From positions 1 to 62,811 of the forward strand of contig JAFGTW010000019.1 of assembly GCA_016938835.1 (NCBI GenBank): a stretch of DNA of 62,811 nucleotides, in the 5' to 3' direction. Made by a program: the position numbers and the translations under genes. The notes under the pieces were generated by a model, which searched no databases, was not told where the DNA came from, and saw nothing but the letters and a program-made list of their open reading frames with translations. This document shows positions 1-62,811 of the stretch, piece after piece (position 1 is the stretch's first letter; every line of letters starts with the position of its first letter). This stretch comes from Patescibacteria group bacterium (lineage in GTDB: Bacteria > Patescibacteriota > Patescibacteriia > Patescibacteriales > UBA12465).

Positions 1-538
<538 letters not shown>

Positions 539-600
539 AATATAGAGATCACTTTTCATAAATGGAAAGTGAATAGATTCTGGTTAAATTTTTATCCGAA

Positions 601-620
601 TTGATGCCGATTAGCATCAA
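601..620 (-). other. Perfect 7-bp hairpin in the presumed 16S leader
   Basis: ttgatgc-cgatta-gcatcaa lies about 65-80 nt upstream of the mature 16S 5' end on the minus strand. It may be a leader or processing stem. Confidence 0.3.
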
Positions 621-995
621 AATTTCTTTTTGTTTTTATTTTCACCAAGTTTCACAGTTGTCAAAGTTCATTTCTTGAAAATCATTTTCTTAGGACAGAA
701 AAAAACAGAGATATATTCAATACCTTGTTTTGATTAACTATTCTATTTTTATGTTTCAAGTATCCATATCTTATATCATTTGTTTGTAGCTGTCAAGACT
801 TATAATTAGCCCGATTTTTATTGGTGTATATTCTAGTTTATAAGTAAGCGTTTTTTTATTTGTTTTTTATAATTGGCATGTTCTATAGTGATTTTAATAA
901 ATAATAATTATTAATATATTTTTTCAGTTTATTAATTACAAGATCTGGTATTTTTGGGTTATAAAGTCATTAAATTTTCTATCGGCACTTCTCCC

Positions 996-1024
996 TTGAC
1001 AATTTTTATTAAAAGTGCTAAATT
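996..1024 (+). promoter_or_regulatory. Sigma70-like promoter candidate
   Basis: TTGACA (996-1001), 17-nt spacer, TGc-TAAATT extended -10 (1016-1024), about 95 nt upstream of the ATG at 1118. Confidence 0.4.
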
Positions 1025-1117
1025 AAAAAGAATTTCTTAAATAAGGGAAATTCATAAATATTGACCTTTAAAAATAAAAATTAAGATAAAATTAAGAATA
1101 AACAAAATCAGAAAATC

Positions 1118-2068
1118 ATGAAAAGAATTATTTTTATTGCACTGAGTGTGCTGTTTATTTTCTTATCTGCTCAAGCGCAGGTAATAATTAAGAATCCAGG
1201 ATCTTATACTCTGGAAGTAAGCGCTAATGGAAGTAGCACTTTAATTAATCCCGGACAAAATGTTCGTGTAAATTTTGTTCATCCCGGTGAAAAAGAAGTT
1301 AAATTCTTTTGTCGTTATTATGAAGGCAATAAATTGAATAGCTTTCGTTTAACTACTGATATTGTTGGTGACAACATATCTTTGAGCCCCAGTACCACCG
1401 CTGTTATCAGTGATAATAAGCGGACTAAAAAAATGTTTAATAATTCGGCTCAAACTAATCAGACTAAGGCAACAGAACAATATACGGATGACTTTATTTT
1501 TCCTGATGCTGTTAACACGCCTCTGAATATTCCGACTCAACCCGTTGTTGTTGTTAATGGATCAAGTAAAAAATGGATTACAAACTCTAATAGTAGTCCA
1601 TTTGTAGGAATATCATTAGCTCCAGGTGATGAATCTGAACCAGTGAATTTATCTCCCGGATTATATCAATTTACGGTTACAGTTGATCAGGATCAAAGCG
1701 ATGCTTCTACCGGCAGAAACTTTACTCAAGCGGTTATTAAATTTATTCTTGTGCAAGGAGCCACGGAAATAAAAATAACTGATGATAACATTACTCCTAT
1801 TGGTGGCAAAATCACCAAAGTGATACTGGCATCTACCTTTTCTGAAAAAATAGTTTTTGTTGGCAGCACCATGTATGGAAGAGCAATTAAGAGTAGTTCA
1901 CGTTTGCAGGGCAAGGTGAACTTAACCATTGGTTTTAATTCAATTTCCGTACAATTTTATTACAAAGGTGCTCGCTACCAGGCTGATTTGGAATTTATTG
2001 TAGCTGAAGGAGAACGAGTAGTGGTGATAGGTCGGCAAAACATTAAGAACATCATCCAAATTAATTAA
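1118..2068 (+). CDS. Secreted protein of unknown function
   Basis: 316-aa ORF with the signal peptide MKRIIFIALSVLFIFLSAQAQ. No catalytic motif recognised. A strong terminator follows. Confidence 0.7.
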   Translation: MKRIIFIALSVLFIFLSAQAQVIIKNPGSYTLEVSANGSSTLINPGQNVRVNFVHPGEKEVKFFCRYYEGNKLNSFRLTTDIVGDNISLSPSTTAVISDNKRTKKMFNNSAQTNQTKATEQYTDDFIFPDAVNTPLNIPTQPVVVVNGSSKKWITNSNSSPFVGISLAPGDESEPVNLSPGLYQFTVTVDQDQSDASTGRNFTQAVIKFILVQGATEIKITDDNITPIGGKITKVILASTFSEKIVFVGSTMYGRAIKSSSRLQGKVNLTIGFNSISVQFYYKGARYQADLEFIVAEGERVVVIGRQNIKNIIQIN

Positions 2069-2089
2069 ATTAATAAGATGATGTTTTAT

Positions 2090-2137
2090 CCCACACTTTT
2101 ACTTTCAATAAATGAAAGAAAAAGTGTGGGTTTTTTT
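2090..2137 (+). terminator. Rho-independent terminator
   Basis: Long hairpin cccacactttt..ctttca-ataaa-tgaaag..aaaaagtgtggg followed by a T7 tract. Confidence 0.8.
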
Positions 2138-2155
2138 ATCCAAAAGCAGCTTAAA

Positions 2156-2184
2156 TTGACCTTAAGCTTGGGCTTTGATATAAT
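2156..2184 (+). promoter_or_regulatory. Sigma70-like promoter candidate
   Basis: TTGACC (2156-2161), 17 nt, TATAAT (2179-2184). Confidence 0.5.
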
Positions 2185-2282
2185 AAAATCAAGGTTGGAG
2201 GGCCTATTTTTATTGTTATTATCAATAATTATTTTTTTATTTTTTAGCCAAAAATTTGGCTTTAATTAGATATATTACGCAT

Positions 2283-2930
2283 ATGATTCTTACTTGGCTA
2301 GGACATTCCTGTTTTAAAATGCAAGATAAAATTGGACCAGACGGCGTGACTGTTGTAACCGATCCTTATGGTAAATCTACTGGCTTAAAAATGCCAAACT
2401 GTGAGGCTAATATTGTTACCGTTTCTCATCAACACGAAGATCATAATAATATTTCTGCTTTACGCGGCAATCCTTTTGTAATTAATTGTGCTGGCGAATA
2501 TGATGTTAAGAATGTTTTAGTTGAAGGCATTGATTCTTTTCATGACGGACAAGAAGGTGCAGAGAGAGGTAAAAATATTATTTTTCGTTTAGAGATTGAT
2601 GATATATCTGTGGTTCATTTAGGGGACTTAGGGGAAACTTTAAATGATGCGCAATTAGAAAAATTAGCTGGAACAGATATTTTGTTAATACCAGTCGGTG
2701 GTAAATATACTTTAGATGCTAAGAAGGCGGTGGAAGTAATTACTCAACTTGAGCCAAGAATAGTTATTCCGATGCATTATCAGGTTCCAGGGCTCGAAAT
2801 TGAAGGGCTGGATGGAGTTGATAAATTTATTAAGGAGCTTGGATTAACTCCGTCTTATGAGGATAAGCTAAAGATAAGTAAGCGTGACCTGCCTCAGGAA
2901 GATATGGAATTAGTAATTTTAAAATTTTAA
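2283..2930 (+). CDS. Metallo-beta-lactamase-fold hydrolase (UPF0173-like)
   Basis: N-terminus MILTWLGHSCF and HxHxDH motif (HQHEDH). The ORF opens at 2256, but the homology-consistent ATG is at 2283. Confidence 0.8.
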   Translation: MILTWLGHSCFKMQDKIGPDGVTVVTDPYGKSTGLKMPNCEANIVTVSHQHEDHNNISALRGNPFVINCAGEYDVKNVLVEGIDSFHDGQEGAERGKNIIFRLEIDDISVVHLGDLGETLNDAQLEKLAGTDILLIPVGGKYTLDAKKAVEVITQLEPRIVIPMHYQVPGLEIEGLDGVDKFIKELGLTPSYEDKLKISKRDLPQEDMELVILKF

Positions 2931-2965
2931 AGTAAATAATTTAAATTTAAATATAAAAAATTAAT

Positions 2966-3568
2966 ATGACTCACCCAAAGAAAGAAAGAAGTTTTGTTAT
3001 TCTTAAACCTGACGCTATTCAGCGCAGTTTAATTGGCGACTCAATTAAACGTTTTGAAAATGCTGGTTTGAAATTAGTAGCGATGAAGTTCGGTGTCGCT
3101 TCCGAAGATACTTTATGGCAACATTATAATAAAGATGATGCTTGGTTTGAAAAAAAAGGAGCAATGACTGTTCAGAATCGCAAAGATTTGAACATGCCCG
3201 TTGAAAAAGAAGCTATTGAATATGGCAAAGACATTATTCGTGCTTTAGTTACTTTTATGAGTTGTTGCCCAGTTGTGTTTATGATTTGGGAAGGTAATCA
3301 AGCTGTATCGGTTGTAAAGAAGATTGTTGGCGGTACCGAGCCAGCTACTTCAGATGTAGGCACCATTAGAGGCGACATGACTCTTGATTCTTATGAATTA
3401 GCCAATCGTGACGAAAGGGCTGTTCGAAACTTAGTTCATTGTTCTGATGAGGTAAGTGAGGCTGAAAGAGAAATTGCGCTTTGGTTTAAAGAAGAGGAAA
3501 TAATGAACTATCGTTTAATTGCTGAACAAATCCTTTACGATGTCAATTTAGATGGAATTAAAGAATAA
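2966..3568 (+). CDS. ndk: Nucleoside diphosphate kinase, long variant
   Basis: ERSFVILKPDAIQR, GTIRGD and NLVHCSDEVSEAEREIALWF match the NDK N-terminus and the active-site His region. 200 aa, with an internal insertion. Confidence 0.85.
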   Translation: MTHPKKERSFVILKPDAIQRSLIGDSIKRFENAGLKLVAMKFGVASEDTLWQHYNKDDAWFEKKGAMTVQNRKDLNMPVEKEAIEYGKDIIRALVTFMSCCPVVFMIWEGNQAVSVVKKIVGGTEPATSDVGTIRGDMTLDSYELANRDERAVRNLVHCSDEVSEAEREIALWFKEEEIMNYRLIAEQILYDVNLDGIKE

Positions 3569-3577
3569 ATATTTAAT

Positions 3578-3760
3578 ATGTTCGCACGCGAAAAAAAGAT
3601 AACTTCTACTGAAGAAAAAAAACGTCTTATTCTAAGAGTGGGAGTTATTATTATTTCGCTTGGTATTATAATTCTATGGATTATTAGTTTAAGCTTCTCT
3701 TTTAGATCTAAGAATGTGAACAAGGAAATAGTTGATAATTCTTGGCGTCAAGATTTGTAG
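3578..3760 (+). CDS. Small membrane-anchored protein; possibly the N-terminal half of a TAG-interrupted gene
   Basis: 60-aa ORF with one TM segment (VGVIIISLGIIILWIISL). It ends at a TAG that is in frame with ORF 3839-4087. Confidence 0.4.
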   Translation: MFAREKKITSTEEKKRLILRVGVIIISLGIIILWIISLSFSFRSKNVNKEIVDNSWRQDL

Positions 3761-3838
3761 GAAACTATTAATTCATTTCGTGGAGATTTAGGCGAGAAGG
3801 TTTCATCTACCGAAGAAGAAAAGACTTTTTTAGATGGC

Positions 3839-4087
3839 ATGCTTACAAGTATAGAAAGTAAAGATAAAGCAATAATTGCTAGTAGTAGTGATGAGGTGGA
3901 AGTTATAGATTCGCTCAAGCAAGAAGAGTCTCAGAAATTTTTAGACGAATTAAAAGATAAATTACCCGTTATAGAAATTGCCACTAGTTCTTGCCCGGCA
4001 TATATTGATTGTATGCCAACAATTGGACAAGTAAAACCTTGTGTAATTCCAACGGGTTGCGAAGCTATTACTCAAATTGCTTATTGA
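3839..4087 (+). CDS. Hypothetical protein with a Cys-rich C-terminus; possibly the C-terminal half of a TAG-interrupted gene
   Basis: 82-aa ORF in the same frame as 3578-3760, with no other stop between them. Four Cys in the last 35 aa. Confidence 0.4.
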
Positions 4088-4094
4088 AATAGAT

Positions 4095-6617
4095 ATGAAT
4101 AAAAAACAAGATTTAGAAAACATTGAAGAGGCAGAGACTCCTAAGTCAGCCATTGCAGGTGATCGTCAAACTGATTTTGGTACAGTTAGGGATCAGTCCT
4201 TAGTGGACGAAATGAGCAGCTCTTATTTGGAGTATGCTATGAGTGTTATCGTTTCTCGGGCCTTACCTGATGTTCGTGATGGTTTAAAGCCGGTTCATCG
4301 TCGTATTCTTTATGCGATGTGGAGTATTGGACTTAGGGCTAATGCTAAATTTCGTAAGTCAGCCACGGTTGTCGGTGAAGTGTTGGGTAAATATCATCCA
4401 CATGGTGATAGTGCCGTTTATGACTCAATGGTGCGTTTAGCTCAGGATTTTTCTATGCGCTATCCACTTGTTCGCGGTCAAGGAAACTTTGGTTCAATGG
4501 ACGGCGATCCTGCGGCCGCTATGCGTTATACGGAAGCAAAATTAGCCGGCATTGCTGAAGAGATGCTTTTTGATATTGAAAAAGAAACAGTTGATTTTGC
4601 TCCTAACTATGACGGTTCTCACAAAGAACCGACAGTTTTACCCGCTAAACTCCCCAATCTTTTATTAAATGGAACTATGGGCATCGCTGTTGGCATGTCT
4701 ACTAATATTCCGCCTCATAATTTAGGAGAGCTGACTCAAGCAATTAGTTATTTATTAGATAAGCCAGAAGCTACTATTGAAGAATTGATGCAGTTTGTTA
4801 AAGGTCCTGACTTTCCTACGGCTGGTATTATTTACAACCAGAAAGATATCATGTCTATGTATGCTACTGGTAAAGGTGGTATCGTTTTACGTGGTAAGGC
4901 GGAAATTGAAGAACAAAAAAGTGGCGCTTTTCATATTATTGTGACCGAAATACCTTATCAAGTTAATAAGGCGGATTTAGTAGAAAAGATTGCTAATTTA
5001 GTTAAAGATAAAAAATTAGATGGGATTAAAGCTTTGCGTGATGAGTCCGATAAAGATGGCGTTCGCATCGTGATGGAATTAAAGAAGGATTCATATCCGA
5101 AAAAAATTCTCAACGCTCTCTATAAGCACACATCTTTACAAACAACTTTTCATGTAAACATGTTGGCGCTTATTGATGGCATTCAGCCTAAAGTTTTGAC
5201 TTTGAAAATTATTTTAGAAGAATATATTAAGCACCGTGAATCAGTTATTCGTCGTCGCACTCAGTATGAATTGGATAAGGCTAAGGACAGGGCTCATATT
5301 TTAGAAGGTTTGTTAATTGCTTTAAAGAATATTGATGAGGTCATTAAAACAATTAAAGCTTCTAAAGATAAGGACGTGGCTCGTATTAGTTTGATTAAGA
5401 AGTTTAAGTTGTCAGAACGACAAGCAGTCGCTATTTTAGAGATGAAGTTGCAAAGCTTAGCTAACTTGGAGCGTTTAAAGATTGAACAGGAATGGAAAGA
5501 TAAACAGAAATTAATTAAGGAATTAGAATCAATTTTAGCATCTGTTAAAAAAATTAGATCAATTATTAAAGAAGAAATTACTGCTATGGCTGAGAAGTTT
5601 GATAGTCCTCGTCGCACCAAAGTAGTTGTTCATGGTGTTAAGGAATTTAGTCTGGAAGATTTAGTGCCAAATGAAGAGACGGTTGTGATGATGACTCGAG
5701 ATGGTTATATTAAGCGCTTGGAACCAGATACTTTTAAAGTTCAGGCTCGAGGAGGTAAAGGAGTGATGGGTCTTAGCACTAAGGAGGAGGATACGGTTGA
5801 ATTTATGTTCACAACATTTACTCACACGGACATGCTTTTCTTTACTACTCGCGGTCGCGTTTTCCAGCTTAAGGCTCATGAAATTCCACAAGCTTCTCGA
5901 ACATCAAAAGGTAATTCAATTGTAAACTTCTTACAGTTAATTGGCGGCGAGCAAGTTACTTCAGTGTTACCGCTTGATAAGATTTTTGGTAGTCAATATT
6001 TATTCTTTGCTACTGAAAAAGGCTTGGTAAAAAAGGTACAATTATCTGCTTTTGATAATGTCCGTCGTAGCGGCTTAATCGCCATTAAGATTAAAGAAGA
6101 TGATCGTTTAATTTGGGCGAAGCCAACTTCTGGTAGTGATCAGATAAACCTAGTTACTGCTAAAGGGCAGGCAATTCGTTTTAAGGAAACGGATGTGCGT
6201 GATATGGGCCGTAATGCGGCCGGTGTTCACGGGATGAGACTACATAAAGATGATGCTGTAGTTGGTATGGGCGTAGCTAAAACTGATAAGGATCGCAAGC
6301 GTAATTATCAAACTCTAATTATTATGGCCAATGGTTATGGCAAGAGAACAGATTTGTCTTTATATAAAGTTCAAGGTCGTGGTGGCAGCGGTATTAAAAC
6401 TGCTAAAGTCACAGAAAAGACTGGTGAAATTACTAATGCCTTCTTAGTTAATGCTGATTCAATGGATGGTCGTGACTTAGTTATTATTTCTAATAATGGT
6501 CAGGTTATCCGTACTCCATTCAAATCAGTCAATCAATTAGGTCGAGATACTCAAGGTGTACGCATTATGCGCTTTAAAGATCCAGAGGATAAGGTGGCTA
6601 GTGTGACTTGGGTATAG
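4095..6617 (+). CDS. gyrA: DNA gyrase subunit A
   Basis: [29 protein letters not shown] and [11 protein letters not shown] (catalytic Tyr), plus C-terminal beta-pinwheel repeats. The ORF opens at TTG 4077; the first ATG is at 4095. Confidence 0.97.
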
Positions 6618-6644
6618 TTTATTAGTACAATATAGTTTTTATTT

Positions 6645-6675
6645 AAAAAAAGCTGTCTTTATTAGACAGCTTTTT
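6645..6675. terminator. Bidirectional rho-independent terminator
   Basis: A-tract, agctgtct-ttatt-agacagct, T-tract. Lies between convergent gyrA (+) and ORF 6698-6886 (-). Confidence 0.8.
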
Positions 6676-6697
6676 GTTAAAAGAGAGATGGTATGTT

Positions 6698-6886
6698 TTA
6701 AAATTTTTGTATAATTTTCACTACGCCTTTGTTTAAATAATGGACAACAGGGACGACATGAGGAGACTTCGAGCCAATTAAATCCAGCCCACCTTTGAAT
6801 GCCTCAAACCAGGCTTGTTGAATAATTAAAGAGGTGTCTCGTGTATAAATTTTCTTAAAGTCATTTTCCATTTTTTTTGATATCAT
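6698..6886 (-). CDS. Hypothetical small protein
   Basis: 62-aa ORF in an otherwise empty interval, with terminators on both sides. No motif recognised. Confidence 0.4.
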   Translation of the reverse strand: MISKKMENDFKKIYTRDTSLIIQQAWFEAFKGGLDLIGSKSPHVVPVVHYLNKGVVKIIQKF

Positions 6887-6960
6887 GTAACTACTATTTA
6901 TATTTAAAGTTTATCATAAAAGTTGTGCTAATCCAATATAATTATTTATATTTTTTGTTA

Positions 6961-6988
6961 AATAAAAAGCTCTACCGAAGTAGAGCTT
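6961..6988 (-). terminator. Rho-independent terminator of the minus-strand membrane-protein pair
   Basis: The minus strand reads aagctctac-ttcg-gtagagctt followed by TTTTTATT. Confidence 0.75.
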
Positions 6989-7008
6989 GTGTGTTTGATG
7001 TAATTACA

Positions 7009-7578
7009 CTATTTTGCCAGGTTAGTAGGCTTTCTTAAAAAGATAATTACAACTACTGTTGCTTCAATCACAAAGAATGTGATCGGTTGAGCAGCATTGG
7101 CAAGATCCCAGTCAGGTACAGCTATTAATGCGCAAATACATGATATTAGAAATAATATCCATGCTAATTTATCCTCTCTGCCGGGATCTTCCCAGGCGGA
7201 AATAAAAGTTGGTATAGAGCCGATGAAGGTTACGCCTAAGTTTATTAGGATGCCAAGTAATGGGCTGTCAAATAACTGCCATATAACAATGCCAATGATA
7301 GCGCCTAAAATACTTAATTTGTCTAATAAAGTCCAGCCTGGGGCACCATATTTAAATGCTAATATCACTACAATCCAAGCACCAATCACCGCTCCAATCA
7401 TTTGGCCATTTAATGTGTTCATGACAAACATACTGGCGATAGTAATCATGTCTAGACTGAGCCATATAACCCAGGATGCTTTGGCTGGTTTTGCTCCTTT
7501 TTTTAGGATAGCAATAATATAAGGTATATAGCCTATCGTGAAGATAATGCCAGCTAATACAGAAAATATCGGTTTCAT
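7009..7578 (-). CDS. Polytopic membrane protein with an internal duplication (possibly PQ-loop/SWEET-like)
   Basis: 189 aa and about 6-7 TM segments. The motifs IGYIPYIIAILKKGAKPAKASW and IGSIPTFISAWEDPGREDKLAW repeat in the two halves. Confidence 0.6.
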   Translation of the reverse strand: MKPIFSVLAGIIFTIGYIPYIIAILKKGAKPAKASWVIWLSLDMITIASMFVMNTLNGQMIGAVIGAWIVVILAFKYGAPGWTLLDKLSILGAIIGIVIWQLFDSPLLGILINLGVTFIGSIPTFISAWEDPGREDKLAWILFLISCICALIAVPDWDLANAAQPITFFVIEATVVVIIFLRKPTNLAK

Positions 7579-7579
7579 C

Positions 7580-8092
7580 TTATAAAATTTTTGTTAGAAC
7601 AATAATGATACTAATAATTTGCATTACACCAATAATATATGCTTGCTTTTGATAATATAAGTACATATTATTGATATGGCCTATTAATAATGCATGCCAA
7701 CCTATGTCTAATTTGAGACCAAGTGCAATAAAGGCAAGCATAAAAGCTAAGGTGGCAATACTTTGTAAAAACCAGAATGGTTTTTTGTGTTTAGCTTCAT
7801 AGATTATTAAGGCTGTAGCCATAATTCCGCTAAGACTGATAATTATATAATCAATGATTTGTAATCCATTTATTTCTTGTTCCCATTTATATAACCCATA
7901 AACAGAAAGTAAGGATAGTCCGATTACTATCACAGCTACAATTCTTAATTTAATTTTTATGTTAAGAATGGCAGTGAGAATATAACCAATGATTGAGAGC
8001 CACCAGCCGAGTATACTGGATATAGCTAAAAAATATTTTGACAACATTAACGAGGTTGCAGCTGCCGATTCTAAATAGCGCAGATTTTTCAT
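7580..8092 (-). CDS. Polytopic membrane protein (function unknown; a PnuC-like fold is possible)
   Basis: 170 aa, about 5-6 TM segments, 1 nt upstream of ORF 7009-7578. Confidence 0.55.
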   Translation of the reverse strand: MKNLRYLESAAATSLMLSKYFLAISSILGWWLSIIGYILTAILNIKIKLRIVAVIVIGLSLLSVYGLYKWEQEINGLQIIDYIIISLSGIMATALIIYEAKHKKPFWFLQSIATLAFMLAFIALGLKLDIGWHALLIGHINNMYLYYQKQAYIIGVMQIISIIIVLTKIL

Positions 8093-8301
8093 TACATAGT
8101 TTTTAAGATTATTTTTGGATTAATTGCTAAATTTACTAAATAATTTAATCAACTTAGTAATTAATCCAATCACCAGTATATTGGCGACAATCTTATTTTT
8201 TAAATAACTTGCCCACTATTGAGCAACTAATAAATATAGCACATTTTATCAAAATAGTCAATGTCTATAACAAAACTAGAAAGTAAGTTATAATAAAATA
8301 T

Positions 8302-9423
8302 ATGAATACTACACTTTTAATTACAATTTTTAGCTTAATTTTATTAGCTTTTATAGCGGTTATTTTTCTATTATTAAAGAAAAAAAATCCAATGGCGGAC
8401 GCTCAGGCGGTAGCCACTTTAGAACGTTTAGCTCAGCAGTCAGAAAAACTATCGCAATTAGCCACTCAAAATACAGAAATGCGCCAAGAGTTAGATAAAA
8501 AATTAAGTGAAACTCATCGAGCTAGTCAGGGTCAATTTGCTCAGACAACTAAGGTGATTCAGGATATCACTGGACAGTCAGCGAAATTAATTGCTGATGT
8601 TACCGAAAAGTTGGCAAAGCTAGATGAAACTAATAAACAGGTGGTTAATTTTTCTTCGCAATTACAAAATTTGCAAGACATTTTAAAGAATCCCAAGCAA
8701 CGAGGAGTGTTAGGGGAATATTATTTAGAAGAGACTTTGAAAAATGTTTTACCGCCCAAGTCTTATGAGTTGCAGTATTCAATGGGCAAGAACGAAAAAA
8801 CGGGTAAAGAGCTTATCGTTGACGCGGTTGTGTTTGTAAAAGATAAAATTATTCCGATTGATGCTAAATTTTCTTTGGAAAATTATGAACGTCTATTAAA
8901 TACTACTGAACCAGAAGCACGTAAAAAAATTGAAGCACAATTTAAACAAGATTTAAAGAATCGTATTGATGAAACGGCCAAATACGTTTTACCGGAAAAG
9001 GGAACCTTGGAATTTGCTTTTATGTTTATTCCTTCAGAAGCAATTTATTATGATTTGCTTGTTAATTCGGTTGGTGCCGTTAAAGTAAATACGCGTGATT
9101 TAATTGAATATGCTTTTCGTGATAAAAAAGTTATTATTGTTTCTCCTACTTCTTTCTTGGCTTACTTGCAGACAGTTTTACAAGGCTTGAAAGCTATGCA
9201 GATTGAAGAAAGCGCTAAGGAGATTAAAAAGAATATTGAAAAATTGGGTCGGCATATGCTTGGTTATGATGATTTTCTCAAAAAACTGGGCAATAGTCTT
9301 TCCACTTCAATTAATCATTACAATAATGCTTATCATGAATTCAAAAAAATTGATAAAGATGTAATTAAAATTACCGGTGGTGAAAGCAAGATTGAAGTAA
9401 TGACACTAGATCGACCAAAATAA
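8302..9423 (+). CDS. rmuC: DNA recombination protein RmuC
   Basis: N-terminal TM, long coiled coil, then an RmuC-type nuclease-like core (GVLGEYYLEETL, IVDAVVFVKDKIIPIDAKF, IIVSPTSFLAYL). Confidence 0.85.
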   Translation: MNTTLLITIFSLILLAFIAVIFLLLKKKNPMADAQAVATLERLAQQSEKLSQLATQNTEMRQELDKKLSETHRASQGQFAQTTKVIQDITGQSAKLIADVTEKLAKLDETNKQVVNFSSQLQNLQDILKNPKQRGVLGEYYLEETLKNVLPPKSYELQYSMGKNEKTGKELIVDAVVFVKDKIIPIDAKFSLENYERLLNTTEPEARKKIEAQFKQDLKNRIDETAKYVLPEKGTLEFAFMFIPSEAIYYDLLVNSVGAVKVNTRDLIEYAFRDKKVIIVSPTSFLAYLQTVLQGLKAMQIEESAKEIKKNIEKLGRHMLGYDDFLKKLGNSLSTSINHYNNAYHEFKKIDKDVIKITGGESKIEVMTLDRPK

Positions 9424-9428
9424 TTTCC

Positions 9429-10373
9429 ATGGCTAGTAAACTAGATAATTTAAGTGAATTGTCTGAGGCAATAATTAAAATTGTTGTTTTTTTTGATTTG
9501 TTCTCTTATCCATTAACTATTTACGAAATATGGCGCTATTTAAGTGTGTCGGCTGAATTTGAAGAATTGGGACCAGAAATAAAAAAGTTAATTCAGCTTG
9601 GGTATTTGATGGAAAAACAAGGATTTTATTTTCTGTCAGACCAGGAAGATTTAATTAATATTCGTAAACAACGCTATCACTATACTAACCGTAAGTTGAA
9701 AATTGCGCGTCGAGCAGCACGACTTTTTAGTTTGTTACCAACTGTTCGTTTGGTGGCTTTGAGTAATTTAATTGGACGGCATAATTTACGTGATGGCAGT
9801 GATATTGATCTTTTTATCATTACTAAAGAAAATCGCATTTGGATAACACGTTTATTCTGTGCTGGGTTGATGAAAATATTAAGACAGCGCCCAACTCCCA
9901 GCAAGAAGCGAGACAAAATTTGTTTGAGTTTTTATGTAGATGCCGCTCATCTTGATTTAAGTGGGATGACAACTGGTCCCGACGATCAATATTTTTATTT
10001 TTGGTTGGCCGGCTTATATCCTATCTATGATCGAGGCGCTTACCATCATCAATTAATGCAAGACAACGCTTGGCTTAAGGATTATTTGCCTAATGGTGAT
10101 TTTGTTCTTAGTAATCAGTCTTATCGTGAATCACCACGTTCTTGGTATAAGCCCGAGTTAGTGTTGAAAGTTTGGCGTAGTTGTTGTAATTTCTTGGAAA
10201 AGTTTGCTCAATCTTTACAAATGATGATTATGCCCCTGGCTTTAAAGAAAAAAGCTAATCTTGATTCTCGGGTAATTATTAAGCCGGGAGTTCTTAAATT
10301 ATATTTACTTGATCGGCGTCAAGAATTTGTGCGTCGTTATCAAGAACGTTTAAGACGTTTATTTAATGAATAA
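9429..10373 (+). CDS. Hypothetical protein with a Pol-beta-type nucleotidyltransferase motif
   Basis: GSDIDLFIIT resembles the GS..DxD NTase signature. Its stop overlaps the start of the next gene (ATGAATAA). Confidence 0.55.
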   Translation: MASKLDNLSELSEAIIKIVVFFDLFSYPLTIYEIWRYLSVSAEFEELGPEIKKLIQLGYLMEKQGFYFLSDQEDLINIRKQRYHYTNRKLKIARRAARLFSLLPTVRLVALSNLIGRHNLRDGSDIDLFIITKENRIWITRLFCAGLMKILRQRPTPSKKRDKICLSFYVDAAHLDLSGMTTGPDDQYFYFWLAGLYPIYDRGAYHHQLMQDNAWLKDYLPNGDFVLSNQSYRESPRSWYKPELVLKVWRSCCNFLEKFAQSLQMMIMPLALKKKANLDSRVIIKPGVLKLYLLDRRQEFVRRYQERLRRLFNE

Positions 10374-11622
10374 AAAAATGTGGCTACGAGTTAGTGAAGC
10401 CTGTTTATATTTAACAGTTTTCATGTTGCCGTGGCAGACCAAATTAATATTACGTCCAGCTAGTAGTAATTATTGGGAAATATCCATATTTGCGGCTTTT
10501 GTTTTTTTATATTTAAGTTTATTATTATTACTGCCAAGCGGCTTATTATCGTTGAGCTTTTGGAAGAAAATATCTTTAAAAATAAGAATTACATCTTTTA
10601 TTTTTTTAGTTTCTGCTTTAATTTCAGTTTTTGTTTCTGGCGATTTTTTGCTTTCACTTTTTCGTTTTTTGTTATTACTTTCTGCTTTTATCTTTTATTG
10701 TATTTTGAAACAGCTTTCGCCCTTATTACGTCAGCGCTTGTTAATTATTTTTCTTATTAGCTTAGGACTACAAGCTTTAATTGGAATTGAGCAATTTTTA
10801 ACACAAACTTCTTTTGCTAGTACTTATTTAGGAATGGCTTATCATGGCGCTGGTGACTTGGGGGCGATTGTGATTGAAACTGCATCAGGGCGTTGGCTTC
10901 GTGCTTATGGTGCTAGTGACCACCCTAATATTTTTGGCGGCCTTATGGCCTTAGCCTCTTTAACTAGTTTATATATATTTTTTACAGAGGATAAAATGAA
11001 ATTACGTGCCTATGCTCTAGGTGCTTATGTGTTATTTATTATCTCTGTTTTATTTTCTTTTTCACGTTCGGCTGCACTCGCCTTATCTGTTGGTCTAATT
11101 TTATTAATTTGGCAGAATTGGCAAACGCGTTACAAAAATTTACGACCAGCCGCCGCTTTGTTAGTGCTGACAATTTTGATTGTTTCATTATTCCTGACGC
11201 AATATAGTGATTTAATTTGGTCGCGCACACAAATAAATAGTCGTCTAGAAAATAATTCTTTAGTGGAGAGGAGGACATATAACGGGCGAGCTTGGCAGAA
11301 CTTCAAGCGCTCTCCACTATTTGGCCTTGGTTTAGGGGCTTCGCCGGAGTCTGATTACTATCAGGATATTTCTAGGGGGCAAGTTAAAGCAGCTTGGAAT
11401 TATCAGCCCGCTCACAATTATTGGCTATTGGCTGTTGTTGAGGGGGGTATATTTTTTCTGTCAGCACTGGCAGCTTTATGGTTTTTTGTTTACAAAAAAA
11501 GTCGGGAACACCGACTTCTGGCAATATTTGTTGCTTTATTTATTTTAACTTTATTTGATCACTGGCTTTTCAGCTTACCTTTAGCAGTTTTATGGTTAGC
11601 TTTCTTTTTTGTTTTAATATAA
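10366..11622 (+). CDS. O-antigen ligase-like (Wzy_C domain) polytopic membrane protein
   Basis: 418 aa and more than 10 TM segments. The segment FSFSRSAALALSVGLILL followed by a large loop is typical of the Wzy_C/WaaL/PglL family. Confidence 0.75.
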   Translation: MNKKMWLRVSEACLYLTVFMLPWQTKLILRPASSNYWEISIFAAFVFLYLSLLLLLPSGLLSLSFWKKISLKIRITSFIFLVSALISVFVSGDFLLSLFRFLLLLSAFIFYCILKQLSPLLRQRLLIIFLISLGLQALIGIEQFLTQTSFASTYLGMAYHGAGDLGAIVIETASGRWLRAYGASDHPNIFGGLMALASLTSLYIFFTEDKMKLRAYALGAYVLFIISVLFSFSRSAALALSVGLILLIWQNWQTRYKNLRPAAALLVLTILIVSLFLTQYSDLIWSRTQINSRLENNSLVERRTYNGRAWQNFKRSPLFGLGLGASPESDYYQDISRGQVKAAWNYQPAHNYWLLAVVEGGIFFLSALAALWFFVYKKSREHRLLAIFVALFILTLFDHWLFSLPLAVLWLAFFFVLI

Positions 11623-11861
11623 TAGTTTTTTTGCAATAAAATTAAATCTTTCTCTAAGTTTTTAAAAGCCTTATTTATTAAATTTTTTTCGCCCGCTGGG
11701 GCTTTTTTTATTTGTTCGGCTAGTTGTTCTTGGAGTAGATGAACTAGCGTGGCAGCAGTACCAAAATAATCATCATTATCCACATGGAACTTAACGCTGT
11801 TAACATCTCTAAGAATCTTTACGCTAGGATTGATATGATATTTTTTAGGCAAGGAGGGCAT
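11559..11861 (-). CDS. Hypothetical protein, start-stop coupled to radC
   Basis: 100-aa ORF. Its ATG overlaps the radC stop (TAATG on the minus strand). Its 3' end overlaps the convergent gene 10366-11622 by 64 nt. Confidence 0.45.
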   Translation of the reverse strand: MPSLPKKYHINPSVKILRDVNSVKFHVDNDDYFGTAATLVHLLQEQLAEQIKKAPAGEKNLINKAFKNLEKDLILLQKNYYIKTKKKANHKTAKGKLKSQ

Positions 11862-12616
11862 TAGATTATACTTAAAAATTTATTATTTCCAATAATTAAA
11901 TGATCAAGTATTTCAATATCTAAAATTTTGGCGGCGGCTAAGAGTTTGTCGGTGATTTCAGTATCAGCACGACTAGCTTTAATCGTGCCAGACGGATGAT
12001 TATGGGCAATGATAACAGCAGTTGCTCCATATTCTAAAGCTGGTCTAAAAACTTCACGAACGTGTACGAGGGAGGCGTCAATAGTACCAATAGAGATAAC
12101 CTCGTCATGCACTAGTTGATAATGGTTATTCAAATATAAGCCACGAAACTGTTCTTTTTTTAAACTGCTCATGTCTTTTAAGTGGTTGAAAGCTTGAGCG
12201 GCATTACGGATTGTAATTAGGCCACCTGGTTTTTTTTGAAATAAGCGACGACCTAATTCAAAACAAGCTACAATCTGACAAGCTTTTGTTTCAGGAATAT
12301 TTAAATCTTTAGCAATATTAATAGGATTTTTTTGAGTAGCGATGGCTTTTTCTCCATATTCACGTAGTAGTCGTGAAGCCATTGAAAAAACTTCCTCTTT
12401 TTTTGTGCCTACGCCTAATACTACTGCTAGTAATTCGGCCAAACTTAAAGAGCCGACGCCGTCAATAATCATTTTTTCGCGTGGCTTTTCGCCTTCGGAC
12501 ATGTCACGAATTCTTTTTATCTTGTATGCTTGTCCGTGTTCTAAGGCTGACGACATTTTTTTCAATTTATAAGGCATATTGTTTAAAAAATTATTCTTTA
12601 CATCTTCGCTTTCCAT
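11861..12616 (-). CDS. radC: RadC-family JAB/MPN domain protein
   Basis: HhH-like N-terminus (LSLAELLAVVLGVGTKKE) and the JAMM motif HNHPSG. Confidence 0.9.
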   Translation of the reverse strand: MESEDVKNNFLNNMPYKLKKMSSALEHGQAYKIKRIRDMSEGEKPREKMIIDGVGSLSLAELLAVVLGVGTKKEEVFSMASRLLREYGEKAIATQKNPINIAKDLNIPETKACQIVACFELGRRLFQKKPGGLITIRNAAQAFNHLKDMSSLKKEQFRGLYLNNHYQLVHDEVISIGTIDASLVHVREVFRPALEYGATAVIIAHNHPSGTIKASRADTEITDKLLAAAKILDIEILDHLIIGNNKFLSII

Positions 12617-12628
12617 TATAACAGAGAT

Positions 12629-13942
12629 ATGTTAAATTTAAAATATAATATTAACTATATTTTTCATATGTTTAAATATAAGAAATCAATTTTAAAGAAT
12701 AAAATTCCCCTAATATTAGTACCTATGGCCGGAGTAAAGACGGCCACGGCTTTGATAATGGTTAAAACTGGCTCTAAGTATGAAAATAAGGTGGAAAGTG
12801 GACTTTCTCACTTTTTAGAACATATGTTTTTTAAGGGTACTAAGCGTCGCCCGGACACATTGACTTTGTCCGCCGAATTAGATGTTCTTGGTGGTGAGTA
12901 TAATGCCTTTACTTCTAAAGAATATACAGGCTACTTCGTCAAAGTGGCAGAAGGCAAACTGGGACAAGCTTTAGATATTTTAGGTGATATGTTGACTAGT
13001 TCTAAATTTGAAGCAGCAGAAATTGAGCGAGAAAAAGGCGTAATTATAGAAGAACTAAATATGTATGAAGATAATCCTTTAATGCATATTGAGGATGTTC
13101 TTGAGACTTGTTTATATGGAGATACTCCGGCCGGCTGGGACACAATTGGCACCAAAAAGAATATCCAATCGTTTAAGCGAGCTGATTTTTTACGTTATTT
13201 TAATCGTCAGTACGGAACAAAAAGTATTAAAGTTATTATAAGTGGTGCTATAAAAGATTCTGATATAAAACAGGCTCGTCAGATTTTTGGCAATATAAAA
13301 AATAATAATTGGAGAGACAAGATAGCTGTTCAAGAAAGACAAATAAAACCACAAGTAAAAAGTGTATTTAAGGCCACCGATCAGGTTAATTTATCACTAG
13401 CGGTTAGAGCAGTGCCAGTTGGACATCCTCAAGAGCTAGCCTTAAAAATGCTAAGTGTTATTTTAGGTGGCTCGATGAGTTCGCGTTTATTTATTTCTTT
13501 ACGTGAACGCTCCGGCTTAGCTTATTATGTGAAAACATCAACCGAGTTTTATTCTGACTCCGGTTATTTAACTACTCAAGCTGGTGTGCCTAAAGATAAG
13601 GCGGAGGCAGCAGTAGTCATAATTTTGGCTGAGTATCGCCGCATTGCTAGTGAAGATGTAAGTACTGAAGAATTAGCTCGCGCTAAAGATTTGATGTCAG
13701 GGAAATTACTGATGCAACTTGAAACCAGTGATGATGTGGCTAGTTGGTATGGTCGTCAAACAATTTTGCGTGATAAATTTATTGAACCTAGTGAATTAAA
13801 TAGGAAGTTGCGCGCCTTAACAGTTAAAGATATTCGTCAGGCAGCGGAATTAGTAATAAAAGATAAGAATTTAAATTTGGCTATTATTGGACCGATAAAA
13901 GAGGCGAGCAAAAAGAAATTGCAAAAAATGTTAAAAATTTAG
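12629..13942 (+). CDS. M16 (pitrilysin/insulinase) family zinc peptidase
   Basis: Inverted zincin motif HFLEHMFFKGT (HxxEH) and a downstream Glu region. An alternative ATG at 12668 fits family N-termini better. Confidence 0.88.
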   Translation: MLNLKYNINYIFHMFKYKKSILKNKIPLILVPMAGVKTATALIMVKTGSKYENKVESGLSHFLEHMFFKGTKRRPDTLTLSAELDVLGGEYNAFTSKEYTGYFVKVAEGKLGQALDILGDMLTSSKFEAAEIEREKGVIIEELNMYEDNPLMHIEDVLETCLYGDTPAGWDTIGTKKNIQSFKRADFLRYFNRQYGTKSIKVIISGAIKDSDIKQARQIFGNIKNNNWRDKIAVQERQIKPQVKSVFKATDQVNLSLAVRAVPVGHPQELALKMLSVILGGSMSSRLFISLRERSGLAYYVKTSTEFYSDSGYLTTQAGVPKDKAEAAVVIILAEYRRIASEDVSTEELARAKDLMSGKLLMQLETSDDVASWYGRQTILRDKFIEPSELNRKLRALTVKDIRQAAELVIKDKNLNLAIIGPIKEASKKKLQKMLKI

Positions 13943-13960
13943 TTAAAGAAATATTTGCGT

Positions 13961-16933
13961 ATGAAAAGCAATATTCAAAAACTGAATAACAAACAACAAG
14001 CGGCGATTAATCATCGCCAGGGGCCGCTTTTAGTGGTGGCTGGAGCTGGTACGGGCAAGACTAGTGTTTTAGTTAATCGTCTGGCAGATATTTTAGAAAA
14101 AGAAAAAGTACAAAGTGACAGGGTCTTACTTTTAACTTTTACCGAAAAGGCGGCGCAAGAAATGGAAGAACGAGCGGATCGTTTACTTCCTTATGGATAT
14201 TTAGATCTTTGGATTAATACTTTTCACAGTTTTTGTGAACGATTATTACGCGAACACGCTCTAGATATTGGTTTACCAGCGGATTTTCGTCTTTTAACTG
14301 CAACTGAACAATGGATGACAATTAAGAAGAATTTTGATCGCTTTAATCTTAATTATTATCGTCCTTTGGGTAATCCTACTAAGTTTATATCGGAATTGCT
14401 TAAGCATTTTTCTCGCTTGAAAGATGAAAATATTTCATCGGCTGAATATTTGGCTTATGCTAAAAATATTCAAAAAACAAATACTGATAAATCCAAAAAA
14501 GCAGATAAAAATAGCGACGACGATGATGAAACTGAAGATATTTTAGAAAGTGATCGCCTGCAAGAGTTGGCCGGCGCTTATGAAACTTATAATAATTTAC
14601 TCCTGGAAAATTCTTGGCTTGATTTTGGTGATTTAATTTTGTATACCTTAAAACTTCTACGAGAGCGGCCCCTTATTTTAAAGCATTATCGGGAAAAATT
14701 TCTTTATATAATGGTTGATGAGTTTCAGGATACGAATTGGGCTCAGTATGAATTAGTAAAGCTATTATCAGCTCCTAATAATAATTTAATGGTGGTAGGC
14801 GATGATGATCAAGCTATTTATCGTTTCCGAGGAGCTTCTCTCGCCAACATTATGCAGTTTAAAGATGATTTTCCGGAGGCTATCGAAATTGTTTTAACTG
14901 AAAACTATCGCTCTCGTCAGGATATTTTAGATATCTCCCATAACTTTATTAGTCACAATAATCCTAATCGTTTAGAATCAAAACTGAATATCAATAAAAC
15001 CTTAGTGGCGAAAGGTGAGAGCGCTAAATTAGGACAGACACCGGAATTTATATTATTAGAACGACAGGATGAGGAGCTGTCAATTGTGGCCGAAAAGATA
15101 TTAGAGATTTATCAACGTGATCAAGATTCTGGGCAAGATACATCTTGGTCTGATTTTGCCATCTTAGCTCGTTCCAATGACACAGCCTCACTATTTGTTA
15201 AAGAATTAACTCGACGAGGAATTCCTAATCAATTTGTTTCTTTGCGTGGTCTTTATTATAAGTCAATTATTCTCGATTGTTTAGCTTATTTACGTTTGTT
15301 GGATAATTATCATGAATCATCGGCCTTATTTAGAGTGCTAAACTTAAGCCCTTTTAGAATAAGTCATGCGGACATTATTAGTCTTAATCGTTTTGCCCGC
15401 CGCAAGGCCTGGTCATTATTTGAAACTTTGCAAAAGGCACAAATGGTGAATGATTTAAGTCCGGAGGCCTTAATCCCTATTCGCCACTTATTAGCTTTAA
15501 TTGAAAAACATTCTCTATTAGTTCCCAGTGCTTTACCGAGTAAGATATTTTTTAAATTCGTTGAAGAGTCTGGCTTGCTTAAAGACCTTGATATTGATGC
15601 TGATCAAGAATCATTTTCTTATTTAAACCAGTTTTATCAGAAAATAAAAAGACTGGAAGAAGGGGCGCCAGAAACAAGGTTAAACGATTTTATGGAAGCG
15701 ATGAATTTAGAGTTAGAAGCTGGCGAAAGTGGTTCTTTGAAGCTTGATTTTGTCGATCAAGATAGTGTTCGGGTGATGACCGTTCATGCTGCTAAAGGCT
15801 TAGAATTTCCTTATGTATTTTTAGTTAATTTAGCTGATAAAAAATTCCCGACTATTAATAGAAGTGAAAAGATTCCTTTGCCGCAGGGTTTGGTGAAGGA
15901 AATTTTAGTTGACTCAAATGATGCACATATAGAAGAAGAAAGACGATTATTCTATGTTGCTCTAACTAGGGCCAAAAGGGAGCTGTATGTTACTAGCGCT
16001 AAAGATTATGGAGGTGTTCGTGAGAAAAAAGTCTCTCGTTTTATTGAAGAGGCTGGTTTAGCAATAAGAGAATCTTCAAGCCGAATAAATAGTAATGAAT
16101 TATTGCGCGACTTAACTGATGAAGGGTCTCAATTTTTACAAGCAGAATTATCCGTTGATCAATTACCAAGGAAATTCTCTTTTTCGCAATTAGCCGCCTA
16201 TGATAATTGCCCCTTGCAATATAAATTTGCCTTCATTTTAAAAATCCCTGCCCCAGAGGATAAACCTAGTTTGATTTTTGGTCGGGTGATGCATAATGTT
16301 TTTTATGATTTTCTTAAACCGATTATCAGTGATTCTCAGGCCAGTCTATTTGCTAAGGATAAATCAGATAAAAATTTACTTACTCTTAAACGTTTAGAGA
16401 GTTTATTAGATAGGCACTGGGTTAGCGATGGTTATGAAAGTAGCGAACAAAGAGATGATTACTACAACAGAGCCAAGTTGGCTTTAAAAGATTATTTAGC
16501 AGCTTTTTGCCCCCCTACACAAACCATGCCTCAAATCCTGTTTCTTGAAAGAAAATTTAATTTTAAAATTGGCGGAGAAACTTTAAAGGGTGCGATCGAT
16601 CGGGTAGATAGAGTAGAGGGAGGAGTGGAAGTGATTGATTATAAAACAGGAAGGCCAAAAGATAAGTTGGAATGGAAAGACAAGCGCCAGTTAATTTTGT
16701 ATCAATTATTTTTAGAAGAGGTTTTACAAATTAAAGTTTTATCTTTAAAATATTATTATGTGGAAGGTGGGAGTGTTCTAGCTTTTAGTCCTAAAGAAAC
16801 AGAAAAAGAAAAACTTAAGTTAGAAATAAATAAGCAAATTAAAGCAATCAAATCAAGAAATTTTACACCTAAGCCATCACAAATGTGTAAATTCTGTGAC
16901 TTTAATCGAATTTGTGAATTTAACCAGTTTTAA
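13961..16933 (+). CDS. UvrD/PcrA-type SF1 helicase fused to a PD-(D/E)xK nuclease with a Cas4/AddB-like Cys cluster
   Basis: Walker A AGAGTGKT, DEFQDT, VGDDDQAIYRFRGA, TVHAAKGLEF. C-terminal C-x..IDYKTG..CKFCDFNRIC. The ORF opens at TTG 13955; ATG at 13961. Confidence 0.9.
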   Translation: MKSNIQKLNNKQQAAINHRQGPLLVVAGAGTGKTSVLVNRLADILEKEKVQSDRVLLLTFTEKAAQEMEERADRLLPYGYLDLWINTFHSFCERLLREHALDIGLPADFRLLTATEQWMTIKKNFDRFNLNYYRPLGNPTKFISELLKHFSRLKDENISSAEYLAYAKNIQKTNTDKSKKADKNSDDDDETEDILESDRLQELAGAYETYNNLLLENSWLDFGDLILYTLKLLRERPLILKHYREKFLYIMVDEFQDTNWAQYELVKLLSAPNNNLMVVGDDDQAIYRFRGASLANIMQFKDDFPEAIEIVLTENYRSRQDILDISHNFISHNNPNRLESKLNINKTLVAKGESAKLGQTPEFILLERQDEELSIVAEKILEIYQRDQDSGQDTSWSDFAILARSNDTASLFVKELTRRGIPNQFVSLRGLYYKSIILDCLAYLRLLDNYHESSALFRVLNLSPFRISHADIISLNRFARRKAWSLFETLQKAQMVNDLSPEALIPIRHLLALIEKHSLLVPSALPSKIFFKFVEESGLLKDLDIDADQESFSYLNQFYQKIKRLEEGAPETRLNDFMEAMNLELEAGESGSLKLDFVDQDSVRVMTVHAAKGLEFPYVFLVNLADKKFPTINRSEKIPLPQGLVKEILVDSNDAHIEEERRLFYVALTRAKRELYVTSAKDYGGVREKKVSRFIEEAGLAIRESSSRINSNELLRDLTDEGSQFLQAELSVDQLPRKFSFSQLAAYDNCPLQYKFAFILKIPAPEDKPSLIFGRVMHNVFYDFLKPIISDSQASLFAKDKSDKNLLTLKRLESLLDRHWVSDGYESSEQRDDYYNRAKLALKDYLAAFCPPTQTMPQILFLERKFNFKIGGETLKGAIDRVDRVEGGVEVIDYKTGRPKDKLEWKDKRQLILYQLFLEEVLQIKVLSLKYYYVEGGSVLAFSPKETEKEKLKLEINKQIKAIKSRNFTPKPSQMCKFCDFNRICEFNQF

Positions 16934-16961
16934 AATTATTTTTTTATTTAGTTAAAAACTT

Positions 16962-17627
16962 ATGTTGGGTAAATATATAAATTTTCGCTGGGGGTTATAC
17001 TTTATTTTATTTGGTGTTTGGTCTCTGTGGTTAATCCAACAGAGAGTTGCTTCTTTTGATAATTATATTGTAAATGATTGTTTAAATGATATTAGGGGAC
17101 AGCGTCCAGCTGTTTTAGTTTTAGGCGCTAGGGCTTATGATAGTGAAAATGTTAGTCCAGTTTTCGCTGATCGCTTAGATATGGCAGCTGCTTTATATAA
17201 TAAGGGCTTAGTTAAAAAAATATTAGTGAGTGGCGATCATGGTACTGTTTTTTACGACGAGGTAAATGCGGGCAAAGATTATCTATTAACACAGAATGTT
17301 TTACCTGAGGATATATTTTTAGATCACGCTGGTTTTGATACTTATGATAGTATATATAGAGCTAAAAATATTTTTCGTTTGGATAAAATGTTAATTTCTA
17401 CTCAAGATTTTCATTTATCACGAGCTCTTTATATTGCCAAGCGTTTAGATGTTGATGCTTGGGGTTGTCGAGCAGATCAGCGATACTATGCTAATATAAA
17501 GTATATGACTCGTAGAGAATGGTTGGCCTCAGTAAAAGCTTGGTTTGATATAAATTTAGGCTCTACTTCAAAATTTTTAGGTCAGATTTTTGATATTGAA
17601 GGTGATGGTCGTCAGACCTGGGATTAA
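16962..17627 (+). CDS. SanA/YdcF-like DUF218 protein
   Basis: N-terminal TM, then VLVLGA, ILVSGDHG and YDEVNAGKDYL, typical of SanA-like proteins. Confidence 0.75.
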   Translation: MLGKYINFRWGLYFILFGVWSLWLIQQRVASFDNYIVNDCLNDIRGQRPAVLVLGARAYDSENVSPVFADRLDMAAALYNKGLVKKILVSGDHGTVFYDEVNAGKDYLLTQNVLPEDIFLDHAGFDTYDSIYRAKNIFRLDKMLISTQDFHLSRALYIAKRLDVDAWGCRADQRYYANIKYMTRREWLASVKAWFDINLGSTSKFLGQIFDIEGDGRQTWD

Positions 17628-17639
17628 TAACATTAATAT

Positions 17640-18647
17640 ATGTCGGAAAAACAACGTCTGCTTGATCCGCAGGAAAGAATTGAAGAAGAAGTTTTGGAAG
17701 TAAGTTTACGGCCACGTTTGTTGCAAGAATATGTTGGGCAAGAAAGTATTAAGGCAAACTTAGAAATTGCTATAGCAGCAGCTAAACAGAGAAAGGAGTC
17801 AATTGAGCACGTTTTGCTATATGGCGCTCCCGGTTTAGGTAAAACGACTCTAGCTCACGTAATCGCCAATGAAATGGGTGTCAATTTAAGAGTAACATCT
17901 GGTCCGGCTATTGAAAAAAGTGGTGATTTGGCAGCAATTTTAAGTAATCTTGAAGAAGGTGATATTTTATTTATTGATGAAATTCATCGTTTGCCTAAAA
18001 CTGTTGAAGAAATATTATATCCAGCTATGGAAGATTATGCTTTAGATATTGTGATGGGCAAGGGGCCTAGTGCTAGAACTTTACGGCTTGATTTACCCTA
18101 TTTTACTATTATTGGAGCCACTACTTTAGCTAGTCTACTTTCAGCTCCTTTGCGAGATCGTTTTGGGTTATCGCATCACTTGGAATTTTACAAGGAGGAT
18201 GAAATGGAAAAAATTATTACTCGTAGCGCTCATATTTTTAAGATTGATTTACCTGCCGATGCCGCCAAGGCTATTTCTGGGCGCTCTCGTCGTACACCAC
18301 GTATTGCTAATCGCTTACTCAAGCGTGTGCGTGATTATTGTCAGGTTAAAAATAACGGCGAGATTAGTTTAGAGGCATGTAATCAAGCTTTTGATTTATT
18401 GAATATTGATATTCTTGGGCTAGATGCTGTTGATCGTAAAATTTTACATACTTTAATTAATAAATTTCAGGGTGGACCAGTTGGTTTAAATACTTTGGCA
18501 GCCGCTACAGGTGAAGAAATAGATACTTTGGAAAATGTTTATGAACCTTATTTATTGCAGTTAGGTTTTTTGGATAGGTCTCCTCGTGGTCGCATTGCCA
18601 CGACTGCCGCCTATAAGCATTTAGGAATAAGTAAGGGGTTTTTATAA
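17640..18647 (+). CDS. ruvB: Holliday junction branch migration helicase RuvB
   Basis: [13 protein letters not shown], Walker [10 protein letters not shown], Walker B FIDEIHRL, sensor [14 protein letters not shown]-like segment. Confidence 0.97.
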
Positions 18648-18666
18648 GTTTAAGTGCTGTTTTTTT

Positions 18667-19719
18667 ATGCTATCTTTAATAGATTTTGATTATCATTTGC
18701 CCCAGGGATTAATTGCTCAGGAGCCAATTAAGCCGCGCGATCATGCCCGGCTTTTATGTTTATCTAAAAAAGATGGAACGATTAATCACCGTCGATTTGA
18801 TGACCTTTTTGAAATTTTAGGAGAGGGGGATGTTTTAGTGATTAATGATTCTAAGGTATTTCCTGCGCGTCTATTTGGATATAAAGAGGGTACAGGTGGA
18901 AAAATTGAAATATTTTTACATAAACAGAGACAGGCTTCAACTTGGGAATGCTTGATTGGAGGAAAAGTTAAACCAGGAATAAAAATTATTTTAGAGCACG
19001 GCTTAGAGGCGGTGCCTCTTAATGACCAAGGCGATGGAACATGGCTGGTTTCTTTTAATTATAATCAGGACAAATTTTGGAAGGTTTTAGATCGTATCGG
19101 TCGCATGCCTTTACCTCCTTACATTACTCCTAGTAAGAAACAACATTTAGATAGGGTTCGTTATCAAACTGTTTACGCCGAGCATAAAAACATTGGTTCA
19201 GTGGCAGCTCCTACTGCTGGCTTACATTTTACTAAGCGTTTGATTAAAAAATTATCAAAAAAGGGGGTTAAAATGATTCCGGTAACCTTACATGTCGGTC
19301 TTGGTACTTTTGCTTCAGTTAAAGAGAATGATATTACTGAACACAAAATGCATTCTGAATTAGCATTTATTAATAAAAAGTCAGCTAAACTTTTATTGCA
19401 AGCCAAAAATAGCAATAAACGTATTATCGCCGTTGGCACCACCAGTTGTCGTGTGTTGGAATCATATGGTCAGGCAATCAAGCAGAAAAGAATTGCATTG
19501 GGCGAGGCATATCATGAGTGGACTGAGATATTTATTTACCCCGGGTATAAATTTGAATTATTAGATGCTTTAATTACAAATTTTCATTTACCCAAATCTA
19601 GTTTATTAATGCTGGTTTCAGCTCTTGCCGGGCAAGCGGAAATAAAAGAAGCTTACCAGGCTGCCATTACCGCTAAGTATCGTTTTTATAGCTATGGTGA
19701 TGCGATGTTTATTGGCTAA
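18667..19719 (+). CDS. queA: S-adenosylmethionine:tRNA ribosyltransferase-isomerase
   Basis: FDYHLPQGLIAQEP, PLPPYI, YQTVYA, APTAGLHFT, VGTTSCR, FYSYGDAMFI. Confidence 0.96.
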   Translation: MLSLIDFDYHLPQGLIAQEPIKPRDHARLLCLSKKDGTINHRRFDDLFEILGEGDVLVINDSKVFPARLFGYKEGTGGKIEIFLHKQRQASTWECLIGGKVKPGIKIILEHGLEAVPLNDQGDGTWLVSFNYNQDKFWKVLDRIGRMPLPPYITPSKKQHLDRVRYQTVYAEHKNIGSVAAPTAGLHFTKRLIKKLSKKGVKMIPVTLHVGLGTFASVKENDITEHKMHSELAFINKKSAKLLLQAKNSNKRIIAVGTTSCRVLESYGQAIKQKRIALGEAYHEWTEIFIYPGYKFELLDALITNFHLPKSSLLMLVSALAGQAEIKEAYQAAITAKYRFYSYGDAMFIG

Positions 19720-19787
19720 TATTAGATATTTTTACTACTTGCTTTTTACTTATTTTTGTGATATTATTATTTAGTATGATAAAATTT

Positions 19788-19809
19788 ACTGCTACAAAGC
19801 AGTGTTTTT
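19788..19809 (+). terminator. Rho-independent terminator after queA
   Basis: actgct-acaa-agcagt followed by gTTTTT. Confidence 0.6.
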
Positions 19810-19845
19810 ATGTCAGCTAAATATATAGCTTAAGAGATTATTAGT

Positions 19846-20433
19846 ATGTATAAAAAATTTTTAATTTTAATTTGGGAGACTGTAAAAGTAGTGGCAATTT
19901 CTTTAGCTATTATTATTCCAGTGCGTTATTTTTTAATTCAGCCTTTTTATGTTAAGGGTGCCTCCATGGAATCAAGTTTTCATGATCATGAATATTTAAT
20001 TATTGATGAGATAAGTTATCGCTTTCGAACAATTAATCGCGGTGAAGTTATAGTTTTTCGTTATCCTTTAAATCCACAGGAATATTTTATTAAACGTGTG
20101 ATTGCCTTGCCTGGGGAAGGTATTCAGGTTAAAGATGGTAAAGTTATTATTTATAACGATGAGTATCCCGGCGGCTTAGTTCTTAAAGAAAGTTATTTAG
20201 ATAAAAATACTCCAACTTACTCTAATTTAGACGACAAGGTCATTTTAAACGATGATGAATATTTTGTAATGGGTGATAATCGTACCGCCTCTAAAGATTC
20301 TCGTAGTTTTGGGCCTGTAAATAAGAGTTTTATTACTGGCCGTGTGTTTTTACGTGGTTGGCCATTTGATCGCGCAACTATATTCAATGACCCCGTAGAT
20401 TATTCAATTGACTCTTTTACTAACATTGAGTAA
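19846..20433 (+). CDS. lepB: Signal peptidase I
   Basis: N-terminal TM, catalytic Ser box GASMESSF, Lys box KRVIALPGE, GDNRTASKDSR. Confidence 0.93.
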   Translation: MYKKFLILIWETVKVVAISLAIIIPVRYFLIQPFYVKGASMESSFHDHEYLIIDEISYRFRTINRGEVIVFRYPLNPQEYFIKRVIALPGEGIQVKDGKVIIYNDEYPGGLVLKESYLDKNTPTYSNLDDKVILNDDEYFVMGDNRTASKDSRSFGPVNKSFITGRVFLRGWPFDRATIFNDPVDYSIDSFTNIE

Positions 20434-20456
20434 TATAAATTTTCGCTTAATATACT

Positions 20457-21815
20457 ATGCCTAAACAAAAAATGAATACAAGAAATAACTCTGCTACCAA
20501 AAAACCGGCAGAAAGAAAAAGCCTCAAAGCGATAGATCGTTTAATGGGTATGAAAGATATCCTTCCGGCTGAATTTAGATATTTAAATAATGTGATGGAT
20601 AAGGCTGCTTCTTTGGCTGAACTTTATAGTTTTAATGCTATTAAGACCCCAGTAATTGAAAATATAGATTTATTTAAGCAGTCAATGCGTAATAGTAGTG
20701 ATAAAGAAATTTACGGAGTGGACTGTGATAAAGGAGAAAGAGCTGTGTTGCGACCGGAGTTAACTCAAGGAATTTTACGTGCTTATATTGAAAACAATTT
20801 TGTTGAATTGCCTCAGCCAGTTCGCCTGTATGCTGTCGGCCCAATTTTCAGACGTGAAAAGATGCAAAATGGTCGTTTTCGTGAATCCAATCAATTTAAT
20901 ATGGAAGTGATTGGTGAAAATAAACCGATGGCAGAAGCTTTATTAATCGCCGCCGCTTATAATTTCTTTCTTGATTTAGAAGCAAATTTTCAAATACAAA
21001 TCAACAGTTTGGGTAAAGCGGATTGCCGTAAAGAATATAACACTAAATTATCCGCTTTTTATAAAGAGCGTGGTCGTCGTACAAGGTTGTGTAATAATTG
21101 CAAGAAAGCTTTGCTTAAAAATCCCATGGCTTTACTTGACTGTAAAGAAGATGCTTGTCAGCAATTATTAGCTGAAGCTCCACAGATTGCAGATTGCTTA
21201 TCTGATGAAAGCCGTGAGCATTTTGCCAAAGTTTTAGAATATTTAGATGAGTTAAATATTCCTTATAATTTTAATCCTTATTTGGTTCGTGGTTTAAATT
21301 ATTATAATGACACTGTTTTTGAATTCTGGCCGATTAATGATGAAGGGGTTATGCAAAGTAAATTGGCTTTAGCTGGTGGTGGTCGTTATGATAATTTAGT
21401 GGAGAGTTTAGGCGGGAAACCAACACCTTCAGTCGGAATTGCTATTGGTCTAGAACGAACCGTATCTAAGATTAAAGATAAATTAGTTTTACCAAACTTA
21501 AAAGAAGAGGTTGTATTTTTGGCTCAATTAGGCGATCAAGCTAAGATAAAGTCTTTGATTTTATTTGAGGAATTACGTCGAGCTGGCTTTAATGTGAGAC
21601 AATCATTTTCTACCGATAGTTTAAAAAATCAAATGGAAGAAGCTGGACGTTTAGGTGCAAAAATAAGTTTAATTTTGGGTAAGAAGGAAGTAATGGATGA
21701 AACTATATTATTGCGAGATATGGAATCAGGAGTTCAGGAAACGGTTGCTTTTAAGAAAGTTAAGGACAAGTTAGCAAAAAAAGTAAATAGAAAGGAGGGT
21801 GTAATTTATGGCTGA
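20457..21815 (+). CDS. hisS: Histidine--tRNA ligase
   Basis: Class II motifs (LRPELT, FRRE), LCNNC..NPMALLDCK segment, GGGRYDNL, anticodon-binding C-terminus. The TGA stop overlaps the rpsU ATG. Confidence 0.95.
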   Translation: MPKQKMNTRNNSATKKPAERKSLKAIDRLMGMKDILPAEFRYLNNVMDKAASLAELYSFNAIKTPVIENIDLFKQSMRNSSDKEIYGVDCDKGERAVLRPELTQGILRAYIENNFVELPQPVRLYAVGPIFRREKMQNGRFRESNQFNMEVIGENKPMAEALLIAAAYNFFLDLEANFQIQINSLGKADCRKEYNTKLSAFYKERGRRTRLCNNCKKALLKNPMALLDCKEDACQQLLAEAPQIADCLSDESREHFAKVLEYLDELNIPYNFNPYLVRGLNYYNDTVFEFWPINDEGVMQSKLALAGGGRYDNLVESLGGKPTPSVGIAIGLERTVSKIKDKLVLPNLKEEVVFLAQLGDQAKIKSLILFEELRRAGFNVRQSFSTDSLKNQMEEAGRLGAKISLILGKKEVMDETILLRDMESGVQETVAFKKVKDKLAKKVNRKEGVIYG

Positions 21816-22038
21816 TTTTAATCGTAAACCTGGTGAAAGTTTTGAAAGTTTCTTGCGTAAATTTAAGAAGGGCTTAAAGAATAGTAAACGGCTTGAGAAG
21901 GCTCGTTCCACAAAACATTTAGCGCCCAAAAAGACCAAGCGTCAACAAAAAAACTATGCTTTAACTAGCTTAGTGATGCGACGCAAAAAAGAATTACTTC
22001 GCAAAACCGGTAAACTAGAAGAAACACAGAATCGTTAA
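21808..22038 (+). CDS. rpsU: 30S ribosomal protein S21
   Basis: 76 aa and very basic. ESFESFLRKFKK resembles the S21 ALRRFKR core. 8-nt overlap with hisS. Confidence 0.75.
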   Translation: MADFNRKPGESFESFLRKFKKGLKNSKRLEKARSTKHLAPKKTKRQQKNYALTSLVMRRKKELLRKTGKLEETQNR

Positions 22039-22066
22039 TTTTTAGTTGATATTTAAAATGTTTTTT

Positions 22067-22101
22067 AAAACCCCGTAGCCAATTGGCTCTACGGGGTTTT
22101 T
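22067..22101. terminator. Bidirectional rho-independent terminator
   Basis: AAAA-ccccgtagcc-aatt-ggctctacgggg-TTTTT between convergent rpsU and rel. The rel stop codon lies inside the stem. Confidence 0.85.
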
Positions 22102-23558
22102 GATTTAATGCCCGGTATAAAACGTTTAATGTTTTCAAGCGGGCTTTTGCGAGCAAACTGCTTAATGCGGTCACGTGCACGTTTTGTTTTAACAAATTTT
22201 AACCAGTCGCGATTAGGATATAAGCGTCCTTTGTCAGTAATTATTTCTACTAGATCGCCATTTTTTAATTCCTGGTCAAGTTTAGCTAGACGGTCATTAA
22301 TAATGGCCCCGGTGGCCTGGTTGCCAATATTAGTGTGAATTGCATAAGCAAAATCAATTGGAGTGGAATGTTCAGTTAATTCAAAGGCGTCACCTTTTGG
22401 TGAAAACACAAAAATACGATCATTAAAAATATTTAATTTAATGTTTTTAATTAATTCATTGGTGTCTAAAACTTCCTTTTGGATATCAATAATTTCTTTA
22501 ACCCAGAGAGGCTGTTGCTCGCTTTGATTCTTTGATTTGTAATACCAATGAGCAGCTAGACCGTATAGAGATTCGTCATTCATCTCTTGAGTTCTAATTT
22601 GAAATTCTACTGCCTTGCTTTCTGGTCCAAAGATAGTGGTATGAAGTGAGCGGTAGCCATTTGGTTTAGGGACAGCAATATAGTCTTTAAAGCGATTTGG
22701 CTTTGGCTTCCAAAGGGTATGAATTATACCTAAGACTTTATAACAGCTATTAACATCTGGAACAATTATTCTTAAGGCAAATACATCATAAATTTCATCA
22801 AACCTACGATCTTTTCTTTGCATTTTTTGAAAAATGCTATATAGGTGCTTAAATCTTACTTCAATATCATATTTTAAATCCAATTCTTTTAATCGCGGAA
22901 TAAGCTCTATTTTGATTTTTTGAAAATATTGGTTCCTTTCTGCCTTTTTTTCTATTTCATATTCTTGTTCAAGTTCTTGAAATTTTTCTGGATAAAGATA
23001 TTTAAAACAAAGATCTTCTAATTGCCATTTTAAGCGCCAGATTCCAAGCATACCAGCAATAGGAGCATATATCTCTAAAGTTTCTTGAGCAATCCTTTTT
23101 TGCTTAGCGATTGGGAGCCCTTCAAGAGTGCGCAGATTGTGTAGGCGATCACAAAATTTAATGAAAATAACACGAATATCCGTGGTCATAGCTAAAAACA
23201 TTTTCTTTAAATTTTCTCGATAGCGCTCAATGCCTCTATATTTGATTTTACCCAATTTAGTAATACCGTCTACTAAATTAGCTATCTCATCACCGAAATT
23301 CTTTTGTACATCTTCAAAAGTTCGGTCAGTATCTTCAGGTACATCATGAATTAGTCCGGCTACAATAGTTGGTAGGTCAGCTTTTATTTCAGCTAATAAA
23401 AAAGCCGTATGCAGTGGGTGCTGAATGTAGGGTTCTCCGGTTTTACGTAGCTGGCCAGCATGAGCTTCATTAGCAAAATCATAAGCCAAATAAAGCATAG
23501 TGACGTCTTCGTCTGGATGACTTTCTTGAAATTTTTTTACTATACGATCTATGGTCAT
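22089..23558 (-). CDS. rel: Bifunctional (p)ppGpp synthetase/hydrolase, short Rel/SpoT homolog (HD + synthetase + TGS, no ACT region)
   Basis: HD hydrolase motifs (HPLHTA, IHDVPEDT), the RelA_SpoT core (RIIV, YRSLHTT) and a TGS-like C-terminus (VFSPKGD..LVEI). Confidence 0.92.
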   Translation of the reverse strand: MTIDRIVKKFQESHPDEDVTMLYLAYDFANEAHAGQLRKTGEPYIQHPLHTAFLLAEIKADLPTIVAGLIHDVPEDTDRTFEDVQKNFGDEIANLVDGITKLGKIKYRGIERYRENLKKMFLAMTTDIRVIFIKFCDRLHNLRTLEGLPIAKQKRIAQETLEIYAPIAGMLGIWRLKWQLEDLCFKYLYPEKFQELEQEYEIEKKAERNQYFQKIKIELIPRLKELDLKYDIEVRFKHLYSIFQKMQRKDRRFDEIYDVFALRIIVPDVNSCYKVLGIIHTLWKPKPNRFKDYIAVPKPNGYRSLHTTIFGPESKAVEFQIRTQEMNDESLYGLAAHWYYKSKNQSEQQPLWVKEIIDIQKEVLDTNELIKNIKLNIFNDRIFVFSPKGDAFELTEHSTPIDFAYAIHTNIGNQATGAIINDRLAKLDQELKNGDLVEIITDKGRLYPNRDWLKFVKTKRARDRIKQFARKSPLENIKRFIPGIKSKTP

Positions 23559-23583
23559 TTTGTTTTTATGTTTTAGCTCTTTA

Positions 23584-23592
23584 TGCTATAAT
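23584..23592 (+). promoter_or_regulatory. Extended -10 promoter element TGCTATAAT
   Basis: TGcTATAAT lies 58 nt upstream of the ATG at 23650. The same 9-mer recurs at 41282 and 48038. Confidence 0.4.
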
Positions 23593-23649
23593 AATTATAA
23601 CTGCTTAGCTTTTAAATTATACCATGCTTTGCGGTTCAATTAAAATAAA

Positions 23650-26331
23650 ATGAGTCGAAAATTATTATTTTTTTTAACGCCCCTTGTTGTTATAATAGGA
23701 CTTGGTCTGGCTACTTTTGCTTTGGCCCAAAACATTGATATTGGTACTAATGAAATTAGTAACGCAATTAGTTTAAGTGCAACTGACCCACGCATTATTA
23801 TTGCTAGAATAATTAATATTATTTTATTATTTTTAGGTGTAATTGCAGTTAGTCTGATAATTTATGCGGGTTTTATTTGGACAACAAGCGCTGGTAATGA
23901 TGAAAAAGTAGAAGAGGCTAAAAAAATATTAAAAAATGCAATTATTGGTTTAGTTATTATTTTATCTTCTTGGGGGATTGCGACTTTTGTATTAAATCGC
24001 TTAATAGGATCTACTGGCTCGGCTTCAATTTGGAATGCAAGCTCAAATAATATGCCATCATTAGTGGGAACTGGGGCCATCGGTGCCTGTACTATTGAAA
24101 GAGTATATCCTGAGAATAATCAAAGCAATGTTGCACGCAATACTTCAATTATTATTAGCTTTAAAGAGCCTTTACGTTTAGATAGTGTTTGTCAGGACTC
24201 AAATGCCAATAGCTGTGTTTGTGATGAAGCGAATTGCAAATATATTAATCCTGATGCTATTAGAATTTTTCGGGAAGATTTAGGCGATAGTTGTGATCTT
24301 GATGCCTGTCCGGGAGATAGTACCAATGTTAATCAGGCAATTATTAAGGCTTCTAGTGATCGTCGTACCTTTATTATTTCTCCCGAGAATTTATTAGGAG
24401 TACCAGAAGGTAATACAGATTATCAGGTTAAATTAACTAATGCTTTACTGAAAGATAATAATGACTCAGTTTTTAAAACTTGTAATAGTGACTATTTTCA
24501 GTGGGGCTTTGAGGTTAGCAATAATTTAGACTTAACGCCACCTCAGGTTATACGTGGCGGTATTTTCCCTTTGCCAGATAATGAGAAAGATATTATTGAA
24601 CAGTCAAGCGCAGCAGTCGCGGCTTCAGCCTTAATTCAGGTGAATGATTGTCCTAATATTTATAAAGAAGCTAGTATTATTAGCGTTACTCCAATGGTAG
24701 GAGGGCAATCTGCTTCGGCTGTAGTTGATGATAATTATCATGCCAGTCTTAATTCTTTCACGGTCGTTTCTTTAAGTGATAATAGTCAAGCACAATTATT
24801 TTCTGGACAAAATCTGTTAAGCGTGGGCGACTGGGAGGACAATCAAGTTAGTTTTACTGGATTTATAACTCTTGAAGTTAGCGCTCATGAGGCAGGCAAT
24901 TCTTGGTCAATCGCTGTTAGTCCGGAAATATTAGCAGATCAAATTACAGTGGGCGGTCAAATATATAGTTTTGCTATTAATGATATTGGTAATAATATTT
25001 CAGTTGATACTCTTAATGATACTTGTAGTCTTGAGGCTGTTGCTTCTTCCATTTATTTTAAATTAAGTGGCAATCCTTACATTAATGTTGATATTTCAGG
25101 AAGTAAAGTTATATTAGAGGCTAAAGTCGCCGGGACTGATGGAAATAATATTTTATTGACTAGTAGTAATCCTGTGGCTTTCAGTTTAAAACCTTTTAGC
25201 GGTGGGGTTAATTTAAAAAAAATTAATGAAACCAATGATCGTCAAGATCGTCCAATGAATTCGGTGATTCAGATTAATTTTAATGAAGCGATGAATCCTC
25301 TATTAGTTTCTGGTACGTCTGATGAAGTCAATGCGTATATTCGTGTTATTAATGCTGAAAATGCTGCCTTAGCTGAAGCTTCTTGCGCTCAGGATAGTGA
25401 TTGTCAATCGTATCAATGTGAAAACAGTGTTTGTATCGGTGACTATTTATCCGGCAAGTTTATGGTGTCTAATGCTTATAAAACAGTTGAGTTTATTTCT
25501 AATGAAGAATGTGGACAAAATGCTTGCGGGGAAACAATTTATTGTTTGCCGGCCAACAGTCATCTCGCAGTTGAGCTTGTATCTTCAAATTTAAAAACTT
25601 GTAATAGTGATGAGGATTGTGCTGATTTTACTCCTTTTTCTACTTGTGCTTCCTTTGCTGATTATAAGACATGTCAGGACACGAACAATAAAAATTACCC
25701 AGTTGCCGACGTGGCTAAATTAGATGGTATTATTGATGCTGCTTTAAATTCTATGGATGGTAATCGCGATGTTTTTGCTGATGGACCTTTGGCTTTTTAT
25801 AATGAAAATAACAATGAGGACTTAAATTTAAAAGATAAATATAAATGGTCTTTCTATATTAATGATCAAATCATGCTTGATCCTCCCTATATTACTTATA
25901 TTAATCCAGATAATAATAGCTTAGGGGTTGATATAAATATGCCGATACAGATAAATTTTAATACTTTAATGATGAATGATAGTTTGCGCACAGGTACAGA
26001 GCTTATTGATAATGGACAAACAATTATTGAACATCATTTATTAAATATTTTTAGTAGCATTCCAAGCCCTATTGGTTATTGGGTAACCGTCGAAAATCGT
26101 GATGTTTCTCCTTTGGATGGTGAACCTGATACTACTTATGCTTTTATTAGGCATAATGGTATGTCTCCATCAGCTAGTTACAAGAGTCAGGTTGGTTCTG
26201 GTGTTAAAGATATTTATCAGAATTGTTTTAAGCCTAGTGTTGGGCCTAATTGTATTGCCAACGACAGTAATCCTTCTTGTTGTTATGGATCAAATACAAA
26301 TTTATTAGGCAGTGATGGTAACTGTCAATAA
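23650..26331 (+). CDS. Large surface protein: VirB2/TrbC-like pilin hairpin fused to an Ig-like, Cys-rich ectodomain
   Basis: 893 aa. Signal peptide (..ATFALA|QN), two TM helices around the charged loop TSAGNDEKVEEAKKILKN, then three SbsA/Big_5-like segments (e.g. RNTSIIISFKEPL, NSVIQINFNEAMNP, MPIQINFNTLMMND) and Cys clusters. Confidence 0.85.
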   Translation: MSRKLLFFLTPLVVIIGLGLATFALAQNIDIGTNEISNAISLSATDPRIIIARIINIILLFLGVIAVSLIIYAGFIWTTSAGNDEKVEEAKKILKNAIIGLVIILSSWGIATFVLNRLIGSTGSASIWNASSNNMPSLVGTGAIGACTIERVYPENNQSNVARNTSIIISFKEPLRLDSVCQDSNANSCVCDEANCKYINPDAIRIFREDLGDSCDLDACPGDSTNVNQAIIKASSDRRTFIISPENLLGVPEGNTDYQVKLTNALLKDNNDSVFKTCNSDYFQWGFEVSNNLDLTPPQVIRGGIFPLPDNEKDIIEQSSAAVAASALIQVNDCPNIYKEASIISVTPMVGGQSASAVVDDNYHASLNSFTVVSLSDNSQAQLFSGQNLLSVGDWEDNQVSFTGFITLEVSAHEAGNSWSIAVSPEILADQITVGGQIYSFAINDIGNNISVDTLNDTCSLEAVASSIYFKLSGNPYINVDISGSKVILEAKVAGTDGNNILLTSSNPVAFSLKPFSGGVNLKKINETNDRQDRPMNSVIQINFNEAMNPLLVSGTSDEVNAYIRVINAENAALAEASCAQDSDCQSYQCENSVCIGDYLSGKFMVSNAYKTVEFISNEECGQNACGETIYCLPANSHLAVELVSSNLKTCNSDEDCADFTPFSTCASFADYKTCQDTNNKNYPVADVAKLDGIIDAALNSMDGNRDVFADGPLAFYNENNNEDLNLKDKYKWSFYINDQIMLDPPYITYINPDNNSLGVDINMPIQINFNTLMMNDSLRTGTELIDNGQTIIEHHLLNIFSSIPSPIGYWVTVENRDVSPLDGEPDTTYAFIRHNGMSPSASYKSQVGSGVKDIYQNCFKPSVGPNCIANDSNPSCCYGSNTNLLGSDGNCQ

Positions 26332-26393
26332 ATAATATAATATATAGAAAATTTAAAGTTATTAATTTAATCTAAAAATTTATTTTTAAATCT

Positions 26394-29300
26394 GTGTTGA
26401 AAAATAACAAGAATATTTTTAAATTTTTAGTGTTTACGCTTGTTTTGAGCTCAATAGTTGGTTTTGTTCAATTAGCTTCAGCTCAAATAAACGTTGGCAC
26501 TAATGAGATTGATAATAATATTAGTCTTAGTGCAAATGATCCACGAACAGTCGCTGCTCGTGTTATTAATATTGCTATGCTTTTCCTAGGCATTTTAGCG
26601 GTAGGAGTTATTGTTTGGGGTGGTTTTATTTGGATGACTTCAAATGGCGATGAGGAAAAAGTGGCACAAGCTAAAAAAATTCTTAAAAATGGTGTTATTG
26701 GTTTAGTTATTATTTTATCTTCTTGGGGTATTGCTACTTTCATTTTAAATCGTTTAATTAATTCAACTGGAAATAGTTCTAGCTCTTTTTCTTGTACTGA
26801 TAATCAGTCTTTAGCTTGTGGTTGTGGCGGCTCAATGACTTGTATTGGTGGTTCATGGGGGTCCTGTTTAGGTTCTAATTGTAGCAGCAGCAGTGGTCAA
26901 ACTAGTTGTGACAGCAGTCCTCTAAATGGTTGTCAGGCTAGTGATCAAATTTGTGCTGATAGCAGCTATTGTGATGCTGATACTTGTTCTTGCTTGCCTA
27001 AAGGCGAATTAGGTGATTCTTGTGATTTAAGTCCCGAGACAGCTACTTGTGAGATTAATAATAATTTTTGTTCTGAATATTTAACATGCAGTCCCGATTC
27101 TTGTACCTGTGAAGGCTCTCCGGTTATTACGGCTATTAGTCCGGCGGGAGGTTTTTGTGAAGAAGATATTAATAAAAGTTGTAATGGCGATGAGGAGTGT
27201 ATATTAAGTTGCAATTTAACAGACCCAAATGGGTCCGCGGGCAATATTGTTACTATTAGTGGGAGTAATTTTGGTTCTTATGATCCTTTAGTTAGTAAGG
27301 TTATTTTTGATGGCGACGCTGTGGGCATCATGCCCAGCGAGATTAATCCGGAATGTATTAATTCGTGGACAAATCATCAAATTATTGTAGCTTTGCCAGT
27401 TGATGTTCAAACGGGTCCAGTTACCGTCATTAGTGCTGATAATAAATCAGATGTTAGTAACGATAATTATGGTCCAGAGTTACCTGATTTTATTGTTAAT
27501 AATATTGCCCGACCGGGACTTTGTTTAGTGACTCCAGACGCTGGTCTTTTAAGTCAACAAGTTAATTATCAAGGTATCAATCTTTATGCTGGTGAAGCTT
27601 TCTTTGGCAGTTATAGTAAAAATGTAGCCGGACTTGATTCAGTTTTCACAAATCCGGCTGGCGTTGCTGGCACTAGCATTGTGCCAAATTTAAATGAAGG
27701 GAAAATGAGTAGTTTTGTGATGGCTTCTATTTCAGGTAATCAAGAAAAAAGTAATTATGTCACGTTTGTTAAAGAGCGAGAACCAAATACTGGACCTTAT
27801 ATTAGTTATTTTGAACCAGTAATTGGTCGAGCAGGGCAATATATTACTATTCATGGTGGTGGATTTGGCGGTGCTCAGGGTTACTCCAAGGTATTTTTTG
27901 GTGACGTTGAGGCCGATTATGATTTCCCGGCTGTTTGTGCAAATTCAGTTTGGCGTGATAAGCAAATTATTGTTAAAGTTCCAGCTGATGTGTCTGATGG
28001 CTCTTTTGAAATTAGAATTGAACTTAATGGTGAACAAATAAATTCACAAAATGCTAATCCCAATGTATTTACAGTTGATACTAATGAATCTTTAAAGACA
28101 AGTATTTGTAAAATTTCTCCTTCTCGGGGACAGATTGGCACTATTGTGAGTATTTGGGGTGAATATTTTGGTAAGAATAATGATAATGCTCTTGTTAGTT
28201 TTACTTATAATAAGACAACTAGTGCAATGATTAATAGTGATGACAATGATCAGCTGGCACAGTTACTTGAACCAAGTGTTCCTGATAATGCTACAACTGG
28301 TTCTCTCAAGGTTATTAAAAATAACGAATGGGGCAATGATGTTAATTTTGAAGTAGGTGTTTGCGTTGAAGATAGTGATTGTGGTGATGAAGTTTGTTGC
28401 CCTGTTAATACCTATAAACAGGGAGTTTGTGCGCCAACGCTGGCTTCCTGTTATGTTGATGTACCGACCTCAGTGTTTGAATGGGGGTTTTCTACTGGTT
28501 ATGGCGGTGGTGAAAATAATGTTGTTTATGATAGTTGTCAAGAAATGGCAAAGACATTAGGTGCTTGTCAAATTGGTTCATTTTGTCCTAATTCTCCCGG
28601 TCTATGTTCTCCGTATGCTGGAGGCGCTTTGAATTTAGGTTCATGTGATTCAACTTGTACTAGCGTTAATGCTTGTATAGGACAGACTTCGGGTTGTAGC
28701 TTTAATGGTGATATTGATACCTGCGTTTTAAATAATGCTATTTGCTCTCCAGATACTTCCTTTACTTATAATTTAAATAATTTAGAAATTAATACAAAGA
28801 AGGTTTGTAAATCTTTTTCCCAATTTGGTAATCAAAATCACTTTGAAATAAAAACTTCATCTTCATGTCCTCAAGATTGGACGCGATTAGATGGCGGTCG
28901 TTGTGTTGATAGTATCAGCTCAACTGAGTCTAGCTGTTCTATCTGTGTAACTGGTTTTACATGTTATGCAGAAGAAAATAGTGAGACTGGTGTTTGTATA
29001 AGTCCCGAGCTTTGTAAAGGTGCAGCTGAATGTCAGGGACAAACTTGTGTATCTCAAGAAGATGCTCATTGTGACTGTTGTTGTGAAATTGGAGAAGATG
29101 TTCGTGATTGTTGTGCTCCTTTAACTTGTAGTGGAACTTGTGGCAGTGATACTAGTAATGACGGAGTTGGCTTTGGCCAATGTTCCGGTTGCAGTATTAT
29201 TGATAATGGAATTGTTAATCAAGATTTATCCGATCAGGCTTGTAATTGTAGTACTAGTTCTGGTAAATATTGTGACACCACTATCCCTACTGGTACTTGT

Positions 29301-32249
29301 TTGGATTGCAGCTTACTGTCGGCTGATGCTTGTTTAGATCATAGTCAGGCATGTTGTCTAGATTCTAAGGGCACCAGTGATATTGGCGATGATGTTTGTG
29401 TTGGTGGCAATGGGCAAGCCATTACTAGCGATGAGATTAGTCCTGACTTTGGTTATTGTGCTCGTTATGATTGTAGCGCTAATCTTGACCAAACAAGTGA
29501 TGGCTTTTGTGCTTCAAGCACTCCTTTAAAGTTAGGATTTTTTAAGAGTATAGATAAATGTGAAGATACTTGTGAAGCTGGTGGTAATGATTCTATTTGT
29601 GGTCAGTATAACGGCGACTTAAGTTCTTGTAGTGCTAGTAGTGATTGTTGTTTTAATTTTAGTGATCAAAAATGTGAAGCTGGTGATAAAACCGCTGATG
29701 GTTATTGTACTTATTATGATTGTCAAGCCTCACCAAATGAGGGTAAATGCAATGCTAATCCTGCGGCTACTGGAACTTATAGCACTTATTTAGATTGTAA
29801 TATTGCTTGTTCTCAGCCATCCCTAGGTGGGCTAGGCAAGGATTGTCGTTCTATCGCTAGTTCCGCTACAGACTGTAACCAGTCTTTTTGTAGTTCTCCT
29901 TTTGCTTGTTTGAATGATGCTGGTACTATTGGATTACCAGGCAATTGTGGTACTTGCTGTTGTCAGGTAGATAATCCTTTATCTTGTGCCAATATAGGCA
30001 GTGGCAATTTAATTTGCCAACCAAATACAACTCCTTGCTCTGGAGATGATCGTGGTTTATGTTGTGGTTGTTCTGCGGATGATAATTGTGGCAATGTAAG
30101 TACTCTTGGTTGTGATTCTGGTGCTTGTTGTCGCGCCCGTCCGGCAGTTTTAACTAATCAATTAAATCCCGCCCACGGAGCTAGCAATGTTTGTCGCAAT
30201 GTTACTTTGCAAATCCCCTTCGATCAGTATATGGATATAAAAAGTCTTGAGGAGAATATCTTGTTGTTAGAGGAAATTAGTTATGGAAGTGGTGTTTGTC
30301 CTACGGGTACTTTTGTTGTTTCGGCTGAAGGTTTTCAGTACCAGCGTCAAAATTGGTTAGCGCGCAATATTGCAAAAATGAGTTATAAGTTTAGCAATCT
30401 CTTCCATCATTTAGGTTTATCTTCAGGGGTCGCTCTAGCCGGGATTCCTGATTCATCAAAACTTTATTGTTCTGTTCCTGGGTCGATATCATTAAGTCAA
30501 AGCGGTAATGGCAGTTTAGTTGAGTTCGCTCCTAAAAAGCTGCTTTCTCCTGGGTCTAATTATTATTTAGTCATAAAAGGTGATGAGGCCCTAGATAGTA
30601 ATACGGGCGTTTTAAGTCAATGGCAAATTGGTTTTAATGGCGATGGTTATTTAGATTTATCTTCTGGTACTTATACTGAAGGTGTAAATTTATCCTTTAA
30701 TAACTTAACATTTATTAATTCCTATATTGTAAATTTTACTACTCTATCTCAACAGGGCGCAAATGCAGGTGTATGCGCGGTTGACTATGTATTAGGTAGC
30801 CCAACATCTTATTTGTTTCAGACCACTGTAAATGATCTTAATGAAAATGATGCCGATATTTCTGCTAGTAATTTTGATACGGTCGCTGACAAAGATAAAC
30901 TTTTTACAGCCAATGCTTATAGTGCTGATGGTCAGATGCTTCATCCCACTTCAGCTTATTATTGGGACTGGAATTGGGATATTACTAAGCCAAACTTAGC
31001 AAGCATTTTAAATGTTAGTAGTTTAGCTGTAAATCAAGCTTTTGTTTCAGCTACTGATGGTGTTACTGATGATTCTGGCGTGTTAACTGCTCAAATTAAT
31101 ATGGATCGTTTTTCTGCTCCGGGCTGTAATGACGCCACTAATTGTGTTTGCGCTGAACCTGGCTGTTTTAATAATTGTTGTAATTTATATCAGGATGGTG
31201 ATGGTGCTAAAGCAAATATACCTCTATTTGTATTTATTTGTAAAAATCCTTGGCCGGCGGTTAATCAGAATGATTTAAGTTGGTCTCCTTGGTATGACAC
31301 CTGTGTTGGTGTTAGCAGCTCTGACTGCTCTAATTATAATTATAAGTTTTATTATTGTCGTGATGCCGGTACAGATTTATTAAGTGACGATTTGCCGGCT
31401 ATGATTAATCCAGCGATAATCAAAGGGGGAAGTGGTATTTTTACTTGTAGCGAGGGGCAAACTGCCTGTGAAATTAATGATGTTAATAAAGGTTTGTGCG
31501 GGCCAGATAATAATTTTGATGGAAATCCAGACGGTTTCTGTGTTTGGAGTGTTTTAAAGGAGTCTTATTTCTTTAAGGAAGAGGTGCCAACGGTGGGCGC
31601 TATTACCGCTGCTATTGATTTGGAAACTGGAAGTTCTGTTAGCCTAGAATGGTATGGAGATTCTAGTTTAATTTATAATGTTGATGCAAATAAGCTTGGT
31701 AAATATCGTATTTATTATACTTCAATAACATCTGGTAATACCGCTTTTATTGATGTTAAGCCGAATGATATTTTAGACGATAATATTAACACTGTATGTA
31801 CCCCCCTGCATCCAGTTAGTGGCTCAAATTATTCTTGTCATTATCAAATTGATAATTTAGTTACTGGTGACACTTATAGTTTTAAGGTTTCAGCTATATC
31901 TTTTACTCAAGTTGAAAGTGCTTTATTTGGTGGAAGATCAGTAACTCTGACCGACATGATGGCTCCAGAGAAACCTCTTGGCTTCCTTGCTTCTATTGCC
32001 ACTGATCAGCGTTTAAATTTTACTTGGTTAACCAATAATGATGATACGCGTTTTTATCGTTTGTATCACGGCATTAATTCTGGACAGTATGGAGAGTCTT
32101 TTGACTCGGATGATAATGCTACTTCTTTGGACCTGGATAGCAGACAATTTAGTGCAGGTACCCATTATTTTGCCTTATCAGCCATTGATAATGCGGGTAA
32201 TGAGAGTCTTAAATCAATAGAAGTCTCTATTATTATTCCAGTTCAATAA
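26394..32249 (+). CDS. Giant (1951 aa) cysteine-rich surface protein: pilin-like hairpin + IPT/TIG repeats + Cys-knot-like regions + two FN3 domains
   Basis: Non-ATG start (GTG 26394 or TTG 26397) is needed to include a signal peptide paralogous to ORF 23650. IPT-like GNIVTISGSNFG, GQYITIHGGGFGG, GTIVSIWGEYFG. FN3-like C-terminus (LNFTWL..YRLYHG..YFALSAIDNAGNES). Confidence 0.9.
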   Translation: MLKNNKNIFKFLVFTLVLSSIVGFVQLASAQINVGTNEIDNNISLSANDPRTVAARVINIAMLFLGILAVGVIVWGGFIWMTSNGDEEKVAQAKKILKNGVIGLVIILSSWGIATFILNRLINSTGNSSSSFSCTDNQSLACGCGGSMTCIGGSWGSCLGSNCSSSSGQTSCDSSPLNGCQASDQICADSSYCDADTCSCLPKGELGDSCDLSPETATCEINNNFCSEYLTCSPDSCTCEGSPVITAISPAGGFCEEDINKSCNGDEECILSCNLTDPNGSAGNIVTISGSNFGSYDPLVSKVIFDGDAVGIMPSEINPECINSWTNHQIIVALPVDVQTGPVTVISADNKSDVSNDNYGPELPDFIVNNIARPGLCLVTPDAGLLSQQVNYQGINLYAGEAFFGSYSKNVAGLDSVFTNPAGVAGTSIVPNLNEGKMSSFVMASISGNQEKSNYVTFVKEREPNTGPYISYFEPVIGRAGQYITIHGGGFGGAQGYSKVFFGDVEADYDFPAVCANSVWRDKQIIVKVPADVSDGSFEIRIELNGEQINSQNANPNVFTVDTNESLKTSICKISPSRGQIGTIVSIWGEYFGKNNDNALVSFTYNKTTSAMINSDDNDQLAQLLEPSVPDNATTGSLKVIKNNEWGNDVNFEVGVCVEDSDCGDEVCCPVNTYKQGVCAPTLASCYVDVPTSVFEWGFSTGYGGGENNVVYDSCQEMAKTLGACQIGSFCPNSPGLCSPYAGGALNLGSCDSTCTSVNACIGQTSGCSFNGDIDTCVLNNAICSPDTSFTYNLNNLEINTKKVCKSFSQFGNQNHFEIKTSSSCPQDWTRLDGGRCVDSISSTESSCSICVTGFTCYAEENSETGVCISPELCKGAAECQGQTCVSQEDAHCDCCCEIGEDVRDCCAPLTCSGTCGSDTSNDGVGFGQCSGCSIIDNGIVNQDLSDQACNCSTSSGKYCDTTIPTGTCLDCSLLSADACLDHSQACCLDSKGTSDIGDDVCVGGNGQAITSDEISPDFGYCARYDCSANLDQTSDGFCASSTPLKLGFFKSIDKCEDTCEAGGNDSICGQYNGDLSSCSASSDCCFNFSDQKCEAGDKTADGYCTYYDCQASPNEGKCNANPAATGTYSTYLDCNIACSQPSLGGLGKDCRSIASSATDCNQSFCSSPFACLNDAGTIGLPGNCGTCCCQVDNPLSCANIGSGNLICQPNTTPCSGDDRGLCCGCSADDNCGNVSTLGCDSGACCRARPAVLTNQLNPAHGASNVCRNVTLQIPFDQYMDIKSLEENILLLEEISYGSGVCPTGTFVVSAEGFQYQRQNWLARNIAKMSYKFSNLFHHLGLSSGVALAGIPDSSKLYCSVPGSISLSQSGNGSLVEFAPKKLLSPGSNYYLVIKGDEALDSNTGVLSQWQIGFNGDGYLDLSSGTYTEGVNLSFNNLTFINSYIVNFTTLSQQGANAGVCAVDYVLGSPTSYLFQTTVNDLNENDADISASNFDTVADKDKLFTANAYSADGQMLHPTSAYYWDWNWDITKPNLASILNVSSLAVNQAFVSATDGVTDDSGVLTAQINMDRFSAPGCNDATNCVCAEPGCFNNCCNLYQDGDGAKANIPLFVFICKNPWPAVNQNDLSWSPWYDTCVGVSSSDCSNYNYKFYYCRDAGTDLLSDDLPAMINPAIIKGGSGIFTCSEGQTACEINDVNKGLCGPDNNFDGNPDGFCVWSVLKESYFFKEEVPTVGAITAAIDLETGSSVSLEWYGDSSLIYNVDANKLGKYRIYYTSITSGNTAFIDVKPNDILDDNINTVCTPLHPVSGSNYSCHYQIDNLVTGDTYSFKVSAISFTQVESALFGGRSVTLTDMMAPEKPLGFLASIATDQRLNFTWLTNNDDTRFYRLYHGINSGQYGESFDSDDNATSLDLDSRQFSAGTHYFALSAIDNAGNESLKSIEVSIIIPVQ

Positions 32250-32267
32250 TGTTTTAAATATTAATAT

Positions 32268-35210
32268 ATGAAATTAAAAAAACATTTTATTTTAACTTTA
32301 CTGTTGTTATTGTTTTTTTCTTTTGTTTTTTTTAATCAAGTTAAGGCATTATCTGATTCAAATGAAGCTATTAATGAAAGCGATGCCATTGCTGTTAGAA
32401 TTTTACCTAATCCCAATCATTATAGTGCTGCTCGCTGGTATAAGAGTCAAGGTTTTTCTGGCTCCCCTCAGGCGTTATTAGTCGATTCATATGATGCTGT
32501 GCGTGATGGACGCACTGTTTATGTGAATGCCGCCAATATTAGTGGCAATACTATTTATACTAATATTTATTTGATTTCATATAATCAAGACCCAAATATA
32601 AAAACAGTTGATGTTTTGGGACAAATTGTTGATCACTGGCAGTTTAATAGTAATTTATCAGGAGTTGGTAGTTGTAGTATTTCAACTTTAAGTTGTAATG
32701 ATAATAATGAGTGCGGACAGGGTTTAGAATGCTCAAGTAATAGCAGTGCTTCTGGGCGCTGTCAATTAATAGAAAATGATAATTGCTATACTGATGATGA
32801 TTGTCCTCAGGGTTTATATTGTGATAATTTGAGATCAATGGTGGCTCGTGACGTTCGTCGTTTAGGTGTTTTGGGTAATTTAAGGGAAGCTCTAGCGGTC
32901 TTTAAGCAAATAAATAATAAATATCCAGTCTTAAGTGCTGGTACATATGTACCACTTAATTCTCTTTCAGTTTGGCCAAGTTGGCAGGCTTTATTCTTGC
33001 CTCAAATTGGTGTTTCTCAAAGAGAAATTGATTCAATAAATAGATTGGGTATTTGCGATGGTTTTGATAGTATTACTTGTTGGAATAAAGAGACTCAAAA
33101 TTTTGCTGACCCTCAACCAAATAATAGTACTTTGGAACTGCCAGCTAATAGTTACGTTTTTGCTTACAGTAGTGATAGTAATGGCTCTAATTATAATTTA
33201 TGTGCAGTTATGGAAACTAAAGCTCTTGGCTATAATACTGCTGAAGGGCAATTATCTAATTTAGGCTGTATTGCCAGTGGTTCTGGTTATACGGGTTATA
33301 GTAATAATTTAGCCCCCGTACTAATTGATACAAAGTTGTATGGTGAACAGAACCAAGAGTTTAATGGTTTTATTAAGGTTATCGATCCAGAAAATAATAG
33401 TTTAGATTGGTCAATTAATACTTCAGGAACTTGGGGTAATTGGAGCTCTGCTCCAATTTTGATGGATACTTATAATCCTAATCAGAAAAAAATATATGCA
33501 GTTAGAGCTGGAAATGTTGGTACATATAATCTTATTTTAAATGTAGTGGATTCAGAGGGAGCAATCATGTCCACAAATACTCCGATTGTTATTAGTAATA
33601 ATGAGCCTTTAATTCAATCTGATGATATTGATTATTATCCCAGTACAGTAATTCCTTTAGCTATTAACTTTAGTATTACTGACAAGGATTATCCTTTAAG
33701 TTACACAATTACCAAGTTTGAATACGATTCAGGTCCTTATGATTTGCTATCTTCGTCCAAATCCACTTTTTTGGGTGAAACCTCTCGTCGTAGCGGAGAT
33801 ACAACATATTACACACTAAAATACAGATTAAACACCTCAAATAAGTTTTTATCGGATACAGTTTTTGTTTATTCGATTTCAGCCAAAGATCACTATGGAA
33901 TGGAATCAACCAGAAAAGTGACAATTAATGTGAAAGTTGATCAGCCGATTTTAGATTTTAATTGTGCTAAAACAGTGCGAGTTGGCTCTGCTTATTATTG
34001 TGGTTTAGGTTGGCAAAAACAAGGAGATCACACTATTAATTATACTGTTGTTGGTTCTTTGCCAGATGGACTTAGTATTAGCAATTCTAGCAGTTTAGAT
34101 ATTTCATATAACGTAGAGCCAATCAATACTAAGCCTTGGCAGAAATTTCTTTCGTGGTTAGGAATAGAAAAAAATAATTTTTTATCTAGTGCTGAGGCTG
34201 CCGATGTGGCGTCCTATTATGCTTTACAAGGAACGCCTAACGTTTCTTCTGTAAACAATTTAATTAAGATTAAAGCTGAGAATGAATTTGGGGCTGTTTC
34301 TCAAAGAGAATTTAACCTTTCAATTAATAATTACTGTGGTGACGGTATTAGACAACAACCAAATTTGGAAGGCCGCGGTGGCTTCTATAATGATGGTCAA
34401 GAGAGTTGCGATGGCGATAGTAATATTGTGTTAAATAGGATTCAGATTCCCGCTAGTTCTGCGGATTTTCAATATGCTTGCACTACTAAGCCTGGAGATA
34501 TTGTTCCTTATCCTATTATGAATAATCAGTATTTTTGTACTTTTTCTGACGATCAATTAAACGGTGGTTTTTGTGGTGATGGTGTTTGCCAGTACTCCAT
34601 TGAGCGCAATGGTAACATTATACCTTGGGAAGGGGTTGGTTATTGTAATATTGATTGCGGTGATTGCGGTATAAATGCTTCTTATAACGGTAGCGATTGC
34701 GTTTGTAATTCTGGCTTTTATGATTGTTCGGCAGATATCTTGGGCTGTGAAAGTAGTAGTCAGTGTGGTGATGCCTGCCCTTCTGGGCAATATGAATGTG
34801 ATGGAAAATGTGTGATTGAAAACGATCTTTCTCCGGCTTGCGACTCTATTAGCCAGTGCAGCTCAAGCCTTAAAGGCGATTGTTCATATTGTGAGACAGG
34901 TTATTATAATTGTGATTATTCAGGTGAATGTGAATCATTTGGAGTTTGTACTTGCCCAGCTGGCACTAGTTGGAATAAAGCTGTTTGGCCATACGGCCAA
35001 TGCGTAGTTGATAATATTGGCTGCACCAGTGAAGAAGGTCTTTGTGGTAATCAGTGTTATGATTTAAAGACGGAAAAGTGTTGTGATGCTGATTCTAGTT
35101 CGGTATGTCCAACAAATAAATATTGTTGTTTAGTCGGCGATAATAATGTGTGTTCTTATAACGCGCTTCAGTGTCAAAAACTTAAGGATGCCTTCTCTAC
35201 TATTAAGTAG
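32268..35210 (+). CDS. Large (980 aa) secreted cysteine-rich protein
   Basis: Signal peptide MKLKKHFILTLLLLLFFSFVFFNQVKA. CGDG..ESCDGD and FCGDGVCQ repeats resemble the CxxCGDG cysteine-rich repeat. Dense Cys in the last ~300 aa. Confidence 0.85.
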   Translation: MKLKKHFILTLLLLLFFSFVFFNQVKALSDSNEAINESDAIAVRILPNPNHYSAARWYKSQGFSGSPQALLVDSYDAVRDGRTVYVNAANISGNTIYTNIYLISYNQDPNIKTVDVLGQIVDHWQFNSNLSGVGSCSISTLSCNDNNECGQGLECSSNSSASGRCQLIENDNCYTDDDCPQGLYCDNLRSMVARDVRRLGVLGNLREALAVFKQINNKYPVLSAGTYVPLNSLSVWPSWQALFLPQIGVSQREIDSINRLGICDGFDSITCWNKETQNFADPQPNNSTLELPANSYVFAYSSDSNGSNYNLCAVMETKALGYNTAEGQLSNLGCIASGSGYTGYSNNLAPVLIDTKLYGEQNQEFNGFIKVIDPENNSLDWSINTSGTWGNWSSAPILMDTYNPNQKKIYAVRAGNVGTYNLILNVVDSEGAIMSTNTPIVISNNEPLIQSDDIDYYPSTVIPLAINFSITDKDYPLSYTITKFEYDSGPYDLLSSSKSTFLGETSRRSGDTTYYTLKYRLNTSNKFLSDTVFVYSISAKDHYGMESTRKVTINVKVDQPILDFNCAKTVRVGSAYYCGLGWQKQGDHTINYTVVGSLPDGLSISNSSSLDISYNVEPINTKPWQKFLSWLGIEKNNFLSSAEAADVASYYALQGTPNVSSVNNLIKIKAENEFGAVSQREFNLSINNYCGDGIRQQPNLEGRGGFYNDGQESCDGDSNIVLNRIQIPASSADFQYACTTKPGDIVPYPIMNNQYFCTFSDDQLNGGFCGDGVCQYSIERNGNIIPWEGVGYCNIDCGDCGINASYNGSDCVCNSGFYDCSADILGCESSSQCGDACPSGQYECDGKCVIENDLSPACDSISQCSSSLKGDCSYCETGYYNCDYSGECESFGVCTCPAGTSWNKAVWPYGQCVVDNIGCTSEEGLCGNQCYDLKTEKCCDADSSSVCPTNKYCCLVGDNNVCSYNALQCQKLKDAFSTIK

Positions 35211-35242
35211 GTTAATTTTTAATTGTATTAATTAATAAAATT

Positions 35243-35506
35243 ATGAAAAGGTCTTATATAAATTCAATTAGGTGGGTGTTATTGTTGGCCTTGTTGTTCG
35301 TTTTGGTTTTTATTTTTTGGAATTTATTATTAAAAAAATCTACACCTAATAATTCTGAGATCATTTTTATAAATAATAATCAGCCAATATTGATGAATAT
35401 TGATGAAAAAAATGAATTAGGAATTCCTGAAAATATGTCTGTAGAAATTTTGAATCGTACTCAAGATGGTCAAATAACCACCTATAAGTTAATAAAAGAT
35501 AATTAA
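35243..35506 (+). CDS. Small N-terminally anchored protein
   Basis: 87 aa with one TM (WVLLLALLFVLVFIFWNLLL). Lies inside the surface-protein block. Confidence 0.5.
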   Translation: MKRSYINSIRWVLLLALLFVLVFIFWNLLLKKSTPNNSEIIFINNNQPILMNIDEKNELGIPENMSVEILNRTQDGQITTYKLIKDN

Positions 35507-35531
35507 ACAATAAAAAGGTTTTATTATTTAA

Positions 35532-35561
35532 TTGGGATTATTTGTAAAAATTCGCTATAAT
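35532..35561 (+). promoter_or_regulatory. Sigma70-like promoter candidate
   Basis: TTGGGA, 18 nt, TATAAT (35556-35561), upstream of the ATG at 35598. Confidence 0.45.
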
Positions 35562-35597
35562 ATAATTAATTAATAATATTCATAAATTTTTAAATCT

Positions 35598-36341
35598 ATG
35601 TTTGATAATTTAGACAAACAAACTTCCAATGTTTCTGGCGAAAAGGCTGTAGATGATATTTTTGCTGAAACTGAAGGGAGTCAAATAGCTGGTGCTGAAC
35701 TTAAGTCTGGTAATATTGAGGCCCAGTCAGCTGGACTAGCTTCTCATTCTTATGACGAAGAAGCCAATGAACATTCTGAAAAATCAGCTTTTAAATACAA
35801 AAATTTGGTCATAATTTCGTTTTCGTTGCTTATTTTAGTAGCTTTAGCTTATTTGGTTTATGTTAAATTTTTAAGCACGCCTAAGCCAGCTGAACAGTCA
35901 ATGGTTGATAACGCAAAAATAAGTGATAATGAGTTAAATAATGCTATTATTCCAAGCGTTAATCAACAAGAAACTAATATCATGAATGAAAAAAATAATA
36001 ATCAAGGGTCTATTGTTGAGCCAATGGTTGGTGAAAATCGCGTAGTTGAGCCAGTTGATAACGCTAGTATGACCGATACTGTTATAGAGGAAAATCCAGC
36101 AATTCCAGTTGTAACAGCGCCGGTTGATTCTGACGCCGATAGTTTAACTGATATGGAAGAGATTTCTTTAGGTACAAATATTAATTTAATTGACTCCGAT
36201 TTTGATGGCTTATCTGATTATGAGGAGGTAAGAGTATACTATACCAATCCTTTGAATGCTGATACGGATGGAGACGGTTATACGGATGGGAGTGAGATTC
36301 AAAATGGTTATAATCCTAATGGTGAGGGTATTTTACAATAA
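35598..36341 (+). CDS. Single-pass membrane protein with thrombospondin-type-3-like Ca-binding repeats
   Basis: TM (LVIISFSLLILVALAYLVYV), then DSDADSLTDMEE, DSDFDGLSDYEE, DTDGDGYTDGSE, NGYNPNG. Confidence 0.8.
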   Translation: MFDNLDKQTSNVSGEKAVDDIFAETEGSQIAGAELKSGNIEAQSAGLASHSYDEEANEHSEKSAFKYKNLVIISFSLLILVALAYLVYVKFLSTPKPAEQSMVDNAKISDNELNNAIIPSVNQQETNIMNEKNNNQGSIVEPMVGENRVVEPVDNASMTDTVIEENPAIPVVTAPVDSDADSLTDMEEISLGTNINLIDSDFDGLSDYEEVRVYYTNPLNADTDGDGYTDGSEIQNGYNPNGEGILQ

Positions 36342-36350
36342 TAATTATTT

Positions 36351-36542
36351 ATGAATTTAAATTACGGAAAAGATAATCAAAAAAATACTCCTTTGAAGAC
36401 TGGTAGTGTGGGGCTATACTTAAAAGTACATGTGATGCCTAAGTTAAATATGCCTTTGCGTGGAAAACCATGGCATTGGATAATGCCGGTAGTTTTACTG
36501 GCTTTGTCAGTTGTAGCTTTTTTTTATTTTTTTGCTAATTAA
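36351..36542 (+). CDS. Small protein with a C-terminal TM segment
   Basis: 63-aa ORF, 9 nt from both flanking paralogous genes. TM IMPVVLLALSVVAFFYFF. Confidence 0.4.
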   Translation: MNLNYGKDNQKNTPLKTGSVGLYLKVHVMPKLNMPLRGKPWHWIMPVVLLALSVVAFFYFFAN

Positions 36543-36551
36543 TTATTCAAA

Positions 36552-37583
36552 ATGGAACTAAATAAGGAGATTAAAATTAAAAAATCAACAGATAATCTAC
36601 AACAAAGGTTACAGGATGATTTTGTAGTTAAAAATATGCCATCTTTTAGTAGTTTAAGTGCTACTAGCTATGAAGGGGAAGAAGATGTTGATGCAAATAA
36701 AAATAATCACTCACTGTTTAAAAATAAAGCAAGCAAGGTTAATTCTCCTAAATTAATTGGTCTAATTATTATTAGTGTTGGCATTTTAGTTATTTTCGTG
36801 CTTTTTTATTTAGCTTATCGCTTTTTAATAGTACCCTCAATGACACCTTCAATTACACCAGAAATGACTAATAATAATCAAAATAATCTGGTTACAGTTG
36901 TAGCATCGACAGACTCTGTGGTGGAGCCTTTGATTAATAATGATGAAGAGACGGCCTCTTCTACTGTTGATGTTATTGCCGTTGAAGTGGTTTCTGGGGA
37001 AGTTGTGGAAGAAAAAGATAATTTAGTTTTGCCAACAGTTGTAGATAGCGATAGTGATGGATTAAGCGATGCCGCTGAATTATTCTTAGGAACAAATACT
37101 CAGTTAAGCGATACGGATAATGACGGTTATTCGGATTTTGAAGAAATTAATAGTGGGTATAATCCTAATGGGGCTGGTAAATTGGAGGAAAATAATAATT
37201 TAGCCTTATTCTCTAATACCGCTAGTGGTTTTGCGGTTATTTATCCTCATGATTGGGAGATTAATATTGTTTCTCCGGATTCAACTTTATTTTCAGCACC
37301 AAACACTTCTTTTATTCAAATATCAAGAGAAAATAGTGATCAAATTAATTCTGATATTATTAGTTGGTACCAAGAACAGTTTGGTGACATAGATGTACTC
37401 AGTCAGGATCGTTTTATTGATAGTAATTTTGGGCCAGGTATTGTTAGTGCAGATGGTCAAATTATTTATTTTTTAGGACCAGATAACCGTAGTATTTATG
37501 TTATTTCTTATATTAAGTCTGATGATTCAGCTCCTTATATAGAAATATTTAGAATGATGGCTAGCACATTAATGCCTTTATAA
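36552..37583 (+). CDS. Single-pass membrane protein with TSP3-like Ca-binding repeats plus a C-terminal globular domain
   Basis: TM (LIGLIIISVGILVIFVLFYLAY), DSDSDGLSDAAE, DTDNDGYSDFEE, SGYNPNG. Paralogous to ORF 35598 across the repeat region. Confidence 0.8.
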   Translation: MELNKEIKIKKSTDNLQQRLQDDFVVKNMPSFSSLSATSYEGEEDVDANKNNHSLFKNKASKVNSPKLIGLIIISVGILVIFVLFYLAYRFLIVPSMTPSITPEMTNNNQNNLVTVVASTDSVVEPLINNDEETASSTVDVIAVEVVSGEVVEEKDNLVLPTVVDSDSDGLSDAAELFLGTNTQLSDTDNDGYSDFEEINSGYNPNGAGKLEENNNLALFSNTASGFAVIYPHDWEINIVSPDSTLFSAPNTSFIQISRENSDQINSDIISWYQEQFGDIDVLSQDRFIDSNFGPGIVSADGQIIYFLGPDNRSIYVISYIKSDDSAPYIEIFRMMASTLMPL

Positions 37584-37600
37584 ATTTATTTCAAAAAATA

Positions 37601-37634
37601 AAAAACTCGTATCAAAGAAGATCGAGTTTTTTTT
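37601..37634. terminator. Bidirectional terminator-like hairpin
   Basis: A-tract, ctcg(t)atc-aaagaa-gatcgag, T8 tract. Lies between convergent ORF 36552 (+) and clpP (-). Confidence 0.65.
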
Positions 37635-37659
37635 GTGCCTATTTTTAAGAGAGGGTATT

Positions 37660-38241
37660 TTATTCTTTACTAATTATTTTATCAATTAAACCATATTTTT
37701 TAGCTTCTTCAGCGCTCATAAAATTGTCGCGATCGCTATCTTTTTCAACGTTTGTAATTTTTTGTCCAGTGTGATTAGATAGTATTTGATTAATTTTATC
37801 TTTAATTTTTAAAATATGTTCAGCGCGGATTTTTATATCAGACGCCTGCCCTTCGGCTCCACCCATGACTTGATGAATCATTATTTCGCTGTTGGGTAAA
37901 GCTAGTCGTTTGCCCTTTTCTCCGGCAGCTAATAGAACAGAAGCCATTGATGCAGCCATGCCAATACAGATAGTTGAAACTGGACATTTAATGTATTGCA
38001 TAGTGTCATAAATTGCTAAACCTGCTGAAACAGATCCTCCGGGCGAGTTAATGTAGAATTTAATATCTTTTTCTTTATCTTCAGCGGCCAGAAAAAGCAT
38101 TTGAGCAATAACAATATTAGCGACATGGTCATCAATAGCTTCGCCTAAAAAAATAATACGGTCTTTGAGTAGACGTGAATAAATATCATAAGCTCGCTCT
38201 ACTTGTCCTTCTTTTTCAATTACTGTTGGTATAAGTGGCAT
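37660..38241 (-). CDS. clpP: ATP-dependent Clp protease proteolytic subunit
   Basis: [26 protein letters not shown], catalytic Ser in GMAASMAS, His in IMIHQ. Confidence 0.97.
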
Positions 38242-38313
38242 ATAATTAATTGTTTATTTTTTAGCTATTATTAAGAATTATATGTTAATTTATGTTTTTT
38301 GTAAAGACTTGTC

Positions 38314-38342
38314 TTGATTTTTTCCCATTTTTAGTCTAAGAT
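38314..38342 (+). promoter_or_regulatory. Sigma70-like promoter candidate for secDF
   Basis: TTGATT, 17 nt, TAAGAT, about 40 nt upstream of the ATG at 38383. Confidence 0.35.
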
Positions 38343-38382
38343 TTTAAAAGTTTCTAATCATCGCCAATAATTAATAAATTTT

Positions 38383-40272
38383 ATGTTACAATCACAGAAG
38401 TTTTCGAATTTATTTAAACATCATCGTCAGCGATGGCTGATGACCCTAGTGGTTATTTTTGCCGTTTTAGGCTTTGTTTTGGCCGCCAGTAATTATTATA
38501 ATCAAGGCGTTGAGGCTCTAGCTAGGGTTACTAATAATGTTATTGTTTTACCTACGGTAACACATAGCTCTTTTGTCTTGGGTCTAGATTTGCAAGGAGG
38601 AACTCAGTTAGTTTATGAAGCTGATGTTACTAGCGTTCCTGAAGCAGATCGGTTGAGCTCTTTAGAGGGGGTGCGAGATATTATTGAACGCAGAGTGAAC
38701 TCTGCTGGCGTGAGTGAGCCGATAGTTCAAATTAATCGTACAATGAAAGGTGATTATCGCATTATCGCTGAACTTGCTGGAGTTAAAGATGTAAATGAGG
38801 CTATTAAAATGATTGGCGAAACACCTTTATTGGAATTTAAAGAGCAGAGTACTGATAATCAACAGGTTGATCTAAGTCCTAATGCCGAAGCTGTTGCTTT
38901 TAATAAACAGGTCATGACTGATGCTCAAGATGCTTTAAAAGAACTTGCTAATACTAGCGATTGGCAAGTTGTTGTTGATAAATATAAGGCAGTTTTAAGT
39001 AATAATGATAATATTACCGCAGATAATCAGCCTGAGCTTTTTGATGCTTTGAAAGATTTATCAGCTGGTGATGTCGTAGCAAAACCTGTTCAAACAAGTA
39101 GTAGTATTGTTGTGGCTAAATTATTATCCAAAAATGAACAGGACAATCCTTTTAAAGATCAGGAAGGACAAATGCCAACAATTACTACCTATAGCGCTCA
39201 AGTTTTAACTTTTGCTGCTCAAGATGAATCTCCAGTTTTAAATATTGGTGATAATTGGAAAAATACAGAGCTATCTGGTAAAAATTTAAAAAGAGCAACT
39301 TTGCAGTTTAACCCACAAGATGCGACCCCAGAAGTATCTTTAGAATTTGATGCTGAGGGAGCAAAAATGTTTGCTGACATTACTGAGCGTAATATTGGCA
39401 AGCCAGTGGCTATTTTTCTTGATGGTTATGCCATTAGTGTTCCTAATGTAAATGAGCGCATTCCCGACGGTCGAGCAATTATTTCTGGACGTTTTAATGT
39501 TCAGGAAGCAAAATTATTAGTACAGCGTTTAAATACTGGTGCTTTGCCAGTGCCAATTAATCTAGTTAGTCAGCAAACAGTTGGTGCTAGTTTAGGACAG
39601 AAATCAATCAACAACAGTGTGACGGCGGGTTTACTTGGTTTTCTTTTGGTTACGATCTTCATGATCATGTTTTATCGTTTACCAGGCGTGATGTCCGTTC
39701 TATCTTTAGGTATTTATGCTTTAACAGTATTAACCATCTTCAAGACTTCACCTATCTGGTTAGCCCTCATATTTCTTGCTCTTTTGGTTTTATTGTTTGT
39801 TAGCGTTTTTAATCATCTTAAAATATTTGATGGGCTTTTTTCGGCTGGTTTATTTGTAGTGATTTTAGTATTTTTAGTTTTTTATGCTAACCAACCAATT
39901 ACTTTAACTCTGGCTGGTATTACTGGTTTCATTTTATCAGTGGGTATGGCTGTGGATGCTAATGTTCTTATTTTTGAGCGCATGAAAGAGGAATTGCGTT
40001 CTGGCAAACCTCTTGCTACCGCTCTCGATGAAGCTTTCAGACGCGCCTGGCCTTCTATTCGTGATGGTAATATTACTACTATTTTAACTTGCTTTGTTTT
40101 AATGGCCTTTGGCACTGGTTTAGTTAAAGGTTTTGGTGCCACCCTGTTTATTGGTGTGTCTATTTCCATGTTTAGCAGCATCGTTATCACTTATATTCTC
40201 TTAAAAGTCTTTAATGGCAATTGGTTGGATCGTCACCGCTGGTTGCTCGGTTCTCGCCGGATTAACAAATAA
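38383..40272 (+). CDS. secD: Protein translocase subunit SecD
   Basis: N-terminal TM, large external domain (LGLDLQGG, VSEPIVQ), then a C-terminal 5-TM bundle with VDANVLIFERMKEE. Confidence 0.93.
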   Translation: MLQSQKFSNLFKHHRQRWLMTLVVIFAVLGFVLAASNYYNQGVEALARVTNNVIVLPTVTHSSFVLGLDLQGGTQLVYEADVTSVPEADRLSSLEGVRDIIERRVNSAGVSEPIVQINRTMKGDYRIIAELAGVKDVNEAIKMIGETPLLEFKEQSTDNQQVDLSPNAEAVAFNKQVMTDAQDALKELANTSDWQVVVDKYKAVLSNNDNITADNQPELFDALKDLSAGDVVAKPVQTSSSIVVAKLLSKNEQDNPFKDQEGQMPTITTYSAQVLTFAAQDESPVLNIGDNWKNTELSGKNLKRATLQFNPQDATPEVSLEFDAEGAKMFADITERNIGKPVAIFLDGYAISVPNVNERIPDGRAIISGRFNVQEAKLLVQRLNTGALPVPINLVSQQTVGASLGQKSINNSVTAGLLGFLLVTIFMIMFYRLPGVMSVLSLGIYALTVLTIFKTSPIWLALIFLALLVLLFVSVFNHLKIFDGLFSAGLFVVILVFLVFYANQPITLTLAGITGFILSVGMAVDANVLIFERMKEELRSGKPLATALDEAFRRAWPSIRDGNITTILTCFVLMAFGTGLVKGFGATLFIGVSISMFSSIVITYILLKVFNGNWLDRHRWLLGSRRINK

Positions 40273-40310
40273 ATAAACGAGCGGATTTAAAATTCGCCTT
40301 AACATTGTAT

Positions 40311-41219
40311 ATGATTAATTTTAAAGTTATTAAAAGACGCAAACTCTGGTTATCCCTTTCTGGTGTTTTAGTAGCGGCTTCCATTACCTTCCTTTTTATG
40401 TGGGGCTTAAATTTTGGCCTTGACTTTACCGGTGGCAGTTTGATGGAAGTGAAGTTTGATGGTGGGCAGCCTTCGGTGACCGCTATTCAAGCTGAATTGG
40501 TTAATTTAAATATTAGCAATGTAGTTATTCAACCTACGACTGATGCCATGATTTTACGCTTTCAAGAAAGTGATGAGGATACTCATCAGGCTGTCTTGGG
40601 CGCTTTAAAGCAATTACCAGAAGCTCAGTCTGGTTTAGAAGAATCAAGATTTGAAGCCATTGGACCTTCTATCGGACAGGAATTGAGAAGCAAGGCTTTT
40701 TGGTTGGCGATTATGGTTCTTTTGGTAATTATTATTTATGTTGGCTTTGCCTTCCAGCGAGTGTCTAAGCCAGTCGCTTCTTGGAAATATGGTATGATTG
40801 CCATTGTTGCTCTATTCCATGATGTTTTAATTACGATGGGCGTGTTTTCAGTTCTTGGTCATTTTTACGGAGTGGAAGTAAATACCGCTTTTGTAGTCGC
40901 TATTTTAACTGTGCTTGGTTATAGTGTGAATGATACTATTGTAGTATTTGATCGTACTCGTGAAAACTTGCCTAAGAGTGCCACCAGTTTTGCAGAAACA
41001 GTTAATACGAGTATTAATCAGACTTTTGTCCGCTCTATTAATACCGTTATCACTACTTTATTGGCTTTAATCGCTGTCTTATTGTTTGGGGGCGATTCTA
41101 TTAAGGAATTTGTCTTGGCTTTGATTATTGGTATTTTTTCTGGAGCCTACAGTTCAATCTTCGTCGCCAGTCCGCTTCTGGTTGTTTGGGAAAGATGGCA
41201 ACATCGTCAGCGTGCTTAA
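40311..41219 (+). CDS. secF: Protein translocase subunit SecF
   Basis: LGLDFTGG, YSVNDTIVVFDRTREN and 6 TM segments. The ORF opens at TTG 40305; ATG at 40311. Confidence 0.93.
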   Translation: MINFKVIKRRKLWLSLSGVLVAASITFLFMWGLNFGLDFTGGSLMEVKFDGGQPSVTAIQAELVNLNISNVVIQPTTDAMILRFQESDEDTHQAVLGALKQLPEAQSGLEESRFEAIGPSIGQELRSKAFWLAIMVLLVIIIYVGFAFQRVSKPVASWKYGMIAIVALFHDVLITMGVFSVLGHFYGVEVNTAFVVAILTVLGYSVNDTIVVFDRTRENLPKSATSFAETVNTSINQTFVRSINTVITTLLALIAVLLFGGDSIKEFVLALIIGIFSGAYSSIFVASPLLVVWERWQHRQRA

Positions 41220-41244
41220 TAAAAATAGAAAATATATAAAATTT

Positions 41245-41280
41245 AAACTCCAAATCTTTAATGGTTTGGAGTTTTTTTGT
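41245..41280 (+). terminator. Rho-independent terminator after secF
   Basis: aaactccaaa-(10-nt loop)-tttggagttt followed by a T-tract. Confidence 0.75.
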
Positions 41281-41281
41281 A

Positions 41282-41290
41282 TGCTATAAT
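41282..41290 (+). promoter_or_regulatory. Extended -10 promoter element TGCTATAAT
   Basis: TGcTATAAT lies 23 nt upstream of the ATG at 41313. Confidence 0.4.
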
Positions 41291-41312
41291 TAGTTAATAG
41301 ATTAAAAGACTT

Positions 41313-43628
41313 ATGAAAAAAATTAATTGGACTTCTATATTCTCGCTCATACAAAAAATCGCTTTTTGGTCGTCTTTGCTTATTATACCTTTATCAATGT
41401 CTTTTTTCTTTCCAATTTACAGCCCTTTTACTTTGATAAAATTTTTTTGGCTACAATTGTTGGGGACGATTATTTTATTAGCTAATTTAATTATATTTAA
41501 AAAGAATTTATTAAGCGTTGCTTCTTATCAGCGCTTTATTGCGGGCTTAGCGCCACTAGTTCTTTTTTTATTGGGGTGGTCAATTTTATCGTTGTTTTCA
41601 GTTAACTTGTCTCAAACTTGGTTAGGTTCTTATGACCGAAAAATGGGGCTAGTTTTTTATTATTTTTTGTCTGTTTATTTTGCTTATATTGTTTATTATT
41701 TTTCTAATTTTAATTTTAAGGAAAAAATTAGAAATGTTATGACTTGGTCGAGGGCTACAGCGCGCTTATCATTTTTAATGATGGTGAGTGGTAGCGTGGT
41801 GGCAATTTATGCTTGTTTACAGTTTATTGGTTATGATTTTGCTCAATGGCAAGAAGGACAGTTACTTGGTCGGGCTATTTCAACTCTAGGCCAGCCAAAT
41901 TTCTTAGCTTCTTTGTTACTCTTAACTGTGCCTTTGTCTATATTGGTATTAGTAAAAACAAAAAAAATTCTCTTTTTAAGCTTATCTCTAATAGCTGTTA
42001 TTTTACAGTTTCTCGCTTTATTAATGAGTGGATCAAGGGCTGCTTGGTTAGCGATAGCAGTTGTAGCAGTTTTAGTTCTAATAGTAGAAACTTGGCGTCA
42101 ACGTCATTTTAAAATTTTATGGCTTATACCTCTCTTCCTTATTTTTTTAGTGACGACAGCTTATTTTGTCTCACCAGTACGCCTGCAATCTTTGGTTAAT
42201 TTTAATGCAGGCAGTATTGCTTTGCGCCGCTCTTTTTACCAAGCTGCTGGAAGGGTTATTCCAAATAATATTTGGACTGGGATTGGCTTGGAAAATGGAG
42301 GAGAAGTTATTGTTGGTCAGTATCAGCAGGATTGGGGTATATTTATGAAGGTTGATGCTTATACAGACAAGGTTCATAATAGTGTACTGGATGTTATTAT
42401 TCAGACTGGTATCATCGGTTTAATTTTTTGGTTGTTTTTATATATATTTTGGGCCTGGCAATGTTGGCGTTTATGGTTAAAGCCACAAGGAAGAGCCTTC
42501 GCTTTAGCAGCTGCCAGCGCCATGCTTGCTTACGCCATTTCTTTATTTTTTGGTTTAGCGGATATTGCTGGTGTATTTTATTTTTGGATTTTAGCCGCTT
42601 TCGTGGTGGCAGGTAATTTAAGTCTTAGCGAGGAATCATCGTTAAGGGATTATTTTATTAAATGGAAGAAATTATTACAATTTTTTAAACAGGGAATTAG
42701 GTTATCAATCAGACAAATATTAATGACAATTATAGCGGCCATTTTATTTGGTCTCGCTGCTAGTCAGGCTTATACGGGGCTAAACTCCTTGCAAGCGGAT
42801 TATTATTTTCTGCAAATTTATCGTTTATTGCCGACACAGCGATATTTTCATATTAGTGCTTTAAGTAGCTATATATTGGAGACTGAAAAAAATCCTGTAA
42901 ATTTACATTACTATGAACGTTCTATTGGCCTTTTTGCTTTAAATGACTTTAAAGTTTTGCCAGATTTATCTAGTAAAAAAGTTGCTCAAATTTTAATTAA
43001 TGATATTTATAAACTTTTGCCAGAAGATGTTTATGAAAATAAGTTGGTGAAATCTAATCTAGTTTGTTATTTAGAAGGCGCAGAAAACGCTCGCGCTATC
43101 TTTTCTGATTTATTTTTACTCAGTCCTCGTCGCCCTTTAGTTTATCGTAATTGGGCGGAGTGCTTGCAATCATCTGCTATGCCTGATGAATCTTTACTCT
43201 TTTATGATAAGAGTTTAGATTTATTGCCGAGTATAAACGACCCTCGTTTAAATGAAGAACATAAAGAGTATCTAGCTTATTATTTACACCGAATAAAAAA
43301 TCAGCAGGGTGACTTGTATCAAGAATTACATCAATATGAAGAAGCGATAAGTGCTTACAGTCAGGCTTATACTTATTTTTCTGAGGACATGTCTTCTTTA
43401 AAGAAAAAAGCTGACGTTTACTATTTATTAAAAAATTTAGAATCAAGTAAAGATACATTGCAACAAATATTAAAACGTGAACCTACAAATTTTCATATTA
43501 TTCTTAATCTCGCTGTAGTTTATCAAGAGTTAGGAGATGAAAAAAAAGCGCAAATTTATTGGGAGAAAGCCTCGGCTTTAGTCCCTGGAGAGGCTTTACC
43601 TGCTTTGACTGAATTAATTTATTTTTAA
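41313..43628 (+). CDS. Wzy_C/O-antigen-ligase-like polytopic membrane protein with a C-terminal TPR domain
   Basis: 771 aa. LMSGSRAAWLAIAVVAV is a Wzy_C-type segment. About 12 TM segments, then about 300 aa of TPR-like repeats (YEEAISAYSQAY, LAVVYQELGDEKKAQIYWEKA). Confidence 0.8.
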   Translation: MKKINWTSIFSLIQKIAFWSSLLIIPLSMSFFFPIYSPFTLIKFFWLQLLGTIILLANLIIFKKNLLSVASYQRFIAGLAPLVLFLLGWSILSLFSVNLSQTWLGSYDRKMGLVFYYFLSVYFAYIVYYFSNFNFKEKIRNVMTWSRATARLSFLMMVSGSVVAIYACLQFIGYDFAQWQEGQLLGRAISTLGQPNFLASLLLLTVPLSILVLVKTKKILFLSLSLIAVILQFLALLMSGSRAAWLAIAVVAVLVLIVETWRQRHFKILWLIPLFLIFLVTTAYFVSPVRLQSLVNFNAGSIALRRSFYQAAGRVIPNNIWTGIGLENGGEVIVGQYQQDWGIFMKVDAYTDKVHNSVLDVIIQTGIIGLIFWLFLYIFWAWQCWRLWLKPQGRAFALAAASAMLAYAISLFFGLADIAGVFYFWILAAFVVAGNLSLSEESSLRDYFIKWKKLLQFFKQGIRLSIRQILMTIIAAILFGLAASQAYTGLNSLQADYYFLQIYRLLPTQRYFHISALSSYILETEKNPVNLHYYERSIGLFALNDFKVLPDLSSKKVAQILINDIYKLLPEDVYENKLVKSNLVCYLEGAENARAIFSDLFLLSPRRPLVYRNWAECLQSSAMPDESLLFYDKSLDLLPSINDPRLNEEHKEYLAYYLHRIKNQQGDLYQELHQYEEAISAYSQAYTYFSEDMSSLKKKADVYYLLKNLESSKDTLQQILKREPTNFHIILNLAVVYQELGDEKKAQIYWEKASALVPGEALPALTELIYF

Positions 43629-43633
43629 AAATT

Positions 43634-44440
43634 ATGATGTTTTTATTAACTATTATTATTTTAATGCTCGGCTTATCTTTGGGTAGCTTTGCTAATTGCT
43701 TAATTTGGCGACTATATAAAGAGGAGAGTATTATTGGGCGTTCTTATTGTCCCCTTTGTAAAAATACTTTGCGTTGGTTTCACAATATTCCCTTGCTTAG
43801 TTATATTTTTTTAAAGGGGCGCTGTTATTTTTGTCACAAAAAAATTTCTTGGCAATATCCTTTGGTTGAATTAGTGGTAGCCCTTTTATTTGTTTTATTT
43901 TTTTGGCGTCTTTTAGATTTTAAATATTTAGCTGACGAATCTTTGTGGCTTATTTTACAGAAACCTTCTTTCTATTTGTATTTAATTAGAGACTTGGTGG
44001 TAGTTTGGGTAATGACCATTATCTTTGTTTTTGATTTACGTTATTATTTGATTTCTAATTTTGTGGTTTGGCCAGCGAGTATATTTTTTATTATTATTAA
44101 TTTATTTTTGGGAGTAATTTGGTGGCAAATATTATTAAGTATGGCAGTGGCAGTAGCATTTTTTGGTCTTCAATATTTATTGACGCGTGGTCATGGTTTG
44201 GGTGAAGGTGATATCTGGTTGGGGGCGCTTTTAGGGGCGATATTTCCCGAATGGAGCTTATTAATAACGGCTATTTTGTCGGCTTATTTAGCGGGAACAA
44301 TCGTGGGGTTAACTCTGATTATTAGTGGTCATAAATCCTGGGGCTCAAAATTACCATTAGGTGTATTTTTAGCTATTGGTGCCATACTGGCCTTAATATG
44401 GGGCGAAAACATCGTTCAATATTATTTACATCTTTTTTAG
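43634..44440 (+). CDS. pilD: Type IV prepilin leader peptidase (A24 family)
   Basis: N-terminal CPLC..(x)..CYFC zinc motif with PLLSYIFLKGRC, a GLGEGD aspartyl box, and a polytopic topology. Confidence 0.9.
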   Translation: MMFLLTIIILMLGLSLGSFANCLIWRLYKEESIIGRSYCPLCKNTLRWFHNIPLLSYIFLKGRCYFCHKKISWQYPLVELVVALLFVLFFWRLLDFKYLADESLWLILQKPSFYLYLIRDLVVVWVMTIIFVFDLRYYLISNFVVWPASIFFIIINLFLGVIWWQILLSMAVAVAFFGLQYLLTRGHGLGEGDIWLGALLGAIFPEWSLLITAILSAYLAGTIVGLTLIISGHKSWGSKLPLGVFLAIGAILALIWGENIVQYYLHLF

Positions 44441-44469
44441 TTGTTAATATTTAAAAAATTTATTATAAT
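44441..44469 (+). promoter_or_regulatory. Sigma70-like promoter candidate for ftsA-ftsZ
   Basis: TTGTTA, 17 nt, TATAAT (44464-44469). Confidence 0.5.
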
Positions 44470-44541
44470 AGAATAAGTATGGCTTCAAGTGCTTAATGAT
44501 TATTTTAATGTAATAGCTCTTGTGGTTATTTTAATTATTTT

Positions 44542-45798
44542 ATGAAAGATGACATTATTGCTGGTTTAGATATCGGCTCAACGGCGGTTCGCCTCGTTAT
44601 TGGTCAAAGGATTTCTGGCCCAACCGGTGAAGAATTGCAAATTATTGGAGCAGTTTCCTCACCAACCGCTGGTGTTAGCAAGGGTGTAGTAAACAGTATA
44701 GAGGAAACAACTTCCTCTATTTCGGCTTGTTTAGAAAAGGCTGAAAGAATTGTTGGCGTGCCTATTACTAATGTTTGGGTGGGTATCAACGATCCTAATG
44801 TTAAATGTGAACGTAGTCGAGGTGTTGTGGCTGTTAGTAAAAGTGATGGTGAAATTAGTGAAGCCGATGTTAATCGTGCTATTGAGGCAGCTAGAGCTTT
44901 AGCTGTTCCAGTCAATTACGAAATTTTACATGTCATGCCAATTAAATTTAGTGTTGATAATCAAAATGATATCAAAGATCCTATTGGTATGAGTGGTATT
45001 CGTTTAGAAGTCGAAGCTTTAATAATTCAAGGATTAACCACTCAAACAAAAAATTTAACTAAAGCAATTTTTAGAACTGGTTTAGAAATAGAAGATTTGG
45101 TTATTTCTCCTTTGGCAGCTGCTGAAGCTGTTTTAACTCCTAAGCAAAAAGAATTGGGAGTAGTTTTAGTTAATATCGGATCTTCCACGACTTCTTTGTC
45201 TGTGTATGAAGAGCGTAATTTATTGCATACGGCTGTTTTACCTATTGGTTCCGAATACATAACTAACGATATTGCTTTAGGGCTACGCTGTCCGATAAAT
45301 TTAGCGGAAAGAATTAAATTAGAATATGGTAATGCTAATCCAGAAAATTTTGATAAGGATGAAGAAGTTGATGTGACTCGTTTAGTTAAAGAGGAAGACG
45401 TTAATGATGATATTAGTTTAGTTTCACGTAAGTATATAGCTGAAATTATTGAAGCTAGAGTAGAGGAAATCTTTGATAAAATAGATAAGGAATTGAAAAA
45501 AATTGAACGTTCTGGTATGTTGCCAGCAGGTATTGTTTTTACTGGCGCTGGATCCCAATTAGATGGTTTAATTGATGTTGCTAAGCGTCAATTAAGACTT
45601 CCTGCGGTAATGGGACAATCAAAAAATGTTAGCGTAGTGATTGATAAAGTGAAAACGCCTGAATTTTTGCCTGCTTTAGGCTTGGTTATTTGGGGGGCAC
45701 ATGAATACTCAGGTCAAATTGATAATGGTTTTAAGAGAAATATCGGCGATATTTTTGGTAAGGCCAAAAACATTTTTCAAAAAATTATTCCAAGATAA
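44542..45798 (+). CDS. ftsA: Cell division protein FtsA
   Basis: Actin-fold motifs GLDIGSTAVR, VNIGSSTTSLSV and FTGAGSQLDGL. Lies immediately upstream of ftsZ. Confidence 0.93.
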   Translation: MKDDIIAGLDIGSTAVRLVIGQRISGPTGEELQIIGAVSSPTAGVSKGVVNSIEETTSSISACLEKAERIVGVPITNVWVGINDPNVKCERSRGVVAVSKSDGEISEADVNRAIEAARALAVPVNYEILHVMPIKFSVDNQNDIKDPIGMSGIRLEVEALIIQGLTTQTKNLTKAIFRTGLEIEDLVISPLAAAEAVLTPKQKELGVVLVNIGSSTTSLSVYEERNLLHTAVLPIGSEYITNDIALGLRCPINLAERIKLEYGNANPENFDKDEEVDVTRLVKEEDVNDDISLVSRKYIAEIIEARVEEIFDKIDKELKKIERSGMLPAGIVFTGAGSQLDGLIDVAKRQLRLPAVMGQSKNVSVVIDKVKTPEFLPALGLVIWGAHEYSGQIDNGFKRNIGDIFGKAKNIFQKIIPR

Positions 45799-45856
45799 AA
45801 AATTAAATGAAGAGTAGTCGTTTTCATTATATGTAAGCGGCGATTCAGCCAGAATT

Positions 45857-47065
45857 ATGGCGGAAATAAAACCAGAAATTGAAACTTTTGCAAAAATTAA
45901 AGTTGTTGGTGTTGGCGGCGGCGGCGGCAGCGCCATTAACCGTATGATTGAAAATGGCATTAGAGGTGTTGATTTTGTAGCAATTAATACTGATATTCAA
46001 GCATTGCATTACAATAAAGCCAGTGAAAAAATACATATTGGTAAATCAGTTACTAGAGGTTTAGGTGCTGGCATGAATCCAGACCTAGGTAAAGGAGCAG
46101 CTGAAGAATCACAAAATGAAATTAGGGAGGCCTTGAAAGGTTGCGATATGGTTTTTGTTACTTGCGGTCTTGGTGGTGGTACTGGTTCAGGCGCCTCACC
46201 AATAGTGGCCCAGGTTGCTCGTGATTTAGGGGCCTTAACCGTAGCAGTGGTTACTAAACCTTTTATTTTTGAAGGTGGTCAGCGTAAGAATATTGCTGAC
46301 CGGGCTTTTGCCGATTTAGCCGATAAGGTTGATACTATCATTACCATTTCTAATGATAAGTTATTACAGGTAATTGATAAGCGCACTTCATTACTTGAAG
46401 CTTTCGCTATCGCAGATGATGTTTTAAGACAAGGTGTACAGGGAATTGCTGAAATAATTACCGTGCCTGGTGTAATTAATGCTGACTTTGCCGATGTTAA
46501 AGCGGTTATGGCAAACGCTGGCTCTGCTTTAATGGGCATTGGCCAGGCTAGTGGTGAAAATAAAGCGATTGAAGCGGCAAAGGGAGCTATTAATTCTAAT
46601 CTATTAGACATGTCTATTGATGGTGCTCGTGGTATCGTCTTTACCATTACTGGTGGTCCTGATTTAAGCATGAATGAAGTTAGTGATGCAGCCAAGGTTA
46701 TTACTTCAGCTGCCGATGAAGATGCTAAGATTATTTTTGGTGCTGTGATTGATGAGAAGATGAAGGATCAAATCAAGATTACTGTTGTGGCCACTGGTTT
46801 TGACGGTAAGAGTAAGAGCGGTTCTAAGACTGAACTCAAGAGTTATACTCCTAACCCATTTATTGAAAGTGAAAATGAGAAAGAAAGCAGTGTTGGCGCA
46901 GCTTTATGGGGAGATAAAAAAGCTAAAGTGCCAACCATCAAGAATATTCCACTCAAACCTTTAGTTGAAAAAAAACAAGATATAGTTGAAAATAAGGAAT
47001 CAATTACCGATGAAGAAGATGATTTAAGTGTGCCTGCGTTTATTCGGAAAAAAATGGGCAATTAA
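45857..47065 (+). CDS. ftsZ: Cell division protein FtsZ
   Basis: IKVVGVGGGGGSAINRM, tubulin signature GGGTGSGASPIVA, NTDIQAL, VATGF. Confidence 0.98.
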   Translation: MAEIKPEIETFAKIKVVGVGGGGGSAINRMIENGIRGVDFVAINTDIQALHYNKASEKIHIGKSVTRGLGAGMNPDLGKGAAEESQNEIREALKGCDMVFVTCGLGGGTGSGASPIVAQVARDLGALTVAVVTKPFIFEGGQRKNIADRAFADLADKVDTIITISNDKLLQVIDKRTSLLEAFAIADDVLRQGVQGIAEIITVPGVINADFADVKAVMANAGSALMGIGQASGENKAIEAAKGAINSNLLDMSIDGARGIVFTITGGPDLSMNEVSDAAKVITSAADEDAKIIFGAVIDEKMKDQIKITVVATGFDGKSKSGSKTELKSYTPNPFIESENEKESSVGAALWGDKKAKVPTIKNIPLKPLVEKKQDIVENKESITDEEDDLSVPAFIRKKMGN

Positions 47066-47089
47066 TTTCTAAACGAATGTTAATTAAAA

Positions 47090-47116
47090 ATGAGACTGAA
47101 TTTAGTCTCATTTTTA
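47090..47116 (+). terminator. Rho-independent terminator after ftsZ
   Basis: atgagact-gaattt-agtctcat followed by TTTTT. Confidence 0.8.
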
Positions 47117-47135
47117 TTATCTTTTATTCATGATG

Positions 47136-47144
47136 TGATATAAT
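47136..47144 (+). promoter_or_regulatory. Extended -10 promoter element TGATATAAT
   Basis: TGaTATAAT lies 25 nt upstream of the ATG at 47169. Confidence 0.4.
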
Positions 47145-47168
47145 TATTATATTAAGTAATAAATTGAT

Positions 47169-47885
47169 ATGAAAATTGATATTTGCTTACCAGTTTATAA
47201 TGAAGAATTAATTTTTAACAACAACGCTAGCCAATTGTTGGAATTTTTACGTAATAGCAATTTAAAATACGACTGGCAACTTGTTTTTATTGTGAATGGT
47301 TCCAGTTTATTGTTTCAGAAAATGGTTCAAGAATTTGTTAATATAAATAAATCTGACTCTAGTATTTTTTTAGTAGAGGAGCCTGGCAAGGGACGGGCTA
47401 TTAAAACTTATTTTAATTACAGTCAAGCTGATGTTTTAGTTTATATGGATATAGATTTAGCAGTTGATTTAAGTGGCTTCAACTCTTTATTAGCCCCTAT
47501 TTTGAACGGAGAGGCTGACTTATGCTTTGGCTCGAGAATGTTAGCTGCATCGATGGTAAAACGCTCGTACATGCGAGGATTGAGCTCTCAGGCGTATATA
47601 TATCTCTCTCGCTTCTTCTTAAAACATAATTTTAGTGATTTGCAGTGTGGCTTTAAAGCTATTACCGCTAAAGCTTGGCGTCAGATTGGGCACAAAATAC
47701 AAAATAATGACTTTTTCTTTGACACCGAGTTAATATATTTGGCTCAGAAGCAGAAATTAGGTATTCAAGAGATTCCTATTGATTGGGCAGAAAATCGTTA
47801 TAGTATTAGACGCAGTAAAATTAATATTTGGCGCGATTCCTGGTCATTTTTATGGGAGATGTTTAAATTGAGGGGACGCAAATAA
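47169..47885 (+). CDS. Family 2 glycosyltransferase (polyprenol-phosphate sugar transferase-like)
   Basis: ICLPVYNEE, VYMDIDLAV (DxD) and GFKAI motifs of small soluble GT2 enzymes. Confidence 0.85.
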   Translation: MKIDICLPVYNEELIFNNNASQLLEFLRNSNLKYDWQLVFIVNGSSLLFQKMVQEFVNINKSDSSIFLVEEPGKGRAIKTYFNYSQADVLVYMDIDLAVDLSGFNSLLAPILNGEADLCFGSRMLAASMVKRSYMRGLSSQAYIYLSRFFLKHNFSDLQCGFKAITAKAWRQIGHKIQNNDFFFDTELIYLAQKQKLGIQEIPIDWAENRYSIRRSKINIWRDSWSFLWEMFKLRGRK

Positions 47886-48017
47886 GTGCAATGCTTATTT
47901 TGTCTTCAGCTTGTATTATAGATAATAGCTTTAAGTGGCTATTTTATTTTTTATTTATCCACAGGCAAATTGCAAAGAGGGCTTTTATTATCATTTTTAT
48001 ATGAATATTAGATGATT

Positions 48018-48046
48018 TTGACCCTCTTTTTCAATTCTGCTATAAT
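48018..48046 (+). promoter_or_regulatory. Near-consensus sigma70 promoter of the nrd operon
   Basis: TTGACC (48018-48023), exactly 17 nt, TGc-TATAAT (48038-48046). Confidence 0.55.
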
Positions 48047-48054
48047 GAAAATAA

Positions 48055-48103
48055 TCACAAGATTTAGTGGTAGATTGTTATGTGAAGCCACAAAATATAG
48101 GTT
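48055..48103 (+). promoter_or_regulatory. Tandem NrdR boxes (operator)
   Basis: tCACaAgATtTaGTGg (48055-48070) and cCACaAaATaTaGgtt (48088-48103) compared with the published NrdR-box consensus acaCwAtATaTwGtgt. They are offset by 33 bp (about 3 helical turns), just downstream of the -10. Confidence 0.5.
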
Positions 48104-48116
48104 TTTAACTTATTTT

Positions 48117-48578
48117 ATGAAATGCCCCGTTTGTTATTACAATGATACTAAGGTTGTAGACTCTCGCGTTGCTCCAGACGGCCTTTCTATTCGACGTCGT
48201 CGCGAGTGTTTAAAGTGTAATTTTCGCTTTTCAACTTATGAAGAGATTGAAATATTAGATTTAATGATTGTAAAAAGAGATGGTCGTCGCGAATCTTATA
48301 GCCGTGAGAAATTGATTAGTGGTTTACGTAAATCTTTGGAAAAAAGACCTGTCACTGAAGAGAGTTTTAAACAAACAATTCACGGCATTGAGAGAGATTT
48401 ACAAAAATTACGTAAAAATGAGGTTACATCTTTGCAAGTTGGGCAAATTGTCATGAAACATCTTAAAAAGACGGATCCGGTTGCTTATATTCGTTATGCT
48501 TCTGTCTATGAATCGTTTAAAGATGCTAATGAATTTAGGCGTGAGCTCAATAAATTAATTAAAGATAAGAAAAAATAA
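48117..48578 (+). CDS. nrdR: Transcriptional repressor NrdR
   Basis: MKCPVCYYNDTKVVDSR..CLKC zinc ribbon followed by an ATP-cone. The ORF opens at 48012, but the family N-terminus matches the ATG at 48117. Confidence 0.93.
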   Translation: MKCPVCYYNDTKVVDSRVAPDGLSIRRRRECLKCNFRFSTYEEIEILDLMIVKRDGRRESYSREKLISGLRKSLEKRPVTEESFKQTIHGIERDLQKLRKNEVTSLQVGQIVMKHLKKTDPVAYIRYASVYESFKDANEFRRELNKLIKDKKK

Positions 48579-48662
48579 ATTAATATAGCGGTGATAGTCT
48601 TATTCAGATTTTAGAAAGTGCGATACTCTAAATTTCTAATATTATTACTCACTTTGAAACTC

Positions 48663-50714
48663 ATGTCTGAAATTATTACTCAACTCCGGAAAAGATCTGG
48701 AGACATCGTAGAGTTTAGTCAAAAAAAAATTAAGGATGCTATTTATAAGGCAGCCTTATCTGTTGAGATTGATGATGAGTCTTTGGCTCAGGAGTTAAGT
48801 GATGAAGTAGTTGCTAGAATTGCTAGTAAATTTCATAAGAATAGTATTCCTGCGGTTGAAGAGATTCAAGATGTTGTTGAAGAGATTTTAATTGAGCACA
48901 AACAAATAAAAACCGCTAAAGCTTATATTCTTTATCGCGATCAGCACAGACAGATACGTGAATTGAATAAAGCTACTTCTGATGAAAAGTTAATGGAGGA
49001 TTATTTAGGTAGAGCAGATTGGCGCTTGAAAGAGAATAGCAACATGAGTTTCTCTGTTCAGGGCTTGAATAATTATATCGCTTCCGCTATTTCTGCTCGC
49101 TATTGGTTAGATAAGCTTTATCCAGAAAATATTAGAGAGGCTCATATTAATGGTGATATTCATATTCATGATTTAGGTTTATTAGCTCCATATTGTTGTG
49201 GTTGGGATTTAAAAGATTTATTAATTAAAGGTTTTGGTGGTGTTTCTGAGAAAATTCAGAGTAAACCAGCTAAGCATTTTCGTAGTGCACTTGGTCAAAT
49301 AGTTAATTTTTTCTACACTATGCAAGGTGAGGCAGCTGGCGCTCAAGCTTTTGCTAATTTTGATACTTATTTAGCGCCTTTTATCCGTTATGACAAGTTG
49401 AGTTACAAGGAAGTTAAACAGGGTTTACAGGAGTTCATGTTTAACATTAATGTTCCTACCCGCGTTGGCTTTCAAACTCCTTTTACCAATATTACTCTTG
49501 ATGTTACCCCTTCTAAATTAGTAGGAGAAGAAAATGTAATTATTGGCGGACAGATTATGCCAGAAAAGTATATTGAGTTTCAAGCAGAAATGGATATGTT
49601 TAATCAGGCTTTTGCCGAAGTAATGTTAGAAGGTGATTCTACTGGCCGTGTGTTTGGCTTCCCCATACCTACTTATACCATTGATAAACAGTTTGATTGG
49701 GACAGAGAATCTTTAAATCCAATGTGGGAGATGACGGCTAAATATGGCATTCCTTATTTTTCTAACTTTGTAAACTCTGATATGGATCGCGATGATGCTC
49801 GCTCAATGTGTTGTCGCTTACGTTTAGATAATCGTGAATTAAGAAAGCGTGGCGGTGGTTTATTCGGCGCCAACCCTCTTACTGGTAGTCTAGGGGTTGT
49901 TACTATTAATTTACCTAGGATTGGTTATTTATCTAAAAATAAGGAGGAGTTTATTGAAAGAGTTTATAAATTGATGGATGTAGCTAAAGATAGCCTGGAG
50001 ATTAAGCGTAAGGTTATTGAGAAGTTTTCAGAAGACGGATTATATCCTTATTCTAAGCATTATTTAGCAGATATTAAAGCTCGTTTTAATACTTATTGGC
50101 AAAATCATTTTAATACTATCGGTATTAATGGTATGAATGAAGCTTTATTAAATTTATTAGGCAAAGATATTACTACTCCCGAGGGACACACGTTTGCTTT
50201 AGAGGTTATGGATGCAATGCGCGAACGGCTGATGGATTATCAAAATGAAACAAATAATTTGTATAATTTAGAAGCTACCCCTGGTGAGGGTTGCACCTAT
50301 CGTTTTGCCAAAAAAGATTTAGAGAAGTATCCAGATATAATTTTTGCTAATACTGAGGCAGTGAAAGATGGGATTCCTCCTTACTATACTAATTCTACCC
50401 ATTTGCCTGTGGGTTATTCAGATGATATTTTTGGCGCCCTTGATTTACAAGATGATTTACAAATTAAATACACCGGTGGCACAGTTTTGCATGGTTATTT
50501 AGGCGAACGCTTACCAGACGGTAATGCTGCTAAGAAATTAGTTAAGCGTATTATTGAAAATTATCGTTTACCTTATTTTACCATTACCCCAACCTTCTCT
50601 ATTTGTCCAAAACATGGTTATTTGTCGGGTGAACACAAGTTCTGTCCAAAATGTGACGAAGAAATGGGTTATTCTAGTGATGATATGAAGAACGAGCGTT
50701 GCTCAACCTGTTAA
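48663..50714 (+). CDS. nrdD: Anaerobic (class III) ribonucleoside-triphosphate reductase, large fragment lacking the glycyl-radical loop
   Basis: N-terminal ATP-cone, NrdD core (ARSMCCRLRLD, GGGLFGANP), C-terminal CPKH..CPKC..CSTC zinc-ribbon region. It stops right after the last Cys with no RxxG[YFW] motif. ATG at 48663 (the ORF opens at GTG 48618). Confidence 0.9.
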   Translation: MSEIITQLRKRSGDIVEFSQKKIKDAIYKAALSVEIDDESLAQELSDEVVARIASKFHKNSIPAVEEIQDVVEEILIEHKQIKTAKAYILYRDQHRQIRELNKATSDEKLMEDYLGRADWRLKENSNMSFSVQGLNNYIASAISARYWLDKLYPENIREAHINGDIHIHDLGLLAPYCCGWDLKDLLIKGFGGVSEKIQSKPAKHFRSALGQIVNFFYTMQGEAAGAQAFANFDTYLAPFIRYDKLSYKEVKQGLQEFMFNINVPTRVGFQTPFTNITLDVTPSKLVGEENVIIGGQIMPEKYIEFQAEMDMFNQAFAEVMLEGDSTGRVFGFPIPTYTIDKQFDWDRESLNPMWEMTAKYGIPYFSNFVNSDMDRDDARSMCCRLRLDNRELRKRGGGLFGANPLTGSLGVVTINLPRIGYLSKNKEEFIERVYKLMDVAKDSLEIKRKVIEKFSEDGLYPYSKHYLADIKARFNTYWQNHFNTIGINGMNEALLNLLGKDITTPEGHTFALEVMDAMRERLMDYQNETNNLYNLEATPGEGCTYRFAKKDLEKYPDIIFANTEAVKDGIPPYYTNSTHLPVGYSDDIFGALDLQDDLQIKYTGGTVLHGYLGERLPDGNAAKKLVKRIIENYRLPYFTITPTFSICPKHGYLSGEHKFCPKCDEEMGYSSDDMKNERCSTC

Positions 50715-50801
50715 TTTGTTTTATTTAATATTTTAATTTATAATATGTTTAGAGCTGATTGCGTGGGTATACTGCCCTCTAATTAAGCCTAAAAAATATT
50801 T

Positions 50802-50945
50802 ATGAGTCCAATTACCACTCAACGTCAAGAATGCATTGTTTACAGTCGAGTTGTAGGCTGGTTAACTCCAGTTAAGAACTACAATCCTGGTAAAACTTCT
50901 GAATATAATGATCGTAAAACTTTCAAGGTTTCTTGCTCCGAATAA
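50802..50945 (+). CDS. 47-aa stand-alone glycyl-radical peptide of NrdD (not in the supplied ORF track)
   Basis: My own translation is MSPITTQRQECIVYSRVVGWLTPVKNYNPGKTSEYNDRKTFKVSCSE. YSRVVGWLTPV..NPGK..E...RK matches the NrdD C-terminal motif (V/I)YSR(I/V)xGYxxPVxxWNxGKxxE. It is in the same frame as nrdD, but three TAA codons intervene. Confidence 0.7.
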   Translation: MSPITTQRQECIVYSRVVGWLTPVKNYNPGKTSEYNDRKTFKVSCSE

Positions 50946-51016
50946 ATTAATTTTTTGAGGAAGTGCGGGGAAAAGAGCCGTTAAGATATCCCGGCGGCTT
51001 CCCCAATGTTTCTCAT

Positions 51017-51751
51017 ATGATTATTGGTGGTTTAGAAAAATTAACGCTTTTAGATTTTCCTGATAATTTGGCAGCAATAGTATTTACTAAAGGTTGTAAT
51101 TTTCGTTGTCATTATTGTTATAATCCCATGCTTGTCTGGCCCCACCGCCCTGAAGCATTGGCGCTAGACGAAAAAGATATTGAAAAAGGTTATCCCCCTG
51201 TTACGGAGGAAGACCTTTTTCTTTTTTTACAAGAACGACTTGGTAAAATTGATGGAGTAGTTATAACGGGCGGGGAACCAACCTTGCATGCCGATTTGCC
51301 TGATTTTATTCGACGTATTAAGAAATTGGGCTACTTAGTCAAGCTAGACACTAATGGCACTAATCCAGAGATGTTAACATCTTTGATTAAAGATAAATTG
51401 ATTGATTATATCGCTATGGATATTAAAGCTTCTTGGGATAAATATCAGTCCGTAGTTGACGTGCCTGTAAATTTAGATAATTTGCAAAAAAGTGTTAAAA
51501 TAATAATGTCTAGCGCTCTGCCCTATGAATTTAGGAGCACGCTTGTTCCAGACTTTCATAATTCTAAGGATATTGAGTCTATGGGCAAAGCAATTGAGGG
51601 TGCAGATCGTTGGTATTTACAAAAATTTAAGCCAGATGCTGGCTTATTAGATCCAAGCTTTGAACATAAATCAACTTTTAAAGATCAAGAATTAAAGGAC
51701 TTAGCTTTAATTGGATCTAAATTTGTTAAAAAATGTGAAGCAAGAATTTAA
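51017..51751 (+). CDS. nrdG: Anaerobic ribonucleotide reductase activating protein (radical SAM)
   Basis: MIIGGLEKLTLLDFPDNLAAIVFTKGCNFRCHYCYNP contains the CxxxCxxC cluster; also VVITGGEPT. The ORF opens at GTG 50963; the family-consistent ATG is at 51017. Confidence 0.9.
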   Translation: MIIGGLEKLTLLDFPDNLAAIVFTKGCNFRCHYCYNPMLVWPHRPEALALDEKDIEKGYPPVTEEDLFLFLQERLGKIDGVVITGGEPTLHADLPDFIRRIKKLGYLVKLDTNGTNPEMLTSLIKDKLIDYIAMDIKASWDKYQSVVDVPVNLDNLQKSVKIIMSSALPYEFRSTLVPDFHNSKDIESMGKAIEGADRWYLQKFKPDAGLLDPSFEHKSTFKDQELKDLALIGSKFVKKCEARI

Positions 51752-51755
51752 AATT

Positions 51756-52103
51756 ATGGAGAAAGGAAATAATGGATTAAAAAATAAATTAGAAAATTTA
51801 ACGAATCAGGTAGTTGAAAACGATAATAAAAATCTATCTGCTGCTTTAATAGATCAGGCCGAATCAAAACAAGATTTAAAAGCTTTATTAGAAGAGAATT
51901 TAGCCATGACTAAGGAGATTAGGGCAATGGTTCGTCATATTAATGTCTATGTAGCCTGGCAACGTATATTAAGTTGGGTTAAACTTTTGTTATTGTTAGT
52001 GCCAATTATTTTGGGTTTTATCTATTTGCCACCGATTATTTCTGATGCATATAATAAATTTTTACAAATGCTTGCTAGTAGTATTGGGGTGGTTGGGTAT
52101 TAA
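51756..52103 (+). CDS. Hypothetical coiled-coil protein with a C-terminal TM segment
   Basis: 115 aa from the ATG at 51756 (the ORF opens at 51711 and overlaps nrdG). TM LLLLLVPIILGFIYLPPII. Confidence 0.5.
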   Translation: MEKGNNGLKNKLENLTNQVVENDNKNLSAALIDQAESKQDLKALLEENLAMTKEIRAMVRHINVYVAWQRILSWVKLLLLLVPIILGFIYLPPIISDAYNKFLQMLASSIGVVGY

Positions 52104-52118
52104 ATATAATCAATCTTT

Positions 52119-53966
52119 ATGAATGATGAAATATCTGTATTTGCTGAAACCACTTTTCGTAATCAGTATAAGAAATTTGGTATAAAAACGGATGATCGCC
52201 GCCGTCACATGTATCTTATCGGAAAGACTGGTATGGGCAAATCAACAATTCAAGAAAATATGATCGTGGGCGATATTCGCGCTGGTCATGGTTTAGCTGT
52301 GGTTGACCCCCATGGTGATTTAGCGGAAAAGATTATTGAATACATTCCTAAAGAGCGAATTAAGGATGTGGTTTATTTTAATCCGTCTGATATGGATTTT
52401 CCTATTGCTTTTAACGTCTTAGAACAAGTTGATCCACATCTACGCCATTTAGTTGCATCAGGTTTGTTGGGAGTATTTCAAAAATTATGGGCTGATTCTT
52501 GGGGACCTCGTTTAGAATATATTTTACGTAATGCTATCTTAGCTATTTTAGATTTTCCTGGATCAACTCTTTTGGGAGTAGTGCGCATGTTATCTGATAA
52601 GTCATATCGTAAACGAGTAGTAGCCAATATTAAGGATCCAGTAGTTAAAGCCTTTTGGGAGAAAGAATTTGCTTCTTACGCTGATAAATTTGCCTCGGAA
52701 GCGGTTTCCCCTATCCAGAATAAGGTTGGACAATTTTTGTCTAGTTCTTTAATGCGTAATATTATTGGTCAAGTTAAGTCATCCATCAATATTCGCGAAA
52801 TTATGGATGAAGGTAAGATTCTGATTATGAATCTGAGCAAGGGAAGAATTGGTGAAGATAATTCAGCTCTTTTAGGTGCAATGATGATTACCAAAATTCA
52901 GTTAGCGGCGATGAGTCGTGTCGATATGCCTGAAAAAGAACGGAAAGATTTTTATCTTTATATTGATGAATTTCAGAATTTTTCTACTGACAGTTTTGCT
53001 AATATTTTGTCAGAGGCTAGAAAATATCATTTAAATCTTATTCTTGCTCATCAATATATTGAACAGTTAAGTGAAAAAGTTAAACCGGCTGTTTTTGGTA
53101 ATGTTGGTACAATGATTTCTTTTCGCATTGGTGCGACTGATGCAGAAGAATTAGCTAAAGAATTCGCTCCAGTATTTACTGAAGAAGACTTAGTTAATTT
53201 GCCTAAATATGAAATGTATTTAAAGTTGATGATTGATGGCGTTGCCTCTTCACCTTTTTCAGCTAAAGGGCTGCCCCCTTTAACAGAGGCGGAAAAGACA
53301 AATAATATGGAAAAAGTTATTCAGTATTCTCGTGAAAAATATGCCAGCGCTCGTGATGAGGTTGAAGAAAAGATTCTACGTTGGCATTCGGCCGAAGATG
53401 ATGTTCCTCGTAGTACTAGCGCTAAACCAAGTAATATTAATATATCCCCACGTACAAACACTTCTTCATTTTCTCCCCGAACAGTAAATGCTCCTGCAAG
53501 CACTGTTAGGCAATCTATATCTTCAGGTAATAATGAGCGCTCAAATATAGCTAAAAAAGAAAGTGTTATTTCTAAAAAATCTTGGGTAGTCGCTCCAGAT
53601 TCTGACAATCGTCCAACTTTTGCCACTATTTGTGCTCGTTGTGGCATGGAGACGGCAACGATTTTTGAACCAGATGGAATTAGACCAGTATTTTGTAAAG
53701 AATGTTTAGGTATTAGGCGTCAAGAAAAAAAAGAAGAAATGGAAAAGAGACGACAACAGAAAGTGGAGGAGTTAAAAAAAGTTAATAACGCTCCCTCTAT
53801 TTCTTTATCATCATTAAACCAGGCTCACCCAGTTGATTTTAAGGGACGTCCAGAAAAAATACGTGAGGATAAACCAACTGTTCATAAAATAAAATTAAGT
53901 GAGCAAGAGAAAGAAGGCGATATGGATGAAGATGAGATTATTGATTTTTCTCGACGTTCGGAATAA
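52119..53966 (+). CDS. Soluble VirD4/TraD/TraG-family (T4SS coupling-protein-like) P-loop ATPase with a C-terminal zinc ribbon
   Basis: Walker A GKTGMGKST, VVDPHGD, Walker B/TraG-D_C-like LYIDEFQNF..ARKYHLNLILAHQ. No N-terminal TM. Ser/Pro-rich linker, then CARCG..x17..CKEC and a Lys/Glu-rich tail. Confidence 0.8.
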   Translation: MNDEISVFAETTFRNQYKKFGIKTDDRRRHMYLIGKTGMGKSTIQENMIVGDIRAGHGLAVVDPHGDLAEKIIEYIPKERIKDVVYFNPSDMDFPIAFNVLEQVDPHLRHLVASGLLGVFQKLWADSWGPRLEYILRNAILAILDFPGSTLLGVVRMLSDKSYRKRVVANIKDPVVKAFWEKEFASYADKFASEAVSPIQNKVGQFLSSSLMRNIIGQVKSSINIREIMDEGKILIMNLSKGRIGEDNSALLGAMMITKIQLAAMSRVDMPEKERKDFYLYIDEFQNFSTDSFANILSEARKYHLNLILAHQYIEQLSEKVKPAVFGNVGTMISFRIGATDAEELAKEFAPVFTEEDLVNLPKYEMYLKLMIDGVASSPFSAKGLPPLTEAEKTNNMEKVIQYSREKYASARDEVEEKILRWHSAEDDVPRSTSAKPSNINISPRTNTSSFSPRTVNAPASTVRQSISSGNNERSNIAKKESVISKKSWVVAPDSDNRPTFATICARCGMETATIFEPDGIRPVFCKECLGIRRQEKKEEMEKRRQQKVEELKKVNNAPSISLSSLNQAHPVDFKGRPEKIREDKPTVHKIKLSEQEKEGDMDEDEIIDFSRRSE

Positions 53967-53970
53967 GTTT

Positions 53971-54546
53971 ATGTATTTATTTTTTGATACTGAAACAACT
54001 GGCTTGCCTAAAAATTTTAAGGCACCAGTAACAGATTTAAATAATTGGCCTCGTTTGGTTCAGTTGTCTTGGGCTTGGTTTGATAATAATGGCAAAGCTT
54101 GGGATCGCTATGATTACATTATTAAGCCAGAAGGATTTATTATTCCTGAAGAATCAACCAAAATTCATCGCATTAGTCATCAAAAAGCGTTAGCGGAAGG
54201 CAGAGAATTAAAAGTGGTGTTAAGTGAGTTTGCCGAACATATTGCTCGCGCCGATGCTTTAGTGGGGCACAATATTGATTTTGATGATAAAATTATTGGT
54301 TCAGAATTTTATCGTAATAAAATAGAAAATAATTTAGTAATGGTTAAAAAGATTTGTACAATGAAATCAAGTGTAGATATTTGTCGTATTAGTAATGGTC
54401 GGGGTGGTTATAAATGGCCAAATTTAGCTGAGCTGCATCAATATTTGTTTAAAAAGAATTTTGAAGATGCTCATAATGCCATGGTTGATGTTTTGGCTTG
54501 TGCTCGTTGTTTTTATGAAATACGCCGTCAAGGCCATGATATTTAA
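53971..54546 (+). CDS. DEDDh 3'-5' exonuclease (DnaQ/PolIII epsilon-like)
   Basis: ExoI FFDTETTGL, ExoII LVGHNIDFDDK, ExoIII HNAMVDV. ATG at 53971 (the ORF opens at 53899). Confidence 0.88.
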   Translation: MYLFFDTETTGLPKNFKAPVTDLNNWPRLVQLSWAWFDNNGKAWDRYDYIIKPEGFIIPEESTKIHRISHQKALAEGRELKVVLSEFAEHIARADALVGHNIDFDDKIIGSEFYRNKIENNLVMVKKICTMKSSVDICRISNGRGGYKWPNLAELHQYLFKKNFEDAHNAMVDVLACARCFYEIRRQGHDI

Positions 54547-54548
54547 TT

Positions 54549-56129
54549 ATGAATTATTTGAAAGTAGGTAAAGCCACTGATTTATATGGCAACGATAGAA
54601 TTCTTTATCGTTTTTTTGAGATATTGCCTGGATTTTTATCTTATTCCACTTTATTTGCGTTGATAATTTTTTCTTATTTTCAGCCAGTTTGGGTGGCTTT
54701 TTTTATTATTGCCTTTGATGTTTATTGGTTATTGTTAGTTGTTTATTTAGCATTATATTTAATCACTGCTTATTATAAGATGAAGAAAAATTCAGCAATT
54801 GACTGGCGGGCTCGCTGTAATGATTTAATTTTAAATAAATTCGATGATAAAAAAATTGCCGCTGATTCTTTAGCTCGTAGTGGTAAAAAGTGGACTGACT
54901 TACAACATTTAATATTATTACCTACATATAACGAAGGCGAAGAAATAATTTTTAGCGCTTTACAGTCACTTTTGCAAGACGGTTTCCCTCCACAACAGAT
55001 GATCGTAGTAGTGGCCATGGAAGAACGTGCTGGAGAAGAGGCTCATCGGCGAGCAATTAATATTAAAACACTTTTTCAAAATAAATTTGCTCATCTAATC
55101 ATAACCTTTCATCCGGATGGTATGGTTGGCGAGATTAAGGGTAAGGGGGCTAATCAAGCCTGGGCAATTAAGCAAGTAAAAAAAGACTTACTTGATCCTG
55201 AAAATTTTGATTTTGATAATATATTAGTGAGCGTTTTTGATATTGATACAATTGTGAGACCTGGTTATTTTTTTGCTCTATCTTATAAATTTCTTACTGT
55301 TTCATCTCCTTATCGGGCTAGTTATCAGCCTATACCTGTTTATCAAAATAATCTTTGGGAAGCTCCATTTTTTTCTCGGGTGGCAGCATCTTCTAATACT
55401 TTTTGGCAGATGATGATGCAAATTAGGGAAGAGCAGTTAGTAACTTACTCTTCTCACTCTATGACCCTACGGGCCTTAATTGATATTGGTTTCTGGTCTA
55501 CGAATATGGTAAGTGAAGATTCTCGTATTTTTTGGCATTGTCTGCTTTATTATGGTGGTGATTATCGAGTGGAGCCACTTTATTTTCCAGTTTCCATGGA
55601 TATTACTTTTGATCGTAATTTTATTCAAACTGCCAGAAGTTTATATAAACAACAAAGACGCTGGGCTTGGGGTGCTGAAAACGTGCCTTATTTAATGTTT
55701 AATACTATTAAGTATTGGCATAGTATTGATCGTAAGAAAATTGCTGGTCATATCTTTACTCAAATTTATGGTTTTCATTCTTGGGCAACCAATGCTTTAA
55801 TTATCGCTGTTGTTGGTTGGATGCCTATGTTGCTTGGTGGTTCTCGTTTTAATACCACTGTTCTTTCAGGTAATTTACCAGCCATCACTCAATCTCTTAT
55901 GAATATTGCCATGATTGGTTTAGTTTTATCAGCTATTATCTCCACTCTTTTATTACCAAAAAGACCAGCTAAATATACTTTCTTTAAAAATGTAAGGATG
56001 GTCTTAGAATGGATTTTTGTGCCTATTACTATTATCTTTTTTGGTTCAATTCCTTGTTTTGACGCTCAATGGCGTTTAATGAGAGGAAAATATATGGGTT
56101 TTTGGGTAACACCAAAATCAAGGTCTTAA
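54549..56129 (+). CDS. Membrane-embedded processive family 2 glycosyltransferase (cellulose/chitin-synthase-like)
   Basis: N- and C-terminal TM bundles. LPTYNEGEE, FDIDT (DxD), VSEDSR and QQRRWAWGA (the QxxRW processivity motif). Confidence 0.85.
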   Translation: MNYLKVGKATDLYGNDRILYRFFEILPGFLSYSTLFALIIFSYFQPVWVAFFIIAFDVYWLLLVVYLALYLITAYYKMKKNSAIDWRARCNDLILNKFDDKKIAADSLARSGKKWTDLQHLILLPTYNEGEEIIFSALQSLLQDGFPPQQMIVVVAMEERAGEEAHRRAINIKTLFQNKFAHLIITFHPDGMVGEIKGKGANQAWAIKQVKKDLLDPENFDFDNILVSVFDIDTIVRPGYFFALSYKFLTVSSPYRASYQPIPVYQNNLWEAPFFSRVAASSNTFWQMMMQIREEQLVTYSSHSMTLRALIDIGFWSTNMVSEDSRIFWHCLLYYGGDYRVEPLYFPVSMDITFDRNFIQTARSLYKQQRRWAWGAENVPYLMFNTIKYWHSIDRKKIAGHIFTQIYGFHSWATNALIIAVVGWMPMLLGGSRFNTTVLSGNLPAITQSLMNIAMIGLVLSAIISTLLLPKRPAKYTFFKNVRMVLEWIFVPITIIFFGSIPCFDAQWRLMRGKYMGFWVTPKSRS

Positions 56130-56143
56130 TAAAATATAGGTAT

Positions 56144-58795
56144 ATGTTAAATTACTACAATTTAAAAGTTGAAGAATGCTTGAATGTGCTAAAAACTTCA
56201 GATAAAGGCTTAGGTAAAGCTAGTATTAGCAAACGTCAATCAAGACATGGAGCAAATCAACTAAATTTAGAAAAGCAAGAAGGGTCTTTTACTATATTAT
56301 GGCGTCAATTTAGTAGTCCATTAATGATTATTTTATTGATAGCGGGAGTGGCCTCTTTTTTAACTGGCAGCAATATTGATGCTGGAGTCATTTTAGGTGC
56401 AGTTTTTTTAAATATTGCTATTGGTTTTTTTCAAGAAAAAAAGGCGGATAATGCTTTACGTAAATTAAAAGAAGTGATTAAACCATTAGCCTTGGTTTTG
56501 CGTTCAGGTCGTAAAGTTACTATTGATAGTCGCGAAATTGTTCCGGGTGATATAATGATTTTAAGAGCTGGAAGTTATGTGCCGGCAGATGGTCGTCTTA
56601 TTCGTTCATATGAATTAGAATTAAATGAAGCTAATTTAACCGGAGAGTCTTCTTCGGTAGCTAAAACCGTTGATGTTCTAGATTTAGACACCGCATTAGC
56701 CGATAGAGTAAATATGGTTTATGCTGGTTCAGCTATTGTAGGTGGAAGTGGCTTAGCTGTAGTTACAGCTACTGGACATCAAACAGAACTAGGTAAGATT
56801 TCTTTATTGGTAGCTGATGCTAATGTGTCACAAACTCCTTTACAAAAGAGATTGGGTGTATTATCTAAATTTTTAGCAATTATGATGGTGAGCGTGGCTA
56901 CTTTAGTTGTACTGATTGGCTTATTGCAGGGACGGTCATTTTGGGAAATGTTCATCGTTGGTATTTCTTTGGCAGTGGCAGCTATTCCTGAAGGTTTGGG
57001 AGTGGCAGTAACAGTGGTCTTAGTTACGGGTATGCAGCAGATTCTAAAACGCAAAGCTTTAGTTAGAAAATTATTAGCTGCTGAAACTTTAGGCACAACG
57101 ACAGTTATTTGCTCAGATAAAACGGGAACCTTAACCAAAGGTGAAATGCGAGCTAAATCAATTTGGGTTGATGGTTCTTGGCGGGAATTAAAAGATATTG
57201 ATGTTAATCAAGCTTGGTCGCACAAAGCTTTAAAATCTCTATTTTTAAGTAGTGTTTTATGTAATAAGGCTAGTATTGAAAATCCAGAAGAAGATCAGAG
57301 TAAATGGAAGGCTTTAGGTTCATCAACAGAAACTGCTTTATTATTAGCCGGTATGTCTGTTAATTTTAATCCAGAAAAATTAAAACTGGATTATCATAAG
57401 TTAGCAGAAAAATCTTTTAATAGCCGTGATAAATTCATGGCCTCGCTTTACACACATGAGGAAAAATTTATTGTTTTTGAAAAAGGCGCTCCAGAAGTTG
57501 TTTTGGCCAAGTGCTCTTATATTAATAATGGCAATGGCGCTAAGGAATGGAGCGCAGAAGATAAAAAAATAGTTTTAGCTGAGGCGGAACATTTTACCAA
57601 AGAGGGCTTACGTTTAATTGCGGTGGCCTTACGAGAGGATATTAAACATCTAGATAATTCAGACAAGCCCGATTGGCAAACTTTAGATAGTGATTTATGC
57701 TTTGTCGGTTTTATAGCTCTAAGTGACCCTCTCCGAATAGATGCTAAGGAAACAGTTAGTCTTTGTCGAGCGGCTGGTTTAAGTGTTTTATTAATCACTG
57801 GAGATCACCCTTTAACTGCTCTTAGTATTGCTGCGGAAGCTGGTTTAGAGAATAATCATCAAGTTATTACTGGACCTGAATTAAACAATATATCAGATGA
57901 GGAATTACGTAATACTGTAACCAAATATAATATATATGCGCGCGTTAGTCCTGAGCATAAACTAAGAATAGTAGCCGCGTTACAGGCTAATGGTGAGGTG
58001 GTAGCGATGACAGGCGATGGTTTAAATGATTCACCCGCTCTTAAAACAGCTGATATTGGGGTCTGCCTTGGTTCTGGTACAGAAATTGCCAAAGAAACCG
58101 CCGACTTAGTTTTGTTAAAAAATAATTTAAGAGTGATTGTTGATGCCATTGCTCAGGGAAGAATTATTTTTTCTAATATTCGTCGTATCGTTATTTATCT
58201 TCTGTCTGATTGTTTTTCAGAAGTAATCTTAATAGCTGGTTCGGTAATTTTGGGCATGCCGCTGGCCTTACTACCTGCTCAAATTCTTTGGATTAATATT
58301 ATCAATGATGGGCTGCCTGGTTTTGTGCCTGCTTTTGAAAAAGCGCGAGATAAAAAAATTAGCTCTAAACCGATTGATCGAAAAGAGCCAATTTTAGATC
58401 GTCAGGCTAAAGCTATTATTTATGGTTTAGGAATTGTACGTGATTTAATTTTGTTGGGTCTCTTTATTTGGTTTTATCGTCAAGGTGAAGATATTATTTA
58501 TTTACGTACTTTATTTTTTGCCATTTTTGGTCTGAAGTCTCTACTTTCTTTATTTGCTCTACGTAGCTTAAAAGAAGTTTTTTGGAAGATTCCTTTAAAG
58601 AATAATCCATATTTAATTATGTCTTTTTTGGCAAGTCTGCTATTATTGGTATTAGCAATTTATTGGTCACCTTTACAAGTTTTGTTGCAGACTATTGAAC
58701 TTAGTGTGCATGCTTGGTTAATCGCTATTGGTATTGCTGTTGTCAATTTATTTTTAATTGAGGCGGTAAAAAAGATTTTTGCTCCTAGTAAGTAG
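56144..58795 (+). CDS. P-type cation-transporting ATPase (Ca2+/Mg2+ type II-like)
   Basis: TGES, CSDKTGTLT phosphorylation site, TGDHPLTA, MTGDGLNDSPALK, 10 TM segments. ATG at 56144. Confidence 0.93.
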   Translation: MLNYYNLKVEECLNVLKTSDKGLGKASISKRQSRHGANQLNLEKQEGSFTILWRQFSSPLMIILLIAGVASFLTGSNIDAGVILGAVFLNIAIGFFQEKKADNALRKLKEVIKPLALVLRSGRKVTIDSREIVPGDIMILRAGSYVPADGRLIRSYELELNEANLTGESSSVAKTVDVLDLDTALADRVNMVYAGSAIVGGSGLAVVTATGHQTELGKISLLVADANVSQTPLQKRLGVLSKFLAIMMVSVATLVVLIGLLQGRSFWEMFIVGISLAVAAIPEGLGVAVTVVLVTGMQQILKRKALVRKLLAAETLGTTTVICSDKTGTLTKGEMRAKSIWVDGSWRELKDIDVNQAWSHKALKSLFLSSVLCNKASIENPEEDQSKWKALGSSTETALLLAGMSVNFNPEKLKLDYHKLAEKSFNSRDKFMASLYTHEEKFIVFEKGAPEVVLAKCSYINNGNGAKEWSAEDKKIVLAEAEHFTKEGLRLIAVALREDIKHLDNSDKPDWQTLDSDLCFVGFIALSDPLRIDAKETVSLCRAAGLSVLLITGDHPLTALSIAAEAGLENNHQVITGPELNNISDEELRNTVTKYNIYARVSPEHKLRIVAALQANGEVVAMTGDGLNDSPALKTADIGVCLGSGTEIAKETADLVLLKNNLRVIVDAIAQGRIIFSNIRRIVIYLLSDCFSEVILIAGSVILGMPLALLPAQILWINIINDGLPGFVPAFEKARDKKISSKPIDRKEPILDRQAKAIIYGLGIVRDLILLGLFIWFYRQGEDIIYLRTLFFAIFGLKSLLSLFALRSLKEVFWKIPLKNNPYLIMSFLASLLLLVLAIYWSPLQVLLQTIELSVHAWLIAIGIAVVNLFLIEAVKKIFAPSK

Positions 58796-58796
58796 T

Positions 58797-59219
58797 ATGA
58801 CTAAGATAAAAAATATTTCTAATTATAGGCAATCAAGACGGTCATCAAGAAATTTTTTGAACCGTTATTTTGCTGGTCCTAAGGTGTTTGCTATTATCGC
58901 CTTAGTTTTTTTATTATTAATTCTCATACCTTTAGCTAAAGACTATAGCCGTAAACGTATTATTGAGGAAGAGATTATCGATATTCAAAATGAGATTTCT
59001 GATTTTGAAAGTAAAAATAAAGACTTGAAAGAAATGATTGATTATTTTCAATCAGATGCTTCTTTGGAGGAGCAGGCACGTCTAAATTTAGGCTTAAAAA
59101 TGCCCGGAGAAACAGTAATAGTTATTACTGATGAAGATAGCGATCATTTGTCTAGTGATCCAGTTGTAAAAATAAATTTGTCTAACTGGCGCAAATGGCT
59201 TAAATATTTTATCAACTAA
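58797..59219 (+). CDS. Septum formation initiator (FtsB/DivIC-like)
   Basis: Single TM, a leucine-zipper-like coiled coil, and LEEQARLNLGLKMPGETVIVI matching the DivIC/FtsB C-terminal motif. Confidence 0.75.
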   Translation: MTKIKNISNYRQSRRSSRNFLNRYFAGPKVFAIIALVFLLLILIPLAKDYSRKRIIEEEIIDIQNEISDFESKNKDLKEMIDYFQSDASLEEQARLNLGLKMPGETVIVITDEDSDHLSSDPVVKINLSNWRKWLKYFIN

Positions 59220-59261
59220 ACAATAAAAAAACCGATAAAGCTGATTTAATTATTTAATATG

Positions 59262-59334
59262 AGCCGAGAATGGGACTTGAACCCACAACCTACGGTTTAC
59301 GATACTGTTGCTCTACCAGTTGAGCTATCTCGGC
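59262..59334 (-). tRNA. tRNA-Thr (anticodon CGU)
   Basis: Hand-folded cloverleaf: GCCGAGA acceptor, GCTC/GAGC D-stem, anticodon loop ATCGTAA, GTGGG-TTCAAGT-CCCAT T-arm. One A-C mismatch in the anticodon stem. No encoded CCA. Confidence 0.85.
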
Positions 59335-59341
59335 AAATTTG

Positions 59342-59413
59342 AGCGGGTGAGCGGAATCGAACCGCCGTCTCAAGCTTGGGAAGCTTGCATAATAACCATT
59401 ATACTACACCCGC
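59342..59413 (-). tRNA. tRNA-Gly (anticodon CCC)
   Basis: GCGGGTG acceptor, CAAGC-TTCCCAA-GCTTG anticodon arm, GGCGG-TTCGATT-CCGCT T-arm, discriminator U. No encoded CCA. Confidence 0.88.
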
Positions 59414-59427
59414 TTGAGGTCTCCCTT

Positions 59428-59457
59428 ATTATAAACAGAAGGAGATGTCTAAGTCAA
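59428..59457 (-). promoter_or_regulatory. Sigma70-like promoter of the tRNA-Gly/tRNA-Thr pair
   Basis: The minus strand reads TTGACT, 18 nt, TATAAT, ending 14 nt before the tRNA-Gly 5' end. Confidence 0.5.
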
Positions 59458-59467
59458 TTAATTTAAT

Positions 59468-61042
59468 ATGATAAAAAAACAAATATTTATTCCTTTACTT
59501 TTTGCCGTCATTCTTATTTTTAATGTTTCCTTTACTCCAGTTGCTAGTGCGGAAATACTTTTAAGTCAGGATTTAACTACAGTTAGTGCTAACTTTATTC
59601 CTGATGGTAATAAATCACTTAATTTGGGTGATTTTTCATTGAGAGTAGATAAAGAAGCTCTTAAAGGCGTAAGTCTTGTAAAGCTAGACAAGCTTGGCAC
59701 AGGTTTTATCTGGCCTTGGAATTATCAGCCTCTAAGCGATGTATATCAATTTGATTTTGCTGATCATGGTAAAGCTTATAATAACGCCAAGCCAATTCAT
59801 TTAGAGATTGCTTATGATCAGGATAATAGTAATTATAAGCAGCTTTTTTTCTATGATGGTGGACATAAACTTTGGCGACCATTACCATCTGTAGATGATC
59901 CAATTCATCGCGTAGTACATGCTTATATCCACTTACCATATGCTCGAGTCGCTATTTTATCTACCGATGAATTAATGACCGTTGGTGATGCTAGTTGGTA
60001 TCGTTTTAAAGGTGGTTTGTATGCAGCCTCACCAGATTTTAAGGCAGGCACAATGTTAAAGGTAACAAATTTAGAAAACGGTAAGTCAATTGATGTTACG
60101 GTTAATGACTATGGACCTGATCGTAAGCTTCATCCCAATAGAGTAATTGATTTAGATGCGGTTGCTTTTGCTAAAATTGCCTCACTAGGGGATGGTTTAG
60201 CTAAAGTAAAAATTGAGCCCAAGAAATTAGTTTCAGTTGATGATGAAAATAAAATAAAAGCAGCTGGACAGCAACCGGAAATAAGTTCAAAATCAGCTAT
60301 TGTTATAAGGGAGAGTGATGGGCAGATTTTATTTAATAAAAATGCTAGTTCAACTGCGCCTTTAGCCAGTTTAACTAAACTTATTGCTGCTCAGGTTTTT
60401 CTTGATACTAAGCCTAGTTTAGATAAGATCGTTTCTTATTCTTATCAGGATGAAAAGTATAATTATGAATATTGCAAACCTTGGGAATCCTCCCGTTTAC
60501 GAGTTTCAGAAGGAGAAACAATGACAATTGGTGATTTGCTTTATTCAGCTTTAGTTGGATCAGCTAATAATGCAATAGAAAGTTTAGTGCGTGTCAGTGG
60601 TATTAGTCGCTCTGATTTTATTGATCGTATGAATATTCAAGCAAAAACTTGGGGTGCGGTCTCAACTCATTTTGTTGAACCCACTGGATTATCACCGGAT
60701 AATGTGAGTTCTCCGCTTGATTATGCTATAATGACAAAAGAGATTTTTAAAAATCCTTTATTGCAAAAAATTAGTACTACACCTCGTTATTCCTTTTCTA
60801 CTATAAGTAGTCAAATTAAACATACTTTAACTAATACCAATACCCTTTTATTTTCTAGTAAGTATAAAATTTCTGGCTCAAAGACCGGTTATTTAGATGA
60901 GGCTGGGTATTGTTTAATGACGAGAGTTGATACTCCGGCCGGTAAATTAATTGTAGTTAATTTTGGCGCTGGGAGTAAAAATAATAATTTTAAGGATAAC
61001 GAAATTCTTCTGAATTATTCACTTAAGCAAATAGGACAATAA
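59468..61042 (+). CDS. Secreted cell-wall enzyme: RlpA-like DPBB domain fused to an S11 D-alanyl-D-alanine carboxypeptidase
   Basis: Signal peptide. ASWYRFKGGLYAASPDF..VTVNDYGPD..VIDLD (RlpA/DPBB). Then SLTKL (SxxK), SAN (SxN-like) and KTGY (KTG). Confidence 0.85.
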   Translation: MIKKQIFIPLLFAVILIFNVSFTPVASAEILLSQDLTTVSANFIPDGNKSLNLGDFSLRVDKEALKGVSLVKLDKLGTGFIWPWNYQPLSDVYQFDFADHGKAYNNAKPIHLEIAYDQDNSNYKQLFFYDGGHKLWRPLPSVDDPIHRVVHAYIHLPYARVAILSTDELMTVGDASWYRFKGGLYAASPDFKAGTMLKVTNLENGKSIDVTVNDYGPDRKLHPNRVIDLDAVAFAKIASLGDGLAKVKIEPKKLVSVDDENKIKAAGQQPEISSKSAIVIRESDGQILFNKNASSTAPLASLTKLIAAQVFLDTKPSLDKIVSYSYQDEKYNYEYCKPWESSRLRVSEGETMTIGDLLYSALVGSANNAIESLVRVSGISRSDFIDRMNIQAKTWGAVSTHFVEPTGLSPDNVSSPLDYAIMTKEIFKNPLLQKISTTPRYSFSTISSQIKHTLTNTNTLLFSSKYKISGSKTGYLDEAGYCLMTRVDTPAGKLIVVNFGAGSKNNNFKDNEILLNYSLKQIGQ

Positions 61043-61047
61043 ATTGT

Positions 61048-61728
61048 ATGATTACTTTGCTTCATGTTTCAAAAAGCTATTCCAAAACTAATAAAGTATT
61101 ACGCGATGCTAATATTTATATTAAGGCTGGAGAATTTGTGTCTGTAGTCGGTCAGTCTGGAGCAGGTAAGACCACTTTAGTTAAACTTTTAATTGGCGAA
61201 GAACGTGCAGATGAGGGCCAGGTAGTGATTGGTGATTGGGATATTACTCGTTTGGGTAGATATGAAATTCCTTATTTAAGAAGACAAATAGGCGTTATAT
61301 TCCAAGACTTTAAACTACTACCAAAAAAAACATTAAAAGAAAATGTAGCCTTTGCTTTAGAGGTTTGTGGAGCCAATCGTGGTAAAATAAATAAAATTGT
61401 ACCAAGTGTTTTAAAAATTGTTGGATTAGAAGACAAGGCTAATCGTTATCCTCACGAAGTTTCTGGAGGAGAACAACAACGGGCAGCGATTGCTCGGGCT
61501 CTCGTACACCAGCCACGTGTGCTGTTAGCTGATGAGCCAACTGGTAATTTAGATGCTATTAATGCTGACGAAATTATTGATTTACTTTTACGGATTAATA
61601 AGTTTGGCACTACTATTATTTTAGTTACTCATAATAAAGAAATTGTTAATCGTTTAAATCGCCGTGTTATCACAATGGATAAAGGCAGGGTGGTGAGTGA
61701 TTTAGCTCATGGCAAATATTTGCTTTAA
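61048..61728 (+). CDS. ftsE: Cell division ATP-binding protein FtsE
   Basis: Walker [13 protein letters not shown] signature VSGGEQQR, Walker [12 protein letters not shown]. ftsX follows. Confidence 0.93.
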
Positions 61729-61737
61729 TAATATTTT

Positions 61738-62646
61738 ATGCTTTCTTTTCTACGTATTATCAAATTTAGTTTGCAAGATATTGCCCGTAATATTTGGTTA
61801 TCAATTGTAACCGTCACTATTTTATTATTGGCTTTACTTTCAATTAATACGATGCTTATCGTTCAGGCAGTTAGTGACAATGCTGTTAATGCTGTTAAGG
61901 AAAAAATTGATATTAGTCTATATTTAAATGCTGACGCTTCGGACAATGATATTAGTACTTTGCGCAATCAATTAAATGGTATGCCAGAGGTTAAATCAAT
62001 AGTTTATACTTCTAAGCAGCAAGCCCTTGAATCTTTTCGTTCTAAATATCGTGATAATCCAGAAATATTACAAGCTTTGCGTGAATTGGGTAGCAATCCT
62101 TTATCGCCAAGCCTAGCAATAACGCCAAGTAATTTTGATGAAACTACAAATTTAATTAATACTTTAAGGCAACTTGATTCTGATATTATTGAATCACGTG
62201 ATTTTAGCGACAATACAGTTATAGTAAATAAGATCCAATCAATTACTAAAAGAGTTAGTGAGGTTGGAATGGGAATTATTATTATTTTTGTTCTTACTAG
62301 TCTATTGGTTGTGTATAATTCTATTCGTGTAGCTGTTTATACCCATAAAAAAGAAATTGAAATCATGCGCTTGGTTGGTGCCTCAAATTACTTTATTTAT
62401 ATGCCATTTTTGTTCTCAGCCTTTATTTATGCAGTTGTTAGTGTATTGATCATGATTATTATTTTTTATCCTTTTTTGACCTTGTTTCAACCATATTTAG
62501 AAGTATTTTTAGCAGGCTATAATGTTAATTTAGTTACTTATTTTGTTAATAATTTCTTAGTCATTTTCGGAGCACAATTTGCCGTTATCTTATTTATTAC
62601 TCTAGTCACCAGTTTCTTTGCGGCCCGTAAATATGCCCGGGGTTAA
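61738..62646 (+). CDS. ftsX: Cell division permease FtsX
   Basis: TM1, an external domain of about 110 aa, then three C-terminal TMs with the MRLVGASNYFI motif. Confidence 0.9.
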   Translation: MLSFLRIIKFSLQDIARNIWLSIVTVTILLLALLSINTMLIVQAVSDNAVNAVKEKIDISLYLNADASDNDISTLRNQLNGMPEVKSIVYTSKQQALESFRSKYRDNPEILQALRELGSNPLSPSLAITPSNFDETTNLINTLRQLDSDIIESRDFSDNTVIVNKIQSITKRVSEVGMGIIIIFVLTSLLVVYNSIRVAVYTHKKEIEIMRLVGASNYFIYMPFLFSAFIYAVVSVLIMIIIFYPFLTLFQPYLEVFLAGYNVNLVTYFVNNFLVIFGAQFAVILFITLVTSFFAARKYARG

Positions 62647-62698
62647 TTATATTTTTAAAAGACTTTTAAAGAAAAGGTTTTTTTATTTTGTTGCTTAG

Positions 62699-62727
62699 TT
62701 GACTTGAGATAGAAAGTTTATTAAGAT
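62699..62727 (+). promoter_or_regulatory. Sigma70-like promoter of tRNA-Gln
   Basis: TTGACT, 17 nt, TAAGAT, ending 12 nt before the tRNA 5' end. Confidence 0.5.
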
Positions 62728-62739
62728 TAAATTCATATT

Positions 62740-62810
62740 TCGGGGATCGTCTAATGGTAGGACAGCGGCCTTTGAAGCCGTCAATCATGGTTCGAATCCA
62801 TGTCCCCGAG
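62740..62810 (+). tRNA. tRNA-Gln (anticodon UUG)
   Basis: U1-A72 acceptor TCGGGGA/TCCCCGA, GCGGC-CTTTGAA-GCCGT anticodon arm, CATGG-TTCGAAT-CCATG T-arm, discriminator G. The window ends 1 nt later. Confidence 0.88.
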
Positions 62811-62811
62811 C

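Follow-up and report, generated by a model that had tools for sequence, protein, structure and literature searches.

A conserved seven-gene envelope block of Falkowbacteria in which two giant proteins begin with VirB2-type pilin modules

We found that seven adjacent genes (g1 to g7) in a 62,811-nucleotide stretch of patescibacterial DNA, hereafter the window, form a single envelope gene set that is conserved among Falkowbacteria, tiny bacteria with reduced genomes (Patescibacteria, GTDB class ABY1), and that, as shown by profile matches and alignments, g1 and g2 each start with a complete VirB2-type T4SS pilin module. At a probability of roughly 50%, we favor a reading in which g1 and g2, as modular VirB2-type pilins, are either displayed by a T4SS-derived pilus or docked to it, while g3 supplies an exchangeable cassette for binding. 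The putative function of the block is probably that of a conserved cell-contact apparatus tied to the Falkowbacteria pilus system. The original prediction knew of no characterized system with this composition, and a literature search likewise found no published description of it. However, the pilin-module anchors of g1 and g2 tie the block to the T4SS and pilin-array system already described in Patescibacteria (PMC12102498, PMC10633639), and the block is thus an unreported composition attached to a known system rather than one without relatives.

The seven plus-strand ORFs have exactly the lengths first reported (893, 1951, 980, 87, 247, 63, and 343 aa), are separated by successive gaps of 62, 18, 32, 91, 9, and 9 nt, and are flanked by relA and clpP on the opposite strand. 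Sequence inspection of the divergent relA-g1 gap revealed the extended -10 promoter element TGCTATAAT (positions 23584 to 23592, plus strand) 66 nt 5' of the g1 start codon. In 51 of 56 related loci, an equivalent TGnTATAAT precedes the orthologous gene, with the start codon usually 60 to 70 nt downstream. The convergent g7-clpP gap contains a hairpin (37600 to 37632) flanked by an A-run and a T-run (a U-run in RNA), with a minimum free energy (MFE) of -11.8 kcal/mol (z = -3.9 versus shuffles); across 57 related loci, the median for this gap is -20.6 kcal/mol, and runs of at least five A's and at least five T's are both present in 47. The hairpin is likely to be a bidirectional intrinsic terminator of g7 and clpP, so that both signals proposed at the outset hold up. 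Co-orientation and short gaps do not distinguish the block because both are the norm in the window, where 40 of the 45 genes are on the plus strand and same-strand genes are a median of 23 nt apart; what sets the unit apart is the combination of opposite-strand neighbors on both sides with a conserved promoter and a conserved terminator.

About 60 species-level Falkowbacteria genomes contain the same seven positions, with the order, lengths, cysteines, promoter, and terminator alike, so the objection that the block might not be syntenic in relatives fails. The surrounding region is also syntenic, with the order of relA, clpP, secD, secF, Wzy_C, pilD, and ftsA retained, which means that adjacency by itself is no proof of functional coupling. 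Conceivably, these are unrelated envelope genes that are adjacent only because the region rarely rearranges in this clade, an explanation with which the window-wide norm of co-orientation and short gaps and the presence of g3-family members elsewhere without g1 and g2 would agree. We regard it as very unlikely, given the opposite-strand borders, the single conserved promoter and terminator, the two pairs of paralogues within the block (g1/g2 and g5/g7), the coevolution of g1 and g2 (see below), and the fact that all seven products are predicted from hydropathy to be secreted or membrane proteins. This localization is in keeping with the dedicated surface apparatus first proposed, although host adhesion as its role is still an inference. 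Searches with Pfam and NCBIfam profiles matched no enzymatic family in g1 to g7, as anticipated, and no product matched a characterized family of unrelated role. The rest of the window, originally described as bare housekeeping, is mostly that but additionally codes for a VirD4-like ATPase, the prepilin peptidase PilD, and two Wzy_C proteins.

The first gene, g1 (23650 to 26331, plus strand), codes for a candidate modular VirB2-type pilin of 893 aa on the basis of Pfam and NCBIfam profiles, hydropathy, and orthologues. Its signal peptide (aa 1 to 26) is followed by the pilin module with two transmembrane (TM) helices (aa ~27 to 122; nucleotides 23728 to 24015) and an ectodomain of ~770 aa with at least two Big_5 Ig-like domains. 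It matches T4SS_pilin (39.6 bits; cut-off, 26.6), Big_5 (56.9 bits), and NCBIfam NF045849 (41.1 bits; cut-off, 40). We recovered 279 homologues, and among the 120 matches listed, lengths range from 747 to 921 aa and nearly all combine T4SS_pilin with Big_5. The second such pilin, g2 (26394 to 32249, plus strand; 1951 aa; GTG start), was recognized through Pfam, alignment, and orthologues. A signal peptide and a pilin module (aa ~30 to 125; nucleotides 26481 to 26768) precede an ectodomain of ~1830 aa comprising three TIG domains, a cysteine-dense region (aa ~650 to 1250), and Big_5. T4SS_pilin (50.7 bits), TIG (53.5 bits), and Big_5 (28.2 bits) all score above the Pfam cut-off in g2, whereas fn3 does not (19.5 bits versus 25); of the domain vocabulary initially listed, the Ig-like, TIG, CGDG, and calcium-binding elements are present and fn3 is below threshold. 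The two proteins share 46% identity over their first ~210 aa and no similarity elsewhere.

The modules belong to the T4SS pilin family PF18895 and display the order Sec signal peptide, short outside segment, TM1, lysine-rich cytoplasmic loop, and TM2. Over ~90% of its length, the g2 module is 44 to 64% identical to stand-alone Patescibacteria pilins of 113 to 222 aa. Alignment shows that stand-alone pilins of ~125 aa end in ...LNRL..ATG exactly where the ectodomains of g1 and g2 start, at a junction, ...LNRLI(G/N)STG, common to both, indicating that the ectodomains have been grafted on at the stand-alone pilin end point. VirB2/TrbC pilins mature by C-terminal trimming, and some are cyclized. 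Coincidence of the conserved junction with the stand-alone end could mean that g1 and g2 are precursors cut after TM2. The cut would yield either a normal small pilin, for which the ectodomain had served as chaperone or pro-domain, or a giant protein secreted in free form. This we judge highly improbable: Pfam and NCBIfam searches found no protease gene within the block, a conserved 1830-aa pro-domain would be uneconomical in a genome of ~1 Mb, and these genomes already encode six or seven stand-alone pilins.

The module is among the best-conserved stretches of both g1 and g2, which suggests that it is more than an anchor. Furthermore, g1 and g2 modules are 66% identical within a genome but 55% identical across genomes, with the within-genome likeness being greater in 51 of the 52 genomes compared and in all 19 of those left after thinning. 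By this comparison, the modules evolve in concert, a pattern not expected from independent divergence after an old duplication, which again points to a role beyond anchoring. On the other hand, neutral gene conversion between adjacent paralogous segments could produce the same pattern, and this counts against the pilus reading.

The link to the secretion system comes from other parts of these genomes. A single 318-kb contig holds both an orthologous block (locus L013) and, at L088, an array of six pilin genes in tandem plus one further pilin gene, and the g1/g2 modules have their closest relative in the first gene of that array; a pilin array of the same arrangement occurs at L090 and L091. 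One genome was checked for VirB4, namely, the Falkowbacteria genome GCA_003489845.1 (containing L002), and it is listed as VirB4 positive in Table S1 of PMC12102498. Pilin arrays are required for the epibiotic growth of a cultured Patescibacterium (PMC10633639). No VirB4 was found within 10 kb of the pilin arrays examined, and the whole 62.8-kb window contains no VirB4, VirB6, or small pilin; the absence of T4SS assembly genes in the block, beside it, or elsewhere in the window speaks against the pilus reading.

The main rival to that reading, which we hold to be possible but less probable, is a surface coat anchored in the membrane and independent of any T4SS, the pilin module having been co-opted as a mere two-helix anchor. 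Here g1 and g2 would be disulfide-bonded stalks on the cytoplasmic membrane, with g3 and the TSP3 proteins associating via calcium, in a fixed outer layer for spacing, protection, or binding. The block lies at least 23 kb from any VirB4, amid envelope and division genes (lepB, secDF, ftsA, and ftsZ), and the passengers are large enough to speak against their packing into a pilus. The Ig/cadherin-like arrays are similar to extender regions and to the S-layer protein SbsB, and neither the lengths nor the cysteines of g1 and g2 vary across the clade, as would be expected of a structural lattice or stalk. All 26 cysteines of g1 are conserved in 80% or more of the 56 orthologues compared; in g2, 116 of 124 are conserved, and its orthologues have a median length of 1948 aa. 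Such constancy, with variation confined to the C terminus of g3, does not fit rapidly diversifying host-range adhesins, and it would be no less compatible with a fixed structural role than with adhesion. However, a plain anchor would need neither 44 to 64% identity to functional-looking stand-alone pilins across the signal peptide, outside segment, helices, and loop nor concerted evolution of g1 and g2.

The g3 product (32268 to 35210, plus strand; 980 aa) is predicted to be secreted, as no TM helix is present beyond its signal peptide. It has no Pfam or NCBIfam match, and its family comprises 1,182 representatives of 50% clusters. Its conserved N-terminal module (aa 27 to 350; nucleotides 32346 to 33317) gave a confident AF2 model from an 84-sequence alignment (pLDDT, 91.4; pTM, 0.89), for which Foldseek retrieved no structural neighbor in PDB or BFVD below an E value of 0.03 (TM, <0.2). 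Tandem Ig/cadherin-like β-sandwiches follow (aa ~351 to 690), with structural matches to cadherin, titin, and RTX-adhesin extender arrays (E = 1e-10), and then a conserved CGDG cysteine region (aa ~690 to 800) and a variable cysteine-rich C terminus (aa ~800 to 980; from nucleotide 34668). CGDG occurs only twice in the block, both times in g3, and richness in cysteine is confined to the first three products: g1, g2, and g3 have 26, 124, and 50 cysteines, respectively, whereas g4 to g7 have none. Across orthologues, the N-terminal ~800 aa are conserved and the C terminus has low occupancy and identity; in relatives, it is swapped for Fib_succ_major, He_PIG, β-helix, disintegrin, PT-HINT, or Laminin_G_3 domains. 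These patterns suggest a carrier-plus-effector design for g3. Precedents for the pilus reading as a whole are provided by modular type IV pilins, CofB-CofJ, and PilY1 (PMC8179133).

The structural match of SbsB to the Ig-like domains of g3, along with the calcium-binding repeats and the lineage-wide presence of the block at a housekeeping level of conservation, raises the alternative of an S-layer or cell wall scaffold: the main paracrystalline layer or its anchor, with TSP3 repeats making calcium-dependent lattice contacts. Cryo-TEM by Luef and colleagues in 2015 reportedly showed S-layers on CPR cells, and we know of no study that established the identity of their S-layer proteins, both of which would favor this alternative. 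S-layer proteins are typically cysteine poor, and usually one or two abundant proteins are involved. The block instead has seven proteins, three of them very cysteine rich; Pfam and NCBIfam searches found in it neither an SLH domain nor any other domain known to anchor S-layers; and the variable C terminus of g3 would be ill-suited to a lattice unit. An S-layer is therefore quite unlikely.

Returning to the pilus reading, the C terminus of VirB2/TraA pilins is on the outside of both the membrane and the pilus, from which we infer that the g1/g2 ectodomains are extracellular. Their pilin modules would act as carriers recognized by T4SS-type pilus machinery encoded elsewhere in the genome (VirB4 and arrays of six or seven small pilins), with g1 and g2 coassembling with each other and with the small pilins. 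A passenger of 770 or 1830 aa on every subunit cannot fit the wall of a helical pilus, a point against this reading; incorporation could only be rare or terminal, and because of this bulk, g1 and g2 would most likely reside at the filament tip, the filament base, or a membrane pilin platform. To our knowledge, polymerization of a VirB2-type pilin with a large passenger has never been demonstrated, which also counts against it. Secreted g3 would dock by its invariant N-terminal module and reach out on its Ig-like stalk, offering the exchangeable C-terminal module as the ligand-binding end. The bitopic g4 to g7 proteins may form a membrane base joining the assembly to cytoplasmic partners, the TSP3 repeats of g5 and g7 binding calcium outside the cell and g5, g6, and g7 presenting conserved cytoplasmic motifs. 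The assembly would thereby mediate contact with another cell or surface in this presumably episymbiotic lineage.

The family (PF18895) and the above module identity liken g1 and g2 to the Patescibacteria T4SS pilins (Wang et al. 2023, PMC10633639; Quinonero-Coronel et al. 2025, PMC12102498), as do the tandem pilin arrays of block-bearing genomes and VirB4 in the one checked case. Those pilins are small, and array paralogues diverge quickly (mean identity, 25%; PMC12102498); g1 and g2 differ in their giant conserved ectodomains and in lying outside T4SS loci and pilin arrays, within a fixed block with five nonpilin partners. Neither paper mentions giant pilin fusions. Built on the same design are modular type IV pilins such as Streptococcus sanguinis PilB and ETEC CofB, in which a small pilin carrier bears a bulky effector on a short linker, with the effector predicted to be at the filament tip; CofB-CofJ also illustrates presentation of a secreted nonpilin partner (PMC8179133). 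Nevertheless, type IV pilins are an unrelated superfamily whose members have one N-terminal helix and a class III signal peptide that PilD cleaves, as opposed to the Sec signal peptide and two-helix VirB2 hairpin of g1 and g2, whose passengers are several-fold larger than the PilB vWA module. Like PilY1/PilC-type tip adhesins, g3 is a nonpilin combining an invariant module with exchangeable ones (PMC8179133), but it lacks the PilY1 β-propeller (IPR008707) and any detectable sequence relation to PilY1, and its conserved module is N terminal, with no PDB or BFVD neighbor and with putative docking to a pilus. PrgB-type surface adhesins, which belong to conjugation systems of Gram-positive bacteria, and giant Ig-like-repeat adhesins resemble these proteins in being large and extracellular, with tandem β-sandwich domains and calcium-binding elements, and the central region of g3 structurally matches the RTX adhesin extender region PDB 6xi1 (E = 3.5e-9). 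However, g1 to g3 contain no LPxTG sorting signal and no internal sequence repeats, RTX repeats and T1SS genes are lacking, and no PrgB homologues were found in Patescibacteria (PMC12102498).

The remaining products are small membrane proteins, and the proposal of an initial signal peptide or anchor in every product does not hold for three of them: a single TM helix follows ~70 cytoplasmic residues in g5 and g7, and the TM helix of g6 is C terminal. Hydropathy predicts that g4 (35243 to 35506, plus strand; 87 aa) is bitopic with an N-terminal TM helix; ORFs of 83 to 140 aa with such a helix occupy this position in 60 of 64 related loci. The tail-anchored g6 (36351 to 36542, plus strand; 63 aa) has a basic cytoplasmic N terminus with the motif L.(L/V)H(T/V)MP; ORFs with a C-terminal TM helix, mostly of 58 to 72 aa with outliers of 39 and 50 aa, are found there in 47 of 62 related loci and contain the motif in the examples inspected. 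The TSP3 membrane proteins g5 (35598 to 36341, plus strand; 247 aa; TSP3_bac, 40.3 bits) and g7 (36552 to 37583, plus strand; 343 aa; 34.8 bits), both above the Pfam cut-off, are paralogous (32% identity; E = 1e-17). In g5, a cytoplasmic N terminus with the conserved motif MFNDLN..VDDIFAETD and one TM helix precede three extracellular TSP3-type calcium-binding repeats; the protein has three DxDxD(G) motifs. The cytoplasmic N terminus of g7 has the motif D.IVHNMP, and its TM helix is followed by two TSP3 repeats (two DxDxD(G) motifs) and a C-terminal domain of ~135 aa (no family matched aa 205 to 343); g7 orthologues span 325 to 384 aa.

The two largest products of the block, g1 (23650-26331, +; 893 aa) and g2 (26394-32249, +; 1951 aa, with a GTG start), each carry a giant ectodomain on a VirB2-type pilin module. 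Hydropathy analysis revealed in both a signal peptide followed by two more hydrophobic helices (segments at aa 5-23, 49-67, and 97-115 of g1 and at aa 11-29, 57-75, and 100-118 of g2), with a K- and E-rich loop between the helices, so that both display the Sec-type signal and two-helix layout of this pilin class. Profile searches recovered PF18895 T4SS_pilin (cut-off 26.6 bits) at 39.6 bits in g1 (aa 50-114) and 50.7 bits in g2 (aa 52-117); the NCBIfam model NF045849, the Mbov_0395 pilin-like conjugal transfer family (cut-off 40 bits), scored 41.1 bits in g1 and 37.3 bits, just below threshold, in g2. The two proteins are alike in their first ~210 residues only (46% identity). A search with aa 1-135 of g2 retrieved 57 proteins, all stand-alone versions of PF18895 and all but three of them 113-222 aa long, that are 44-64% identical over ~90% of the query; several are named "pilin [Patescibacteria group bacterium]." In alignments, these stand-alone pilins stop at ...LNRL..ATG, the residue where the ectodomains of g1 and g2 start. 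By length, neither g1 nor g2 is a small pilin, i.e., a precursor of ~100-150 aa ending just past helix 2. One might take the two for processed precursors, given this shared boundary; precursors of this kind strike us as the least probable of the explanations considered here. Almost all g1 orthologues among the matches listed are 870-921 aa long with the same two domains (their NCBI names being "Ig-like domain-containing protein" or "pilin").

Pfam matches above cut-off in the ectodomains comprise Big_5 in g1 and three TIG stretches plus Big_5 in g2. The original prediction had drawn up a longer list of adhesive domains: Big_5 and TIG stand, as does the calcium-binding repeat, which is TSP3_bac PF18884 (DxDxDGxxDxxE repeats; 40.3 bits in g5 and 34.8 bits in g7, cut-off 25) with three DxDxD(G) copies in g5 and two in g7, but fn3 in g2 fell below threshold and the CGDG motif amounts to two copies, in g3 only. 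No Pfam match above cut-off was obtained for g3, g4, or g6. Cysteines are confined to g1 (26), g2 (124), and g3 (50), and no internal repeats were found in these three proteins. They also lack an LPxTG-like sorting signal (the pattern [LIV]Px[TSA][GNDA] had no match), and their C termini are not hydrophobic. That the block encodes an S-layer-like scaffold appears quite improbable to us: none of the seven proteins has a known anchoring or lattice domain (SLH, CWB2, and similar; Pfam and NCBIfam), which still leaves room for a new type of S layer.

All seven same-strand genes are present exactly as originally described. Downstream of g1 and g2 lie g3 (32268-35210, +; 980 aa), g4 (35243-35506, +; 87 aa), g5 (35598-36341, +; 247 aa), g6 (36351-36542, +; 63 aa), and g7 (36552-37583, +; 343 aa), and the intergenic gaps from g1 to g7 are 62, 18, 32, 91, 9, and 9 nt. 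This co-orientation and close spacing, although real, are ordinary for the window, where the + strand holds 40 of 45 genes and same-strand neighbors are a median of 23 nt apart; what delimits the block are its two opposite-strand neighbors, relA/spoT (22089-23558) and clpP (37660-38241). Its GC content equals that of the rest of the window. The block is a conserved envelope locus with a single promoter: an extended -10 element, TGCTATAAT (23584-23592), lies upstream of g1 and is found 5' of g1 in 51 of 56 related loci. At the other end is a hairpin (37600-37632; -11.8 kcal/mol, z = -3.9) with an A-run on one side and a U-run on the other, and a strong hairpin in the g7-clpP gap is kept clade-wide. 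The 25-nt leaders preceding the seven start codons (23625-23649, 26369-26393, 32243-32267, 35218-35242, 35573-35597, 36326-36350, and 36527-36551) are all AT-rich and contain no Shine-Dalgarno-like purine run. A promoter-like TTGGGA-18-TATAAT (35532-35561, +) inside the 91-nt g4-g5 gap might drive g5-g7 separately; TAnAAT occurs in this gap in 45 of 59 related loci, a recurrence that counts for little because the region is AT-rich.

When one genome was scanned for each GTDB species, relatives turned up in 244 species, and those with informative names are Candidatus Falkowbacteria. Homologues of g3 number in the hundreds (40-73% identity), all of them nameless or "hypothetical." When the window proteins were compared by tblastn with 83 fetched loci, the order relA(-)-g1-g2-g3-g5-g7-clpP(-)-secD was recovered in nearly every locus with enough flank, and the block is thus syntenic in relatives, as the original prediction would have it. 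Identities to the window proteins range over 39-73% for g1, 28-74% for g2 (32-74% inside the syntenic block), 35-66% for g3, 30-69% for g5, and 26-62% for g7. At this distance, tblastn cannot pick up proteins as short as g4 and g6, which were scored instead as positional ORFs with the same transmembrane (TM) layout; such ORFs occur in 60 of 64 loci for g4 and in 47 of 62 for g6. Orthologue lengths are nearly fixed (medians of 897, 1948, 251, and 344 aa for g1, g2, g5, and g7), and so are the cysteines: at a threshold of at least 80% of orthologues, all 26 in g1 and 116 of 124 in g2 count as conserved. That g1 and g2 vary so little suggests that they serve as a conserved structural carrier; if binding varies, the variation would lie in g3. 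The flanking housekeeping genes also keep their order, and adjacency alone is therefore no proof of functional coupling; even so, we hold it very unlikely that the seven genes are merely neighbors by inheritance. The block takes up ~1.5% of a genome of ~0.9-1 Mb, so that selection for it must be strong.

Genomes that carry the block also encode small pilins of this subfamily and, in one case, VirB4. On one 318-kb contig, an orthologous block (L013) lies ~100 kb from a six-gene tandem array of small pilins plus one more (locus L088), and the g1 and g2 modules have their closest relative in the first gene of this array; the arrangement of the array is repeated in a second lineage (loci L090/L091). 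The Falkowbacteria assembly GCA_003489845.1, which holds another orthologous block (L002), is VirB4 positive (Table S1 in PMC12102498). Reports of pilin arrays span the Patescibacteria, and in Southlakia the arrays are essential (PMC12102498, PMC10633639). Patescibacteria are the only known monoderms that join a Gram-positive-type T4SS with VirB2-like pilins, a system essential for epibiotic growth in the single lineage tested (PMC10633639, PMC12857230). The tandem arrays of six stand-alone T4SS_pilin genes occupy 10001-12552 in L087 and L088 and 10001-12536 in L090 and L091, with a truncated copy in L089; ~2 kb 5' of them (4 kb in L090/L091) are a gene for an SBP_bac_1 solute-binding protein and a further pilin gene. 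No VirB4 was found within 10 kb of the examined arrays. By gene content, the window itself is not a T4SS locus: the VirB4, VirB6, and VirB3 families are absent from all of its ORFs of at least 90 aa, and no additional small pilin-like ORFs were found in it. A coat anchored in the membrane independently of any T4SS could therefore be considered, and we regard it as possible, if doubtful, in light of the evolution of the pilin modules themselves.

The mature modules of g1 and g2 from one genome show a mean identity of 66%, whereas across genomes orthologous modules are 58% identical and g1-versus-g2 pairs 55%. Same-genome g1/g2 identity exceeds the cross-genome value in 51 of 52 genomes (sign test p = 2e-14) and, after thinning of close relatives, in 19 of 19. 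Had the modules diverged independently since a duplication predating the clade, the two identities should be equal. What keeps them matched is either gene conversion or co-adaptation, be it between the two modules or with a common partner. This concerted evolution favors a module that probably still makes specific contacts over the plain membrane anchor of a coat, and it is the one indirect hint that the modules might polymerize into an extracellular pilus; neutral conversion between adjacent paralogous segments could also produce the match.

We prefer to read the locus as a whole as a set of pilus-linked modular pilins and associated proteins, and we put the probability of this at about one-half. 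The C terminus of VirB2/TraA pilins faces outward, so the ectodomains of g1 and g2 would likewise face outward. The pilin modules would let both proteins enter or dock onto a T4SS-type pilus or pilin platform, presumably at its tip or base because of their size. The invariant module of g3 would dock and its variable end would be displayed for binding, and g4-g7 would form a membrane base that adds extracellular calcium-binding repeats. The closest analogue in design is provided by modular type IV pilins (PilB), CofB-CofJ, and PilY1 (PMC8179133). Pilins of the PilB/CofB type have a class III prepilin signal and a single hydrophobic alpha1-N helix (IPR012902), whereas g1 and g2 have a Sec signal and two helices; the superfamilies are unrelated, and g1 and g2 are therefore not members. 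In g1-g7, the N_methyl and type IV pilin families had no match. Candidatus Falkowbacteria are picked out for their extreme architectures in a published survey of modular type IV pilins (PMC8179133), which suggests that this lineage grafts large modules onto two unrelated pilin superfamilies. If our reading is right, the modular-pilin principle is not confined to type IV pilins but also covers VirB2 pilins, a class unrelated to them. The component domains are known from current annotation and the VirB2-like pilins of Patescibacteria from publications; our literature searches turned up neither giant VirB2-type modular pilins nor this seven-gene locus nor the N-terminal fold of g3, and nothing relevant on giant pilin fusions in CPR. 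Across the lineage, a pilin module serves as the carrier of very large conserved ectodomains, alongside a secreted protein with an exchangeable end, and the locus supplies researchers in CPR biology and T4SS with concrete candidates for contact machinery.

The g3 protein has a signal peptide and no other hydrophobic helix. At E <= 1e-3 its family counts 1182 representatives of clusters at 50% identity, of which 473 remain at E <= 1e-30. Many of the distant ones align only from query residue ~170 onward. Distant members are encoded in other genomic settings that have neither g1 nor g2, indicating that the core family is wider than the block; among them we found no independent second context for the block as a whole. 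A partial second context for g3 is locus L023, outside the relA-clpP setting, where a g3 homologue (9974-13003; 39% identity) has a TSP3 protein just downstream and a stand-alone 124-aa pilin (1477-1851) 8 kb upstream. The N-terminal module is the best-conserved stretch of the locus (74% mean identity at aa 51-100). An AF2 model of full-length g3 from 25 sequences was good in the central part, which matches tandem beta-sandwich arrays of cadherin, titin, and RTX adhesins, and gave a pLDDT of 30-40 for the conserved N terminus; aa 27-350 modeled from 84 diverse sequences reached a pLDDT of 91.4 and a pTM of 0.89. Foldseek searches of the latter model against the PDB and BFVD retrieved nothing better than E = 0.03 and TM = 0.2, and with such a confident model, no neighbor in these databases, and a family of >1000 cluster representatives, the module is worth solving. 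Sequence searches of solved structures yielded nothing for g2 and marginal PKD-like matches for the g3 profile. The idea that aa ~188-320 of g3 (ARDVRRL...YP...YNLCAVME) form the head of a type IV pilin or pseudopilin was rejected for lack of support: searches of g3 at E up to 1 gave no match to a pilin family, and no pilin was among the Foldseek matches to the confident model.

The last ~180 residues of g3 are poorly conserved and often missing or replaced, the replacements being Fib_succ_major, He_PIG, carboxypeptidase-regulatory-like, beta-helix, Dickkopf-like, disintegrin, PT-HINT, and Laminin_G_3 domains. This is predicted to be the layout of a carrier plus effector. In the 1974-aa family member P0215, 14 disintegrin repeats are accompanied by a PT-HINT domain at the C terminus, such as polymorphic toxins have, and some g3-family carriers may therefore deliver toxin-type payloads. 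The adhesion function of the original prediction is plausible. More speculatively, giant modular g1 and g2 at the tip or base of a T4SS-derived pilus could present g3, with its unprecedented fold and a swappable C-terminal cassette that sets the partner cell or surface bound, and an uncultured episymbiont lineage would recognize its host by means of the organelle that the block encodes; we advance this tentatively, and it would make g1 and g2 the first known giant VirB2-type modular pilins.

Hydropathy placed a TM helix at the N terminus of g4 and at the C terminus of g6, and a single one after ~70 cytoplasmic residues in the paralogous g5 and g7. These layouts make all seven products envelope proteins, but the earlier claim that each begins with a signal peptide or anchor does not hold for g5, g6, and g7, which have no anchor at the N terminus. 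Ahead of their TM helices, g5, g6, and g7 carry the conserved cytoplasmic motifs MFNDLN..VDDIFAETD (35598-35670), L.LHTMP (36351-36480), and D.IVHNMP (36552-36650), respectively, which hint at a possible shared cytoplasmic partner. A phage or prophage origin was rejected, as PHROG, viral-contig, and composition tests all spoke against it: no PHROG family matched g1-g7 save weakly over the TSP3-repeat region of g5 (aa 175-242), and 2.9 million viral contigs contained no relative of g3.

Outside the block, the only T4SS-type gene found in the window (52119-53966, +) lies 14.5 kb further downstream, with an nrdG-like gene on one side and an RNase T-like gene on the other. Its stand-alone product, a VirD4/TrwB-like coupling-protein ATPase, has a treble-clef zinc finger at the C terminus. 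The window also encodes two Wzy_C (O-antigen-ligase/PglL-like) membrane proteins (10366-11622 and 41313-43628, both +), the second of which has TPR repeats and is directly followed by the prepilin peptidase PilD (43634-44440, +); these Wzy_C proteins are possible O-glycosylation enzymes for pilins or Ser/Thr-rich surface proteins.

What the first reader, a model, noticed from the sequence alone, without database searches (positions are those of the whole stretch)
23650..26762. VirB2/TrbC-like pilin hairpin used as the N-terminal module of two huge ectodomain proteins
Seen in sequence: the first ~120 aa of ORF 23650 and ORF 26394 are clear paralogs. Compare QNIDIGTNEISNAISLSATDPR..GFIWTTSAGNDEKVEEAKKILKNAIIGLVIILSSWGIATFVLNRL with QINVGTNEIDNNISLSANDPR..GFIWMTSNGDEEKVAQAKKILKNGVIGLVIILSSWGIATFILNRL. 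Each has a cleavable signal peptide, TM1, a short charged loop and TM2. A 34-nt run is identical in both genes by my alignment (23942-23975 = 26695-26728), although the downstream ectodomains are unrelated. Established knowledge: signal peptide plus two TM helices joined by a charged loop is the architecture of VirB2/TrbC conjugative pilins, and small T4SS-pilin-like proteins are common in CPR genomes. Inference: here the pilin module is fused to ~770-aa and ~1830-aa extracellular regions. It may anchor or polymerise giant adhesins, for example as pilus-tip or pilus-decorating subunits. The identical nucleotide run suggests gene conversion or strong constraint on TM2.
Basis: partly seen in the sequence, partly recalled or inferred. 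Interest (0 to 1): 0.75.

Follow-up and report, generated by a model that had tools for sequence, protein, structure and literature searches.

The report
T4SS-type pilin fused to giant adhesins
Two neighbouring genes of an ultra-small (Patescibacteria/Falkowbacteria-type) bacterium each begin with a complete conjugation-type (VirB2-like) pilin and continue into a 770- or 1820-residue adhesin-like outer part. This conserved but undescribed design gives the first concrete candidates for how these bacteria's enigmatic type IV secretion apparatus could grip a host cell.

Summary
ORF A (23650-26331, 893 aa) and ORF B (26394-32249, 1951 aa) share a ~120-aa N-terminal module: signal peptide, TM1, charged loop, TM2. 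The module is 71% identical between them and contains an exact 34-nt identical run.

The module matches Pfam T4SS_pilin (PF18895) above the curated cut-off in both proteins. It is 50-64% identical to ~126-aa stand-alone 'pilins' of Patescibacteria. 21 of 49 of those relatives also hit canonical TrbC/VirB2.

The fusion is real and old:
- At least 253 species-level genomes encode ORF A relatives.
- The tandem A-B pair is kept in 71 of 80 loci, in the fixed order HisRS-RelA-A-B-C-TSP3.

The hairpin is the most conserved part of the protein. The A and B modules co-vary within lineages (67% identity in the same genome, 56% across genomes). The ectodomains are Ig-like/TIG/Cys-rich with no other hydrophobic segment.

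Best reading: these are 'modular T4SS pilins', adhesin ectodomains carried on a functional VirB2-like hairpin. They probably dock into or cap the assembly formed by the small pilins. Co-assembly, and even the existence of a pilus, remain unshown. No T4SS machinery lies next to the genes.

This is a new variant of a known kind.

The parts
23650..26331 (+). ORF A, 893 aa: signal peptide + VirB2-like pilin hairpin + linker + Ig-like/beta-rich ectodomain
   Evidence: ORF. Pfam PF18895 and PF13205. At least 279 orthologs of about 890 aa with the same architecture. AF2 model.
23650..23727 (+). ORF A signal peptide (aa 1-26, ALA|Q)
   Evidence: Hydrophobic segment 1-31. AXA motif read from sequence. 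Least conserved part of the family, 0.36. Cleavage is inferred.
23728..24009 (+). ORF A pilin module (aa 27-120): acidic outer N-segment with a DPR motif, TM1, Lys-rich loop, TM2
   Evidence: PF18895 at aa 50-114, 39.6 bits. NF045849 41.1 bits. Helices 47-79 and 84-121. Most conserved region of the family, 0.67-0.72.
24085..24468 (+). ORF A Big_5 bacterial Ig-like domain (aa 146-273)
   Evidence: Pfam PF13205, E=4e-15. Beta strands in the model.
24592..25239 (+). ORF A confident beta-rich domain (aa 315-530, pLDDT about 90), no family assignment
   Evidence: AF2. Only generic Ig/cadherin/CopC-like fold matches.
26394..32249 (+). ORF B, 1951 aa: signal peptide + VirB2-like pilin hairpin + Cys-rich/TIG/Big_5 ectodomain (124 Cys)
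   Evidence: ORF. Pfam PF18895, TIG x3, Big_5. Orthologs of 1500-2330 aa directly after A in 71 of 80 loci.
26394..26483 (+). ORF B signal peptide (aa 1-30, ASA|Q)
   Evidence: Hydrophobic segment 7-32. AXA motif read from sequence. Cleavage is inferred.
26484..26762 (+). ORF B pilin module (aa 31-123)
   Evidence: PF18895 at aa 52-117, 50.7 bits. AF2 hairpin H50-82/H87-126 with pLDDT 81-94. 50-64% identity to stand-alone pilins.
23942..23975 (+). 34-nt run in TM2 of A, identical to 26695-26728
   Evidence: Exact match, maximal. P=2.5e-4 / 0.007.
26695..26728 (+). 34-nt run in TM2 of B, identical to 23942-23975
27795..28067 (+). Best of three IPT/TIG domains in ORF B (aa 468-558)
   Evidence: Pfam PF01833, E=2.4e-14, 3 stretches.
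30159..30320 (+). Big_5 Ig-like domain in ORF B (aa 1256-1309)
   Evidence: Pfam PF13205, 28.2 bits against cut-off 23.6.
32268..35210 (+). ORF C, 980 aa: signal peptide + Cys-rich secreted protein, no pilin module. Conserved third gene of the cluster, 18 nt after B.
   Evidence: ORF. No Pfam or NCBIfam hit. Follows B in 54 loci. A C-like region is fused behind A/B-like regions and one pilin module in P0284.
35598..36341 (+). TSP3-repeat (Ca-binding type) protein, conserved downstream neighbour
   Evidence: PF18884. Present downstream in 39 loci. Membership in the system is inferred from synteny only.
36552..37583 (+). Second TSP3-repeat protein, conserved downstream neighbour
   Evidence: PF18884. 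Synteny in 33 loci.
52119..53966 (+). VirD4/T4CP-like ATPase with a C-terminal CxxC-x17-CxxC zinc ribbon. The only T4SS-family gene in the window; its link to A/B is unproven.
   Evidence: PF10412, PF02534, PF12696, PF23477. NCBIfam hits all lie far below their cut-offs.

Best explanation
A and B are 'modular T4SS pilins'.

Shown:
- Each starts with a full copy of the Patescibacteria VirB2-like pilin (PF18895), comprising signal peptide, acidic outer N-segment with a DPR motif, TM1, Lys-rich loop and TM2.
- The module is joined by a poorly conserved Ser/Gly/Asn linker to a long, acidic, Cys-rich chain of Ig-like/TIG/beta-sandwich domains with no further membrane segment.
- The architecture, the A-B tandem and the A-B-C-TSP3 gene order are conserved across hundreds of Falkowbacteria/ABY1-type genomes.
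- The hairpin is the best-conserved part and keeps the residues that are invariant in the small pilins.
- The hairpins of A and B change together within lineages.

Inferred:
- The proteins are exported by Sec and cleaved by signal peptidase I.
- They sit in the membrane with the N-terminus and ectodomain outside and the loop inside.
- The hairpin is more than an anchor. It is recognised by the same VirB4-dependent apparatus and packs against the same stand-alone pilins, which are encoded elsewhere in arrays.
- A and B are therefore carried on that assembly, most plausibly as its first-incorporated, distal (tip) subunits.
- There the ectodomains, possibly together with ORF C and the TSP3 proteins, bind the host-cell surface.
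- In effect they would replace the VirB5 or PrgB adhesins that these systems lack.
For: Identity of the module:
- PF18895 above its cut-off in both proteins and NF045849 in A.
- 50-64% identity over about 95% of the module to ~126-aa proteins that sources name 'pilin'.
- 21 of 49 of these also hit TrbC/VirB2, best E=4e-9.
- The closest one (P0015) is the first gene of a six-gene pilin array in a genome that also carries the A-B pair.

The fusion is real and conserved:
- At least 279 orthologs with the same two Pfam domains.
- 253 species-level genomes.
- A+B tandem in 71 of 80 loci, with fixed synteny.

The module looks functional rather than a plain anchor:
- TM1/loop/TM2 column identity is 0.67-0.72, against 0.44-0.61 for ectodomain regions and 0.38 for the linker.
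- Own-genome A-B identity is 0.669 against 0.562 across genomes. The own-genome partner ranks 1st of 71 in 28 genomes and in the top 3 in 45.
- The excess is strongest in the outer N-segment and at W83/G84 of TM2.
- Stand-alone pilins of three genomes rank 1st-8th of 71 against their own A/B.

Outside location and adhesin character:
- Hydropathy, charges and Cys content.
- Big_5 and TIG domains.
- Ig/cadherin-like fold matches.

Functional linkage of A, B and C: P0284 joins one module with A-like, B-like and C-like regions.

Machinery in the lineage: four of five named genomes with the A gene are VirB4-positive in Table S1 of PMC12102498.

Literature context:
- Pilin arrays are essential in S. 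epibionticum (PMC10633639).
- No adhesin has been found for these T4SSs (PMC12102498).
- Modular pilins capping type IV pili are a precedent (PMC8179133).
Against: - No VirB4/B3/B6/B8 gene or small pilin lies in the 62.8-kb window or within 10 kb of the pilin array examined. The cluster sits among housekeeping genes.
- No one has shown that Patescibacteria VirB2-like proteins form a pilus; this is only hypothesised (PMC12857230).
- A and B do not hit TrbC/VirB2 directly.
- The profile against PDB sequences gives VirB2 only E=1, and the fold search gives only generic hairpins.
- An 80-200 kDa ectodomain on a subunit would be sterically excluded from the shaft of a VirB2-type helix, and it would have to cross the cell wall.
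- Co-variation can be produced by gene conversion without any shared partner. Long identical runs occur in several genomes (68, 53, 44 and 34 nt).
- A subclade has A without an adjacent B.
Confidence: 0.45

Rival explanations
1. Anchor only. An ancestral pilin gene was fused to surface-protein genes, and its hairpin now serves merely as a stable two-helix membrane anchor. This suits an organism without sortase-type anchoring in these proteins. A and B are ordinary surface adhesins or S-layer-associated fibrils that never interact with T4SS components.
For: - No T4SS genes are nearby; the context is housekeeping.
- The ectodomains look like generic adhesin stalks.
- No C-terminal anchor or other hydrophobic segment exists, so the N-terminal hairpin is the only tether.
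- The within-genome similarity of the A and B hairpins can be explained by gene conversion: identical runs of 34-68 nt in several genomes.
Against: - A mere anchor is not expected to be the most conserved region.
- It would not be expected to keep the extracellular DPR segment, the loop and all residues invariant in free pilins.
- The synonymous-site excess within genomes is only about 10-15% above the cross-genome control, whereas the amino-acid co-variation is large.
- The same module recurs on different ectodomains and in multi-hairpin proteins.
Confidence: 0.3
2. In-membrane oligomer. PF18895 hairpins do not leave the membrane. Instead they assemble side by side into a ring or bundle, a channel or platform of the T4SS. 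A and B are subunits of that membrane complex, and their ectodomains form its extracellular crown.
For: - The representative search found many single polypeptides with 2-17 tandem hairpins and no internal signal peptides, e.g. P0178 with 6 and P0187 with 17. This shows that neighbouring hairpins lie side by side with termini on the same side.
- No pilus has yet been observed for these systems.
- The hairpin is highly conserved and co-varies between A and B.
Against: - Homology through PF04956-positive relatives is to proteins that do form extracellular pili.
- The tandem-hairpin proteins were not examined at DNA level and could also represent covalently linked filament subunits.
- There is no structural evidence either way.
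Confidence: 0.15
3. Artefact. The long ORFs arise from a sequencing or assembly error that joins a small pilin gene to a downstream gene, or the Pfam hit is a compositional false positive on hydrophobic helices.
For: Transmembrane helices do give spurious low-level hits; several unrelated membrane families appear at E of 1e-3 to 1.
Against: - The same in-frame fusion occurs twice in the window and in independent assemblies of 71-253 species.
- Identity to true small pilins is 50-64% and includes non-hydrophobic segments, with E down to 2e-37.
- Standard code 11 gives uninterrupted ORFs throughout the window.
Confidence: 0.01

Closest known systems
Patescibacteria VirB2-like pilins and pilin arrays (Pfam PF18895; Wang et al. 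2023, PMC10633639; Quinonero-Coronel et al. 2025, PMC12102498)
   Same: - Same sequence family: 50-64% identity and above the Pfam cut-off.
- Same signal peptide, two-helix hairpin, loop and DPR segment.
- Same phylum.
- Paralogs sit in tandem.
- Relatives form 2-11-gene arrays.
   Different: - Known members are treated as small proteins of about 100-150 aa and are often near virB4.
- A and B carry 770- and 1820-aa ectodomains.
- They lie in a housekeeping neighbourhood without T4SS genes.
- They are far more conserved between species than array pilins. A orthologs are 47-83% identical, against an average of 25% within arrays.
Modular type IV pilins (PilB/PilC of Streptococcus sanguinis, CofB, TcpB, ComZ, GspK; Raynaud et al. 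2021, PMC8179133)
   Same: Same design logic. An N-terminal pilin 'carrier' module is joined by a linker to bulky adhesin-type 'effector' modules, with predicted or shown tip location. Such pilins are common in CPR genomes.
   Different: - The pilin superfamily and machine are unrelated: type IV filament with class III signal peptide, prepilin peptidase and a single N-terminal helix.
- A and B have an AXA-type signal peptide and a two-helix VirB2-type hairpin. They have no G|FTLxE motif and no N_methyl hit.
- The resemblance is an analogy, not membership.
Canonical TrbC/VirB2/TraA conjugative pilins (PF04956; F, T, RP4 and R388 pili)
   Same: - Long signal peptide cleaved by signal peptidase I, two hydrophobic helices, basic loop, both termini outside.
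- A transitive sequence link exists through small relatives.
   Different: - No direct HMM hit for A or B. The PDB VirB2 match is only E=1, and the fold search is inconclusive.
- To my knowledge, canonical pilins are not fused to large domains, and some are cyclised head to tail. A C-terminal ectodomain would preclude cyclisation.
T4SS adhesins: VirB5/TraC at the pilus tip (diderms) and PrgB-type cell-wall-anchored adhesins (monoderm conjugation)
   Same: The proposed role is the same: target-cell contact for a T4SS. VirB5 is the first-assembled, tip-located subunit (PMC12857230).
   Different: - No sequence similarity was found, with no VirB5 or PrgB family hits.
- There is no LPXTG or C-terminal anchor.
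- Here the adhesin would be covalently part of a pilin.
Mbov_0395 / ICE_MMCAP2_0565 pilin-like conjugal transfer protein of Mycoplasma ICEs (NCBIfam NF045849)
   Same: The hairpin matches this 80-position model: A 41.1 bits (cut-off 40) and B 37.3 bits. It is also from wall-less or monoderm T4SSs of the MPF-FATA type.
   Different: Those are small stand-alone proteins on mobile elements. A and B are chromosomal, giant and not on an ICE.

Membership tests
Pfam PF18895 T4SS_pilin (Patescibacteria VirB2-like pilins) | Profile HMM score above the curated gathering cut-off (26.6 bits) | tested here: met
   A 39.6 bits (aa 50-114) and B 50.7 bits (aa 52-117). Isolated modules score 45.1 and 55.3 bits.
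Pfam PF18895 T4SS_pilin (Patescibacteria VirB2-like pilins) | Signal peptide followed by two hydrophobic helices joined by a short charged loop | tested here: met
   Hydropathy and charges. AF2 hairpins. Alignment with 16 stand-alone pilins.
Pfam PF18895 T4SS_pilin (Patescibacteria VirB2-like pilins) | Small stand-alone protein (about 100-150 aa) ending shortly after TM2 | tested here: not met
   A is 893 aa and B is 1951 aa. Stand-alone relatives end at '...ATG(N)', exactly where the A/B linker begins.
Pfam PF18895 T4SS_pilin (Patescibacteria VirB2-like pilins) | Encoded in or near a virB4-containing T4SS cluster or pilin array | tested here: not met
   No VirB4/B3/B6/B8 and no small pilin in the 62.8-kb window. 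Only a T4CP-like gene lies about 20 kb downstream. At genome level, relatives are VirB4-positive according to PMC12102498 Table S1.
Pfam PF18895 T4SS_pilin (Patescibacteria VirB2-like pilins) | Assembly by a T4SS into an extracellular filament | not testable with these tools
   Not demonstrated for any member of the family; only hypothesised (PMC12857230).
TrbC/VirB2 conjugative pilins (Pfam PF04956) | Profile HMM match | tested here: not met
   No PF04956 hit for A, B or their isolated modules at E<=1. 21 of 49 close small relatives do match, best E=4.3e-9, so the link is transitive only.
TrbC/VirB2 conjugative pilins (Pfam PF04956) | Fold similarity to solved pilins (VirB2, TraA, TrhA) | tested here: inconclusive
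   Foldseek on the module model gave only generic helical hairpins, best E=0.43, with no pilin in the top 50. The sequence profile against PDB gave VirB2 8cue at E=1.
NCBIfam NF045849 Mbov_0395 family pilin-like conjugal transfer protein | Score above the curated cut-off (40 bits) | tested here: inconclusive
   A 41.1 bits (passes narrowly) and B 37.3 bits (fails narrowly). This is an equivalog model for small ICE proteins, so A and B are at most domain-level relatives.
Modular type IV pilins (type IV filament superfamily) | Class III signal peptide / N-methylation motif (G|F/M-T-L-x-E) and a single hydrophobic N-terminal helix | tested here: not met
   The motif is absent from the N-termini (sequence). 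There is no N_methyl or pilin-type Pfam hit. Two TM helices follow an AXA signal peptide.
VirB5/TraC-type or PrgB/LPXTG-type T4SS adhesins | Family HMM match, or C-terminal LPXTG sorting signal with a TM segment | tested here: not met
   No such Pfam or NCBIfam hits. No C-terminal hydrophobic segment. C-termini read ...GSDGNCQ (A) and ...SIIIPVQ (B).

The most novel reading that the evidence does not exclude
A and B, possibly as a mixed first layer, are the nucleating tip subunits of a VirB2-type pilus built by a monoderm Patescibacteria T4SS. They would be the functional replacement for VirB5 and the host-recognition device of the epibiont. The lineage-specific co-variation of the A, B and small-pilin hairpins would then reflect a shared subunit-subunit interface. 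This would be the first 'modular pilin' of the T4SS pilin superfamily. It would also be indirect genomic evidence that these bacteria really extrude a conjugative-type pilus.
Probability: 0.3. Interest if true: 0.8.

Novelty: new variant of a known kind. Interest (0 to 1): 0.6.

Why it matters
The T4SS of Patescibacteria is essential for epibiotic growth in the one species tested. Its function is unknown, no pilus has been seen, and the published survey detected no adhesin.

A conserved family in which the VirB2-like pilin itself carries 770- to more than 3000-residue adhesin-type ectodomains gives concrete, testable candidates for the host-contact element. It also offers a handle to ask whether the 'pilins' polymerise. 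The large ectodomains could be tagged and would be visible in cryo-ET.

It extends the 'carrier module plus effector module' principle, known for type IV pilins, to the unrelated T4SS pilin superfamily.

The proteins are currently auto-annotated only as 'Ig-like domain-containing protein', 'pilin' or hypothetical. HMM surveys that assume small pilins count them without noticing their size.

Tried and rejected
- Fold search of the full ORF A model against PDB returned only generic Ig-like, cadherin, CopC and Fab hits, with no specific function.
- Fold search of the module model returned generic helical hairpins such as SK channel, HR1, ATP synthase c and 14-3-3. It cannot confirm or refute a VirB2 fold.
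- The profile of the module against PDB sequences gave VirB2 (8cue/8fai) only at E=1.
- Extending the genomic context beyond both window edges by exact-protein look-up failed, because the source contigs on record are 3-17 kb and end inside the window.
- The promoter/terminator scan of 23400-37700 gave counts no higher than in shuffles and no terminator between A, B and C. The operon is inferred only from the 62-nt and 18-nt gaps.
- Strong ongoing gene conversion is rejected as the sole cause of A-B similarity. The within-genome same-codon excess is 1.06-1.26 times the codon-usage expectation, but the cross-genome control already gives 0.93-1.17. The net excess is about 10-15%.
- An alternative genetic code or read-through as the cause of the fusion is rejected. 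Code 11 gives intact genes across the window, and the fusion is conserved.
- Six literature searches found no description of VirB2-like pilins fused to large ectodomains. The nearest concept is modular type IV pilins. The library lacks most subscription journals, so absence is not proof.


Full report
**1. Observation**

The two ORFs are real. A is 23650-26331 (+, 893 aa) and B is 26394-32249 (+, 1951 aa, GTG start). They are separated by 62 nt. ORF C (32268-35210, 980 aa) follows after 18 nt.

The N-termini are clear paralogs:
- BLASTP gives E=4e-44.
- In the ungapped 95-residue core, 67 aa and 198 of 285 nt are identical.
- The 34-nt run 23942-23975 = 26695-26728 is exact and maximal.

The run is more than chance. 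Back-translating both peptides independently with the window's codon usage gives a run of 34 nt or more in 0.025% of 20,000 trials. Keeping the observed number of matching synonymous sites and permuting their positions gives 0.7%.

Each protein has only three hydrophobic segments: signal peptide, TM1 and TM2. AXA-type cleavage motifs are present (ALA|Q in A, ASA|Q in B). The outer segment before TM1 is acidic, and the loop carries four Lys. Nothing hydrophobic occurs in the remaining 768 or 1823 residues.

AlphaFold models show a helical hairpin: A 47-79/84-121 and B 50-82/87-126 with pLDDT 81-94. Beyond about residue 215 the two proteins have no significant similarity, although both contain a Big_5 domain.

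**2. What the module is**

- Pfam T4SS_pilin (PF18895) matches both proteins above its gathering score: 39.6 and 50.7 bits against 26.6.
- NCBIfam NF045849, the 'Mbov_0395 family pilin-like conjugal transfer protein' of Mycoplasma ICEs, gives 41.1 bits for A (cut-off 40) and 37.3 for B.
- A search with the B module returned 57 proteins of 87-222 aa. All are PF18895-positive and most are 50-64% identical over about 95% of the query. Several are named 'pilin [Patescibacteria group bacterium]'.
- In an alignment, the free pilins end at '...ATG(N)', exactly where the Ser/Gly/Asn linker of A and B begins.
- 21 of 49 of these relatives also match canonical TrbC/VirB2 (PF04956, best E=4.3e-9). A and B themselves do not.
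- Sequence and fold comparisons with solved pilins were inconclusive. VirB2 8cue scored E=1, and the fold search returned only generic hairpins.
- The closest free pilin, P0015, is the first gene of a six-gene array of small pilins in a genome that also has the A-B pair. No virB4 lies within 10 kb of that array.

**3. The fusion is conserved, not an artefact**

- A full-length search with ORF A found at least 279 proteins. The best 120 are 870-921 aa, apart from one truncated sequence. They are 47-83% identical, and 119 of the 120 carry PF18895 plus PF13205 (the exception is the truncated one, which has PF13205 only).
- A scan of one genome per species found 253 genomes encoding a relative. 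All informative titles are Falkowbacteria, Patescibacteria or Parcubacteria.
- In 71 of 80 loci, A is followed directly by a 1500-2330-aa protein that also starts with the module.
- The order HisRS - RelA(-) - A - B - C - TSP3-repeat protein is kept across these species.
- In a small subclade, A is followed instead by a RecA-like gene (RecA judged by eye from the sequence).
- The window contains no other copy of the module.

**4. Evidence that the hairpin is more than an anchor**

Within the A family the mean pairwise column identity differs by region:

| Region | Identity |
|---|---|
| TM1 | 0.67 |
| Loop | 0.68 |
| TM2 | 0.72 |
| Ectodomain regions | 0.44-0.61 |
| Linker | 0.38 |
| Signal peptide | 0.36 |

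Residues invariant in free pilins are invariant in A as well. Examples are L62, G63, G74, G82 and I99-G100-L101-V102.

The A and B modules co-vary across 71 genomes:
- Own-genome A-B identity is 0.669 on average, against 0.562 for A of one genome versus B of another.
- The own-genome B is the best match of 71 in 28 genomes and in the top three in 45.
- The nearest neighbour of a module is nevertheless usually its ortholog.
- The excess is greatest in the outer N-terminal segment (columns 4-20), at G27, and at W83/G84 in TM2.

Synonymous-site matching gives a weaker signal:
- Within genomes it is 1.06-1.26 times the codon-usage expectation.
- Distant cross-genome pairs already give 0.93-1.17, and TM2 has a position-specific codon preference.
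- The net within-genome excess is therefore only about 10-15%.
- Long identical runs occur sporadically at different positions: 68, 53, 44 and 34 nt.

I read this as occasional short gene-conversion tracts on top of protein-level co-evolution. The two cannot be fully separated here.

The free first-array pilins of three genomes rank 1st to 8th of 71 in identity to their own genome's A and B. This is suggestive, but n=3.

**5. Ectodomains and partners**

- A has a Big_5 Ig-like domain (aa 146-273), a confident beta-rich domain (aa 315-530, pLDDT about 90) and further beta domains.
- The fold search gave only generic Ig-like, cadherin-like and CopC-like matches.
- B has three TIG domains, a Big_5 domain and 124 Cys.
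- All three proteins are acidic and rich in Ser and Asn.
- The representative search with the module profile found 89,917 cluster representatives at E<=1e-3.
- Among the best 150 are single-module N-terminal fusions of 885 aa (A type), 1800, 1819 and 1941 aa (B type), and 3354 aa.
- The 3354-aa protein P0284 joins one module to Big_5/Big_7 (A-like), TIG (B-like) and a region homologous to ORF C (E=6e-41). This is a Rosetta-stone argument that A, B and C act together.
- P0320 combines the module with PKD domains, so the module pairs with different adhesin-type domains.

**6. Context and literature**

The window is chromosomal and dominated by housekeeping genes: GyrA, RuvB, QueA, LepB, HisRS, RelA, ClpP, SecDF, FtsA/Z and NrdD. 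It contains no VirB4, VirB3, VirB6 or VirB8. The only T4SS-family gene is a VirD4-like ATPase with a zinc ribbon at 52119-53966. The literature considers such genes widespread, usually unlinked to virB4, and possibly exapted (PMC12102498).

What the papers say:
- That paper reports VirB2-like pilins in 1,948 VirB4-positive assemblies and 441 arrays of 2-11 pilin genes. It found no adhesins, and it treats pilins as small proteins.
- Its Table S1 lists four of five named genomes carrying the A gene (three of them with B adjacent) as VirB4-positive.
- In Southlakia epibionticum the pilin array is essential (PMC10633639).
- A pilus is only hypothesised (PMC12857230).
- Modular type IV pilins, an unrelated superfamily, are an established precedent for a pilin carrier plus adhesin module located at the filament tip. 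They are common in CPR (PMC8179133).
- I found no paper describing VirB2-type pilins fused to large ectodomains.

**7. Mechanism**

Shown: a complete, strongly conserved VirB2-like pilin hairpin is covalently followed by an extracellular adhesin-type chain. This holds in two adjacent paralogous genes across hundreds of species, and the two hairpins co-vary.

Inferred:
- Export by Sec and cleavage by signal peptidase I.
- N-out / loop-in / C-out topology.
- Recognition of the hairpin by the T4SS pilin-handling machinery.
- Packing against the small pilins.
- Placement of A and B on that assembly. The distal end is most plausible, because a VirB2-type filament grows from its base and bulky subunits cannot fit in the shaft.
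- Binding of the host surface by the ectodomains, perhaps with ORF C and the Ca-binding TSP3 proteins.

I put about 0.45 on this explanation. I put 0.3 on a pure-anchor explanation. I put 0.15 on an in-membrane ring or platform, which the tandem multi-hairpin polyproteins make conceivable.

**8. Verdict**

The functional reading is plausible but untested.

The family is present in databases but is effectively undescribed. It is a new variant (modular, giant) of a known kind (Patescibacteria VirB2-like pilins).

Interest is 0.6. This is a specific, testable lead on the missing adhesin and on whether a pilus exists in an essential but enigmatic system. It rests so far on sequence inference only.

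Noticed in passing
window 52119-53966 (+): A stand-alone VirD4/TraD-like coupling-protein ATPase (TrwB_AAD_bind, T4SS-DNA_transf, TraG-D_C). It has a C-terminal CxxC-x17-CxxC treble-clef zinc finger and is followed by an RNase T-like exonuclease (53899-54546). No other T4SS gene is nearby. All NCBIfam conjugation models score far below their cut-offs.
   Followed up: partly
proteins P0178, P0187, P0194 and many others (not in the window): The highest-scoring matches to the pilin-module profile are single polypeptides with 2-17 tandem pilin hairpins. Where inspected (P0178, P0187) they have no internal signal peptides. They may be genuine poly-pilin proteins or gene-calling artefacts. They bear on whether these 'pilins' leave the membrane.
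   Followed up: partly
protein P0284 (3354 aa; not in the window): A Rosetta-stone protein. One pilin module is followed by Big_5/Big_7, TIG and B-like regions, and by a region homologous to window ORF C (E=6e-41). It links A, B and C functionally.
   Followed up: partly
window TM2-coding segments 23938-24003 and 26682-26753; loci L004-L083: The TM2 codons of the module match between distant genomes about 1.17-1.19 times more often than codon usage predicts. This holds for A-A, B-B and A-B pairs, and indicates a position-specific codon preference or nucleotide-level constraint in this segment.
   Followed up: partly
loci L056, L061, L064, L068, L070, L079: In one subclade, ORF A is followed by a RecA-like gene instead of ORF B. 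A therefore occurs without an adjacent B there. Whether B lies elsewhere in these genomes is unknown.
   Followed up: no
locus L083 10001-12668: The ORF A ortholog is split into a 116-aa pilin-module ORF and an 813-aa ectodomain ORF. This is a frameshift, pseudogene or sequencing error, or a natural 'unfused' state.
   Followed up: no
window 43634-44440 (+), with 41313-43628 and 10366-11622: A prepilin peptidase (A24 family, PilD-like) sits directly after a 771-aa Wzy_C/O-antigen-ligase-like protein with C-terminal TPR repeats, and before FtsA/FtsZ. A second Wzy_C protein lies at 10366-11622. The type IV pilus machinery is thus also represented in the window.
   Followed up: no
window 21808-22038 (+): A conserved, very basic 76-aa ORF overlaps the end of HisRS and is also called in L001. 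By eye it resembles ribosomal protein S21. This was not verified.
   Followed up: no
record titles of loci L006, L010, L014-L016 and many others: Many MAGs carrying this Patescibacteria-type locus are titled 'uncultured Gammaproteobacteria bacterium' or 'Bacillota bacterium' in their public records. These are probably placeholder or wrong taxonomic labels.
   Followed up: no
window 35598-36341 and 36552-37583 (+): Two secreted proteins carrying a bacterial thrombospondin type-3 (Ca-binding) repeat show weak similarity to the Myxococcus cell-cohesion/gliding proteins MtsD and CglD. They are conserved downstream of A-B-C in many genomes.
   Followed up: partly

Follow-up and report, generated by a model that had tools for sequence, protein, structure and literature searches.

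A large part of all bacterial diversity belongs to the Patescibacteria, which live attached to other cells. Among described systems, the one closest to the protein reported here is the VirB2/TrbC-type pilin of T4SS, a small protein of about 100-150 aa in which the signal peptide precedes two hydrophobic helices that flank a short charged loop. In the available text of the published reports, Patescibacteria T4SS with VirB2-like pilins were essential in one species tested and a survey reported no PrgB-like adhesin for them (PMC10633639, PMC12102498); the pilins are encoded in arrays, often near virB4 (PMC12102498). A second precedent is provided by the modular type IV pilins such as PilB of Streptococcus sanguinis, in which a small pilin carrier bears a C-terminal functional module outside the cell; these pilins have a class III signal peptide and a prepilin peptidase, and the largest case mentioned in the available text has 860 residues (PMC8179133). 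Large extracellular Cys-rich proteins, proposed to serve in rigidity or attachment, have been described in Peribacteria: they carry a signal peptide, exceed 1000 aa, contain about 7% Cys and hold a large share of the cell's Cys, and they are encoded in a 14-gene cluster with strain variation in a genome that has one disulfide-formation protein (PMC4736985, available text). Finally, plexin and other eukaryotic IPT/TIG-FN3 ectodomains consist of beta-sandwich chains interspersed with Cys-rich segments.

In this study, we describe the architecture, conservation, synteny and start-codon pattern of a giant protein, B1951, encoded by an ORF of 1951 aa (26394..32249, + strand, first codon GTG) in the window, i.e., the whole stretch of 62,811 nucleotides that was analysed, together with the redox gene inventory of the genome. 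B1951 is genuine and strongly conserved, a surface protein from an ultra-small member of the Patescibacteria. Beyond the signal peptide its N-terminus is, on sequence grounds, a whole VirB2-type pilin, onto whose C-terminus the other 1825 aa are grafted. We consider it rather probable that the protein is a surface fibre stapled by disulfides and anchored by a pilin, with a probable role in cell-surface contact. The features of the gene are the following:

26394..26396, + strand: start codon GTG, with TTG 26397 as sole alternative and no in-frame ATG before codon 62
26394..26483, + strand: Sec-type signal peptide, residues 1-30 (Lys-rich n-region, hydrophobic core, ASA/Q; hydropathy segment 7-32)
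26547..26744, + strand: T4SS_pilin (VirB2-like) two-helix membrane hairpin, residues 52-117 (Pfam PF18895, E 1.8e-13, 50.7 bits vs cut-off 26.6)
26695..26728, no strand assigned: 34-nt exact repeat common to the pilin module of the upstream paralogue (second copy 23942-23975), at which the contigs of DNA runs X1 and X2 break
26793..27116, + strand: three small 6-Cys modules, residues 134-241, from Cys positions, the last two a tandem duplication
27123..28358, + strand: four IPT/TIG-like beta-sandwich modules, residues 244-655 (TIG 69.3 bits on the segment in three stretches; strand pattern)
28362..30143, + strand: Cys-rich core, residues 657-1250, 78 Cys, mostly unique modules plus a tandem pair (976-1062/1063-1145), pLDDT mostly 75-91
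30144..31598, + strand: Big_5/Ig-like and further beta-sandwich region, residues 1251-1735 (Big_5 28.2 bits vs cut-off 23.6)
31599..32246, + strand: two FN3-like modules, residues 1736-1951 (fn3 24.6 bits vs cut-off 25 on the C-terminal segment)

The gene has neighbours on the same strand with which it forms a cassette surrounded by housekeeping genes in the window (contig C39):

23650..26331, + strand: upstream paralogue A893, with signal peptide, T4SS_pilin, Big_5 ectodomain and 26 Cys
32268..35210, + strand: downstream protein C980, with signal peptide, 50 Cys and no Pfam family
35598-36341 and 36552-37583, + strand: two bacterial TSP3-repeat proteins (TSP3_bac E 2.7e-10 and 1.4e-8), which close the cassette and whose order is kept in related loci

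The order HisRS-RelA-A893-B1951-C980-TSP3-TSP3-ClpP-SecDF is kept in most of 39 loci. A893 adjoins B1951 on the same strand in all 28 loci with complete copies of both, and C980 begins a few tens of bases after B1951 in nearly all loci that extend that far. A first protein search returned 108 matches, about 100 of them full-length homologues. Of the 151 genomes of the order, 108 contain the Cys-rich core, in every case within a giant ORF, and the remaining 43 gave no match; among high-quality genomes it was found in 91 of 114, and it is represented in 59 of the 83 genera. Matching genomes carry one or two giant ORFs with the core, so that it is mostly single-copy. An exhaustive search of 1.84 billion representatives matched the core in 152 proteins (E <= 1e-3), almost all of which are giant and have it at a corresponding relative position, and a search for shorter proteins with the core gave six matches, all short-contig or partial, and no stand-alone form.

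This distribution bears directly on whether the gene could be an artefact, either of assembly, as a chimera, which the preliminary description had named as fatal to its reading, or of gene calling, as several genes wrongly fused. The contigs of both runs do break at 26695-26728, inside the pilin module, at the 34-nt repeat. However, the contig ending at the repeat begins at the paralogue's copy of it, so that only one linear path uses all the pieces, and collinear full-length homologues occur on about 100 independent contigs and in the 39 genome loci. In each run one contig covers 26699-32400 without differences, which speaks against a chimera although both runs may be the source sample and thus give no independent support for the assembly. 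We regard an artefact as vanishingly improbable; the gene is no chimera, nor is it an orphan. The single metatranscriptome of the source study had no contig matching the stretch, and no RNA run was listed among those that contain the gene.

The start of translation is unusual. An in-frame TAA lies at 26373-26375, 5' of GTG 26394, and the first internal Met is residue 62, within the first membrane helix of the pilin domain. As the preliminary description had pointed out, there is no in-frame ATG until about codon 62, and the signal peptide is encoded only if translation starts at GTG 26394 or TTG 26397, the sole common start codons ahead of the hydrophobic core. A GTG directly 5' of the Lys-rich n-region, with no usable ATG, was found in 21 of 33 loci, the window counted in, a figure that overstates independence since the loci are kin. 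The same ORF rule gave an ATG start in 27 of 29 complete A893 orthologues and in all C980 orthologues. No Shine-Dalgarno motif was found upstream of GTG 26394, and such motifs are rare in the genome (34/724 ORFs vs 8% of random 17-mers); because the genome hardly uses them, the missing motif is no objection. Translation would initiate at GTG 26394, a weak start kept across the family, and ATG-preferring gene callers would truncate the protein by its signal peptide and by half of its pilin module.

The N-terminus had initially been read as a signal peptide that aligns with the paralogue. A signal peptide is indeed present and aligns with A893 as well as with stand-alone pilins, and its cleavage is predicted to occur after A-S-A; what had been overlooked is the VirB2-type pilin that follows at residues 52-117. 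Three hydrophobic segments (7-32, 51-83 and 96-114) are found, with a charged loop between the latter two, and the loop joining the two pilin helices is TSNGDEEKVAQAKKILKNG. A pilin profile search of the genome itself matched 26547-26744, and the NCBIfam pilin-like model NF045849 scored just below its cut-off (37.3 vs 40). Moreover, residues 5-126 are 52% identical to a complete stand-alone 127-aa pilin of the same genome (C33:15803-16186, where the pilin array spans C33:15803-18399), which stops where the B1951 ectodomain starts; the genome's other pilins of the T4SS_pilin family are mostly 127-160 aa. Within the family, conservation is highest in the pilin module (0.67-0.72 identity). Even though B1951, with 1951 aa, departs from the size of small stand-alone pilins (about 100-150 aa), the T4SS_pilin hairpin and the identity to a whole pilin argue that it is a pilin with a giant C-terminal graft.

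Compared with the described systems, B1951 has the same order of signal peptide, hydrophobic helix, short charged loop and second hydrophobic helix as VirB2/TrbC-type pilins, in a genome with PrgI and a VirB4-like ATPase, but it bears a C-terminal ectodomain of 1825 aa, and it lies among housekeeping genes on another contig rather than near virB4. With the modular type IV pilins it has in common the design of a small carrier with a C-terminal module outside the cell; it differs from them in its pilin superfamily, with a Sec-type signal peptide (ASA) and a VirB2-type hairpin, and in a graft that is far larger. Pfam found no type IV pilin family on B1951. It resembles the Peribacteria proteins in signal peptide, size, Cys content and share of the cell's Cys, and likewise one disulfide-formation protein is found here; it is instead mostly single-copy and conserved, and it has a pilin module, a feature that the available text on the Peribacteria proteins, compared by description only, does not mention. 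No VirB2-type pilin fused to a giant Cys-rich ectodomain was found in the available text of the literature searched.

The ectodomain is a long series of beta-sandwich and Cys-rich modules. Two AF2 models covering residues 120-1951 are beta-rich, with mean pLDDT of 83.4 and 86.4. Of the three 6-Cys modules, the last two (166-202 and 203-241) align with a probability of 95.8% in hhalign, and residues 125-250 gave no Pfam match at E <= 1. The claim that at least four IPT/TIG-like modules are present, one with a Cys-rich insert, was borne out: TIG scored 53.5 bits on the whole protein against a cut-off of 20.9, in three stretches, residues 244-655 were modelled as four beta-sandwich modules (pLDDT mostly 85-96), a PDB profile search matched the TIG-like domain of cyclodextrin glucanotransferases (E 2.4e-7), and the first TIG-like module has a 4-Cys insert (C255, C263, C269 and C273) that is kept in 47 of 47 homologues. 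In the Cys-rich core, the tandem pair aligned at 99.3% in hhalign; no Pfam family matched at E <= 0.1, only the chance-level DUF5939 (E 0.14) did so within E <= 1, and a whole-family profile against PDB sequences matched the TIG and FN3 parts alone and left the core unmatched. In region 1251-1735 the invariant columns of the family alignment delineate a conserved Trp/Tyr-rich stretch (1616-1668) and Cys-bearing inserts (1578-1716), and Foldseek with the C-terminal model that includes this region (mean pLDDT 86.4) returned Ig/FN3 tandem matches only. For the two FN3-like modules that had been proposed at the C-terminus, the fn3 score stayed just short of its cut-off, and backing came from titin FN3 in the profile search (E 3.4e-12) and from FN3 pairs in Foldseek (TMt 0.45-0.52); PF00041 is also precomputed on many B1951 homologues. 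Foldseek with both models gave only Ig/FN3 tandems and no enzyme fold, and a whole-protein ESM Atlas search gave no usable match, the atlas containing no model of B1951. A reading of the protein as a toxin or an enzyme was rejected, as no catalytic family or fold was found in the Pfam, PDB profile or Foldseek searches. The C-terminus (...SIEVSIIIPVQ) is without LPXTG for sortase anchoring.

The domains had also been called eukaryote-like. This stands at the level of widespread Ig folds: Plexin A ectodomains were the top Foldseek matches (E about 1e-13) with a TM of only 0.08, so that the match reflects tandem Ig folds. A search of the Cys-rich segments (E <= 1) returned neither PSI nor any other Cys-rich family of eukaryotes, PSI was likewise absent from the whole-protein matches (E <= 0.01), and there is no Sema domain.

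It is against this architecture that a purely structural role has to be weighed, in which B1951 would not bind ligands as an adhesin but act as a stiff surface spacer or scaffold, like the stalk of an S-layer or a ruler. The length of the family is near-constant, about 1950 aa, down to 43% identity, and conservation is even along the full length (0.3-0.7 per 25-residue block). Both features would suit a structural element and are unusual for adhesins that track variable host surfaces, so that they count to some extent against the surface-contact role that we prefer. The mostly single-copy state, with one or two core-bearing giant ORFs per matching genome, and the fixed synteny amid housekeeping genes point the same way, as does the failure of the Pfam, PDB profile and Foldseek searches to reveal a lectin, vWA or other recognisable binding domain. 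On the other hand, Pfam on the whole protein revealed no SLH, other wall-binding domain or self-assembly motif, chains of Ig, TIG and FN3 domains are typical of adhesins, the fully conserved Trp/Tyr/Asp-rich patch at 1616-1668 looks like a putative binding or interface site, and 43 of the 151 genomes gave no match to the core. Taken together, we find a purely structural role improbable and retain the pilin-anchored surface fibre as the preferred explanation.

The Cys content sets B1951 apart from the rest of the proteome. It has 124 Cys, 6.36% of its 1951 aa, compared with 0.85% in a crude proteome of 729 ORFs, a rate at which about 17 would be expected, and it alone holds 6.2% of all proteome Cys (124/1993). 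The 22 Cys counted by hand between residues ~133 and ~275 proved to be exactly 22, and the four Cys-dense motifs quoted in the preliminary description are all present, starting at residues 892, 1186, 1221 and 253. Loss of conservation in the Cys-rich segments, which would have told against that description, is not what the alignment displays: in 48 sequences of 33-80% identity, Cys is the most conserved residue (mean 0.96; next W, 0.85), with 69 of 124 positions invariant and 110 kept in at least 90% of sequences. Exactly 124 Cys are present in 24 of 47 aligned homologues, and Cys losses across homologues occur in pairs or blocks. The Cys count is even in 79 of 97 homologues of at least 1700 aa; the odd counts in the other 18 speak against full pairing in a disulfide-stapled fibre. 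In a parity comparison based on crude ORF calls and on hydropathy as a stand-in for export, proteins classed as exported that have two or more Cys had even counts in 39 cases and odd counts in 9, compared with 137 and 92 for those classed as cytoplasmic (Fisher p 0.005). We suggest that the conserved, evenly numbered Cys fit structural disulfides.

An extracellular protein with conserved Cys needs extracytoplasmic oxidative folding, as had been argued from the sequence together with the absence of a DsbA/VKOR-like gene in the window; indeed, DsbA, VKOR and DsbB gave no match on contig C39. Elsewhere in the genome, a DsbA-like protein (C46:5172-5924) has an N-terminal membrane helix, CPYC and scores of 83.7 bits for Thioredoxin_4 and 59.4 bits for DSBA, as in the DsbA-DsbB and DsbA-VKOR pathways, which likewise use a membrane-anchored DsbA-like thioredoxin-fold protein with CPYC. 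A fusion of signal peptide, GCPHC and DsbD_TM (CcdA-thioredoxin) is encoded at C27:5642-6697, and its DsbD_TM/CcdA-type domain, joined to the exported GCPHC domain, could supply a reducing or isomerising branch. In contrast to those pathways, DsbB and VKOR had no match in this 98.87% complete genome, whereas control searches matched in 6 and 3 of 14 reference genomes, and neither a UbiA-type prenyltransferase nor cytochrome bd was found in the genome. Of the 151 genomes of the order, 150 have DsbA-like genes, 23 have DsbB and 3 have VKOR above its cut-off. With no DsbB or VKOR to re-oxidise DsbA, the oxidative pathway is incomplete as currently understood, which also weighs against the disulfide-stapled fibre. 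A 156-aa four-helix Cys protein at C27:4811-5281 is one candidate for re-oxidising DsbA.

Since B1951 begins with a complete pilin module that shares 52% identity with one of the C33 array and is better conserved than the rest of the protein, it is conceivable that B1951 is itself assembled into a pilus: a VirB4/PrgI machine would extract the pilin module into, or onto the tip of, a conjugation-type pilus of small pilins, with the ectodomain as pilus adhesin. Contig C46 encodes PrgI (VirB3-like) and a VirB4-like ATPase (P-loop_TraG, E 3.2e-29), and such an ATPase is found in 143 of the 151 genomes of the order. In the text available, essential VirB2-like pilin arrays are reported for Patescibacteria with no PrgB-like adhesin detected (PMC12102498, PMC12857230, PMC10633639), and type IV pili follow the same strategy in their 'modular pilins' (PMC8179133, available text). 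Yet B1951 lies on C39 and the T4SS genes on C46, a scan of window ORFs (20 of 51 listed ORFs plus three large genes) revealed no T4SS component, and 43 of the 151 genomes have no core match though nearly all have the ATPase. Furthermore, a graft of 1825 residues is too big for every subunit of a helical filament, so that a tip or sparse position is the most that could be accommodated. We therefore hold pilus incorporation to be unlikely, while giving it more weight than the structural role discussed above.

As a disulfide-stapled fibre on a pilin anchor, B1951 would be exported by Sec, its signal peptide removed, and it would stay membrane-anchored, with the VirB2-type hairpin (two helices and a short cytoplasmic Lys-rich loop) sitting in the cytoplasmic membrane and the C-terminus facing outward. 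The ectodomain of about 1825 residues, i.e., three 6-Cys modules, four TIG modules, a Cys-rich core of about 600 residues, Ig-like sandwiches and two FN3 modules, would project as a fibre from the wall-bearing, single-membrane cell, and the 124 Cys could form up to 62 disulfides that stiffen and stabilise its length. The membrane-anchored DsbA-like CPYC protein may make these bonds, with the CcdA-thioredoxin fusion available to fix wrong pairs. The earlier picture of a disulfide-knotted extracellular Ig-fold stalk thus survives as far as predicted export, conserved Cys and the TIG, Big_5 and FN3 modules are concerned, and needs to be amended by the pilin graft that it missed. B1951 and A893 (both pilin-anchored), C980 (Cys-rich) and the two putatively Ca-binding TSP3-repeat proteins would represent a conserved surface module of one Patescibacteria order, which most likely mediates contact with a partner cell or surface.

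It is tempting to go further and to propose that the B1951 family is the missing adhesin of the Patescibacteria T4SS pilus, a 62-disulfide fibre whose DsbA is recycled without DsbB, VKOR or quinones. We offer this stronger combination as a doubtful one, more so than pilus incorporation taken by itself; if true, it would mean a new extracytoplasmic disulfide-formation route common to most of the order. A 0.8-Mb genome without DsbB, VKOR, UbiA or cytochrome bd puts 6% of its Cys into one protein with up to 62 predicted disulfides, and with such a heavy investment another way of recycling DsbA must exist. The design in which a module is grafted onto a pilin, known for type IV pili, exists on a conjugation-type pilin scaffold too. 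For the Patescibacteria, a conserved giant surface protein that starts with a complete VirB2-type pilin is a candidate link from the T4SS machinery to cell contact.

The best-supported reading of B1951, the giant protein of the window, is that it would be a Sec-exported, hairpin-anchored protein of surface contact, as its architecture and gene context both suggest. The window has a G+C content of about 35% and is contig C39 of a genome (G000) of 800,563 bp in 55 contigs, with a completeness rating of 98.87%. Three of its genes concern us most:

26394-32249, forward strand: B1951, 1951 codons, first codon GTG
23650-26331, same strand: A893, the upstream paralogue, 893 aa
32268-35210: C980, a secreted protein of 980 aa with a signal peptide, 50 Cys and no Pfam family

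The preliminary description had held that B1951 lacks an early in-frame ATG and includes its signal peptide only if it starts at GTG 26394 or TTG 26397. Both points stand: internal Met residues begin at position 62, no other common start codons precede the hydrophobic core, and an in-frame TAA lies upstream at 26373-26375. The TTG right behind the GTG is confined to the window and its closest relative, which makes GTG 26394 the likelier start from sequence comparison. A GTG immediately 5' of the Lys-rich n-region, with no in-frame ATG before the hydrophobic core, occurs in 21 of 33 loci including the window; since these loci are mutually related and not 21 independent events, the count shows persistence across deep divergence. 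In the remaining 12, which comprise four closer relatives and the eight loci at the greatest distance, B1951 begins with ATG. When starts are called by one and the same ORF rule, ATG is also the first codon of every C980 orthologue and of 27 of 29 complete A893 orthologues. So weak a start, on a gene that is very costly and closely follows another, would be compatible with tuned or coupled translation. Among 724 crude ORFs of G000, 34 have a motif resembling a Shine-Dalgarno sequence (GGAG, GAGG or AGGA) at -20 to -4, a lower rate than the 8% of random 17-mers, so that the lack of one before the B1951 GTG carries no weight; initiation in this organism seems independent of Shine-Dalgarno pairing.

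B1951 contains 124 Cys (6.36% of residues), or 124 of the 1993 Cys in a proteome whose Cys content is 0.85%, these proteome statistics resting on our own crude calls (729 ORFs). The 22 Cys previously counted by hand in residues 133-275 were confirmed, and all four Cys motifs quoted at that time are present. The stretch is contained in two DNA runs of one study, each possibly the source sample itself. Either run yields one contig that spans 26699-32400 without difference and another that spans 25800-26724. The break between them falls at an exact repeat of 34 nt (26695-26728), present a second time at 23942-23975 in the pilin module of A893. Its length suffices to interrupt contigs built from de Bruijn graphs, and gene conversion between the pilin modules of A893 and B1951 may underlie it. 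Because the shorter contig begins at the second repeat copy, a single linear path uses all pieces. Independently of both runs, many collinear homologues exclude a chimeric assembly.

The N-terminus of B1951 is a pilin. Residues 52-117 match the VirB2-like Pfam family T4SS_pilin (PF18895; 50.7 bits, cut-off 26.6), and hydropathy gives three hydrophobic segments, of which residues 7-32 are a signal peptide ending in A-S-A, and residues 51-83 and 96-114 are the two pilin helices around the charged loop TSNGDEEKVAQAKKILKNG. The positive-inside rule, like the analogy to VirB2 pilins, would place this loop in the cytoplasm and the protein beyond residue ~120 outside. There, the IPT/TIG-like modules proposed earlier were recovered by Pfam (TIG, 53.5 bits, cut-off 20.9), together with Big_5 at residues 1256-1309 (28.2 bits, cut-off 23.6) and, on the C-terminal segment, fn3 at 24.6 bits for a cut-off of 25. 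No Pfam family matches the Cys-rich residues 125-250 and 650-1250. By hhalign, these parts include two tandem duplications (166-202 with 203-241, 95.8%; 976-1062 with 1063-1145, 99.3%), and the remaining Cys-rich pieces are unique. AlphaFold2 models, each built from a 64-sequence alignment, are beta-rich for both residues 120-1250 (mean pLDDT 83.4) and residues 1240-1951 (mean pLDDT 86.4). In Foldseek searches of the PDB they match, with low global TM scores, only Ig/TIG/FN3 tandems such as plexin ectodomains, receptor phosphatases, titin, the grappling-hook protein GhpA and the Ig-like domains of PrgB, and no enzyme fold is among the matches of either model. When the family profile was compared with all PDB sequences, matches were confined to positions 450-570 (TIG) and 1725-1913 (FN3).

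This architecture is widely conserved. A first protein search gave 108 matches, mostly of 1800-2400 aa with the same Pfam set, the named ones being "IPT/TIG domain-containing protein" of Patescibacteria, Parcubacteria, Falkowbacteria or Komeilibacteria. Conservation of the Cys residues had been left to be checked, and in 48 full-length members aligned by MAFFT, which are 33-80% identical to B1951, Cys proved the best-kept residue (mean 0.96), followed by Trp (0.85); of the 124 Cys positions, 69 never vary and 110 are retained in at least 90% of sequences. Exactly 124 Cys occur in 24 of 47 aligned homologues, the count is even in 79 of 97 homologues of at least 1700 aa, and missing Cys are lost pairwise or as entire modules. 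An exhaustive HMMER search of 1.84 billion cluster representatives with the Cys-rich core (residues 650-1250) gave 152 matches at E <= 1e-3, 137 of them at E <= 1e-10, nearly all giant proteins with the core in the same relative position. A search restricted to shorter proteins gave six matches, each partial or on a short contig. The core is present in 108 of 151 sampled genomes of the order Patescibacteriales, 91 of 114 high-quality genomes and 59 of 83 genera. Conservation is uniform over the length of B1951, with the pilin hairpin the best-kept part, and this uniformity, like the fixed length of the protein, fits another reading, in which B1951 would be a structural scaffold instead of an adhesin. 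Clear orthologues with Patescibacteria-type synteny (L009, L010, L014, L017, L030 and others) also occur in records titled "uncultured Gammaproteobacteria", "Bacillota" or "Balneolaceae", which look like mislabelled or mis-binned genomes.

The gene neighbourhood is equally stable. Where the contig is long enough, 39 related loci show the order HisRS, RelA, A893, B1951, C980, two TSP3-repeat proteins, ClpP, SecD and SecF, with RelA and ClpP on the opposite strand. In all 28 loci with complete copies of both, A893 is the gene directly 5' of B1951 and shares its strand, at a distance of 3-115 bases except in two loci where the called ORFs overlap. C980, unrelated in sequence to B1951, lies within tens of bases 3' of it and is kept beside it in nearly all related loci. 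These three genes look like one operon within a housekeeping region. The window has three more surface-biogenesis genes, at 10366-11622, 41313-43628 and 43634-44440: two code for O-antigen ligase-like membrane proteins (Wzy_C), of which one has a TPR tail, and another for a prepilin peptidase (A24).

There are 13 T4SS_pilin matches in G000, 12 of which exceed the cut-off. The stand-alone pilins and the secretion genes are:

C33, 15803-18399: array of six tandem small T4SS_pilin genes, 127-145 aa, Cys-free
C33, 13153-13608: one more T4SS_pilin gene
C46: PrgI (VirB3-like) gene
C46, 33417-35318: VirB4-like ATPase

The array resembles those reported for other Patescibacteria, whose VirB2-like pilins were described in 2023-2025 (PMC10633639, PMC12102498, PMC12857230). 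Its first pilin (127 aa) is the nearest relative of the B1951 N-terminus, with 52% identity to residues 5-126, and stops where the ectodomain starts. The alignment of the B1951 signal peptide with the paralogue stands, and the N-terminus beyond it is a complete pilin. A893 and B1951 have only this module in common (63% identity over 123 residues) and their ectodomains differ, so that both are pilins with a C-terminal graft. The ATPase, present in 143 of 151 genomes of the order with 74-94% identity across full-length matches, is far better conserved than B1951, which marks it as a core machine of these cells; searches of G000 with the CagE_TrbE_VirB and TrbL profiles gave no match. We prefer the reading that the pilin module of B1951 may be a static anchor, because the gene shows no linkage with those of the T4SS and carries a huge graft. 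It is also attractive to suppose that the module may be incorporated in or onto a pilus of small pilins, since it is complete and highly conserved and since the literature, as far as consulted, describes essential arrays of pilins for this system and no adhesin (PMC10633639, PMC12102498, PMC12857230). Type IV pili are an established case of modular pilins (PMC8179133), and large extracellular Cys-rich proteins were reported in Peribacteria in 2016 (PMC4736985). In the article texts consulted, we found no VirB2-type pilin with a giant, order-wide conserved 124-Cys ectodomain. Further pilin fusions and Cys-rich proteins cluster at 18-3245 and 10824-18854 of C46, near its DsbA-like gene, namely a T4SS_pilin ending in an NlpC/P60-like tail (432 aa with 19 Cys, neither Pfam match reaching its cut-off), another T4SS_pilin whose tail has 22 Cys (351 aa), and a secreted protein of 2676 aa that combines 102 Cys with a CBM_4_9 domain.

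The window had been described as devoid of DsbA/VKOR-like genes; across G000, two DsbA-like proteins and a CcdA-type domain are present, and DsbB and VKOR were not found. The redox genes, with one candidate listed last, are:

C46, 5172-5924: DsbA-like protein, 250 aa, N-terminal membrane helix, CPYC motif
C20, 156-887: second DsbA-like protein, membrane anchor, CxxC replaced and two distant Cys left
C27, 5642-6697: signal peptide, GCPHC domain and DsbD_TM/CcdA membrane domain in one protein
C27, 4811-5281: 156-aa protein, four predicted membrane helices, six Cys, no Pfam family

The C20 protein may be a redox-inactive, chaperone-like paralogue. The CcdA-thioredoxin fusion adjoins a peroxiredoxin-like gene, and both, with a DUF134-like gene, adjoin the 156-aa protein (the peroxiredoxin-like and DUF134-like genes named by eye from sequence). 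The latter, whose nearest Atlas clusters are unnamed ~145-aa proteins of DPANN archaea and Patescibacteria, is a candidate redox membrane protein. Neither a UbiA-type prenyltransferase (control positive in 14 of 14 reference genomes) nor cytochrome bd was found in G000. Among 151 genomes of the order, DsbA-like proteins occur in 150, DsbB in 23, and VKOR in 3 above the cut-off or 11 at E <= 1e-3; none of the five other genomes of the genus has DsbB or VKOR. This survey leaves the organism without the known route for recycling DsbA.

Among G000 proteins with at least two Cys, the Cys count is even in 39 of 48 of the exported proxy versus 137 of 229 of the cytoplasmic proxy (Fisher p 0.005), a crude version of a published parity test. 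That test reportedly goes back to Dutton and colleagues (2008). Redox genes and parity together indicate, from the genome sequence, that the organism would form structural disulfides outside the cell, with oxidising and reducing branches. B1951 would be exported via Sec and then held in the membrane by its VirB2-type hairpin, with a long ectodomain of Ig-like domains and predicted disulfide-stapled modules projecting from the cell. Judging from architecture and context, it may act there in surface contact together with its conserved neighbours.
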